Below, one piece after another: positions 1 through 64,000 of a stretch of 64,000 nucleotides of DNA. Within the stretch, counting starts at the first letter, position 1, and each line of letters opens with the position of its first letter. The notes under the pieces were generated by a model, which saw nothing but the letters and a program-made list of their open reading frames with translations, was not told the DNA's origin and did not search any database. A program made the translations under genes and the position numbers. The DNA is taken from positions 5,120,760 through 5,184,759 of the forward strand of contig CM082576.2 in the NCBI GenBank assembly GCA_040954595.2, in the 5' to 3' direction. The DNA comes from Balanoglossus misakiensis. Its lineage: Eukaryota; Animalia; Hemichordata.

Positions 1-1583
1 AGCGCATTGACCTCTCCATATGAAGGCAATGGTGACAGCGATGAATCAGTAAGCATTGCTGAAGGTGAGTTCTTATTTTCCATGCGGTAGCTCTGATACA
101 AGTTTTTATAGTATACCATATTGAATAGTAAGGTATGATAATGATAAAACATATTTTGTAAAGTTATGCTCATAAAACAGAGTGTATTTTTTATATATTG
201 TTGCCCTTTGGTTTGATTATTCAGTAAAGTAAGAACTGCATCCCAGTTCATAGATGTCAATCTGACTGGGCTGTGGTTTGCCTGAGTTTCACTATGTGAA
301 CACAGCTAAGTAATGTTTTTTATACACTGTGGAATAGTGTTTCATGAATTGTAATTTCTGACAACAGGTGACGAGTCTGAAGACAAGCCCTTTAGCAGCC
401 TGAACCTGGAAACTCTGAATTTGCCGTTTTCACTGAATTTCCCTCTGACCGACTCGGCTTTGAAACAGTTAGAAACTGTGACCAGTCTGTCTCTGCACGA
501 GTCCTACCTGCTACGCAGAAGAGATCTCCGCAAACACGATGTCATACACATATTTAAAAGACTGAAAAATGTGAAGAAACTTGATCTATCATGTAAGTGA
601 ATTCCCAGGGTTCATACTGTATTTGTTTTATGCACCCATCTGCTGGACCCGTACGACCACTGTCATTGGGTGGCATTCAGAATGGCAACATATAAGTTGG
701 TACATGTGACCATCATCATGGCTGAGTGAGTTTTGTCAGGAGTTGTGGGTTCAAGTCCAACCAGTTCCACTCCAGTGAAAATCCTACTCGTGACATTGTT
801 GACTTTTCCGTGTAATGAAATGTCGTACTCTGATTTCTTTATTACAGCTTCAAACTGTCAAAATGATGTGTTGGCAAACCTACCTCGCAGTGTTGAATGG
901 CTTGATCTGAGAGACTGCTACAGTGTCTCTGTGCTTGGGATCCAATCACTGGCAGAGATAGTCGGTCCTCAACTAAAGTATCTTGGACTAGCTCTCTGCA
1001 ATCGCCTGTCAGCGCCATTACTGTCGTCTTTCAGTAGACTCTTTCCCAATTTAGAGGAACTTGACCTTAGGTAAGTGGATTACCAAACAATGTATGTACC
1101 CAAACCCATTTTGTTTTTGTTGAATGATTATAGTTTTCATTTTCAAGCATGTGCAACACAATAGTGCATATCTATTACTCAACACAAGTTCTGGAAAATT
1201 GCATTTTTGAAATCAAATACATGCACTCTTTGAAAAGTAGTTAACCAAAACTCTTAGAAAGACCCAGACTGTCAGTTGACTTAAGGATATGAACCCAGGT
1301 CAAGTAAATGTAGTCAAGAAATTAGTGATATATTTAGGATTTATTTTATATTTCCAGGGTTGTCACAGTAATGCATGACCTTCCATGTCTTTTTTCCAGT
1401 TGTTGCAGAGCTGTCACTGTATCACACTTCAAGGTGTTTCTACAACTTGAGAAACTGCGCGTCCTGAGACTAGTTGGCTGTCCACAGATCACAGAGGAGT
1501 CCATCCAAAAAGCTAGAGATGAGTCAGAAAATCGAATTCTCATCACAGGACCCAAATACATCTACAAGCAGGACAGAAGATAG
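1..1583 (+). CDS. 3' part of a leucine-rich-repeat protein (F-box/LRR-like), truncated at window start
   Basis: GT-AG exons <1-64, 368-592, 848-1070, 1400-1583 join in frame to TAG. Cys-containing LRR units: VKKLDLS, VEWLDLRDC, LKYLGLALC, LEELDLSCC, LRVLRLVGCPQIT. Confidence 0.85.
719..770 (+). mobile_element. possible degenerate tRNA-derived SINE head
   Basis: A-box-like TGGCTGAGTGAG (719-730) and B-box-like GGTTCAAGTCC (748-758) in an intron. Spacing is too short for a tRNA and no cloverleaf is evident. Confidence 0.3.
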
Positions 1584-3031
1584 AAGTCCTGTCTGCCTGC
1601 TAGGCTCTTTAATTAAGGGTATACCCAAGGATTCAAATTGCTGTGCAACGGTTGCTAAGGGTAATTTTCATGAACTTGAAAAGACGTATGTTTTTCGCAC
1701 CATTGGCCAGTCACATTGCCAGCGATAGCAACCAACACATGCTTTGAATTCTTCAGTATTGCCTTAAGGGGTCCAAAGGCTGCCATATTTTCATAGGTAT
1801 AGTGGTCAACACCTATGATTGTTTATTGGTGGGTTAGGGCACGGTTACTAGAAAAGAGTGGTTAGGGTGACAGATAAAGAAACAGATATCATGGAAAAAA
1901 GTGAAGCAGAGATCTGTAAGTTAAATATGTATGTAACTGAAGCCAGACTGGACGTCACCAAAAAGGTTGAGGTGGCCATTTTGGGTGAACAAAATGGATG
2001 CAACTAACTGCTTGAGTTACGGTTAATAGTGTGTCAAAAATGTGCACCTTGGTTACTTGTGGAAAGATTGGTTTTTCAATATTTTCGCTCAAAAATTCAG
2101 AAAAATTAATCAAAGAATTTCAGCAAAGTAGTCCAGCCAACCAGTCTTAGTTTATGTGGCCAGGTAGAGCAAGTAAATCATGAACTAATGTTAAAAATTA
2201 CTCCAGAGCACATCTTAAATTTTACATATTTATCAACTACAAATATTCTATGAACTATGATTGTAACTGACAAACCTTTACAGGTTTCTTGCTCCAAAAT
2301 GATGGAATTTCACTACAGGATACCACCAGAAATACCAGGATGCAAGAGGATTTTTCATGAAGATGGCTATTTCCTCGAGCTTTAAGTCACTAAATGAATG
2401 GAATAGTGTTAGAAGAGAATTCAACACTCAATCATGTGTAAATTAAAATTTACAAAAGAAAAACTTATTTTACGTGCTATTCGTGATATGAATTAGTCTT
2501 ACTGAAGGGGAAAATCATTAGTCCAATTTTTTTATTTTTACTGCCAAGCCAGTTAAATGTGTGAGTCTGTTCTACAGCCAATGAGATAAGGAAATAGAGG
2601 CAGCCAATAAGTGAATGTGTACCATATGCAGACCTGAGGACACATAGACAGCCAATCATTGGAAGTGATTCATAAACTCAAGTCTAGCTATGCAGAGATG
2701 CAAATGTGCATTAGGAATTTAAATTGCTTGGACCATGTGTTTACCAGATGTTTCTTCCACTCCGAGTTCAAAGGATTAAAATTAAATTTCCTCATTCCTA
2801 TAAAAAAACAGGCTCAAAAATGTTCAAATAGATGTGTATTTAAAGACCATGAAAAAGACATGGTAATGTTGTAAATTCACTTAAAACATAATATATGTAT
2901 GGCATTAGACTAAAACGGATGATAATGCCGTTATAAACTAGATGTAAATGTATGTCTCAATTAAATAATTGTGTGTCAAATTAGCCAAGCTTAAAATCTA
3001 GAGATATTTATTGATGATATTGTTGTAGCCT

Positions 3032-3720
3032 TCTGGAATATTGTAGAGGTATTTTTGATAAAGTCAAAGATGAAAGATAGTCATGACTTTGCATTGCATT
3101 TAATTTAAGAAATTTATGCAAAACAATGCCCGATATTTCAGATATTAGTTTCCGTTTTGGCATTATACTTCAGCGGTCAAAGGTCAGTTGCTTGACTACA
3201 GAATGATAATTTAATTCACAGTTGTTGTTTTTCTGCTTACCACAACCAGATCATGAATTCCTCCCTGAAATGCAGTGGAAAAGATGTCTGAAATAAAATG
3301 ATTATGAGGTACTTGTTGGGTGGGAATGTTAGATTGTACTCTGGAATAGTGTATAGGGGTAGGTATCTTTGAAAAATTTAAAGATGGAGGATAGTCATGC
3401 CTTTGCATTTAATGTGAGAAAAGGCTTTATTGGTAATTCACTATAGTTTTCCCGAAAAAAAAAAATGAATTCACTGTAATTGAAATTAGTTAATAATTGG
3501 TGTGAGATATTGACATATTTTTGCTGCTAGTTTCAGTCATGGCATTATTTTCAGAGGTCAAAGGTCAGTTGCTGATCTTCAGTAGATCACAGTTTTAAGT
3601 TCACAGAGTTTCTTTTTCTGCTCGCAACCAAATCATTAATTTCTTTCCGAAATGCAGTGGAAAAATATCTGAAATAAAATGATTATTAGGTACTGCAGTT
3701 TGGGAATTTAAAATTGTACA
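3032..3720. repeat. diverged tandem duplication (two ~310-380 bp units)
   Basis: Shared blocks recur: GATAGTCATG..TTTGCATT (~3076, ~3390), GGTCAAAGGTCAGTTGCT (3175, 3556), GAAATGCAGTGGAAAA..TCTGAAATAAAATGATTAT..AGGTACT (~3267, ~3649). Confidence 0.8.
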
Positions 3721-5768
3721 TGTGCAAATTCTACTTTTGAAGTATAACGGTGTAACCATGATATTTTTTTTTGTATTCAGTCACAGTTCTTCACAGACTG
3801 TGAGTCAATCATGATGATGATGATGATGTAAATTTGCCTTTCTGTCTATTTTGGAAAATGTTGTGAACTTTACTAGTCTAGAATTGAGCCTCAGCGCTCA
3901 GGTAAAGCCTTTCTTCTGATCCACAGCACAAATTGGATTTTCAAACCAGATTATAAAACCAACCCATGGGAAAATGTGTTACGCAGTGGGGTCCCATTGA
4001 AGTCTACCCCAGATTTCAACTTCAACTCCAGATGTTTGCATGTACATTTTGTAGTCAAGGCACTGCTGCTGTTTACAACACTGCCCACCTTGACTATAAT
4101 CTTGTCCAAGTTGAAGATTGCTGTATGTGATTGAATTGAAAGGGGGCACTTTGCTGTATTTCTCTATGGTCGAGTGCTCCTTTCATTCTACTTTGAAAAT
4201 CTTATGTGCACTGCTAAATGCCAGAGAGACTTTCCATGAATGCCAGGCTCGATTCCTGACTAGAACCTTACTGGTTTGGCCACAGCTACATTTGCAATTT
4301 GTGGCCCATTCCACGATTAGCTACTTGTGTGAAAAAACTTTGAATTTTGGGAATGTTCTATTTATACTGAAGTAAGTCTCTGGGGATGCATTTATCATCT
4401 GAAAAACACATGTGTCCCACTGTCATTGATGCATACCAATTCGGTGATCAAAACGCTGACTGTGTGTAAATTGTTTCAAAATATATATCTGACAAGCAAC
4501 TTGTAATAAAAAAAATAATTCCCAAAGTGGAAGTGGTGTTTTTTGGGCCAAGAGCATCTAGTCGCTCTAAGCAGGTGATTGATAATGGTGCATCTCTGCA
4601 ATCTGTATGTTAGGCAATCAATAATGTATGCAATTCTAAGAAAAATTGTGGAGTTTCGAATTGTGCTTTGTAGTATGGAATCTCCAGCGTTCCTCCCACC
4701 CCAGACCCCACCATCCCCTTCTCTGCAATATTAGTTTGATACATCACGAGATGCGTGCTAGCGCCCTCTGTGTCACGAAACAATATTCTTTCTACTCGGT
4801 TTCATAGCCCACAGAAAAAGTACACATACTATATACGTTGATAGTATATTTTATTGCATAAAAATTACAAAAATACGGTGATTCTCACACGATAGACATG
4901 TATAATAATTTCAGCAACAGACATCGTTTGTGGGGAGATTGATTTTGTTGGTCGAAATCCTTTGCATGGCACGAAATTATTATGCATGAGCAAATTTCCA
5001 ATGAATACTTCATAAAAGTTACAGGTACTCTAGCACCTTGAACCATAAGCGTATTACATGTACTAAGAAATCGAGAAACCAAGGGACCCCCCCCCCCAAA
5101 AAAAAAAAATATCTCGACGTGTGCAATACAGCAAGAAGGAGCTCCAACTTAGTTGCTAATTTGTAAAACCGTGTCAATGCACCCAAATCAATAAATATGC
5201 AAATATACGCAGTTCATGGACGGACTTGCGCAGTGAGTTCAAAAATTTAACTGCAAAATACATAATACTGGTGAAACAGACTGAAAACTTCTCAAATTTG
5301 TTGGACGGCACAATATGTAGATTAGCTTCTACTGCAGCATGAACAAACTGCATTGCGATTAAAAACCACTCCTTAATACTGTCCAAAATCCATGGCAACC
5401 AAAAATCCATATGCACATCTATGCATGTAAATTTTTAAAAGAAAGTGATCCTGTTTCAGTGAATAAATTGTTAACACAATAACAGGTTAAAAGTTCCTGT
5501 ATCACGTCTACATGCGAACATTGACGCTACCAAACTTGCCTATATTTTGGCAGATCCGAGAAAAGACAGAATATATACATGTACATGTTATAGGCTAGAC
5601 TGGGTCATCCGACTTTGTACACAGAGATTGATTGATGTTGACCGAATTCACTGGCAGTTGATCCAAACTATCGCAAACTTACATTTAAAGTCACATTATA
5701 TCCGTGAGATGTCATAAAATTGTAGACAAGTGCCTGGTTTAGTTGGCGATGTTATGACGTCAGCGTGC

Positions 5769-8700
5769 TCAGTTGCGAGGTGCGTTTCCAAGTCCGAGGA
5801 ATGTACGATACGACCCGAATGTGTATTTGGACGATCCTGTGGGTTGAAATAAATTGGCAGTATATTAAAGAACGTGTGAGGGTTGACAAGTTCGGGATCA
5901 GAGCATTGTCAGCCATAGCTGTTGTACTAGAGCTCTGTTGGTACCATTTTGATGGGTTTTGCCCCATTCTTAGCTGGTTTTGATAACGACGGCTTATTGA
6001 CGCCATTGCATATCATTGTATTGTATTGTATTGTGTTGTATTGTATTGTATTGTATTGTATTGTATTGTAGTGTAGTGTATTGTATTGTATTGTATTGTA
6101 TCGTATTGTATTGTATTGTATTGTATTGTATTTGTATACTTGTACTTTTACATTGCATCTACTCACGCGTGAGTGGTTTTTGTTCCTCAAGCCAAAATTT
6201 GAACCCTTGTTTGGCGTGGAAATTGTAGTAGTTACTTCGCCAGTTGACAGACTTGGCCCTCGAGCTGTAAACATCATCCAAGTTCTTGTTGCTCGCCGCT
6301 GAAATTCGAAGGAATGATGATGTCATCTCAGGAATTTACTGAGAAGTCTCACCGGAGAGTACACTTTCCATCATTAATTTGAGTACGTCTGTTTTTGTTG
6401 TTGTTTGTTCGTTTGTTTTGTTTCAAAAATGTTTATAATTATGCAGCTAGGTATGTCAGATGCTTTTATGTACTATTTTATATTCTAAACATGACATAAT
6501 TAAGCTTTATGATTCAAATATGATAACAATAAGATTCACACAGTGATGTTAGTAAATAAATCACCAACCGCATGCATGAAGTATTAATATTATATCATTA
6601 TATTAAACATGCTAAAACACGAAAGCTGCTTCTGCGCAGATAAACAAGCAATAATACTAGTATGCAAGCCAGTGAACTATTTGCACAACACGCTGGAAGA
6701 AAACACAAAACGTCTTGAGCTACGACATCACCAGACGACACAAGACAGCACAGAAATTCAAAAGCGCGCGGCTTGAATAAAGTTCGCGGGCATGTGCTAC
6801 AAGTGGTGTTGTTAGTCTAACCATAGACAGTAGAACTTCATGGTCTAACATGTATGCGTGCTCTGCAACTTTTTTTTCACCACCGGCACGTATACATGTA
6901 TATAGGCCTATACTAAATGCATGGATCTTGGGATGGAAAATGGCCAACGTTGACGTGGGGAGGGAGCAGGGTGAAATTTTGGGTCACACAACCAGAGCAG
7001 CATGAAGGGGGGGGGGGGGCTAGCTAGGAGTTCTCAAGGGCAACTTTTGTCACCTTGCATTGCTTCATCAGTCTCGTCGGTGATCATTGGTGGTAATCTC
7101 ACGAGATCTCGTTTCACAGTTGGCTCTGTAAAATCATACAAACAGACAAACAAAACGAACATTGAAACAGAAAAGACACATAACCGGTATCTTGGATGAG
7201 ACATGTACCTGTACCAGGGTAAACTCCTCTTCGTCCTTCGCCGACTTATAAAATAGAATAGGATAAAAATGTCCCAAAACGTACACTAGAAAGTTTAATT
7301 CCTGGGGCCCTCACAGTTTTCCCTAAATATATGTCGAGTAAGAGGGACAGCAAGAAAGGCGAACCAATCGTTGACATATTTATTTCTTATCGAAACTGAC
7401 TTTGTGCCCATAGTTTCATACCTACCTATAGGCCCAGAATGAGCAATTATTCGCGCCAGCAGTTAATTCGCGTCAATGTTACTGTTGCACAGCGCCACCA
7501 CGACACGCAGCAAGAATGTCTAGCAACGCACACAACACAGATCGCGATATCGATCGGCTGATACAAGACAATACATGCTTTGTTAACCACGGCATTATCT
7601 AATGTGACCATGCACCTATACTGTATGGAATATCGATTAGACGGACAAACACGCTCAATGTATTACAGAGGTCATGCATGCGGATAACAACTGTACACGG
7701 AGTTGTTGTTATCTGACCATTTGAATGAACGTACGAGTGATAAAGTTTAAGTATAATATTTAGAACACGACATGCAGATTTTAGACAGTGCTTGTAACTT
7801 TGGGTATTTTTTTCTGCGAGTATTTTTGTTTGTTGCGATGTTGTTATGACCAGAAAATTGCCTGGGATGAATGTCGGGCGAACATGTGAACGTGTGTATT
7901 GTATGTGGGCCTTCAAATATAATTTGAAAATCATAAACACCTTTTACAAAATGGCGTTTGTTCCATGGAGGTAAAACCTGGTGATTTTAGCGAGGAGAAT
8001 ATACTGTCATGACATGAACATTGTGACAAAACATCAAAAGTTACAGCTACTGTCGGATCCCCTTTTTAATATTTCACCGCATATGAAGTAATTTAAAGTC
8101 ACACATTTTAAGTTTGCATTTTAACATGGTTTTTGGCAAGATTGTACATTTACTTACTGTAGGCCGACCACTGACGTGGTTCCATCTTCGGTTCTGTTTC
8201 CCAGGGCAGATGACAATCGAGCGAGCGCGTTTTCAAACTCTGAGCTTTCATTCTCGGTTCCAGCTGTCTTGGGGTGGTGTCTTTGGTCGCACGACCTGCA
8301 TAGATCGGGGGAAACATCTGAAAGGAAAATCTCGAAGTTAAAACATATACAAACATTTCTCCAAACTCTATAGACTGTTAGCTCATTTCTAGAACATCAA
8401 TTTACACATGATTTCTCTGCTCTAAAATGGCATAGAAACTGATGTGATTATCAACAGACTTGCGCTGTGCGATGCTGGAATTCGAGAAATAGGGACTCAG
8501 TGCTTTCGGATGTTTGATCCATTAAGTGTTTGGTGATTGATTATTCTTTGCTAATTATGGATAATGGCATTGAAGTGTCTGTCATACTTATGTGCATTTA
8601 TTTTGTGTTACAATGTCATCAAGTCCTCAAATCGATCTCTATGAAATGAGAGGCCACAAAGGAAACATAAATGACCAGTATCTCTACTTTTTTGACGGTC

Positions 8701-11700
8701 ATGACATTTTACGTTGAAATTGAGGCAATTTACAATAAAACAGCTGGTACAAATCACGTTCCCTTACCGGTGTAGCATATTTCATTGGCATGCCATTCAC
8801 CATCGTTGTCTGGGGTAACCATACTTCGTTGTTAGGGATACCATTAGCCACCCAGTTTGGGAGGTTGCCATAGGAAACCCTGTAGAGTAGAATGTCGAAA
8901 TGATATTGAGCATTATAAATAAAAATGCGCATGGGTCTGCTGATGGAGATTGTGTATAAGCAATTTGCAGAGAGACAGAAGGGATATGCCTTTAGAAAGA
9001 CAGAAAGGCCTGAGAGAAAAACAGAGGTACAGTCTGACAGTCTGTTTCAAAAATATCTGTCTTCATGTACATTGACCCTAAAGAGAAAGATAGATGTCAA
9101 GTTGTTTTGGTGTTGAAATTATTCATGAACTCCTAATTTATGCTACTGTTTTTCGTTCATTTTGAGAAATAAAAATCGACGTCTGCCGAGTTTGTGGTTT
9201 ATTAATTCTCAGCAATGGCAGCAACACACGGACGACTTCGAACCAACCATGACGTCACGGTGACAAGCAACCGCGAGTGACACGAGGTGAACCGCGGAAC
9301 AAGACGTGCTCATCAGCAGTACACGATCGTCTCTTAAAATTCGATTCGGGTCACAAAGGATGGGTTATGGTCGTACAGTTATTGTCGTCTGCGTTCCTTA
9401 GTAACCTAATTACACGAAGGAGGTAACTGTTGAACACGTTGAAAGACGTTTTCAGTCGTCCAAAAAGTAAACACAGGTGCATTGTAGTACTAGAGATCTT
9501 GCAGCTCACATAACAAGCGTTTCAATGAATTGGTTCTTTGGCAGTTTTGGGTTTTGTGTGATGCATTGAACGGTGCGTGTTGTCTGCTGGAACCCGAAGC
9601 GGCTCGGGGTCGACAAGGACGCGGATCCTAGCGATGCGAAGTACGAGTGTGCCAAGTAAATGTAAATTCATTTTACCATCTTTTTGTTAGGTTTGTAGCT
9701 GTATGAGAATTCTAACGTCTAGTGCCATGCATGTTGAGCTGAAGACAGAATCCTGGAATCCTGGAGATATACAATGCCGCGCCATCAAGTAGAAAAAATG
9801 AACCCCATGCCACTTTGCAAAAAAATTACTCCTTCGAGGTAATCGTGAACAAACATGTGTCTCAACAATTATGCTATAATTTGCTTCAGTTTATTCTTGA
9901 GCAAACATTCGATAAGACCTCGCCATGTCTCCTCCCCCGCTCAACAAGTGGTTACGCGTACGTAGACATACTTCGTGAGTCAGGGTGGCGTACTGAAAGT
10001 TTCTGTTTGGTAGCCAGCTAGATATATTGACTCATTCATATAATAGTGCTGTTGTAACAGTGCCCCGATGAAAGAGGGGTGTGTGTGGTAAGCAAACACC
10101 GCTGCAGCTAGACTTGGAGACTGTAAACAAATAAGGGAAAAAAGGTCTGTTCTATTTCGGACTCAGCAAGCCAGTTTACAAATCGGATGAAGGAAGGTTT
10201 GAACGATTGACATTTTGGACTGAACTCCAACGAATTGTTCACGTCGTCTCTGTTGCTGTACTACAATGCCATCGGCCGGCCGCCCGGCAGGCAAAAAAGG
10301 ATCACGATTCTTCTTTTGTAACTGCGCATTTCATCACTTTTTAATAAGAGGTGTAAGTATTAAGATGTAAATGTAGTCAATTTAATATCCCAGGTTAATT
10401 AGCGAATGTTCGATATTAAATCAGGAAGGAGGCCGCTGGCATTTATGGTGTTAACCACGGGCTGAATCGGTAACAACGTTTTCTGTTCACTTATTAGGAC
10501 ATCTGTAGGCCCTATTACATTATACTGTTGCTATCTAAGTTGGAATAAAATTCTTTATTATCCCCCAAAACGGTTCAATACGCAACAATCATTGCACATA
10601 GCTGACAAGAGACCTTTGCTCACTGTTTCGTATTTTCACTGGATGTTCGGCCTGTATAGCTGCACTGTTGCCCAAAGTTCAACAATTAACTGGATCGACG
10701 TTCTTTCACCCCAACGGAGGCATTTCGGGTGGCCATTGAAAATAAATAATTCGCAAATAATGCCACACAGACATTCCTTCGTTGGCTTTTGACACAGACA
10801 AGCGATCTTTGCCAAACCAATAGAGGCGCATATATGTAATTACCAATAACAACAGTCCAACAAAAAGTCCACGACCGCGCGATCGATCATGTCGATACTG
10901 AATAGCACAGCTGCAGGTCTCGTGAAGGCAAGGTAAATTTAAAAAAAATGCTAAAGCACTATTTCGAAAAGGTTGTCTCGAGACAGAACGTTGTAAGGAA
11001 AGTTGAGTCGTATAGAAAACCAGCTGCAGGGTAGCTATTCCAACTCACGGCGTCCACTTTGTAAAACACGTTCTAGATCCATTTGAATTATTTGTCAGCT
11101 TTTATGAACTATCGTGATAAAAAAACTCGTTGAATGAATTTATGGTTTATAGTCCGTCTGACGTGGAATCATTATGATGAAAACAAATAACATGCGATAA
11201 CAAACAAGTCAGGCGCAATAAAAGCCACCTAAATACAAAGGGCATTTTATGTGATGTGAAAAAAGGGCAACAAACTGCTAATGACAGCTCACACAAAAGT
11301 TGAAAGACGACGTGTGCGCAAGATGGCTCACAGGTGAAAATCGTGATAAAGCGACGGGTCATCGCGGTTTGAAAATAAAGAACCGCAGGTGTTTTTGTTA
11401 GAAATGGGAAATCGGTTGTGGGCGAGAGGGATACTCATTAAAAGCTTCAATAGAGCCAAACTCATTTTGCTGACATGAATAATAAATGACGCTTGTTAAC
11501 TTAAGTGTCTCTAGACGAAGTGAACGATTGAGTCGTGTTTATGGGTACACTCATGTTAAAAATGTCTATTTCTGGTTAGTCACGAAGACGTTTCGCGTCA
11601 CACCGGACTAAAATGTAGGCGGAGAAACGAGAGACTTCAAATGCAGGCCGTACAGCTAGACTTGACACAGTAAACAACGTCGTCGCTTTCTGTCCACAAC

Positions 11701-11797
11701 ATTATAGAAATATCTATACACTCTTCTCGTGCGAAATTTGCTACTGTCGACATATACAGGTCCCTTACCTTTCGTCTAACACTCCCTGTGCAGCCAT
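5769..11797 (-). CDS. uncharacterised 7-exon protein (~202 aa), family not recognised
   Basis: Exons 11797-11769, 8879-8768, 8317-8158, 7244-7209, 7125-7054, 6298-6167, 5836-5769 have GT-AG ends and compatible phases (2,0,1,1,1,1). They give 609 nt from ATG to TGA: MAAQGVLDERVSYGNLPNWVANG...MFPPIYAG...LVRLPPM...GFKFWLEEQKPLTRSSKYTFGSYRTFLGLGNAPRN*. There is an in-frame stop upstream of the ATG. The 36-nt exon is the least certain. Confidence 0.65.
6016..6135 (+). repeat. (TTGTA)n pentanucleotide microsatellite
   Basis: ~120 bp of near-perfect TTGTA/ATTGT units, in the last intron of the uncharacterised gene. Confidence 0.97.
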
Positions 11798-12231
11798 TAT
11801 TCTGTCTTTGGAGTTTCCAAAATTTCAGGATCCTGCTGCAGGTGGCCGCTTAACAGTGCAGTGAACAGCCCTCGACAATATCTGCGCTGAATCCCCAAGT
11901 GACGTGCGGACGGTCTCACTTAACACGTAAAGCGTTCACCGTTACCTTGGTTTCAACGCCGAGACAGGTGTATTGTTTGGCCTGGACTGCCTACTCGAGA
12001 CAGGATTATACCATTCTGCCGAGGGGGTAACGGGACCATGAAGATGGGACACGTGTACGCGGATATTAATACAAATCATGTATGATTGATTGATTTCGTG
12101 GCCCAAGAATCAAGACACCAGGTACGAGCCGGGATACGGGCGCGAAGTGCTACCGTAAATTAAGCCACTAAAACTGACGGAATATACACTACTAGTATAT
12201 ACCATGAGTTGTTGAATTAAGTATAGCTCAG

Positions 12232-12840
12232 TTCATGCATTTGTAACGTCTCATTTAGATTACTGTAATAGTCTTTTGTTTGGTATCCCGAAGGGACATC
12301 TAGCTCGACTTCAGTCTCTACAGAATGCTGCGGCGAGGCTAGTTACTCGTACGCGCAAGTCCGATCATATCACACCCATACTCAAAGATTTACACTGGCT
12401 ACCGGTAGAGGCCCGCATCAGTTTTAAAATTCTCTTGCTCACATTCAAATGTATCAGTGGTAAGGCACCCGCCTATTTGACTGATCTTTTACATTTATAT
12501 GTACCAGCTCGAGAACTGCGCTCTAGTGTTCAATTCTTTTTAACTCATCCTCATGGTAAATTTAACAAAACCTACGGACAGAGAGCTTTTTCAGTTTGTG
12601 CGCCCATTTTATGGAACAATTTACCCCTTGATATCAAAACCGCCAGAAGTGTCAATATTTTTAAGCGTAATTTGAAAACATACCTTTTTACTCGGTTTTA
12701 TGTGTAACGTGTTCGATTGTGTCCTTTTAACTATTTTTACCAGCCTTGTATTTTTTAATCTACTCTTTTAGCTATGTACAATGCGCTGAGACGTATGTGT
12801 AGCGCATTTTAAACAATTCTTAATAATAATAATAATAATA
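12232..12840 (+). mobile_element. 5'-truncated non-LTR retrotransposon (L2/CR1-group LINE 3' end)
   Basis: The ORF reads VHAFVTSHLDYCNSLLFG...LQSLQNAAARLV...DHITPILKDLHWLPV...GQRAFSVCAPILWNNLP...FKRNLKTYLF*, the typical ORF2 C-terminus. It is followed by a 3'UTR and a (TAA)n tail (~12821-12842). ATAGCTCAG flanks both sides (12223-12231, 12841-12849). Confidence 0.92.
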
Positions 12841-13502
12841 ATAGCTCAGAACAGAACATTTATTAAAACTGAGATATTAACCAGGCTGCAGTAGAGAGCA
12901 CTTGAGGTTATCAGTGTGAAGTTTGGAGGGGGAAAAATTACTTCATGCAATATGTTTCTTTTTGTGTGATTTTTATGCTCAGCTATTATATTTACAATGT
13001 ACATGCATGTATCTGGATTCTTTGAAACGAATCACTGTGCAATGCGTTATGCAACACAGAGGGCGCTCTACACTTCTGACTGATGGGTCATTGTGCTTTG
13101 CTGGTTCGGTTCATTTTATGAGACTGAAAAAGACATGACCACGTTCTTAGGAAAGAAAACATGAAGAGTTTTATTCACTGACAACATGTACAAACTACAT
13201 GTGTTTAGCATCATCACATTTGGTGCAATGATCTTGAAATTACACAAACCTATAACATCACTCAGTACGAGACATTTTAAATCTCAAGTCACAATGCTAC
13301 TACCTGTAGTCTTTGTGTAAGAAGTTGACGCGGAAAAGAAGAGTGTATTAACTGTACTGCTTAATCAGCAGGTTTGACAGAAAAAATTACGACAGATGAT
13401 AGTAAATTGGCTTATTTACGAAACCAATAATGCTACCCAAAAACAACAACATTTTTTTCAGTCCACAAATAATCTAGGTGATTCTAGGTAGACACTGGAA
13501 TT

Positions 13503-15969
<2,467 letters not shown>

Positions 15970-18900
15970 ATGGCCAGAGACGTTACATTTGTTAGGTGAG
16001 TAGCCTTCGTTGTCGGGTGTTTTTTCTGGAAACAGTTTGTAAATCTCACGGGACGCGTCAGACTGACAACTTTCCCAACACAACCACGCAGTTTACACAC
16101 ACATCAACGTGGCAACTTGTATTATGACTGGATCAAGTAACAAGTGCTGTCATACCGGCGCGTTTGAATACCGGTATATGGTTTGGAAGATTCACTGAGC
16201 TGAGTTTGTACACTCTCTGAGATTTACATTGATATCGTGCCCATGGTTCTTTGCCTATACTTTAGAAGATACTACCCTGCGGGAGGGTGCTGGAGGGAGT
16301 GGTGGGGGAACGGTGGATTTTAAATCATTTTCATCATCATGACTGCCTTCATAGGTTTGAATGCACATTTTTGTAATATATTTGACGGCGAATAGTTACA
16401 AAACTGTATCTGTGTGGCAGTGAAGTAAAAGTCAGTTTTTGGTATGAATGAAGTTAAAGAATAACATTTGCTTAGCTAGCTTGCCTTCATAATGCCAACT
16501 GCTGTGTATCAACTTTGATTTGTCAATCTTCACACCACTTTGGGGACGTGTTGCATGCTTAAAATTAATTTGGAATGTATGTCATTTAAGAGGTGATATT
16601 AATTTGCAATACAACACCAAAACTGGCAATACAACACCACCCTGAAAGAAAAGTTGGTTTAGGTTTCTGTCAGTACCAGTCTTGGTAATAGCTGTGGAAT
16701 ACAAATGTACTGTCCAATACAACTCAAAAAGCCAACACTTACTGATATGCAATGTCTTGGGCAGAATCATCCTCATCCATAAATGTAGGTATATTCCTGT
16801 GTTTTAAACACAAGTACTTTCCTGAAGTTGAACAGGTTACCACTGTGATAACTGCAACAGGCTGTGGGACTCATAAAGTGAGATTAACTTTCATCCAGCA
16901 GATAGATCATAGTCCAGTTGCTCAATCAACTGTAAAGTTAACACCTGACTGAATGTATTGACATTTCAAACACTTTTTGCTTTCCTATTTATTCTGTGCC
17001 AGTATAATTTACATTATTATTTTTAGTGAATTCTGTGCTATTTGCAGAATCAAGTTATTAAAGTGCCAAATATGCATAATTTGTATTTAGGGAATACAAG
17101 GCCCAAAACGACCAATTTTGCTAATTGGAAGGAATTAAAATATATGCAAATTTACTCATTTTTAATGTACAAGTAATTATAAATTAATGGTATTAAATTA
17201 TACCGTGTAACGCATTTCTCAATTTCATAGTAAATGGAAAAGAATAATTGAAAAATACTGAGAATTCTATACAGTTTTATTCATATGATTGTCAGTGATG
17301 CCAGTCAGGAAAACTGTTGATTGAAACAGATCTTATTCGTGTTGAAATGAAAATAATTAAGCTTAAATTATTGAAGAAATGTACGTTGATTTTTGACGGT
17401 ACATATACATTGTACATGAACATATAACCTCAAAGGTCGGTGTCATGTCTATGCATTTTTGTCAGCATTATTATGCACAAAAACTGGTTCCATTATTCAA
17501 CACACTGCAGTAATTCCTGGCAGATCCTTGTTTCCATGGCAATGCAAGTGGTTCTCCCTGGGAGATGTGGACATGAAGAGTGAGAGTGATTTTGTTGTCA
17601 ACTACTCACTGATGGATTTTGGATATCATATATTCATTCTCAAGTTTATATTTTACAATTTGTCCATGTTGATATATCTGTTTAGCCAGTGTAAATAATT
17701 CTTGGAGAATATCTTATCAAAAGGAATGCTGTTTCCCTCTCAGTGTTCACGTGTGCAGCATAGAGTTATTTTGCGCACAATAAATTTAATTGATGGATTG
17801 ATTTTTCTGTGTGTAACACTTGTTGGCAACACTGTTCAGGTTCTTTGTATTACAGTACATGCCTATCAATTGAGGATTATATGTTCACTCTGATTAGAAG
17901 ATAATCATTAAAGTTTAGACATTGCTACAAAAATTCCCAATTCTAGTCATAGTGTGGTATTTGATTGTACAATGTAAATGGTACATTTTGTAAATGGTTG
18001 TTGGAATTACTGGTGAATACATCAGTACATAATATTGCCATAGATTTGAAAATAACGGTGACAAGTGTACACCATGGGTGCATAGCATGAGAGGGCTTGG
18101 GAGAAGGGGCCATTGACCGATACTGGGCTGGGCTGTTACTAGGTGGCTCCATGACCCAGTCATGACCTCTCTACTGTCTACAGGTGGAAGAGGTGTACTA
18201 AAATGATGGCCATACAGGGCACCATTGTCTGGAGGAATGGCAATAATGTTTTCCCCACTCCTAATTGGCCATTTTAACAATTTTTTTTGAGTCTTTTACG
18301 ACATATCTCTCTTTTTTGCCGTTTTAATTGCAGAATACTTTTGTACAGTGTGCTCTCGGTCAGCATTGTTTTCACAGCAGCAGCAGCCGAAGAAGCAGCA
18401 GCGTTAGAGGAAGAACATGAGGTCATCAAGAGAAGCACCCCAGACGATGATGGTCTGCTGGACTTTTGGATTGTGCGACTACTGCTAAACCTGGCTGGAT
18501 ATGCCTCTATCATCATTCCCGCGGCTCTGGTCATTAGGTACATTAAGAAAACAAATTTCCTGGAGAAAGGTGGTAAGTACCTGGTGGGCATTCCTCGCTT
18601 GACCTGGTCTTTTGTTGTGGGTTGACTCGGGTGTAGCCTTCTGCTGCAGGTTGTAAATAAGCAAGCGTTCTGCATCAGATGTTTGCTTTGTTTACAAAGC
18701 TCAGGAGGATCCAACGTTCACAATCTAACTTTAGTTATATTGTGCATTCCTTTGCACCTCAAATTAATTTTTCTGATGAAATATATCGGCCATGGATGAG
18801 TGAGTTTGCCCTCTTCACATAATTTACCCTGTTTGCATGCCAAATAGTAGTGCTTCGAGGCTTGATATTACAGACAAAGAAGAATATTTTACTGTGACAG

Positions 18901-21422
18901 CTATAATTCCCAGCTCGCAAAGCTGTGGATTTCTAGATCCTTTCCAGGACCAGGAGCATTCTAAACATTTAAGAATCCCGGCTTAATTAGAGTTTCCCAT
19001 GCGGTGCTTACACTTGTTCCCTGGCAAAGGATGGTCTGTGCGATGTGACATTCCCTGCCTCCATGTCATTTTGTAACACTTTTCCCGGACCTTGGTCTTT
19101 CAAATGAACACGCACCCAATCGCCTCATGCTGACGTTGTGGCTCACACAAATGATTTCGCAGCTGTTGGAACTATTTTACTGATGAATCAATATTTGGTG
19201 CATGTCAGCTGTTTCTTTGTTGTATCCTAAACCGAGGAAATACAATTGATGAATTTAGAATTTGTTGTGACAGCTTGGAGACCAAAAATAAGGTCTATGG
19301 CCGGCCACGTCAGAAGCAAGATGATGTAAGAATCTAATGATTTGTGGCTCACACATTGGAACACTCATTTCACACAGATTATATCATAACTTGATGGCAG
19401 ATTTAAATTTTATCTCATATTTTCATATAAGTGAACAAGGTGATATCTAACAAAGTCATGTCCACAATTCCATCCTCAATTTTTTGTATGGTATGTATGG
19501 CATAGTAAGTACATTGTACTAGAGGGAAAAATACAAATTTTGCTGACATTAAATTATGATGATAAATTTCCATGGTACAATGTACCAGTAACACGTCAGC
19601 AGAGATCGCCTAGGATAGGCAATGCTTCTGAAACTAAATTATTATTCATATTAATTTGAAATGCCTGCAGCAAGGTTTTTGCTAGGATACAGCTTGATAC
19701 ATGAGCTATTATAAAGCAATTGCTTCCAGTCTATGATGATCATGTGAAGCACAGTTTCACTCTCACTGTACGCTTCTGGCAAGGACAGAAAAATCTAAAG
19801 TTCACAGAGGATTAGTGTTTTCCTTTTTGGCAACATTATTTAAACAACCACAGCTACATTCTTGTCAATACTAATTATTGGACTCTGGCTCCTTCCATAT
19901 GTACAGTACAGATAAGAATACAGTGTACAATTGGGTTGGCTCTGGGTAAACCCAAGACCAATCTGGTTGGCCCATTGTAGCACATCATTGGCACACCTTA
20001 TTAGAACACAATTGGATGTACTATGCAAACAATAGTGGAATTTATAACACTGGGCCAAGGCAACCTGTTGTTAGCCCAGAGTTGTGTTGTAATGTAAAAA
20101 TTGACTATTTAGTCCACGTTATAGTTGTCTTTGTATAAGAATTTTATACATGTGACGATTAACTCCATGTCTGTGCTTATCCAGGAATTGGCCATGGACA
20201 TTTGTACCAGATGATTAAGATGTGTGTGTATGGAGCTGAAGAAGAAAAATCAAGTCTTGAAGAAGGACCCAAAATTACCACACCAGAAACACCTCAGGTG
20301 AACATTTCAGACCATTAGTACCTAATCACATTTAGACAAAAAAGATCATTTTTATGCCAAAATAGTAAATTCCGCATTACCGAAGTTTCACCCATGTTTT
20401 CTGTTCACTTTCTCTTGCAGTCGAGATATAGGCAGGGTGTTATTCTGATGTGCTGCGTTGCCGGTCTCCAAGGCTCCTACTTGACGTGGGGGGTGCTTCA
20501 AGAACGCATCATGGCTCATGACTACGGAAGCGAAGGGGACTCGGGGAGGTTCAAGAACTCGCAGTTCTTGGTTTTCATGAACAGAATCTCGGCATTCATG
20601 GCCGCCGGAGTCATCATGATGTTACGGAAACAACCGAGGCACACGGCGCCCATGTACAAATACTCCTACTCCTCGCTCTCCAACATCCTCAGCAGTTGGT
20701 GCCAATACGAAGCTCTCAAGTACGTCAGCTTTCCCACGCAGGTCATCGCCAAGGCGTCCAAGATCATCCCCGTCATGCTGATGGGCAAGGTGGTGTCGCG
20801 CAAGTCTTACGAGTATTACGAGTACGTCACGGCCGTGCTTATTTCGGTCGGCGTGGCGATGTTCCTCCTGTCGCAGTCGTCGGAGGACGGCGGCGCACTC
20901 ACCACGGTGACCACGGTGTCGGGCGTCATCATCATGATCGGCTACATGACCTTCGACAGCTTCACCTCGAACTGGCAGGCGGAACTCTTCAAACGCCACA
21001 AGATGTCCAGCATCCAGATGATGTTCGGCGTCAACCTCTTCTCCTGCCTCTTCACCTGCGGCTCCTTACTGGAGCAGGGAGGTTTCTTTGAAGCCATGGG
21101 CTTCATGACCCGCTACAGCCTCTTCACCTTCCACGTGATGCTGCTGTCCCTGTGCTCGGCCACCGGCCAGCTGTTCATCTTCTACACGATCGGCGAATTC
21201 GGCGCCGTCATCTTCACCATCATCATGACGACGAGGCAGGCGCTGGCCATCCTCCTCTCCTGTATCATATACAGCCATCCGCTGACCATGATCGGCATCT
21301 TCGGGGTCTTCATCGTTTTCCTGGCCCTCTTCTTGAGGGTTTACGCCCACAACAAGTCGAAGAACAAAGTGAAGAAGCCCCCACCACCTTTGGACCCCGA
21401 GGCTAACACCAGCAAAGTGTAG
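15970..21422 (+). CDS. SLC35B2: PAPS transporter 1 (slalom ortholog, nucleotide-sugar transporter family)
   Basis: Exons 15970-15995, 18334-18572, 20185-20297, 20421-21422 = 1380 nt, 459 aa. Signal-peptide-like N-terminus. Motifs: [88 protein letters not shown]. Confidence 0.95.
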
Positions 21423-23367
21423 AGAGGGGTCCCACTTTTATGCAATAACAGTCCTCGGTGTCAGAGTTGTCAGCATTTGGTTGATGGTGGGGGTAGACCA
21501 CATTTCAGGGTTTAGATTCTCATTGAAAATGGGAATTCAACATCCTGGATATCTTTCCACTGGGGTTTTAATTGAACAGTTTGGTGCCAATTTTAGATTT
21601 CACATTTGTAAAGTTATTTCACGTTGTGGGGAAAACGAATTGGGTAATACTGTGAAATATGAATGTTGATGACTCTGACATCAGGCAACTGTGACATACA
21701 TCTTGTGTACAGGTTGTTATTTATTTATTTGTACATTCCTGTATAATCTTCCCTTTGTAAAGTACATGTACCATCATGGTTGACTGCCACACATGTAGTG
21801 TGGCGAGTTCCGTCAAAGAAAAATAAGAAGAAGAAACCAAGAGCCCCAGCCACTTTTATTTTATAGTATTTTAAAGTCAACAGTAGGAGAAACTTATTTT
21901 GTGGACAATTATTTCTAATACTTGGGTTTTTATCTGGTATCTGGTGACAGTCTCGGTGGAAAAAAAAGCACAAATTCCCACTGCCAAAGATGGCCTGCCT
22001 GCTGACTCTGAATGTAGGTGAAATAATTCTGTGACGTCCTGTTGTTTCCTTGGTTTTAGTTTATGTGTGCTTCCATGATGTCATTTTGGGTCAATACACA
22101 TCCAAACTCATTTTAAGTGGAGGATGGGAAGTGGATTTGAGGTCAAACATGGTGACATTTGTCTGCCACGCATTTGTGTGTTAAATTATAATTAAATGTA
22201 AATGCAGCAAGTGCAATAAACTTTTCTCTCTTTTTTTGGAACTGAGAAATGTTGTCATAACAAAATCTGCAGGTACAAAAACAATGCAGAGAAAAATACT
22301 CAAACTACATTTTTTGAGCACAGGAAGATCATTCTTGTTATTATGTGGAATGTCCGCGCTCTTCACTAGATGACAGCCTCCTATGTGTGAAATATTAAAA
22401 TAAATTGATACAAATTGAAATATCAAAAATTATTTATTATATTAATGTACAAGAAAAATTAAGGAATTGCAATGTAATGAAAGAATTAGAAATTTGGAAT
22501 AGCTGGGGTCAAGTGAAACTACATACAGTAGTATGTGTAGTTCTAGACAGGCATTCATTGTACTATGGTGCTCATGAGTGCAGCTGCATGTTTTTTTGTG
22601 GTCACAGAATAAGGCAACAGCACATCCATTTTTTCTGACTGGGGACTAGAAGCAGGGCTTAGGTCACAGTTGCAAAAATATTCATGATCATCTTCGTAAA
22701 ATCTCCCAGGTGGGAGAGAGAGGCACTAGTTTATTGGTTTTAACTGTTTTCTTTGAACTGTATTTCTTATTTATCAGCAATTATACTTATTGTCAACTTT
22801 TTTTTAGTACATGTATTAATTTCTTTTTGAGAGATTAAGTGCCTTTCTAGAGGTGTTCTGAGAAAGCACTTCATTTTTGTGCATGGTCTTTACTTTGTAT
22901 GTAAATAATATAGAGAGAACTCTGGAGAAAAATTGTGGCAGTAAAAATCATTGACTGAAATCCAGTCTTGGATACATGTTGGCTCTATACACAGATTCGT
23001 TCTTCAATTCCTTGTATGTGTGTGTGTGTGTTGTGCAAGCTGTGTCCAACGTCACTTAGAGCTTCTGGATACCATTTGATCATTCCTTGAGTTGGGAATG
23101 CTGTTTGATTTTCTGGAGACTATTCTGTGCTAGTGTCTGTCTGGTATCTTGATGTTGCAGTTCTATTCAGACTCTATTCCACCATACCTGACCATACATA
23201 AATGTTGGTTGCAAGATCCAGTCACATTTTCCCGGAATTACATTATTCACATATATTGACCAGCCATGAAAGAAACAGCTGTCCCCTCCCCTCCCCAATC
23301 AGATGCAATTAAACAGGCATACGCAATATTCCTGTGTTACCAGTTTATTACTATTCCCAACTACAAT

Positions 23368-26300
23368 TCATTCCATCAAGGAAGCACAAAGCCAAAGGTG
23401 GGGTAACTTCCACTGTTCGTCCACAGCTCCACCATCATGCACGGGAATATGCCATGTCAATCCGTCTGTCTGTGCAATGGTTTCATGAATAAACGGTTGC
23501 TGAAAAGAGTAAGGGAAACGTTACTAGTCTTGCACATATAGCTATGCAATGACCTGACCATGTGACAAGGTTAGTGATCTATCTGTGTGCTGCCTGAGCC
23601 AATATGACACATACTAATAATCCATAATGCAAAAAATATTAAATATTAATTCCTAAAAATTGACCAGCAGTTTCCATAAATCATGTCAGTTTGAAAGGTT
23701 GACAGTGATATGGACAAAATTATAGTTCCCTCACCTGAAACTGTGGAGGCTGGTACTTTTTCATTTTGACTGGCACGTACTGGCGACTTCTCTGCCATTT
23801 CAAGAAATATTTGAGAGTCTGTGGAGAAAGCAAGGCTCTGTGGTCTCTCATCATGTCCCTGCTGACATAGATTGCTCTCTTGCCACTGTGTAGAGTTGCG
23901 TACAACAGGAAGGGATCGTCTTGAGACCTGTCCAAACGAAAATCATCCAGTATACATGAATAATCAAATAACGCGAGTACCCGGTAATCCCGAGCATTCT
24001 CCCAGCAAATTACCTGAAAACCCCTGAAGGTTACAATGATCTGCCCTTTTCATGAACCCTATTTGCTAGCAAGAGTCTGGTTGAACCACAAAGGTCCTGG
24101 CCAATATTAATAATGAAAATGTGGTGGAAATAGTAGAAGCTACATTGTTGCTTTCCTGCATCAGTGCATCACCATGGAAACTGCAAATGTCGCTCTGACA
24201 GAATGCGGTCCAGCGAAGTATGAACTTACACATTATCTGCAAAGAAACAATCGGCAATGTCTTGAATCCAGCTCATGTTATATTTGTGCCATCTCTTGCT
24301 ATGCCGCAACATATGTCGCCTTCCGATCACCAGCACTCGCTTTCCCAAATCCTCGGCGAAGTACACCACCACCTGTCTCAGCTACATAAAAACAGAAAGC
24401 AGAGTGTCAATCATGATGTCATAACAAACCTGTTCAGGTCAAACACAGGTGGGACTGATGAACTGAACTTTGTAGGGGTGGTCAGCACCCAATGTGGCTG
24501 AGGGTGCAGCAAGGTGGAAAGACTTCACAGTTCAATGAAGTTTTAACTGGACTCTACATAGTCTGGCAACTTGGTCCAGAAAAGCCTCGTTGGACTGAAC
24601 AAATTCCCTTTGTGTTCCTATTCACATAAAATCATTGCAATATGATTGGGCTATATGTTTGCAAGATGCTTTGTATTGGCTGTGCATGCCTAAATGCATG
24701 CATGTGGACATCAAAATGATTTGCCACAAACAGCAGCATAGAAGTAGAGAATAACTGAGTCATAATACAGCAAACGTAAATAATGAGATATCTTGTACCA
24801 GACTTATTTGGTTCACAGCAGCATTTATTTCGCATATGTTTAAAAGGATAAGACACACAAAAAAGCTGACTACGGCCTCGGGAAATAGCATATGATTCTG
24901 GTAACTCACAGCCCCTCGGGTGTAATAAACGGCTGATATGGCCCTCATGGCCAGGCAATAGGTGTTCACTATAGACTGGTTTATTGAAGTGGTGTCCCAC
25001 TTCTCTGAGGATCACAGAATATGACACATTTTGCCCAAAAGTTTAGACATTTTAATCTTAACATGATTTCACACAATAAATTTAAAGTGCACTATTTCAA
25101 CGTTGTTTTTATTTTGACATCAGACTGGGGTATATTCACTTGTTCATTTGATGTAAAATATTCTATGTACAGCACAGTTTTACTTGCTATCATTCAAGAT
25201 GAACACATATTTCATCTAGCATTTACAATCACACAGATAGTTCAATTATCACCAAAATAGCATCTCTGTTCAGTGATTTTTCTGTGCAATGAAAACCTTT
25301 TTGCCCAGCACACCCCTAGTTTCTTGTAGAATGGTCTATCTCATGATGTGGAACAATTGGAACGTTCCACTCCTAAGGTAATAATTAATTGGCAGGGTAT
25401 TTCCAGTTAAAGATGTGTAAAACTTCCTGCTTGTCATTTGCTGCAGATCTTCTATTCCTGTCCCTTGTTTTGTTGTTGCAAGAATTCATTGTACGCCTTC
25501 TCCTGTTGTTCGTATTTCTTGGTCAGTTTCTTGATCTGGTTGTTGCTGAGTGGTTCTCCAGATGCATCATGGGTAGGAATTCCCTTCAAATCAACAGAGA
25601 GAATAACATCAAAGTTTGTCGTGCAGGAGATCAACTTTGTGACGTTTTGTTTTGACAGTAGAAGAAACATTTTGGGCATCAATATAAGCTATATTTTACA
25701 ATAGCAAGGTTCCTATACAAGAAACATTTCATTCATCAAATGTGTTACAAGGAGACAGGTTTGAGATTGGTCTGATTTTCAGTGGGCTAGATTTACAATA
25801 TAGCCTGTACACTCTGAACAAGAGAGATTTAATACTCACCTTTTCATCAAACTTGGAGTACTTGTCAGTGTCATTTCTGAATAAATCTTTTGGCGAGACA
25901 CTCTGCAGGGCTGCCTTGGCAACCGATTTCTCCTCTTCCTTTCTTCTCGCCTCATCTTTCTTCTGTTTCTTCTCATCAGATTGCTGAGATGCACAGAAAC
26001 ATGTTTGCATCATCAAAATTTCCGAATGATATCATGAATAATCAGAATTTTACTTCTCTTTCATATTTGCCTAAAAGCTTGGGTCAGTACGCTGCATTAT
26101 TGAAAGCACACATATGATCTGCCCGGCCTACCTGTTTTGTGAGCTCCTTCTCTCTTTGGAGCTGATCCTTGTCTGCAAGTTTAACAACTGTTTGTTGGCC
26201 TTCACTATCTTCAAGTCTAACACCCAAGTCAGGCAGGATCTCATCTCTGACCGTGTCACACAGTTCTAACAACTCCTTGTCTGTAGTGTGAAGAGGGAGA

Positions 26301-29300
26301 AGACACTCTTGTAAAATAAATGAGGTGACCGGATTATTTCCTTGAGATGATTTTTTTCTAATAAACTTAGAATGGAGTCCAGGACCATGCCTATTATACA
26401 CAATCGCCTTATTCATTATAACAAGACGTTGATAGAGGGTACACTTGAATATGGAATTGTGTGTCATGAAAGGGAAAGTGTACAAAAAATTAAATTAATT
26501 AAGAATATTGAAACGTAAACATACTTTGTTCCAGCATTGCTTTCTGTCTCACCGTGTCTCTGAAATCAGCAAATGCTTTGATGTAGGGCATCACTGTTTC
26601 TTCAAGCTGTGGTGACACGAAAATAAAATGTTGTTTATGATAAAACACAGACTGTATTTTAATATTTTATCATAGCTAAAACAAACCTGAGCATCCAATT
26701 TAATACTGAAATTTTCAGTAATTTCAGTGAACATGAACACTGATTGAAAGCCATTCATGTTGAACTCACATTGACACTTTGTGCTCCAGAAGTAACGGGA
26801 AAGCCTATTGGGTCTTCTCCTTCGATGGCACCAAATGTCTGGAAGAAAATCAATCAGAATGCTGCTTACATGTCAGAAACAATAGGTGACAAACACTGCT
26901 CATTAGATGCCCTTGTGTCATTGCGTCTTGCACATAGGCAAACGTGCAACAAACAGAATAATTGCCATGGTTAAATTATTTCAATGTTTAGAATCTGAAA
27001 TAATCAGTAGCATTGGTAAATGACAGTGGTTGCATGTATCTGGTTGACTGCATTTTCAATATGGTTGAACTGAGCTACTGAAACCGAGATAGATTTTTTC
27101 ACACTAGGAGATCATTGTCTTGTTCTCAACAAACTGTGTGGAGTGAACAATATTCTGACATACCTTGAGAATCTTTGTGATGTACTCAGCGATGTTTTGC
27201 AGGAGTCCGTTATTGGGACGTTCACCAGCTTTCTTCTTGTCCTGGATGTAGACGTTGCCGAGGGAGACCAGCTCCCTGATGTGGTCCAGTGCGGTCTTTG
27301 TGTCAATGGAGTCACACAGAGCCTTGTGAACATCAGCTTTCTTGGTTTGGAATCTTTGCGAGATAAAATTGACAGAGATGTAAAAAAAGATGTAAAACAA
27401 GGTCATGCACAAAAATACCAACACAACCTCTATCACCTTCCAGAAAGATTTTTTCCCCTAATAATAAATATTCAACTTCACGATACTCACTGTTGAGAGA
27501 GTTTTAGTTCTGCATCGTTCCATTTGATAAACTGATCGGTACCAGTGGGAGTATTTCTCAAGATATCCTTCACCGACAGGAAGAACTCCTACATGTGAAG
27601 CAGAGAAAAATAATCACTCAACACCACACAGATTACAAAGATGAATTCATCACTTGTTCTAGTTTCAAAATACATGAAGCAACATGTGGTATTTAGCTTG
27701 CCAATGTGAGATCTAGGACCATTTTGATTGCGAGATCCGGGACCATATACAGATGTCCAAATTATCCCCTGTTTTATATCCACCCATACTCAAAGGATCC
27801 GTACTTACATTGAGTGTCTTTTCCACACGCACAGCAACCTCCATGGTTTTATCCGAGTAGTCCAGGGTGTCTTTCCAGGAGTGCAGCAAGAATGCAAATC
27901 TGAGCTGCCTGGCTGTGTTCTTCTGCAGGGCTTCTTTGATTGTGACAAAGTTCTTCAGGGACTTGGACATCTTGCATCCTTGTATGGTCAGGTGTCCGGA
28001 GTGGAGGAAGTATCTCACCCAGTGGTCATTGCCAAAGTGAGCCTTGGGGGAAATACAGACAGTTATAGAGGTCAGAATGGTTGGTGGGGGGGGGGGGATA
28101 CATGAACAACTGGCAAGCGCCGCAATAGCTGAGTTGATAAGGTGTCTAGATAGAGTGGAAAAAACTGCAAAGATTGGCCATAACTAGATTATTATACTTT
28201 CATGCACATTCTCCCTTGTCAACTCACCTCTCCCTGTGCAAGTTCGTTGTCATGGTGAGGGAACTTGAGATCAACCCCACCAGTGTGGATATCCAGGGAC
28301 TCACCGAGGATAGAGCTTGCCATGACAGAACACTCAATATGCCAACCTGGACGACCCTAAAAAATAAGATTAGTAGGGAACAATGAAACTCACACTGAAA
28401 ATGCAAAATATTGAAATCATTTTTGTGTTGTAGATGTATAGCAGACTTGCAAATCCAATGGTGTGAGCTAAAATTTGCCACATGATGTCCTTGGTCTTGG
28501 CTCATAAGGATTGCTCACCTTAGTTTGTATGGGGATCAAAAACAACATGCCATTGAAAACAACACGATTAACCAAATCATCAAGGTGGAATGGTTAAATA
28601 AAGAAAACCCACATAGTTATCACCATCTTTAATTCATAAAAGACGTAAAGTTTGGGTATAGATAGAGACAAATAATTTACCTTTCCCCAGGGAGAGTCCC
28701 ATGCTGGTTCTCCCGGCTTGGACGCTTTCCACAGAGCAAAATCCACCTGGGACTTCTTTTCATCCAACCTGTCCTGGGAAATACTGAGATCCCCCTCCCC
28801 TTCATGCAGGGCTTTGTAATCACCCACGGCCTCGGGCACCAACTTGGCGTAGCTATGGTCGTCACTGCTGTCGAATGCTGACACTGAGAAATACACTGAA
28901 CCATTGGACTCGTAGCTGCAAGAGACAAAGGTAGAAACAATGATATTGTAATGCTGCTGATTCTCGGTTGCAGAACAGAACTTGTTTTGCCTATTTGATG
29001 CAATTATGTTGGTAAACAGACTGATTTCTACTACTTTTTCTCATCAATCAAATCTGTCATCTTTCGCCAATAAAATCTGTAATTGGTTAATGACTTTCTG
29101 TAATACACAAAAAATTCTGCTATCTGTGTAAACTTTACGATGAAAGATTCATCGCTCCTCCGCTGGGGGAGCCTTTGAACGATGGAGCTTTCAGTCCATA
29201 AACATAAGTATGATTAAATCAGATTTGACTTTACTGAAGAGACAAAAGTAACATGTAAATGACAATCTTACCCGAAACCATTATCCAATATCTTCTGCAC

Positions 29301-32300
29301 AAACACTATGATTTCTGGCATGTATTCACTAACCCTAGTCAAAGCATCAGCTGGTAAGACCTAAAAGGGAAGATAGTTGAAGTGTTGATTCCTGTGATGA
29401 TTGATAGTGTACTATGTCTCATGCACTTGTTGGAGTGCCCTTTATTGAGCCTCTAGCTTTCTATACTGGCATTCTTCCTGTATATAAAATATTTTGGATG
29501 TTTGCTTTCACTTTCCACATAATTTCTAGATGAAAGTTGAAATATCGCAATTTCCGATGTGATAAATAAAATTCTGACTTACGTTCAGTGCTGCCATGTC
29601 ACCATGGTAGTCAGCTTCCCAGTATTTGGGAAGTGATGAAAAAATGGAGTTGTCGGTGATTTCATGTCCATGATGCGTATCCAACCAGTCGGCCAGTGAG
29701 TCCTTGGCATCTTTGAGCAATACCTGAATGATTATGGTATATTTCGTGAAAAACTAGTCCACATCAATGTTTTTATTTGATGTCATTTTTTTCATTTTCT
29801 CTGATAAAAAAACAGATCAAGTTCACAAGAAAGTAATACTTATAACAGCGAGGACTGATTTCACAATGCCAATATTTAGAACCTGATTTTGCAAATCTTT
29901 TCTACTTAACAGAAAAAGATGCCTGTACCTTATCATCACAATGAACACCATACCTGCATTTTCTCCTTGATTAATTCTTGATTATCAGACCCAGTTTTCT
30001 CCAAATCATCAAAGGCAGCTGTTATTTTCTTGACAATGTTTGACAACATGGTCTTCTTGTCTGGGTCAGTTTCTGCCTCCAATTTGGTTTCAGTTGCCTG
30101 GTGTGAAAAAATCATGAATTCTTTTCTGAGTTTTATGCTTATGCACTACAGTTAAAAAATACATGAAGTGTAATTCCTCGTCAACAACACCTACATTCTC
30201 TTAGTTTGATTCACAATATACATGTACCATACAACAATATATAAAGAAATGAAAACATATTTTCTCCTACCTGAACAGCTTGTTTGACATCTTTCAAAAG
30301 TACATCTGCCGACTTGATTTTTTCAGTGTACTGTTCCATCAGATAGTTTTGACGTGCTCGTTTGATAATCTTGTCATCAATGTCAGTGATGTTCATGACA
30401 TACAGGATATCATAGTTGAAATAATCTTTCATCACTCGACGCAGAATATCAAGTGAAATATACGCTCTGAAATAAACAAATGCAGAATTTGAAATTACTT
30501 TCATGAAAGAAATATCGGTGATTCTGTGCTCCACACTGAGCTAAAATCAAACCTTATCAAGAAATTGAAACAGCCAGTGATTTGTAAAAACCTGGTTATG
30601 TTGAGCTCTCTACAGAAGTAATATCTGGTAAAATTGCATGCCAGCAATAATCATTGTAATAGTGTGATATTTTACCTTGCATGGCCCATGTGAGAGGCAT
30701 CGTAGACTGTCGGGCCACAACTATACCACAACACTTGTTTGCCATTCTGTGGGGTAAATGGCTCCTTGCGTCTTGTCAAACTGTTATAAACTAGCAGCCT
30801 GGGCTGCTCACTGCCCTCTGGTGGTTGCCATGGTGGCTGTGTCCTCTTCTTAACCTCTGCAATATGACAGTTGACCTTAAGTTGACCTTCAAACCGATTA
30901 GCTTCTTTTCAATAGTGACATGAGATAATGAATGCTGCTCCTCTTTGCGTGGTCAATAATTGTCTATCAGGCTGTTTTATCTCTTAAATCAGTTGAATGG
31001 GGCTTGTAGCATGCAAAAAACAGGTGGATGCTGTTTTTTCACTGGGTTTTTTGTTCACAAAAAGAGTGAACTCCCCCCCTTAAACTTAATGGTCTAACCC
31101 CGTTACTTTTTTCAATGGTTTGGCTGGATCTACATATTCTGGAAAGGGGAGACATGGCCGAAGAACACACTACGGTGATGTTGCGGAATGCAATTTTCAT
31201 ATATGGGACTTGGGTGGGATAATCTTTATCATGGGTACACCAACAAATTAAAGGAAAGTCCCTTCACACATGTAGAAGGGGACAGACAGACTATGAAGGC
31301 ATTTTAAAAATCTTGTCATAGTTATTTACAAGGAAAAATCTTTAGTTTCATTTTCAGTTTGTAGATATCTTGCATACTGTGGTACGTCAACTCCTTGCCG
31401 AAAATCGCCTGAATTACATTTCTTATGAAAATCAGAGTCACTGTACTGAAAATGAAACTGAAATCAGATATAAAAACAGACTGAGCTTAAATAAAAATGA
31501 AACTTCCAAAATGAGGGAAAACAACGTGAAACTGCCAAACAAGTTATCTCATGTATTGGTTTTACCAAAAATGGTCTGTACACATTTCTCTGGCAAATTG
31601 CAAGTAATTTGAAGAACCGAAAGAAATTTCACAGTCTTCCCCGACTTCAGTTTGAAAATGTGAAACTTTGGCAATGTTTGTCTAATGAATCTAAGAATGC
31701 AAGCCATTACATGGAAATCAGGATTCAATTGGAAATGACACAAATTATGATGCCCCAAAATTGAGCACATTGAAATTTTCGAATGACTTGTTACATTTTT
31801 GCTACATGTATATCCTTCCCAAATCGATAAAAAAAATTAAATCAAGATCGAGGACGTATTAAAAGAGCAAAATCAAAATCAGGCTGTTACCTTTGGTTGT
31901 CATCTCACAAAGCCAGTCAGTCCTTTGTCATATGAATTCAGATTCAATCAGGTGTTTGTGAGAATGACAACCAAAGGTAACAGCCATGATTTGATTTTGC
32001 TCTTTTCAATACAGTCAACTGCTACCTAGTTTATATATACTTTTTATAGTATTCGGTCTGCTCTCATTGGCTGCGTCCAATTTAGGAATGAATTGTATTT
32101 TGACCCCCGGACTCAACTTCAAACTACACATAACTACGTGTAGTTTCACTTTTGGTTCAACAAGGAAGTAAAAGATCTTCACCAAGTGTTATGAAATTAC
32201 AGGAGGGAAATCTTATTTCTTGTAATGTTTTCCGACTTAATTGTTCACACATGCATTTCAGCTTCTAAGTACGAAAATGACCATTCAAACAGATATCAGT

Positions 32301-34971
32301 CACTTATCTACATGTATGAAAAATAGGCAATTGAAATGTCTGCGTAACCACAGTCCCTGTGATAGTGGGACTGTGGTGTAACACAGTGCCATTCAATAAC
32401 TCTTCAAAGGAAAGGAAAAGAAACAAAATGACATCTTACCTTGAATTCCTGTCTTTGCGATTCTTCCCGCATCAAAAATGGACACGAAACAGTTTCAAAA
32501 CGGTGACAGATAATTACATCGGGTTGCTGATAAGAGCCTGCAGCTGTCAAAAACTGGCTGTGTTGCCTTGTCTAAAACAAATGTCTCAAACAAATCATCC
32601 CCTCCACGACAACCCTGAATTGGTACTTGTTTTTGCGTTTGCTTTATCAAGTTACTTGAGAAGGCATTTGTATAACATTTGCAAGCTATACTTTCATCTT
32701 GTATGTTTGATTTTTTTCTCTTTCGCTTTGATCAATAATGGTATATTTTGAGAGAACTTCATGACCCGCAGACCTTTGCATGCCTCTGCATACACACCAT
32801 TTTTTAATGAGTGGTGTGGCGCATTCTTTTCTGTGGCAGTACTTATAATAACAATTAAGTGCAGCAGGACAATGTAGTTGCATCACAGATGAAAATAACT
32901 TGGGTCAGTTTCTAAGTAGTGCGGTCCAGTTTCATTTTGCCAGCAACAACATGCAGTACATTTGTAATAAAGTATCGGGTTCACTGGGACAGGTATTTTT
33001 TCTTTCACTTTGTCATTGATGAATAATGGACCTTGTTGTGGAGGTTAAAAATGCCACACCCAGTCCATTGCAATTGGCCTGTTGGCCTACTGTTACCTGT
33101 TTGGTGACAGTAGGCAAAGAACTAAAACCTAACATTCATATATCGTCACAAAATAACACATCCACACTCACCTACTGACACATATAGGTACACACACTCA
33201 TGAATGAAGGGATGGATGGATGGATGGACAGACAGACAGAAAGACAGATGGATGGACTAACACACAGTGATAATACTGGCTCTCCAGTGTGCAAAATACC
33301 TTTAAGTTTGCTGTAATGGTTAAAACTTTACACATTTGAATTTTAATCCAAACACTTTGGCCAAACATGATCACTTTGAAATAAGGATAAAACAAAGTAC
33401 CTGCTCTGAGTTATTGACAAACGGATCAACGTGTGCCACATTTAGACCATCGATGACGACATCATAGGGTTCACTCTCATCAACAAACTGTATAAATGCT
33501 TCCAGCTCTTCTGGTGAGGTCTTCAGAAATATATCTTTACATTTTATCACCTGAAAGTACATTACAAGTATTACTGTTATTCACCTGAATAAGTCAACCT
33601 TATTTGTATGAATGATCATAAATTCTGTTTATGACTAATTACCTTTTCCATGACTTCATCATGAATCATTTCAAACTCTTCATCAGACAGCACCAACTTT
33701 TCCAATTTGGTGCCACAGGTATCGCACCTTCCATCTTCATCAATGCCAGTGTAACCAGCCCTCCACTTCTCATTAGATTTACTGTTGAGAAAATATCAAA
33801 TAACTTCAATTGTTTTTCAAAGTTCAGTATGGCTGCTAATATTATAAAATGTGGCAACAGCTTTGGCTGAGACACCTTCCAATGTATGAAGACCAGCATA
33901 ATCTCAACTTTTGAAACTAGCTTTTATTGAATTAAGCCAGTATGCCTGGCCTACTTACCTTTTAAACCATGCTATCAACTCATACCCAACCTGCTTGGGT
34001 GGATAAATTAATTCTCTTCTCCAGTGTTGAATCAGTTCATGAACCATGCGTTCACTCCTCTGAATAACATTCCCATCATCAGTATAACAGCTGAAACTCC
34101 TGATTACAGCCATCATGGCTGCTTCATCCATCGTTACATTTTCTCTGATCATCTCTACGAGTAGTTTCTCCCCAAGTTCAAGGTGTCCATGTTTGAGGAC
34201 AGTCACCAGGAGCTGACAGTAGTTCCTACTTGATGCTGCATTGAGTGCCTTTAACTGTTCAAAGAACGCGATGCTTTGCTTCCACGAATCAGTTTTGCAG
34301 AATCCATCGATGAGAACACCGAGTGTTGCCGCCGGCAGTGTCGGATGCATTTCTTTAAGTGTTTCGTAAGTCTTGAACATCTCATCAAAATGATCATTCA
34401 CAACACACAGAGACAGAAAATTGTGAAGAGCCCCCTCATCCACTCTGATGCCCTTTTCCCCCATGAAGTTCAGCATAGACTTGGCTTTCTTTATATGCCC
34501 CAAGCTGACAAATTTCCCCATCATGCCGACAAAATAGCGTGGATTTCCTGTCCACCTCTCCTGCCACTCTGTCACAGAGAGATACCCATCTGGCTCATCA
34601 TCGAAATTGACATAGTTCGGTTTCTTTGCAGATCTGGTGTTTACGTCATCTCTTTGTGGATTCAACACTGCTTTTGGAATAAGTCTGGGTTTTTTGTGAT
34701 GTCCACCAGCTTGCCACTTTCTACTGCTCCAGTTGAGCTGCCTTTTGTCATTCTCTTCAGACTTTCTTTGAACGTAATTTACATTCCCAACTTTCTTCTG
34801 AAAAATATCTGATGATGTAGAAACTGTTCTTTGCTGTGACCAGGACACTTGTTGTAAGAAACACAGAACTGGTGATACCTTGGCTATTCTACAATGTCCA
34901 ATTCTATATGGTACACTGTACTTCATTGGTTGCCATAAATGCAACAAATGTCTACCAAAGGTTGACATCAT
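23368..34971 (-). CDS. PRORP: protein-only RNase P catalytic subunit (MRPP3/KIAA0391): PPR + zinc-binding + NYN domains
   Basis: Coding exons 34971-33959, 33781-33643, 33550-33401, 24381-24230, 23927-23735, 23499-23368 = 1779 nt, 592 aa. Basic N-terminus, PPR-like helices, [65 protein letters not shown] at 23349-23344. A non-coding first exon has its donor at ~35197. Confidence 0.93.
25452..30856 (-). CDS. CARS1: cytoplasmic cysteinyl-tRNA synthetase, nested in PRORP intron; start exon uncertain (31903-31891 and/or 32472-32440)
   Basis: 15 in-frame exons: 30856-30676, 30466-30271, 30097-29954, 29723-29583, 29360-29272, 28915-28681, 28356-28228, 28042-27809, 27588-27491, 27353-27164, 26838-26770, 26606-26525, 26280-26132, 25983-25840, 25583-25452. 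Motifs: [63 protein letters not shown]. Confidence 0.97.
31856..32012. repeat. inverted repeat / hairpin (MITE-like)
   Basis: The left arm (31856-31911) and right arm (31955-32012) are near-perfect reverse complements with a few 1-nt indels, separated by a 43-nt loop. Confidence 0.88.
33209..33256 (+). repeat. compound (GATG)n/(GACA)n microsatellite
   Basis: GGATGGATGGATGGATGGACAGACAGACAGAAAGACAGATGGATGGA. Confidence 0.85.
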
Positions 34972-35197
34972 TTAAAACCTGGAAAACATATTAAAAAGCA
35001 GTTATTGATAACTTTGTCGGTTTTAAATTTTTGATCACAAATAATATGTCATGTGTAGTAGCAACCTTCAGTGTTATACATAGCTAGCCTAATAAAAGCA
35101 TATACTAGTGTATTAGTCCCATTATTTGAACTGAAAAATATACATTGTATGTGACTCTACGTCTTACTTAACATATTCAAAGGTAGCTGTATCTTAC

Positions 35198-35588
35198 CGT
35201 TATCAAACAACTTTAGTGGTAAACAACGATGCACTTTCCCTCTTCACGCGATCACGGTTTCGGATCAAAACGCACGTGTAAATTGTAAACAGTAAGCTGC
35301 AGACGACGGGGTCAACCATTCACCTTTTACCTTTGACCTCGATAGTCTGTCTTCTAGCATATGATTTGATTGGCCACTGTCATGGGAAGTCTGGCGAAAT
35401 GGCCAATCACAGAGTAGTTTTCAACATTCTTTTCCCATAGTTCCATGTGAAATTGTACCGGAAATAAGCGTTTCAAATTGCTTATTTTTTGTGTACAGCG
35501 GCTGTGTGTTTTGTAACTCCGTTCGCAATCGAATTTCGAGTTGACTTGAGAAAATTCGAAGTCATGCTGTGTTTAAATTAGAACGACG
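35198..35588. promoter_or_regulatory. bidirectional promoter PRORP/PPP2R3C
   Basis: Divergent genes. Oppositely oriented CCAAT boxes TGATTGGCCA (35367-35376) and TGGCCAATCA (35400-35409); ETS-like ACCGGAAAT at ~35457. Confidence 0.7.
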
Positions 35589-36178
35589 ATGGACTGGGTT
35601 CAAAAATTAAAGCGCTACAACGAAAGAAAAGAAGGAGGAAGAGGTATGTTTTCATCACAATTTTTCGCCATCATTCCATAGCATGATCAATCAAGTTGCC
35701 TACTTTTCGTACATTTTTAGATTGCCAAGGTTGTCAGCAACTATTTTTTTGCACGACTTTAGAGTATTAATCTTGCTATCCTAAAAGACGGGTACAGTAC
35801 TTTCTTTGACGTGGTCATTCTATATCTTCTGAATTATTTCTCAAGACAAAATAGCAAGATTTTAAATGTGATGGAACGTGTTGGTACTTGCTAATGAAGT
35901 AACGTCTCCCGGTCTCTCGGACATGTCGGGTCCGTACTCAGTGTACCGTGATTATGGACGATTTACATGTAATGTTTTCACCTTTCACTAACAAACACGG
36001 TCTGACTTGACAGGTAGGCCAACTGAGAGCGAGATCAGAACTGAAGAAACTGAAGAATTTAGCAAAATTTACAATGAATGTAAAGGACCAGTGAAGAGTA
36101 ATCATCAAAGTTATTCTTCAATCCCTAGATTCTACTACAAGGTGCGTTCACAGCTTGTTGATGATATTACCCAGATGG

Positions 36179-36217
<39 letters not shown>

Positions 36218-38952
36218 GTTTGAGTTAGTGCAACAACATAACACATGAATTAAAATATTATCAAGAATAGAGTGACTTGCTCCATTTAAGGTGAATATTG
36301 TCTGAAGCTTCAGTTCTTGTTTTATTCCCAGCTTCCTGCTGAAGATGAAGTTTTGTTGCAGAAACTGAGGGAGGAATCCAGAGCTGTTTTTCTGCAAAGA
36401 AGAAGCAGAGAATTACTTGATAATGATGAATTACAGGTACAAAAGTATTAATCAAATGCATATACTTCCTGATGTCAGTCAAATTTTGAAATACATGTAA
36501 GAAATATGCTGTATAAAATCAAAATTGAATTTTCTTTATAATGCTGCAATATCTTAGAACACATAAAATATCAAGCAGATTATGTTTTGATTAATTTATG
36601 ATGTTGTCTCAAATCTAGAATCTGTGGTTCTTGCTGGACAAGCACCACACTCCACCATTGGTTGGTGAGGATCAGATGATCAACTATGAAGACTTCCTAA
36701 AAGTTGCTGAGGAGGCAGGGCCAAAGTGCAAGTAGGTATTTGTACTGGAAATGTCTATAGGAAAAGTAAAAAGTGAAAATGAGAAATGAGGTTTTTTCTA
36801 CTTACTCTGTGAGAAATTTTTAACTATGTCATGCAAATGCTTATGATTGATTTTATTAAATTATTGATATGATAGAGTCACTCACACACTCTGTTTTCTT
36901 TTTTGCCAGGCCTTTCTTTACAGCCACTGTGTTCAGCAAACTGCTACAAATTGATCCCTATGGCCGGATTTCTATCATGCAGTTCTTCAACTATGTGATG
37001 AGGAAAGTGTGGCTTCACCAGACTAGAATAGGTCTCAGTCTCTATGACGTGGCAGGCCAGGGATACCTCAAGGAATCAGTAAGTCAACATATCCAACAAA
37101 GCCATTATTGTCGGGATTGTAAATTGGTTTACTGCAGAATGAGAGCCTTGGTTTTGGTTAACTGTGTTCATATTTACCATTCTTCTAACCTCTTTATGCT
37201 TTGTAGGACTTGGAGAATTACATTCTTGAGTTGATTCCCACACTTCCACAATTAGATGGACTGGAAAAATCCTTCTACTCATTTTATGTCTGTACAGCTG
37301 TTCGGAAGTTTTTCTTTTTCCTTGATCCCATGCGCACTGGTAAGAAATGTTTATTTTTATCGCTTAATTTTCTGTTATTTTCTGCATATTGTTTTGAAAC
37401 CTCCCAGTTCAAAACTTGAAATCATATCAGTTATTGTCAACATTACTTTTATTCATCACTCAACATTTATTTCTTCATTCAGGTAAAATCAAGATCCAAG
37501 ATATTTTAGCTTGTAGTTTCCTCGACGATTTGCTAGAATTACGAGATGAAGATTTACCAAAAGATGCACAGGATTCCAATTGGTTTTCAGCACCATCAGC
37601 ACTCAGGGTATATGGTAAGAATATCATTTCTTTTACTTGCCAAAGAATCAGCGACTACATTCTATTAATGACTTCAGTGGTACAAATCGGACATACACAC
37701 CAGTACTTGTGGCATTACTGCTGTCTGCAATTTATTTGTACAGCACAACAAGTGGAATGGGCCTGTTTTAGAGGTTTGCAGTGAAGTAGCAATATTTTGA
37801 TAAGTCCCTGTTTTGTTGTTGTGTGTAGGCCAGTACTTGAACTTAGACAAAGATCACAATGGAATGCTGAGTAAAGACGAACTGTCACGCTACGGCACTG
37901 GTACTTTGACGGATGTCTTTCTTGAACGGGTTTTCCAAGAATGTCTGACATATGATGGTGAAATGGTAAGTCTTTTTATTGAAGTAAAACCATGCAAAGT
38001 TATGGGTGTGTTCTCATCCATGGTGACAATAGGGAGGGGGGGGGGGGGGGGGGGGTTCCACAATATGCCCTCAGGTTTTATATACAACAAACAATGGGGT
38101 TTGGCATTTGGCCGATAGGGGGCGCTTTTTATCCGACTAAGTATGGTGTATAGACTTCAGCTTGTGTTTCTTGTGAATTCTCACTAAGCTTCCAATTTTC
38201 TGTGCAACACAGGATTACAAGACATATTTGGACTTTGTGTTGGCCCTTGAGAACCGCAAAGAAGCACAGGCATTGCAGTATGTCTTCAAGCTGTTGGATG
38301 TGCAGAGCCGTGGTTACTTGAATGTCTTTGCGCTCAATTACTTTTTCAGGGTGAGTTCTGTTGTTTTATGGAAAAGGAACATCTGGAATGAGCTTACTGA
38401 TTTTTTATATGCTTCATATTTTCAGCTATCTGGTATTTACCTCAAGAATTCAAGTTTAAAAAAATAGGAGAAATAGTGCATACTTTGTGAATTTAATTGA
38501 AGGATAATCATGAATGTCACTATTGTTGTCAACAGGCGATTCAAGAACAGATGAAAATGCATGGTCAGGAGCCAGTATCATTTGCAGATGTGAAGGATGA
38601 AATCTTTGACATGGTCAAACCGGCAGATCCATTGAAGATTACTCTCCAAGACTTGATAAATAGGTATGTTCTTGTATTGTTAGAGTTTTCTTTATCATGA
38701 TTACTGTTAGAGTTTTATGAAAAACCCAGGGGTCTTTGTACTCTGGATGTACAGGTACTCATTGAGTCAAGTAGTTGTCAATTTCTTATCTGTTGTCTTT
38801 TTGTTAAATGAACTTTTTTGTCTGTTGGCAGTGGTCAAGGAGAAACTGTAACCAGTATTCTCATCGACTTGAATGGATTCTGGACCTATGAAAACCGAGA
38901 AGTACTTGTTGCAGAAGCCAACTCCGAGGAACCTCAGGAGCAAGAAGTGTGA
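35589..38952 (+). CDS. PPP2R3C: protein phosphatase 2A regulatory subunit B'' gamma
   Basis: 11 exons: 35589-35643, 36014-36141, 36332-36436, 36619-36731, 36910-37078, 37207-37339, 37483-37614, 37829-37965, 38213-38350, 38536-38663, 38832-38952 = 1359 nt, 452 aa. Motifs: IPRFYYKLP, LREESRAVFLQRRSRELLDN, VWLHQTRIGLSLYDVAGQGYL, EF-hand DKDHNGMLSKDEL, DLNGFWTYENRE. Confidence 0.97.
36178..36214 (+). repeat. (GAT)n trinucleotide microsatellite
   Basis: ~12 GAT/TGA units in PPP2R3C intron 2. Confidence 0.95.
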
Positions 38953-41942
38953 TGGTCACATGACAGACACCTGACTGTCACATGATGCTTTGCAGAGTGT
39001 GATGCTACTAGCATGTCACTGTAACGTTGTAGACTTGCTTTCAAATGGGCTTGGCAGACAGTTACAAACACATTCTTCTACCTTTACAGCTCACTTCGTA
39101 CGAAGGGGCAATTATGAACATTTTTGTCACAAATAACCGTCCCAGGACTTGTACATAGATAAGCGTTTGACATAGAATAATCAAAGAAGTTGCCACTTTT
39201 CACGACAATGCAAGGCCCCACACCTCCCCATATAGGCTCGACCTGGCCAGCAGTTTTCCAAAAGTCAGGTTTTGATGTCCAATGCACAATGAAAGAAGTG
39301 TGAATGGTAATCACATTTGGGGGTGTTTATTATTTGCTTTCAGATATATGGATACAGTTTGCTATCAGTAATCTGGCAGACACTACTGTATCACATATTG
39401 ACATGAGCATTCAGATCTACTCTACGAATGGTGATGTGATGGCAATTTCAAATGCACATACAGTGATTATGTACATATTTCTATCAACTTTTCAAGTAAA
39501 CCTTTTCCCCCTTTCTCAGTCCATGAAAACATGTGTTTTTATGTCATTTTGTAATAAAGTCTAGCATAAGAGCAGTGTTCTTCCATGAGTGTTGAAATGT
39601 TCTGTTAGGTGATAGACTGGTGTGTCCTTCCACACAGTTTAATCCATTTTTCCAAAGTTCTGAAACAATGGTAGACTGGAAAACCTATGGTCAACTCCCT
39701 ATGGTGGTGCTGAAGGATTTGAATAAAATTCAAAGACTGCTGATTATGAATAACCCTGGTCGTTGATTAGATTTTCATGTTTGCATTCAGTGCTCAGTGG
39801 AGTTTGGATAACTTCCCCAGGGCTCGGGTCGGGAGAAACACCCATCAGGTAATACTAATACTATTGCTTTCAGACATTTTCATCCAGAGTTTACTTAGTT
39901 CTACCAGTAGATATGCAGTACCAATGGGAAAGTAATATCTATGATGTTTTAGGACCAAGCAAACTGCTTTGCTAATTATCTTTCTGTTTAGATCACATCT
40001 GGTGTCACACCTGTAATTCCAATTATCAACATTTGACCGCTATCACTAAACTCAGCTGTGATTAACTTTGACGTGTCAACTCGACTTATTTAAACCCGCA
40101 ACAGGTGATAAGGAAGATAACGGTTATTCCTTGATCGCCATCCTCTGCTACAAAAAAGATCGGTGCAGCCAAAGCCACAATGACACACCGAAAATGATTC
40201 TTATAACTCTCGTTTTCACTGGCCAATCGAGACAGAGCGTGCATGTGCTCAGTTATTATTGTGGGAAAAAATTCTTCCGACGTTCAGAACGTCCAAGCCT
40301 CTTTTCTGTACATAACGGTGATCCGGGTTCGATACATCGTCCATTGGGTGCCGCTTACCTGAACAACAAATAGTGTTTCGCACACCTTCACTTCTAACAA
40401 TACGAAGAATTTGGTCTGTAGGCAAAGTTTCGCATTTTTTTAAAAACAAGTCTTGGCTAAATTACTCCCCCTGTAACCGAATATTAAATCCACTCAACCA
40501 TGTAGGCTGTATGCCAGACCTCACCTGTGAAATGAAATGCTGGGTACAATTTCTCTGGAGCTGTATTTAATGCGCATTACAGCGACGTGGAAGATACGGG
40601 GCTAATTATTTTAATGCGTACACGAACCTGGTATTTTGATGAGTTCGACTGAACTCGGCTTCGTGGCGACAGCATTGATCTTGACATTAGTCGCTTTGTC
40701 GGCATCCACAACAAACTAATGTGTTTGGTTTGTTCTTAGGTAAACCCTCGGGGTAAACCAAACGGTGACCCCACCAGGTCGACCACTGAACATCGTGTCA
40801 AGTAAATACTAGTACACTGAACTGACGACGCAAGGCAAACTTTTTTTATTCCTTGCACGAATGCCTTGCAGCGTCGAGTCGGTCTCTGTGTGCAGAGTAG
40901 ACTTGCATATCAGCCTCTCGGATACAGTTCTCAATTGTGGCCCGATTTAAACTCTTTTACAACTGTGCTTTTGTTAATAAAACACCGAGACGTTGAAATC
41001 ACCACCGCTATTCAGGCCTGGATCACTCAATTCTATTAGCGTTTTCCCTAATCGTGTCAACGTGCCTGAAAAGAGTAGGCGATGGTCGGTTGTCAACCAT
41101 ATCGCTGCTGAAAATAAGTTGGGTTTGGATCGGACAATATCATTGTCACTTTGTTCATTCATCCTGTGAAACTCAATTATCGGAGAGGTCTCCAAAGATT
41201 AAGATAGACCGTCGCTGACACAGGCGGAACCGAACGTACAGGTGCGTAACACAGCAACGAAGAAAACTAGTAGTTGTGTGACGTTTTCGCTCATTGCCCG
41301 AAATCTAGATTCCGGGACTAATTACCCTTTGATTTATGAATCGCACCTGTTGATCACGTGGATACTTCGTCTATCGACAGCTGTGTGATTGATTTTGAGC
41401 CGTGCATATTATTCACGACTTTATTTTCATTGTAGCCGTACAATCGATAGGAACCAATCAGCCGAAAACGCGTTGAGTATGAACTGAGGCTATTCACGGC
41501 AAGGCGTGATGGGTGAATATAAGGTCTGCTAGCTCTAGGATCTGGTTCTATCATGAAATCTTCGTGAGTGCACCATAGGGATGGGACCACTGCGCCGTAT
41601 TGTTGGAGATCTCCTAGGCGATCCGCACTGCCCAGTTGCTATCTAGCACTTCGCGAGGAATTCTTTTCAGGAACAGTGGTAGAAAAGAAATAGGCTCAAG
41701 ATTTAGGAATTTCAAGACCAGTTACTGGTATATGAATCGCAAAATGGCACAGAAAACGAACAATTTGGCTGGATTTTGACAGTAAGTTTATTTCTCACTG
41801 AAGTTGACGACTCCGGGACCGCACAGCAGTGAGCCTCTACCAGTTGTGGACCCTGTGGATATATAACGGGTGAGAAGACATCGGCTTGCTCATAGACCGA
41901 TTCGTTCTTTTGTGCAAGTAGTATATTTGCCGTCTCAATTGG

Positions 41943-42853
41943 ATGGCGAGCAAAAAAGACAAGGCAATTCCTGCCAAGGAGAAAAAGACCAAGTTCAAGA
42001 AAGGAAACGACGACAAGAAAGCCACCGATGAAGATGACAAAGATGGAGAACCCAGCGCGAAGGAACTGGTTAAGCATAATGCGGATTATATTCGAGGAAA
42101 ACCTGATATTCGTGGATTCTTTGCCCTGAGTGAGACTTTGCGAATGTACGGTAAGTTGGAACAAACCAACGCATATATGACGTGACCACACATATCAACG
42201 AATTTACACGGACTTTTTATATTACATGTACCGGTACATACACGGACTGTGAGTTGATCAACCGGCACGGTGGTATATTGGCAGTCTCAACGAATTAGTG
42301 ATTTACCAGTGAGCGGTATCGTTTATGCGACGGTCACTCCGTGTCAGTAGGCATAGACTGTTGGGCTACAAAGACTTTGATTTACTTCATACCAATTTTT
42401 ACCAAATTATTTTTGTTCGTTACTTTTAACAAACAAAAGAGCTTCTGCATGCGCGTACACAGACGATTTTCTGTTATCAGCATCGTATTTACCCTATGTA
42501 CAGTAATGATAGTAATACCATATCGATGACTGGTATTCAATTGATCTGATTTGACAGCGATACCCCAACATGCGCACGATTATTATGTAAACCGTAGGAT
42601 AAACACAATCTATCTGCTCCACTGAAAGTTCACACGTAACATTTTAAAACTAAATAGATTTGTTAAAATAGGCCAGGCTTCACGTTTTCGTTCTGCGTCG
42701 CAGGTGTCACGCATCATAATGAAGTTGTCACCACTATTCGTAATCTGCCCACTTCACTATGTAAATTTTTCGGTCTCATATATGTTAAACTTTTCTTATC
42801 ATCCCTCACACTATCTGACCTGTTTTTTCGCTCCCCACTCTAACCAGTATAAG
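41943..42853 (+). CDS. possible small Lys/Asp-rich orphan protein (~90-115 aa)
   Basis: ATG is in good context (GGATGG). The ORF MASKKDKAIPAKEKKTKFKKGNDD...SETLRMY ends at a strong donor CG|GTAAGT (42150). A phase-compatible acceptor TCGCAG|GT at 42704 continues GVTHHNEVVTTIRNLPTSL. No family recognised; the 3' end is uncertain. Confidence 0.4.
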
Positions 42854-44372
42854 TGTTGTAATCATGTGCCCTTCTGAGCATGGCCCAAACAAATGATACC
42901 TTTACGTCTGTACTTCACTGCCTCGTCAGTTATGAGCCAGTTCCGTTGTTCTTCTGGTTGAACCCAGTGTTTACTCGGGCTACCTGGCTACACACCCACA
43001 AATAGGCACGGTTTCATATTACTTCAGATATCAACAGATAATGCATTGCTAGCTCAGTATACTAAACAGTCGGTCGATGCAGTCCTCAACCATATTCTCA
43101 CTATTAGGCCCGGGTCCAAGGAGGGGGAAACTGTCGGGACCGAAAAGTCGATCAGTTCAGAATGACCTTCAACTTTAGCACATAAGTATATCCCACGGGT
43201 TCTGGAGACAGATATCTTCTTGGCAACGGAAATTTTAGGCGTTGTGTCGGCCTAAGATGATCACAAAACGTCTGGTCATTTTGAAAGGTGGACCCTTTTG
43301 TAAGTTTGAACCGTGCTATGTATATGACGGAGAAATTGGCCTTTTGCACCAACGATTTGTCTTCTACCAATAGTTTACATCTCACAAGTTTGTTTGTTTA
43401 CGTTTTATTAATGCTAATGGAATCGGTTTAATTTGATTTAATTTTATTAAAAAACACTAGCGGCCTTTCACCATTCAATACAGGGAAATTGCGTATTTTA
43501 TATGCCAGTTAATGCACTGGTGCGCCCTCTGTGGACAGTATCGCAACATCCCTGCCACGCAACACGGTTTAAAAAATATTCATCGCAATTCATGAAAAGT
43601 CCTTCAAAATGATCTAAACGAAGCTCGCCCAGGTCAATGGATGAAATATTGTACCCAAGAGCATTGCGGGGACTGTGGTACGAATGGCATCCTGTACTTG
43701 TAGGGATTCTTATGGGTCGAATATCAAGTGCTACTTACTGCCAAAGTGGTACTAAAATGTGTACGTAATATACTTTGAAATTTTTAAGTTTTGGAAAAAT
43801 TAAAGTTTATTGCCGATTCGCGTGACATCTTAATATCCGAATAATACAAATGGCAATCCCGAGTGAAGACAAAGAAAGCACGAAAAAAGGATCAAAAAGT
43901 TAGTGCCTCCAAACCCAAAGTCATTTGGATAGTTTCGGCTAGCTACATATCTTCGCAACATGTAACAAGGGAGGAACACCGTGCCAACGTGCGCCTTTTC
44001 CTAAAACATGACGTAGACGTATTTTATTCATGTGAAATAGGACATTGTTTTACCTTGCCACTGATCTTGTTATATGTAGCCGACGAAAGACAATGCGGTT
44101 ATGAAACATAAAACACGAAAATATTAAAACGGGACACAGACCGAACGCGCAGGCTAGGCTACGTATCATGGCATGCGACCCGTTTTTACAGACGATCGGC
44201 TGTTTTTGAAAATGTATTGCAAAAAACACCACCTTTTGTACAAAGCGAGGTTGTCCAACACAAAAAGTTCGTGCTCTATTGAGAAACACAACACCACCAA
44301 AACAATACTGCGTGCGAGTAAGGTAGCTCGAGGTAAATCAATGCGTCCATGCGCGACTTCGAAACGAGTGTC

Positions 44373-44694
44373 GTCGCTAATGGCAACAGCACAAGCCTTT
44401 TAGCCCATGACCTTATTACTACCGTTCGGTGTATTTATTGTTCATCCGCTTGTAATAAACAAGTATTCCCCCGAAAGAATTAATTATGACAGCTATCAAG
44501 ACCGAATTTCAGACAATTAATTTATCTTTTAGTTGTTGCTTGCCATATGGCGCCACACAGAGGGAGTTTTACAGTGTTTTGAAACAAACACCCATTTCGT
44601 CGCGTATGAATACAATAATGTAAACAAAGTGTTCACTTTTTGGACGTAGTCCGACAAATGACAAAATAGGAAGTTTTAATCTAAGATGGCCGCC
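44373..44694 (+). promoter_or_regulatory. MOK promoter elements: RFX X-box and YY1-like motif
   Basis: GTCGCTAATGGCAAC (44373-44387) and AAGATGGCCGCC (44683-44694) lie upstream of the ATG at 44834. Confidence 0.5.
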
Positions 44695-44833
44695 CGGGGT
44701 GAAAAGACGACGGCAACTTCGGAAGTCCTCCAGAAGTGACCCGAATTAGGAAATTACAAAATGCCGACAACGTACCGTTGACAAGAACACATTGGAAACC
44801 TCATGATGGTGTAGCGGTTAGAATTGTACAACA

Positions 44834-47800
44834 ATGCAAAGTAATTGTCCGAGCTTCTGCTGCAATATATGTTTTTATTTTACGGTGTTGTGACTTCAGG
44901 TGTCGAAGGATACGTACGTGTGTATACATTGATCACCGGAGCGTGGATGGTCCACGGTATACAACTTAATTTCATGGGTGGCGATTGCTCTGTAATTAAT
45001 TAAATCGGCGCAGTGTCTCTGACTGATTTGTTTTCCCCACTTTGCAGAATACAGAATTCTTGGGAAGAAGGGGGAGGGCACATTCTCCGAGGTATTGAAG
45101 TGCCAAAACATCAAAGATGGACAGTACTATGCGTGTAAGAAAATGAAACAGCATTATGACAGGTGAGTCTGGTTCATTTCAAACACCAATTAGTAAGACT
45201 GTACGAGCAGACACGATAATATTCTGGCTCACGTCTTTTTCCTCTCTCACTTTTCAGCCTTGAACACGTCAACAATTTACGAGAAATCCAAGCAATGCGG
45301 AGACTCAGTCCGCATGGAAATATTTTGGAACTCAAAGAAGTAATTTTGTAAGTACTAATCTACTGCCTACACTGTTAATTTTGGTATGTATGAAATTATA
45401 CATAATCATAACATCCGTATGTATTACACTTTTCCCCTTTTAGTGAGAAGAAATCTGGTACGCTAGCGCTAATATGTGAGCTAATGGACATGAATATATA
45501 TGAACTGATACGAGGTGAGACGCTTTTATTGACTGCTATAAACCCGACCCAACTACAGAGTATACACAAAGCGACAGCCAACATTAAATTTTCATTTGTA
45601 CAGCTTATTCACTGCATACCATGGACAGTACTGGTATTTTGTTATGACCATGAAAAATCAAGAAAGTATAAAAAACTAACCAAAACAGTCAAATTGCAAA
45701 TCTCCAGCAACAGGAATTTTAATATCTTATTTTGATTGTATAAAGACAAGGAGTTGATTTGTTCACATTGCAGTATAAGCATGTATAAACATGGGAGGGA
45801 ATGCATTTTATAGGTCTGCTAGTTTTCAACAATATTGAATACCTGTTTTGTGGCAGTGGTGGTAGAATTTGAAATATGTACAGATTGGAAAATACCTGAC
45901 CAGTTCATTTCATACAGATGTGTACACACTGCAGTCATTCAAGAATCTGTACCAGTATTTATATTGTTGGCAGGGAATGGTATTGCAGTTTCCCTGCCTA
46001 CGTATATATTTATGTTCTGTAGATGTAATAAAACCTAAAAATAAGGATTTTAAGATAAATTTTAGTATTATTATACTTTGAGGTTAAATAACTACAGTAG
46101 GCAAAACAGAATATGATGACATCATCAGACAATATGGCCTTGATGCGAAACAATTAATAAATAAACATTTGAGTGGTTATTGTTCTGTCTCTCAACGCTA
46201 CCATGACCAGACTTTGGACCAAATCTTTTGTTTTCCATATAAATGCGGGTGGGAATGACGCACTGGGAAATGGGGTGAAAGGGCAAATTACTCACAGTTG
46301 TTATTTACAACAATATTCAAATACCCTAAAATGATTTCTTCAGGTGGAGATAAAACACATGCAGGCATCAACAATGGAAACCTCACCTGTGAGTGTGAGG
46401 AAGACTTTTCACTCAGTGACAATACTGAATACACTTAATCAAGGGGAGAGATTGACCTACTTTAGAACAACCAAGTACATGTACAACATACATGTATATT
46501 GGCCACTGTCATGACAACTTATGAGAACATGCAATTTTGAGCATGTGCTTGTTTTCCTGCAGGTGAAAAAGAAATATGTTTTGGTCTTAATTATATTCTT
46601 ATAAGTTGATGGTATTATCTGATTGTTGCAGCATTGAATCTGATTCATTTCATATTTTATTTCATCTGTTCATCTGTCACTCCCAATACATACAGTTTAA
46701 TATTCATACAGTGATTGTTGGAGAACTGTAGCTCTAGTCAAAAGAAATTACAATCAACAATAGGCGCACTAAATGATTTATGAAAAATCAATATTAGGTG
46801 GCAACGGGTGACCTGCAGTGTGTGGTTAGTTTGATGAGGCAGATCTTTTATCACATTCTCGTCAAATCTCCACCCCTGTATAGGTGACAACATTGTTCGT
46901 ATATGTTTATTTAGTCGTGGTAACCACTTTGCAAACATTTTCATTTGAATGTTGAATGTAGCCATGAAATACAGAATTCTTAAGACAAAACGTAAAAAGG
47001 AATTTTTTTAAGAATATAATTTTTGAATATTGAATCCAGTGGGAAAGGAAATTTGAATCAATCTTTGTTATGTTGCACTCATCATTTTCACTGATTTATA
47101 TATTCATGGTGCTTTAATTAATTTGTTATTAATAATATCAATAAATATTTACCACGGTATACTAGTATACAGTGCTCTGATAAATTGCTTAGACTAATTC
47201 CAACAGAAAATAATGCAACAGTGTGTTATATGTACATGTACATTGCAAGCAGTGTATATATTCAATGGGCACTGTAGTGTAGTAGATTAATTTGTCAAAG
47301 TGTAATGTCGGCATTGAATTGAAAAGGGGGAAATTTATTTGACACCTGAACAACCACATTTCTTTCAATAATCACAATGCATTAAATTAGAGCCAGTCAG
47401 GTGGTTCGTAATACAGTTGGTGTTTGGTAATCTTGGTAATTTCCTCGGTGTAAATGTTGGTGTGGCGCTCACCTTCTTGCATCGTTCACCCTTTTTTTCT
47501 TCTGCTGTACAGTTATTCTGCCTTTGTGTTTGTTGGTGTGAATAGTACAACAGTGCATGACAAAGTGCCCGTTATATTCTCAGTCTCTTTTGTGAGAATT
47601 TGCCATCAGGGAATTGTAATTTCATTAAACACATTTATGAAGGTTCCTGTGGTCCGGAGATTTGTTGTCAAGGTTTGTTGTTGCTTCAAAAGTGAAATAA
47701 ATCCCACTGAGAAAGGATATTCCGTCTTTTGATAGCCAGCTTTTGCATTTTCCTATTGAGATATCTGAATAATTGGTCAAAGGTCATATGCAAGCTTGGT

Positions 47801-50800
47801 TACTATGACTACAGAGTAGTGTATACATATTCTTGGTTGGCATGGCTACTGGGTCTCGGTTTTAGTGATTTGATCTGTCTGCTGCAGTGGTTGAATTACT
47901 CAAGCTGTTGGGATTAATTTTGTTTAGCCTCCACAGCTTTCATGTTCTGTGGACATAAGGTAATACGTGTATGTAACCCGGTTACAACATTGAGTTGAAA
48001 CTTGAAAAAAATGTGTTTTTTACCTGATGTACATGCAGTGAACATCGAAATTAAGAAATTGGAATTATTCAGAGAAACATAAACTCACCCAGAGACTTAA
48101 AGAATGAAAAACTCGTAACTGTACGCTCATAACATATACACAAATGGTCTGACACACACCCTGCAACAGGCAGATTGAAGCTACACTGGTTTGTACCCAG
48201 TAGGGCACGGGGCAATTACAATGGAAACATTCACTGGAAGCCTGTACTCCTCTGTATATTGTTGCACTGATGGACAGACAAATGCGCAAATTCAAAGGCA
48301 CTTCATTTTCTTTTGGTGTGGCCTTGAAGAGCAACTCAAAGGTCATTCTCTAGCATTATCACACCAGACTGAAAACCTTTGGAATACAAATACGGACCGG
48401 TTAATTTCTTTTTGACAGTCGTGTTTTTGTCAGCCTTGTAAATCATGCCACCATAGAGACACAAGTTGTCTTTGTTGCAAGGGATTTAGTTTAATAAGTA
48501 TCAGGTAGATACAGATTGTGTTGTTAATGTCAAGTTGCTCGACTTTGTCAGGCTTGGACCTGCCTTAGTGGGTGTTTTACTTGTGGACTAATCACATTGT
48601 GGGTTAGGATTCGGAAAATTCAAACCACGCACACTCAACATCAAATACGGCACAGAAGTTGTTGGTTTAAGTCTTACAGAATTTTGTCTCCCTTGTCAAT
48701 GGAGAAGGTGCCATTTTAAAGAAGCTTCATACATTCCAGCAAGACCTTTCAAGTGGGCTAGACTCTACGACTACAAAGGAAGAAGTTGGTTGTTTTCTTG
48801 TTTAACAAAGCCATTAGGTTTCAAGGCACATAGCTACCAAATAAAGTGGTTTGGTGCAGCTAAATCGGACAAGAGACAAGATCCTTTAACTAGTTGCAAG
48901 CTACGTGCAATTGTATTCTGCTGTCCACTTCTAAAATGTTTTCTCTCCCTTACATAAATTGAAACAAATTGTTTATGTAAGTGCATTCTTCGATCTTGTC
49001 GGGGAAGCTTAGGAAGCGAAAGGGCAGATGTCAATTTGAATTCACGGGTTGTCAATGACAAACTCCATAGTTTTCTCCCATCTTTGTAAAAAATATTTAT
49101 ATTACTAATTTCTGTAGTGAGAATGGATTGAGTCGAGTGGAATTATGAATTGTCGCAACATAGTGTGTAACCACCTGTTGATTTCACATCATTGCCTTGA
49201 GCCTCATAGTTAAAGCGCAGAAATTTATAGTCTGTTCCGGAACATTATATGTCATTTACTGAAAGCATTTTGGAGTGTGTCTTAATCCATCAATTCATTA
49301 ATGATACCAAATATATATCTTACTGGTTTATTTTACCTAGACGTTTGCATGATTTTTGGCCCCGATCATACCATAATTATATAATTGTACATCCAAAAGG
49401 ACGGAAAATTTTTTTCCAGCTGAATAAAATATCTCCATTCTTCAGCAGTAGTCTTGTACATGGGTTGGCTATAAGGCATTGTGGTTTACATATGTACACT
49501 TGTGAAATGCATATGGTCATGTGCTGACACAAAAAGTAGTCGGCCGGGTCCAAATTCCAGCCTAGGTTGGAGCAATGCTAATACCTTTGTGTAAATGAAA
49601 AGCTGTACCTACATGTATTGTGTGTAGCAACAAGCAGACATTCTATGCTCGTGACAAATACGCATATTGATTTTCCCAGCATGGTGGTCAAAACAACTGC
49701 TCTGTAAACCAAGGCTGTGTCAGTAATATCAGAACAGACCTTGTGGAGGTATACATGCAACGAAGTAGAAAAATAAATTATGCATTGGAAAATTATTGTA
49801 AAATATTGAATTTGTGATGGAGTGCTTGCAACACTGGGTAATACACTGTTGACATATTTTCAAATGTCACTCCCACATTCAAGCTGTGAGAAACCATGAA
49901 GTACCTTTCCATATGTCATGACTTCAGGATTATGTTTCGTGACTGACTGTTTAGTTTGTGGGCTGTACTGTGATGCTGAAGACATATGCATGTTTCTATT
50001 TAGCCATGGATTTAGAATGCAAATTTCTGTAGCGACTGCTTGTTGCTTCTGTAGCCTTACTCTGGTTTCCTATCAAACTCATCGGCTGATTCAGTGATTG
50101 GCATGTGGCACTGATTCGTAAGTCAACAACAGCAGCAACTTGGGTAGCAAACCTCCACTTTAGCGGTCAAGCTTCAAGTATTTGTTTTCTTAGCTCTGAT
50201 CAGTCACCCTTCATCCTGATCAGTATTTAGTAGCCATGGTACTACCAGTAAACACATTTTGGGTACTTATACATTGATAGTGGTTCAGTTTTTGCCCTGA
50301 TTTGCTGTGTTTGACTTACTTTACCAGTGATGGAACATTTGTATTATTTCAGTTCTCTCTGGACTGTGGCATGTCCAGAGGTCAGTTTGGCTATAGATAG
50401 CCTTGGTATAGTCTGTAAAAGCCTTTAAAATCATGCGTAGCATAACCCTGTAACATAGCAGCATAGCAATTCCCTTCTGTGGTGGAAAATCCCACCTATT
50501 TCTAAGAGTTTGTACCTTTTACAAATAAATATTATTAAAACTGAATATAATATTTATGAAATGTTTACACAGTGAATTAGGAAATCTTGTCTTGGAAAAA
50601 TCTTTGCAATAAAGCTACGGAGAAAAAAGTATTGTTCTTTAGAATTGCCATATCCTAACTTTTTTCTAATTTGAATTTGTCTTCCAAGTAGGAACACTTG
50701 TGAGTCGTTAACACAGTTATATTTTAATGTCTTGAATTGTCAGAATGGTGAGGTTTGCTGACATGGGAGTGCAAACACTTTGCAAATAAAAAGGAGTAGT

Positions 50801-53800
50801 ACAATGGGAAGTTACCAAGACATAGTGTTGTAGGCAAGGAAGTATGGCTGTGAATGGACGGAGTGCTGACGTAGATATGCTCTGTCACTTTACAGAGCAT
50901 TGTCTATTGTTGTCGTTTGTTTCATTTAGGAACAAGTTGTTTGTAGCTGAATGTGGGGAGGAAAGTGGAATGCGGTTATGGTGGTTTTGTTTTGTTTATG
51001 AAGGAAACTAAAACTTGATAGAGTTATACTTTGAGTGTTTTTTTCCTGATTGCTTTATTATCACGACGCAACTTGCTTTGTATTCAGAACATCCTGGATG
51101 AATACGTTCAATGAAAAGTTCTGTATGTCACTATGTGTGAGCCAATATCCAGTGCCTGTTATCTGTGTTTGTAGAAAATTCTTGTCATATCCTGTTTTCA
51201 TTTGCTGTACATGTTGTATAGCAATAATGTATATTTTTTATAAGACAATAAGGTGAATGTTCACTAAGTCACATACCCTCAATTTCTTGCCAGATTTTGT
51301 TCAAGTACTGTACCAACATAAGATCATTGTATACCAGTAACCTAATTTGTTCAACCACCAGTAGTACCTCACCCTTGACATATCCAAACCCTTGTGACAT
51401 GATAGCAACAAACTCTAGTATTCATAAGACAGTTTGTTATAAGTTACACCTGGCAGCCCTCAGAGCCATATCTTTTACATTGCATTACAGACAATAAACC
51501 ACAGAGCTGCAAGTTGTTCAATTATTGAACCAGCGTTGTTCTATTATTTATGCCGTCTCCATTTGTTTTGTCATTTGACAAAAACCTTTTGTAGTCTGGT
51601 GATTGCTGCCACCACGATTACACACACCCACAAGTGTTAAACACAGGTAAATTTCTTCACATGCAAATGTACATGTATATGTTGTCCATTTGATGGTACA
51701 TGTACGCTGTATATTCATTAACCACAGCGACCTTTACACTGAATATACCATAAAATGGCTTGTTGGTCGGCCTACTAATTGCTCACTCTTGCATTGTTCT
51801 TTTGTTTAAGAACACAATTAAATGTGTATGTATTGACACAGAAAAGCATTTTGCAGTATTATTGCAGTGCTCAAACCAGTTACAACTGGCACGATTGATT
51901 GAAGCAAATATATACATCTACATCCAGATTATTCAAATGTTAGGTTTTTTCAAATGTGTGTGCAAGTACTATATTGATCAATATTGGTCATTGTTGCATT
52001 GAATGTCATGACAGAAAAGTGATGGAAAATCAAATATTCTGTCTTTCTATCTTTACAGGGAAAAGACATTACTTGCCTGACGCCAAAATAAAAAATTACA
52101 TGTATCAGCTGATGAAGTCTGTTGATCACATGCATCGGTAAGTATTATTTTAATATAGCCTGCAAGTTTAATACTACTACATGTAAATTTACTGTTCACG
52201 GGTTGTTTTAATTTGTGCGACGGAAATACTTATATGATTACATGTTCGCAAATCTACCGTAATTGCATTGACAGCTGGCACTTAAGTATGAAATTTACAT
52301 ACATATTGTAGGATCAAAAATCAGTGCTGTTGCATTCACTTGGCTGTTGCCATGGCAACATCATGGTCAGGTTTATTGGAACACTGCAAACTCCTGAGAT
52401 TTAAAGTACCAACTTATCTGAAACACAGCAAAGGGGTTTGTGTTTGAAAACTGTAATTTGGTGTCAGGTACATGCCTGTGTTTTTCACTCAATCATCAAA
52501 TTCGAATTGCATCATCAGTTAGTGCCTGCCTGTCATTTACAATTTGATCAGAAGCATAAAGTGATAGCTTAAGTAAAATATTTCTGATTATTTATTATTA
52601 TCCTGTACAATCGCATGAAAAATTGCCTATACTTTGGGGTCACACAACTGTTTGAAATAATTCAAAGCCTCAAAATGGGAATATTTTTTGTAATGGTGAT
52701 TTCATAGCCTCATAAAAACCACAATCAAGTTGGCATTTCCATTTACTGGATGGAAAGTGCCTTTGGCTACTTAATCTGAAACGGATAACATTCCTTCAAA
52801 AATGCCCCTAGCAAAATTGTAATGAGAAAATAATTAATTAGTTTTTACTCTGTTTCCTCACAATAAATGAAATGTCTAATTAATAGCGGAATTTTTTTCC
52901 CCTCTAGGAATGGAATTTTCCATAGGGATGTTAAACCGGAAAATATTTTAATCAAAGTAAGTACATGTACCTGTTAGTTTTTTGAGTAAAATTGGCTATT
53001 TTCATGTTGCCCTGGTTTCTTCACAAATTTCGGCATGAGCTGTCAGGTTCAGATTTTTAGGATAAATTGACACAAACATTATATTGACCTTATGAAGGGT
53101 TGAGGGTCATTTATCCTGCTTAGGACATACTAAAGGTTGAGTTATGTGAGTTCTGTATTCCAATTTTTGTATTTCAGCTGGTACTTTTGCCAGAATTTAT
53201 CATCTATTACTATTAGCTTTACAGAAAATGGACATATCAGAAACATAAAATCTCACGCCAGTCAAAATGCTTATTTTATTCCTTCTCGTCTATCACAGGA
53301 TGATGTTCTGAAATTAGCAGATTTTGGTTCATGTAGGAGTGTGTATTCTAAACCGCCTTACACAGAGTACATATCCACGCGGTGGTACCGTGCTCCCGAG
53401 TGCCTTCTAACAGACGGCTACTATTCCTATAAAATGGACCTTTGGAGTGTAGGCTGTGTTATATTTGAAGTTATGAGGTGAGATATACAAACTTTCAAAA
53501 ACAAATTATATGTTCTGTCATCAGTACTTGAAATGATGCGTTTCTGTTGCCATTTGCTATATTTGTATTAATCATTCTTAAATTCTGTCTGCTGCAAACA
53601 CAATGCTGTTAATCAGTTTGCTATAAATATTGCCATCTGGATGCTCAGTTTTTAATAACATCTACAGAGTGTTTCTGATAGCCAATTTGTTTTTTTATAT
53701 CCACATCTTGGATTCATTCATTCTTTGTAATCTTTCCTGTGATATTTAACGGTTTCCTAATTCACACTTAATAGTTTGTCTCAGCCTCAGAGCTGTGTTT

Positions 53801-56540
53801 TGAGTTGTGGTGGAGCGTTCACACTTGACATTCCAGTCATGTAGTTGCTTCAGAGAAGATTTTCACACTTTTGGTGTAACCTTTTACATTGCCCACGGCA
53901 CTTCATATTCTGCTGCGGCAGTAATGCAGCAACCACTTGTATATGACATTTTGCAAATACCCGCAGGCCTTAAGCAGATGAAGATGTATTGTTATTCCGG
54001 GGCAGACATAGATTCATAACCCATTCAACTGTCAGCATGGGCACGTACATGTGTAATGAAGGCATTTGAAAGCAGTCCATTTCCGATTCAATGTAATTTG
54101 ATGGTAATACACGGTACACTATAGAACAGGATTTTATTTCCCATCCCGGTAACCATGGCAGCACATGGAACAATGCAAAAGTGATTCTATTTTTCAATTT
54201 GTAATTATTGGTGTTCCATGGATCTTTTGCTGTAGCGCTACAAAGAGTTCAGAATATTGAACATATATTCTGGGAAACACAAGGTGTCTTTCTTTAATAT
54301 TTGTTAACTTACACAGAGACGAATTTTGTAACACAGAAATTTCATATGGCGTCAGTGGATATACTTACAAGTGGGAGTTGTTTTTTTAACTCCTGTAATT
54401 TCCCTGGTAATTTTACTTTTTAGAGGTCCAACTTTACAGTAGAAAACAATGGATTTGGAACAAACCATGGAAAGTGAAGTTTTATTTTGTCCTTTTTCAG
54501 TTTGCATCCATTATTTCCTGGTTCCAATGAGGTGGATCAGATAGCCAAAATTCATGACATCATGGGTACGCCTGACAACACCATCCTCAATAAACTTAAG
54601 AAGTAAGTCACGTCTTGGTGCCACTTGGCATATTTGTCTCCATAATTGGTCGTGCAGATATTGCATCCACTTGGCTGATTAATGTCCGCCAGTAGTGAGA
54701 AAGACGATACAGTGCTATGTACAAGGCTGTTACAGGACCTGAATTTACTGAATGTATCATCAGTACCTGAATCTACATGATTGACTTTTATACAGTGCTG
54801 TGAACATAGGCAATTACTTAGGGTCTGAATTTCCTTCTCCATTCTTTGCAGTAAAAACAGGGGAATGAATTTCAACTTTCCTCAGAAGAAAGGCACAGGG
54901 ATAGAAAGACTATTAACTCATGCATCTAAAGATTGTATAGAACTAATATATCAGTTGTGCAAGTATGATCCCGATGAGAGAATATCTGCAAAACAAGCCC
55001 TTAGACATTCATATTTCAAAGAACTGAGGTAAGACTTCATTTTTTTCTTCTGTTCAACCTTCTTTACTTTTCCAGAAACAGAATTTTAATTATTTCATCA
55101 CATTTTTGACATGGGCTACTTGTTTATGTCTGACTCTGGGAGTAAGAGGTGACAGAAATTGTAGACAGTCCGACATGTTTTAACATGTCTTCTTTCAACT
55201 TAAATTCAAGCAAATTTACTAATAAATAAATCAGTCAGATTTCTCTGATGCTATTCTGCTGTCCCATTCATTTTGTCTTGATCATATCTCCCTAGAATCT
55301 GTGTAGATATACCGATGATTCATTTCCATGTGGCATGATCACAGTCAACTCTATCAGTTAATCAATAATGTTTGAAAAAGTATTAACCTCTACACTGCCA
55401 AAATGCCCCTGATGCTGAGCAACAGAACATTGGGCCGTGCTTTGCTGATAAAATACCACTGGTTACCAACTGTCCTGCATTTTTTATGGTCTTCCATGAC
55501 TGAGGTGCTAGAAACTTACCCAGAATGCAGAGTGTGAGAAAATAAGTTCTACTACATAGAGTGAGTAGGCAGGTTAGAGGTATAGCCAAGTGGCCAGCGG
55601 GGGCGCTGTTTGCCTGAAAGTTAATCAAATTCACTGACTGTAATTTCGATTTTCTTTGTCACTCAGAGATGCTGAGAAGCGTGCTCAGGCAATGTCAAAG
55701 ATTCCTGTGAAAATGGAAGACACAAATAAAGACAGGCCCAGCTCGGCAAATGCAGAGGTGACGAAGCCTCTTATACCAAAAGATATAGCCCAGATGAGGC
55801 ACAGGAGACGGGTATGTAGTCTATTTTATATCTTCCTGAACATAGGCAATGACATGAATGTGTTATTTTGTCTTAAAAATATTAAAAGGATTTAAATCGA
55901 TCTATGGTATAGATTATTATACTCTGAAAGAAAGTCAAATAAAGTCTTTAATTATCTTGCCTGCATTATGTGTGGTGTGTCAGTAGAGAACAGTGAGAAA
56001 AATACCAATATTGTCAGTTCCTTGTCAGGAAATTTAGTCTCTCTTATTTTTTTTCAATTTGTATCTTTTTGTTTTCAGAGAAGGCAAAAGAAATTAGCAG
56101 ATTTGGAAAACGCGCAGCACAATAGTATATTTCCGAAAGTATCACAAGCTGCAACATTACACAGTTCAACGTTCCCCTCAGCATCATTTCCGTCAACGTT
56201 CCCGAAACTTCACAGCAATCACCATCACATGCTACCAAGTGTCGCGAATGCCCATTACAGTAAACACCATCATCACCACCACAAAAAGGTGAGGTTTTTA
56301 TCCTATATGTGTATATGTGTGAGAGTAGCAGCAGATAATACTAGCAGCTGACAATACAGTGTCATTTTCTTATGCAGAACAACACAATTTCCCAACAAAT
56401 AATTGTGTTTGGTGTTTGAGAATTCCTACACTCATTAGTATGTCCTTTCTTTGCAGGCGACAAACTATGATACGCATACAAAGAATATGTACGGTCACTA
56501 TCAACTCCCGTCCATAGACAGAGGCAAAGGAGGATTTTAA
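44834..56540 (+). CDS. MOK: MAPK/MAK/MRK overlapping kinase (RAGE; ciliary-length kinase family)
   Basis: 12 exons: 44834-44840, 45048-45162, 45258-45347, 45444-45514, 52059-52137, 52908-52956, 53299-53477, 54501-54602, 54852-55028, 55667-55811, 56079-56288, 56457-56540 = 1308 nt, 435 aa. Motifs: [71 protein letters not shown]. Confidence 0.96.
52346..52359. promoter_or_regulatory. perfect palindromic RFX X-box
   Basis: GTTGCCATGGCAAC in MOK intron 5. Confidence 0.55.
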
Positions 56541-59500
56541 ACCAGTCGTATCAAGAGGGAATATTGGTTTTTACATTGACATGTATTATATATATCTGTG
56601 TCATAGACAACCATGGTGCTCTCAGTGTGGAAGTCCTTCACAGTGCATCTACCAGGTGGAAATAGCCAAACAGCATCTGTGGAATGAAACTGTACAAAGA
56701 TGTTAGCTGGGCTGTAAAATGCTACATGCATGCATACAGCTAGATAAAATGACATTTACCATACTTTTCTTATGATAAAAACTAGAAAAAACGGAACAAT
56801 TTTTTGGCATCAGCTCAGAGAACTGATCCATGAACTGTACAGAATTTTTTGTCGATGAACTTTTTATTCTGTTTTCGTCCTTTAAGATTTTCAGATCATG
56901 TATGTGTACATTTTAGAATTTAGAACTATCTATTTTTTTAAGAGATTATCCACAACTAAGGTAATTTGTGAATATTTTGTAATTAATTGTGACAAAGACG
57001 TTTTTCACGAAAGTGTGTCATCTCTGCTCTTCATGTTGTGCTTGTGGTAAGATGTATTATTTTATTTCTGTAAATATTTTACTTTAGCCACCACTAAATC
57101 ATGTAGATCAAAGTGCCAGGCACCTCGTGTGGTATTCCCCTTTCAGGAAACAGCCTCACCTCAGTATTTGGGCCAATGTGAAGTGCCTCAGAAAGATGGC
57201 TTTCATAGATGACAGCATTAACGCACCTGTTGTGCACCTGTTTGATGGAAGAGCGGGCTGACAAAGAAATTGACCAATCAGAGAAACCTTGCGAGACCAC
57301 CCTGCTTATCGGCCAGTATCCTGTTTGTTCTGTTGTCAGCACAGAGACACAGCTACAACAGAGATGAGCAACTGTGATGTTCTCTTTGTAAAATGTCCTG
57401 CCTTCATCATGGCTCACTATTGACAACAAGTGTCAATATCCATAATTAACACAGTGCAGACATGGAAGAAAGGTACTCTTTTGATGTGCATCACCAGTGA
57501 CCAAATGAATTTACCAGACTGAGAGCGTAACTATACAAAGGTCACACACAGGAAGCCCTCAGATCCTGTCGGTCCGTTATGTCGCAGTTGATTATTACCT
57601 GTGTGCAGAATTATGTGGTCATCTTGGTATTTTTACACAGCAGGAAAAGGGATCAAGGAGGTGCAAGAAACTTTCCTCAGGAAACATCTCATTGTGGACA
57701 AGCCCACGTGTTTTCCAATTGAAAATTTACACAGTATTGAACTTTTGGACATACAATACTTACTTGACAACAGCAAATCACAGAAAACTCTCAATATTTG
57801 TGCCTTTTCTTCACAACTGCTGCATATTGATGTATCATATCCATGTTTTTTTAACTGTAACGTAATATATGCAGATTCCGTCCATTGGAGTAAAGCCATG
57901 TAAAAATTGGCAACATATAAATATTATAGTACTTACGTGTAGATAGAATTCATCTTATTTACAGTGATAACCTGGTGTTGGGTTACGTTTGAGATTGGTG
58001 GTACTAATATAGGCAATGTATTGCCACCTCAATGACTAGACTGAGTGGAGCTGGTCTTCTTTGCTAAAAATTTAGTCGACATTTTGTCGCTCTACTTTTG
58101 TCATGAACATGTGTTTAGATTTAAAAATGTCATTCAGTATGGAGAGGCAGCTTTTTATATAGATTTTAAACCGAACAATTTTTTCAAATAAAAGATAAGT
58201 ATCTTCAGATTTTATTGCCAAGTATAGGTTAAACCAATCCAATCTTAAGAGACTAAAATCGAGCTTCAGCCGTAGGGTTTAGTTCTGCATGTAGCCGGGC
58301 AAAGTTTGAGAACTTCAGTGAACATAGAGGGCTTTCACTTACATGATTGTTGTTGTTTTTTACATTCACAAGTGTGAAATCATGATGAGATTGAGATTAA
58401 TTGTGCATGATAATCCACATTGTACGTCCATGTGCTCACAACAGAGACAAGAAACTTGTTCAAAATTTCTCATTCTGTCTTTTTTATTTTGACTGAAATC
58501 TGAAATTCGGATGGCACAACTTTTAAAAAAATCATAGCAGTGTCACTGCTCTGTACAGCTATAAAATTATGTAAATACTTGGGATCTTGAAAAGTAATCT
58601 GTTATTATTAATGTGGGGAATGAACTTTTAAACAATGATTTGCTTTTAACGTTATATAATTGTACAGGATTTTGATTATTTTGTAAATTCTTGGTTCAAT
58701 CAATTTTGTCAGTACTACTAAGTAATACATAGTCTTCTATTCACCTGTGTACAAGGAACAGGAACTTTTGGTATTTTGTCCTCTCACATTTGTTTTGTTT
58801 TGCCGTTTTCGCCGTGGAAACCCTGGCACCAGAGGGCGCCCTCAAAAGTCAAAAGCAGCATAGGGAAAAAAATCTTGTGCTCACATTCGTAGAGTTTTGT
58901 GCATATGAACATTAGCTTCTGCATAAGTTCATACCGATTTTAGCCGTTTATGATATTAACTTTACAATTGTCATGTACAAACACTCTCCTTGTCAGATTA
59001 GGCTAGAATTCAAAACTAGGTGGTGAGGTGTGTTTTCCACATTTTATATTGTCCGAACTTACCATCCACTGAAGGAACCCCCAATGTGATTGTGACTGTT
59101 GTCACCAACAAAAAGCCTGGTTTTCTCTATTGTGAACCTTATTACTGCAACTCTTTCCAATTTGCATAAGCATCTTCAGAACAAATGAAATCCGTCCTTT
59201 CTTTCTCTAAAAAAATTTACACGAATGGGTGAGACAATGCTCTAATAAAAAAAAAAGATTTGATGTACCCAAATATTCCGTGCTGTGATCGTAGTGTTTC
59301 TTTACGTGTATATAGAAAGTGTGACATCAAAATGAATATCTGAAGGCTGTGAAACAACTACATATACATTTCACCAAACTTTTAACTGCCCACGTTTGAA
59401 AAGTTTGCCGCATGCTGGCGCCCTCTGCACTTTCTTCTTGTCGTGATCAATATGCTAGTACATTGTAATAGGTCATGTCAGTACATTTGCTGTACCTTGG

Positions 59501-62176
59501 ATGAATAATAACATCCAATGACAAGAACGGCTATTATAAGCCTTTCCGGTAATGAAGTCAGTCAGTCGCGCAAAATACTTGTAAGACACATTACACCGCG
59601 GATTTTCCGGATAGGCATATACAATGTAAATATGTCAGTCAATTTAGAAATTGTAAATATTCATCAATTTATGTACGTAGACGATCATCGAAATATTCCG
59701 TCTGAGAAGTCAGCGCTTAAAATTTAATAGAAAGTGAATTTGACGTACAACTATCGAGACAGTACCGTATTAAGTCCGTACTGTACTATCAGCGCGTCGT
59801 CTGAAAAAAAGCACCGTGACCGCCGCGCGCGCGGCACATTGCGCATACATGCACACGTGCGAATTTACCGCCAAATACCGATGTCTCGAATGTATTAATT
59901 TTTACGCACGTATAATATACCGCGGCACTTTGAGGTTTCAACATTGCCATCACAGGCTGCCCTCAGACACAGAGAAAGTGTGTGTGATAAAATCGCATCC
60001 TTCGAGAATTGCCCTCAGCTCAGCACAGACGCAAAAGACGAGCGGCACCAGTGAGTTGACACGCTGAAGTGAAAGGCATTTTCATCAAGTCAGTTGAGAG
60101 CTCACCATGACAGCGGAAATGTAAACAGCAGGAACTAACACGCGCGTTACCAACTCCCAGTCAATATTGAGAAATTCTAGGGCAAATGTTTCGCCAACCG
60201 TAAATCCTCCACAGTGGGCGAGCAACGTTCAAACAACGCACATGCCATACGGAACAATAGTTTAGAAGAAACGCATCTTTTTTTTCCAAGTCAACTCGCA
60301 GGTAAGTTTCATTCAAAACCGCGAATGGATGTACTCTCACTTATACAAGTGTATGCGTTTTATCCCCATTGTGTTGTGGTCATAATGTCAGCATGCGTCT
60401 AACTTTGAAATCGTATATGCGACCACACTCCCTAATTTGGTACTATTATAAACATACATCCGCACGGTCTTTTAAAACAAAATTGGCAAGATGAAAAATC
60501 ATCGTTTTGTGCCGTTCTTTTCATGAATCAGATGAGTTTGAAAATGCACCAGTGGTAGCTATCCGTAGAAACATTGACTGATGTTTCAAGTGCAGTGTGT
60601 TTAATTCTTCAACCAAACTTCCTGATGGATTGATCATGGAAATGACCACTGTAGATTATTCTTAAAATTATGCCTTTATGCAGTTACCATGCCAACGGTT
60701 TTTTAATTAGTATAGTCTGTCTGGACATTGGGATGGTGACTGTGGACCGATTTCTTAAGAGATTTAGTAATCTCGCTGTGTATGATGAACAGAAACATTA
60801 TATCATTTTGGAAAAAGATGAATTGACAATTCTTAGCACATGAAGTTTGTGTGTTGTATTATGGGAGATCAAAATTGGCCTTGATCCTTTGCTTTAAAAT
60901 GATTCTCTGGCAGATTGATTTTATGCATGATACAAAAAAACCATGATTGCTCTAAATTAATAGAAAATGCGGATGATATGAAATTATAAACTAAATTGCA
61001 GCTGCCATATAACTGAAACCCCCTGCCTTAGAATTTACTGTTATCTTTGTGTGAAGCATTCCAAGTTGAAGTCAAATCTTCTTGAGTCAGTTTCTTTATT
61101 GATAGCACATAATTAAAAGAAGTCATTTACCCCTAAAAGTATAACCCTCAGGAGAAACCGTGTGAGGTAAAGATGATTGGCACTTGGGCAAACATATGAA
61201 TGAGTAAATACATTACTTCGGCAAATTTGCATCGTAAAGTAATTCAGTTATACTTCTGCAAAGTAATCAATCAGGCGATAGGGATGTTGGTGGAATTCGG
61301 GTACGCTTTGATTAATGTCAACACTCGTGGTTGTTACGAAAACATTACCGTAGTAACCGAGAATCAAGTTTAATTATGCAAGGTCTATTCATGGTAATTT
61401 ACAGATTACCGTGTTTGTTGTATTTTTATTTTTTGAGGGGGGGGGGGCTGTAATTCCGGGAGCTATTCATCTCTTTAATGGTTATCTTGAGGGAGGTGAG
61501 CCGCTTATTGGCCGTCTTTTCAACATTTATGTGACGACTTCCAATTTACGGAGTGAATAATGCTCCCAGTGAGCAAGGGCAATGGGAGTATACTGGCTTG
61601 TTATGAAAGGAATATTTGTAGTTTGTTTTGAAAAAGAGCATTTTCAAATCTGCTTCGCTGGTAATTGCTGTCCGTACTTAAAGTAAGTTTACAGAAGTAA
61701 TTGCCATTGGCCCGAAGCAACTCTGTTAGTGTGACCTGGAAATACATCATGCGAATATTTTATGTACCTGTTGTTTTTGAAGTGAATTCAACATTATGTT
61801 GGGCAATAGTTTTCCTGGTCTTTTTTTTTACTCCAACTATTCAAAGACATGCAGTGATGTTGATTTATATGGGTTTATTTGTCAGCTAGAGTGTGGGTGC
61901 TTATATTCCACAGTACACTTCTAAATTAGGCTCTAATATTAGAGAAATAGAACATTCGCTTGGTGAGAATTTAGTTTAATAGTGCTTCTTTAATATGCTA
62001 TATGGTTTACGAAAAGTGAAAGATCATGTCCAGAACGTACAGGTACAATGTAAATTGCTATAACAAGACAGATGGAAGTTTATGGTTGCAGTGTTTTATA
62101 TTCGTCAGTGGACAATAAAAGGATGTTTTATTAAAACATTTATTTTCATGAATTACTACTTAAAAGTAACGAGTTC

Positions 62177-62200
62177 TTGTTGTTGTTGTTGTTGTTGTTG
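62177..62200 (+). repeat. (TTG)n microsatellite
   Basis: 8 TTG units just upstream of the splice acceptor at 62217. Confidence 0.9.
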
Positions 62201-62223
62201 TCTTCTGTGGATTATAGGTGATC

Positions 62224-63955
62224 ATGGGATGTTCAAGCAGCATCAAGGAAGATGGAGATCAGTGTGGAGACGAGAGACGTGCTGCTTACAAACAATGTAA
62301 CCACCACAACGAAATTGCTCTCAATCTGAACGAAGAGGATGACCTGAGCAGACGTGGCAATGAGAGTGACGTATCGCCATTAGTAAAGCCTCGAAAAAAG
62401 TCAATGAGTGAGGAAGAATTCAGAGTAGTTCTTGATGCGACCAAAGAGAAATTTCAGAAAGAAATGAAAATCTTGAACGATACCGACGACTACAGCACTG
62501 AAGCAGTGTCCCTGTCGCTACATAGGATATCCGCTTGCCTGTACGACATACACGAGAGAAACAGAAGACATTTTCTCGGTGACGAATTGGCGAACTTAGG
62601 CTTTGCGGAACTCTTTGTGAAAATTTGGAGCTCCTTACACAGAGTGGACTTGTTCGCCAAAGAGAATGTCCAAGCGATGAGGTGTCTGAAGAAGCTGAAA
62701 GTAATTGCGTGGAATTACAGTGATCTGTCGGGTGTCTTCGGAAAGGCCATGGGGTGCAGCGGTGCACTCAATCTATTACTGGCAGATTTAGCCAATCCGA
62801 AGTTGGACGTGTCGAATCTGGGAAATAATGAAAGGCGATATTTAATCAAGGGGAGCATGGGCATACTGCATAATTGCGTACGAATGTGTCCAGACAATAG
62901 GAACCTGTATCGGAAAGCGAACGCCGTGGAGCTGCTGGCCAAGTACCAGAACGCGTCATATCTCATAGTCAAGGTCAAAGCTTTGCTGTGTCTTGCGTAC
63001 GTTCTTGATGACGAAGAAAATGAACGCTTAAACGGCAGCTCAGGAAACATCAAATTTATCATCGGTTTACTGGATAGCGCTCTTAAAAGCCCGAGCCGCA
63101 CGTCGAAAAATTATCGTTTCTCGACAACCGAAGTTGTGAAGGGCTTGAATCATCTGGCCATCATCGATGCCAACAAGTTGCGGATGGTAGAGGACGGTGT
63201 GTTGCCGCTCTACGTTGCATTGTTGCAGCCAGAATGTACGGATCAAGAGCAACTGTTGACGGCCACCGGAATCTGGACTTTGGCGTTTGCTCCTGAAAAC
63301 AAAGAAAGAATCAGAGCAGAAGACGGCTGCATCGAAGGTATGTGATGAGATGCACCATCTAAAAAAATGAGAGAAAAAAATCTAAAGCTTACAGCGATAG
63401 CTGTATCAGCCAGAAATCCTGCAATATAATCCTTTCTCAGTGGTTTACCTCAGGTTGATAAACTGCGTGTTGCGTGATGCTTGTGGAAACAACGACTGAA
63501 AAATACGCAGCTGCATTTACCATCATCTCAGCTTTCCAGAAACATATATTTAGATTAAAGGGACTGCTTATACTCTAAATTTGTCAGAGAATACTTCATT
63601 TAAAAGGGGCTGTATCCTATTATGGTCTCTGCATTCATCAATTTGTTTGCAATACGGACCGTTTTATTTTCATTGCATCATTCTCTCTCTGTAGCTCTGA
63701 GATTGCTTGAACAGAAGACACACAGCGCTGAGTTGAAACACGCCTGTTGTGGTGCTCTCTGGGAACTGGAGCTGTGTGAAAGGAGAGAGCCGAGAGACTT
63801 AAATGAAGAAGACACGACTGCTATGAAGATTAGTGTCGGTTCTAAAGCGCACGTAATGATCAGTTATCAGCAGGACATGCAACGCAAAGTGATTAAACTG
63901 AGGGACACTCTCCGCGAAGACGGCTACAATGTTTGCATGTGTGCAGAGAGAATGG
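62224..63955 (+). CDS. ARM-repeat + TIR-domain protein, 5' part (continues beyond window)
   Basis: Exons 62224-63337 and 63695-63955 (phase 1-1). N-terminal MGCSSS, armadillo-like helices (GILHNCVR, GLNHLAIIDANKLRMVEDGVLPLYVALL, GIWTLAFAPENKERI, CGALWEL), then TIR-like HVMISYQ...LREDGYNV. A likely non-coding exon ends at donor G|GTAAGT (60301). Confidence 0.85.
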
Positions 63956-64000
63956 GTGAGTTTCATCGGCTAAACTATCTTCTGTATCAAATTAAATGAT

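Follow-up and report, generated by a model that had tools for sequence, protein, structure and literature searches.

How would a full PRORP mRNA be made when a second, multi-exon gene lies on the same strand between the two halves of the encoded active site? This question is raised by a 64,000-nt stretch of contig CM082576.2 of the acorn worm Balanoglossus misakiensis (hereafter, the window), for which a preliminary description had placed CARS1 inside the intron that splits the PRORP nuclease domain.

The split PRORP gene and its nested CARS1 paralog

All sequence motifs quoted in that description were found where it had placed them, on the minus strand of the window. The PRORP model consists of six coding exons and five introns, all GT-AG, and encodes 592 aa with the terminal stop as its sole stop. 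BLASTP against Ptychodera flava XP_070577153.1 returned 404/593 identities (68%, end to end) and was gap-free at the junction which, together with the stop-free frame and GT-AG ends, confirms that PRORP is split by a 9,019-nt intron.

34971-33959, minus strand: PRORP coding exon 1, encoding the N-terminus and the PPR domain (Pfam PPR_2, E=4e-08; best match P. flava PRORP)
33781-33643, minus strand: PRORP exon 2, zinc ligands C357 and C360 (gene model, Pfam, residue alignment)
33550-33401, minus strand: PRORP exon 3, with D418, the first catalytic Asp, and a weak phase-0 donor at its end (gene model, Pfam, splice matrix, alignment)
33400-24382, minus strand: PRORP intron 3, 9,019 nt, GT-AG, phase 0, contains the nested CARS1 paralog (gene model)
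24381-24230, minus strand: PRORP exon 4, NYN domain resumes (gene model, Pfam)
23927-23735, minus strand: PRORP exon 5, D488, D489 and D509 (gene model, residue alignment)
23499-23368, minus strand: PRORP exon 6, H566, C587 and stop (gene model, Pfam, alignment; AATAAA at 23349)

Pfam matched PPR to exon 1 and PF16953 to four of the five exons downstream of it, which is the domain order of metazoan PRORP (MRPP3), PPR followed by the PF16953 zinc/NYN domain. In human PRORP (P0234), we take the catalytic residues to be D409, D478, D479 and D499 and the C-C-H-C zinc ligands to be C348, C351, H557 and C578; all eight positions aligned with the predicted protein. Intron 3 divides them into three upstream (one Asp, two zinc ligands) and five downstream (three Asp, two ligands), in agreement with the earlier statement that both halves are needed. 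Judged by domains and residues, the product is predicted to be metazoan PRORP, with a putative role in mitochondrial tRNA 5' cleavage; its human counterpart suggests that the host gene is likely essential.

That PRORP was broken here by an insertion, with a working copy elsewhere, is highly improbable: both halves keep the frame and all catalytic residues, and identity to P. flava is 86% in exon 3 and 82, 88 and 83% in the exons downstream. Among the coding differences listed (40 of 428 rows), five of six in PRORP exons 4-5 were silent, as were eight of ten in CARS1. A single P. flava PRORP occurred among the matches listed (120 of 245), and tblastn within the window found no second PRORP piece except one match at E=0.84.

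Intron 3 holds 15 firm coding exons of a CARS1 paralog (30856 to 25452), on the same strand as PRORP.

30856-30676, 30466-30271, 30097-29954, 29723-29583, 29360-29272, 28915-28681, 28356-28228, 28042-27809, minus strand: CARS1 firm exons, first eight (gene model)
27588-27491, 27353-27164, 26838-26770, 26606-26525, 26280-26132, 25983-25840, 25583-25452, minus strand: CARS1 firm exons, last seven (gene model)

The 14 introns between these exons are all GT-AG and 137-356 nt long, and the frame stays open up to the stop at 25452. Pfam tRNA-synt_1e matched all four CARS1 exons scanned, and the catalytic motifs are all kept, namely HIGH (as HMGH), KMSKS and the zinc-ligand motifs. A contig of run X3 joins 25839 to 25582 (one joint, one sample), that is, the last two exons, indicating that the nested gene is spliced. 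Its product shares about 68% identity with canonical hemichordate CARS1 and 82% with P. flava XP_070577152.1. In the tree, the nested copies, P. flava P0003 included, group together as a clade (100/100), separate from canonical hemichordate CARS1, and grouping the nested gene with the canonical P. flava copy was rejected (p-AU 0.0035). By these sequence comparisons the nested gene is classed as a cytosolic-type CARS1 paralog, not an ortholog of canonical hemichordate CARS1. The preliminary claim of a whole, intact CARS1 in the same orientation thus stands for 15 exons and the catalytic motifs, with an uncertain first exon and with the gene being a paralog. A canonical CARS1 in B. misakiensis is inferred from P. 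flava, where canonical CARS1 lies on scaffolds of 63.0 and 37.3 Mb. The nested CysRS paralog likely arose by an old, DNA-level, intron-bearing duplication into PRORP intron 3; no insertion-marking flanking direct repeats appeared among the 20 largest repeat families listed.

In plant sdh2/rps14, splicing joins a host N-terminal targeting exon, in frame, to a nested protein that is complete. Such a shared targeting peptide was not found here: the exon with the HIGH motif needs phase 1, versus phases 2, 0 and 0 for the upstream PRORP donors (taken at annotated exon ends). No in-frame PRORP-CARS1 fusion keeps HIGH, and every in-frame join from exon 3 lacks it. Likewise, PF16953 was absent from CARS1 homologues among the matches listed (120 of 783), and PF01406 from PRORP homologues among theirs (120 of 245; lengths 321-1024). 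Functional coupling of tRNA 5' processing with Cys charging, as first proposed, has no support, given a cytosolic-type paralog, a canonical CARS1 elsewhere in P. flava and no in-frame join to the HIGH exon.

Transcript ends and integrity of the locus

The candidate start and end signals of both genes, and the repeats near the intron borders, are as follows.

35001..36000: CpG-rich stretch, likely a bidirectional promoter shared by PRORP and a PP2A B''-type gene lying head-to-head with it (CpG o/e 0.98-1.25 versus a window median of 0.46)
33195-33258: microsatellite near the intron-3 border
32431..32443, minus strand: strongest of the donors that precede CARS1 exon 2, GT at 32439 (12.2 bits), candidate first-exon end
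31861..32006: near-perfect hairpin, 146 nt, 43-nt arms, 91% complementary (-82.7 kcal/mol), overlapping the candidate ATG exon
31891..31903, minus strand: candidate first coding exon of CARS1, uncertain (ATG, 13 nt, phase 1; N-terminal length equals canonical copies)
24824..25113, minus strand: four A(A/T)TAAA hexamers at 25113, 25056, 24985 and 24829, candidate poly(A) signals of CARS1, from which the PRORP exon-4 acceptor is 448-732 nt away
24870..24975: high-copy repeat, about 105 bp, separating the CARS1 3' UTR from PRORP exon 4 (bin depth to 46,710 versus about 100; many loose ends)

On the promoter side of PRORP, run X3 contains a spliced joint, 35641-36012, on the side of the head-to-head gene; its contigs do not reach the PRORP exons and so bear on neither their expression nor the 33401-24381 junction. 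This gene showed weak matches to PP2A B'' chains (E=0.05-0.08), gave no usable match in the ESM Atlas and is presumably PPP2R3C-like. The PRORP 5' region also has a donor-like site, at 35197.

Which exon comes first in the CARS1 coding sequence is uncertain, as the best ATG exon sits in the hairpin and the strongest donor has no in-frame ATG. Candidate donors lie 1.0-1.6 kb upstream of exon 2; the frame that the donor at 32439 would give with exon 2 has no ATG, and acceptor-like sites precede this donor. The hairpin, directly downstream of CCAAT- and TATA-like motifs (about 32080-32030), reached no Rfam family at gathering score and drew generic miRNA-type hairpin matches only. No CpG peak was found upstream of the nested gene (maximum o/e 0.61), unlike at other likely promoters in the window.

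Could the nesting be an assembly error, with CARS1 being in truth a PRORP neighbour or lying elsewhere? The high-copy repeat and the microsatellite lie near the two borders, no contig among those listed spans the whole stretch, and runs X1 and X2 may themselves be the source of the assembly. We nevertheless regard misassembly as very unlikely. The window is free of N, and depth in run X2 stays at one level across the locus outside the high-copy repeat (34-63 per bin). Two long-range joints in run X1, 31849/35688 and 27537/31127, both end at GATC, like ligation junctions; the former, from one contig and weak, spans PRORP exons 1-3. An inversion read from this joint was rejected on its GATC ends and on the X3 splice 35641-36012, which follows window order.

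In P. flava, another species, the orthologs XP_070577152.1 (CARS1) and XP_070577153.1 (full-length PRORP) carry consecutive RefSeq accessions, each on a scaffold of 41,862,543 nt, which argues against misassembly. The P. flava PRORP entry, a predicted model, is a joined protein with the same residues across the exon 3/4 junction. Nesting is therefore likely shared with P. flava, judging from accession order and scaffold length, by which tandem neighbours would look alike. As to other related genomes, raised in the preliminary description, annotation puts PRORP and CARS1 on different scaffolds in both Glandiceps and Saccoglossus, and no nested-type CARS1 from either occurred among the matches listed (120), where annotation could miss one.

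Probable passage of the PRORP transcript around the nested gene

Our preferred explanation, with a probability of roughly 60%, is that full PRORP mRNA is made in cis from one read-through transcript, from which the outer intron is spliced out and takes the CARS1 cassette with it. Pol II would start at the CpG-rich PRORP promoter. Each CARS1 acceptor would pair with the donor close to it, and meanwhile the weak exon-3 donor would find no partner. As a cassette, CARS1 would be closed, its first exon having no acceptor and its last no donor. With the CARS1 introns removed locally, about 4.2-4.8 kb of the 9.0-kb outer intron would remain, with 24381 as the first free strong acceptor, and the CARS1 poly(A) signals would be ignored or outrun as long as the upstream donor is open. 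CARS1 mRNA, in turn, would come from its own internal non-CpG promoter and use those same signals. A mis-join of PRORP exon 3 to CARS1 exon 2 would run into a stop after 21 codons, and nonsense-mediated decay would clear the resulting transcript. We infer this route, including the junction 33401-24381 and the order of splicing, from sequence and consider it likely.

Splice sites were scored with a small matrix (18 donors, 19 acceptors), in which the PRORP intron-3 donor reaches 2.7 bits (others 2.8-13.7), the exon-4 acceptor 6.1 bits and the CARS1 exon-2 acceptor 0.5 bits. From exon 3 onward, every CARS1 acceptor has its own donor 137-356 nt upstream, so the 15 exons need no one-by-one skipping. 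Hence, of the original proposition that a full mRNA must pass the CARS1 poly(A) sites and skip at least 15 strong exons, the first part holds and the second is overstated. Passing poly(A) signals has precedents: in the available part of PMC3890989, the nested Drosophila genes nop5 and eIF6 have a poly(A) signal that their hosts, xl6 and ytr, pass over, and in a reporter the nested signal is used again once the donor is deleted. Terminal-exon definition in mammals promotes cleavage where a poly(A) site follows a spliced acceptor (PMC3737548, excerpt), which works against the CARS1 signals being ignored.

Recursive (ratchet) splicing, which would remove intron 3 stepwise and had been offered earlier as a solution, earns scarcely any credence. 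One YAG|GTRAG site does exist, at 33171, but it stands alone in the 9,019-nt intron, at a distance of 230 nt from the donor, and is thus no help in passing CARS1.

Alternatively, the PRORP halves could be joined in trans, or across an RNA cut at the CARS1 poly(A) site with exon 3 tethered to Pol II. The four hexamers only 448-732 nt before the exon-4 acceptor would fit such discontinuous splicing, and the excerpt of PMC3890989 discusses cleaved-intron splicing as one model. Yet both halves follow each other in order on one strand and have normal GT-AG ends, no CpG peak precedes PRORP exon 4, and RNA pairing between the intron ends did not exceed dinucleotide shuffles (55, 60 and 78 of 100 scored as high; the best duplex was matched by 3/30), making this route decidedly unlikely.

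A further possibility is that one promoter serves two products: the CARS1 paralog mRNA would start at the PRORP promoter and share a non-coding first exon, with alternative splicing and polyadenylation acting as an either-or switch, after the manner of C. elegans unc-17/cha-1. The ill-defined CARS1 start points this way, as do the missing CpG peak upstream of it, in contrast to other likely promoters of the window, the donor-like site at 35197 and the acceptor-like sites before the 32439 donor. However, three PRORP coding exons would have to be skipped, CCAAT- and TATA-like motifs are present at the nested gene, and intron-end pairing is no higher than in shuffles; we hold this to be unlikely. 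That the locus is either a conserved switch, yielding RNase P or the CysRS paralog from one promoter via a 15-exon cassette, or a case of active-site halves joined across cut or separate RNA, is doubtful. If the switch were real, ptychoderid acorn worms would use the expression of a synthetase paralog to adjust how mitochondrial tRNAs mature. Under cis splicing around the nested gene, the likely consequence is instead a cost in PRORP yield, or interference, where the paralog is active, rather than a tRNA-sensing switch.

Relation to known nested genes

In C. elegans unc-17/cha-1, a multi-exon gene is nested in an intron on the same strand, with a shared first exon and complementary RNA elements; PRORP/CARS1 resembles it in same-strand multi-exon nesting and differs in that no intron-end pairing was found. 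In mammalian pairs with host alternative polyadenylation, host introns are much longer, and the nested units are often retrogenes or L1; PRORP/CARS1, in contrast, has an intron-rich duplicate in a region with 92-356-nt introns. These mammalian pairs share the orientation, and nested activity can truncate the host transcript (PMC11694760 and PMC3192792, excerpts). In nested splicing or intrasplicing of long introns (excerpts of PMC4829307 and bioRxiv 10.1101/159350), inner segments likewise leave before the outer intron; here, they would be real introns of a second gene.

The closest likeness is to xl6-nop5 and ytr-eIF6, where, according to the part of PMC3890989 available, both genes are expressed and the host reads through a poly(A) signal used only by the nested transcript; the present locus differs by a nested gene of at least 15 exons, placed between the halves of the host active site. 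Same-strand nesting had been called unusual, which was overstated, as it accounts for 29% of Drosophila nested genes in the excerpt of PMC3814207 and 727/1,651 in that of PMC3890989, and shares in mammals are broadly similar (PMC11694760, excerpt). The rare feature here is exon number, not orientation. Intron-containing same-strand nested genes of Drosophila are the same class, and in this fly most nested structures come from duplication into an intron; the multi-exon same-strand genes have a median of one intron and hosts that are less often essential (PMC3814207, excerpt), so PRORP/CARS1, with at least 14 introns and a likely essential host, runs against the trend. It is an extreme case within a known nesting class; the mechanism itself is not new, and the nesting does not by itself imply new chemistry. 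No literature naming PRORP and CARS1 together, and none on nested genes in hemichordates, was found among the matches listed; eight supplements of PMC11175523, as far as accessible, held no match to the gene names sought.

Genome-wide work indicates that intron-bearing same-strand nested genes are selected against, as the host would mis-splice, and that their hosts are less often essential. PRORP/CARS1 is a counter-example of unusual size: at least 15 exons lie within the intron that divides the active site of a likely essential gene, and two species with PRORP proteins 68% identical to each other have apparently both retained this arrangement. The locus also reveals an acorn-worm CysRS paralog, of which no earlier description was found in the literature searched, and in 11.6 kb it offers a compact natural test of donor-acceptor pairing order and of intronic poly(A) silencing while a host passes a spliced gene.

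PRORP and the gene within its third intron

The motifs quoted in the preliminary description were present at their minus-strand positions, and the following features frame the locus:

34971-33959, 33781-33643, 33550-33401, 24381-24230, 23927-23735 and 23499-23368, minus strand: the 6 coding exons of PRORP
30856-25452, minus strand: nested CARS1, 15 exons
35475-38950, plus strand: multi-exon PP2A B''-type gene, head-to-head with PRORP, its first intron spliced in sequencing run X3

The PRORP introns (177, 92, 9,019, 302 and 235 nt) are all GT-AG, and the joined exons encode 592 amino acids, the terminal stop being the sole one; that PRORP is dead at this locus seems very improbable. Alignment to human PRORP (P0234) placed C357, C360 and D418 5′ of the 9,019-nt intron and D488, D489, D509, H566 and C587 3′ of it, with catalytic and zinc-binding roles as in the human enzyme. 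This split, three residues before and five after, agrees with the earlier view that both halves would be required; judged from sequence, neither could be able to function alone. Upstream, a donor-like site (35197) and an acceptor-like site (34979, minus strand) suggest a non-coding first exon, near which a short upstream open reading frame begins (35319).

The 9,019-nt intron had been described as holding a whole, intact CARS1 in the same orientation. Its 15 exons, open reading frame and HMGH, KMSKS and zinc-ligand motifs bear this out from exon 2 onward; the 14 introns are GT-AG and span 137-356 nt, with a median near 220 and a combined length of 3,192 nt. The first firm exon, exon 2, requires a phase 1 donor. 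Among possible start exons, the leading ATG candidate is 13 nt long (31903-31891); it would give an N-terminal length equal to that of canonical copies and sits within a 146-nt hairpin (-82.7 kcal/mol). The strongest donor upstream of exon 2 (32439) would set a frame that contains no ATG. This near-perfect hairpin (31861-32006) lies directly behind CCAAT/TATA-like motifs. One contig of run X1 is diverged across 31955-32052 and identical on both sides, and therefore one hairpin arm may be allele-specific.

Four poly(A) hexamers follow the CARS1 stop, 448-732 nt ahead of PRORP exon 4. Among them lies a ~105-bp repeat, single in the window, whose bin depth is several hundred times background. One X3 contig is labelled 'DNA?' yet contains two spliced joints, and in it the final pair of CARS1 exons is fused; nested CARS1 is therefore transcribed and spliced in the sample concerned. 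Nested CARS1 has no CpG peak (maximum 0.61 versus a window median of 0.46 and 0.98-1.25 at the PRORP promoter), which fits a tissue-restricted TATA promoter and also a shared one; a shared-promoter switch, favored by this profile, strikes us as unlikely. Nothing supports the suggested coupling between processing of mitochondrial tRNAs and tRNA-Cys charging: the nested paralog is of cytosolic type, and annotated donors give it no in-frame PRORP N-terminus.

Authenticity and origin of the nesting

The nesting is very probably genuine. A misassembly placing CARS1 in the PRORP intron would agree with the lack of a spanning contig among those listed and with repeats near both borders, and X1 and X2 may themselves be the source of the assembly. 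However, the window contains no N bases, all 30 bins have X1 and X2 depth, at a single level except over the high-copy repeat (24870-24975), and both orthologs are likely adjacent in an independent species, leaving misassembly improbable. Two long-range X1 joints (31849/35688 and 27537/31127) both end at GATC, which suggests that they derive from a proximity-ligation library and not from structural variants. Forty of 428 differences were listed, 16 of them coding; five of six are silent in PRORP exons 4-5 and eight of ten in CARS1. The listed rows stop at 27293, short of PRORP exons 1-3.

In Ptychodera flava, CARS1 (XP_070577152.1, sharing 82% identity with the nested copy) and PRORP (XP_070577153.1) bear consecutive accession numbers and lie on a scaffold of equal length (41,862,543 nt), making adjacency likely in this second species; from these two features, not from coordinates, we infer nesting there. 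The annotated genes occupy separate scaffolds in Glandiceps (33.9 versus 23.8 Mb) and Saccoglossus (1.51 versus 0.74 Mb). Among 452 candidates, P. flava PRORP was the sole match of PRORP exon 1, and it is identical to the full model at 404 of 593 positions without a gap at the exon 3/4 junction, which places the window's acorn worm nearer P. flava than Glandiceps or Saccoglossus. The arrangement is thus probably common to two ptychoderid-like species.

The PP2A B''-type gene facing the PRORP 5′ end (weak tool matches, E=0.05-0.08) we take to be PPP2R3C. In a variant table, human PPP2R3C adjoins KIAA0391/PRORP (PMC6105103). The shared neighbor suggests that PRORP stayed in place and CARS1 moved in. 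Converging on the PRORP 3′ end is a UAA-family nucleotide-sugar transporter gene (20319-21419, plus strand), presumably SLC35B2-like; X3 covers 21500-22929. The plus strand also carries a protein kinase exon (53134-53478, presumably MOK-like), an ARM-repeat gene whose tail may be TIR-like (62218-63996) and what we take to be the C-terminal part of a LINE-like reverse transcriptase (12216-12704).

On sequence grounds, nested CARS1 is a second copy distinct from canonical CARS1, sharing 66-68% identity with canonical hemichordate proteins; a canonical gene is presumably also present in B. misakiensis. The canonical P. flava copies (P0006 and P0123), on scaffolds of 63.0 and 37.3 Mb, are 99% identical and reflect a recent duplication or a redundant haplotype. 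In a nine-row tree, the nested-type copies of the window and of P. flava grouped together (100/100) outside Saccoglossus, Glandiceps and canonical P. flava (99/98). Artemia, which has a long branch, was left out, as were three Logan rows and a second P. flava copy nearly identical to the first; with all of these included the topology was unchanged (87/87). Trees forcing a younger origin were rejected (p-AU 0.0035 and 0.0057, for groups named only once the first tree was seen), and this age is tentative, as a faster paralog rate could draw the branch outward. Retention of at least 14 introns suggests that CARS1 was transferred at the DNA level and not by retroposition.

Probable splicing around the nested gene

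We consider cis splicing around a closed CARS1 cassette the most likely route to PRORP mRNA (probability roughly 0.6). The supposed hurdle of skipping 15 strong exons would be eased by the anatomy. From exon 3 onward, every CARS1 acceptor is preceded by a donor of its own at a distance of 137-356 nt; for the exon 2 acceptor, candidate donors lie 1.0 and 1.6 kb upstream versus the PRORP donor at 2.5 kb, and the last exon has no donor. Scored with a small matrix made from this locus, the PRORP intron 3 donor ranks last at 2.7 bits, below 18 others at 2.8-13.7, donor 32439 reaches 12.2 bits, and the CARS1 exon 2 and PRORP exon 4 acceptors reach 0.5 and 6.1 bits. Removing the inner introns first would leave 4,244-4,793 nt of the outer intron, with 24381 as the first free strong acceptor for the PRORP exon 3 donor. 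The nearest wrong join, to CARS1 exon 2, meets a stop after 21 codons; joins from PRORP exon 3 keep the CARS1 frame in 10 of 15 cases and all lack HIGH.

Drosophila xl6 and ytr transcripts pass over the poly(A) signals of their nested genes, nop5 and eIF6; in a reporter, donor removal restores signal use (PMC3890989). By this precedent, the PRORP transcript would ignore the CARS1 poly(A) signals. Discontinuous splicing appears unlikely, as intron-end pairing did not exceed that of shuffles (55, 60 and 78 of 100 as high; duplex 3 of 30). Recursive splicing, raised in the preliminary description, is highly improbable: the sole recursive-like site in intron 3 lies 230 nt from its donor.

Relation to known nested genes

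Two cases offer comparison, unc-17/cha-1 and plant sdh2/rps14, but the features that define them were not found here. The literature searched yielded no paper on the PRORP/CARS1 locus. Same-strand nesting is an established class, which accounts for 29% of Drosophila nested genes (PMC3814207), for 727 of 1,651 in a second count (PMC3890989) and for 75 human pairs versus 152 antiparallel ones (PMC2330155); shares are broadly comparable in a recent catalogue of mammals (PMC11694760). The first source gives 72.5% of same-strand nested genes as single-exon, the remainder with a median of one intron, and loss of their hosts as less often lethal (PMC3814207). At least 14 introns in a likely essential host lie far outside this Drosophila norm. 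In mammals, an active nested gene can truncate its host (PMC11694760, PMC3192792). We regard the PRORP/CARS1 locus as an extreme form of same-strand gene nesting, one produced by duplication.
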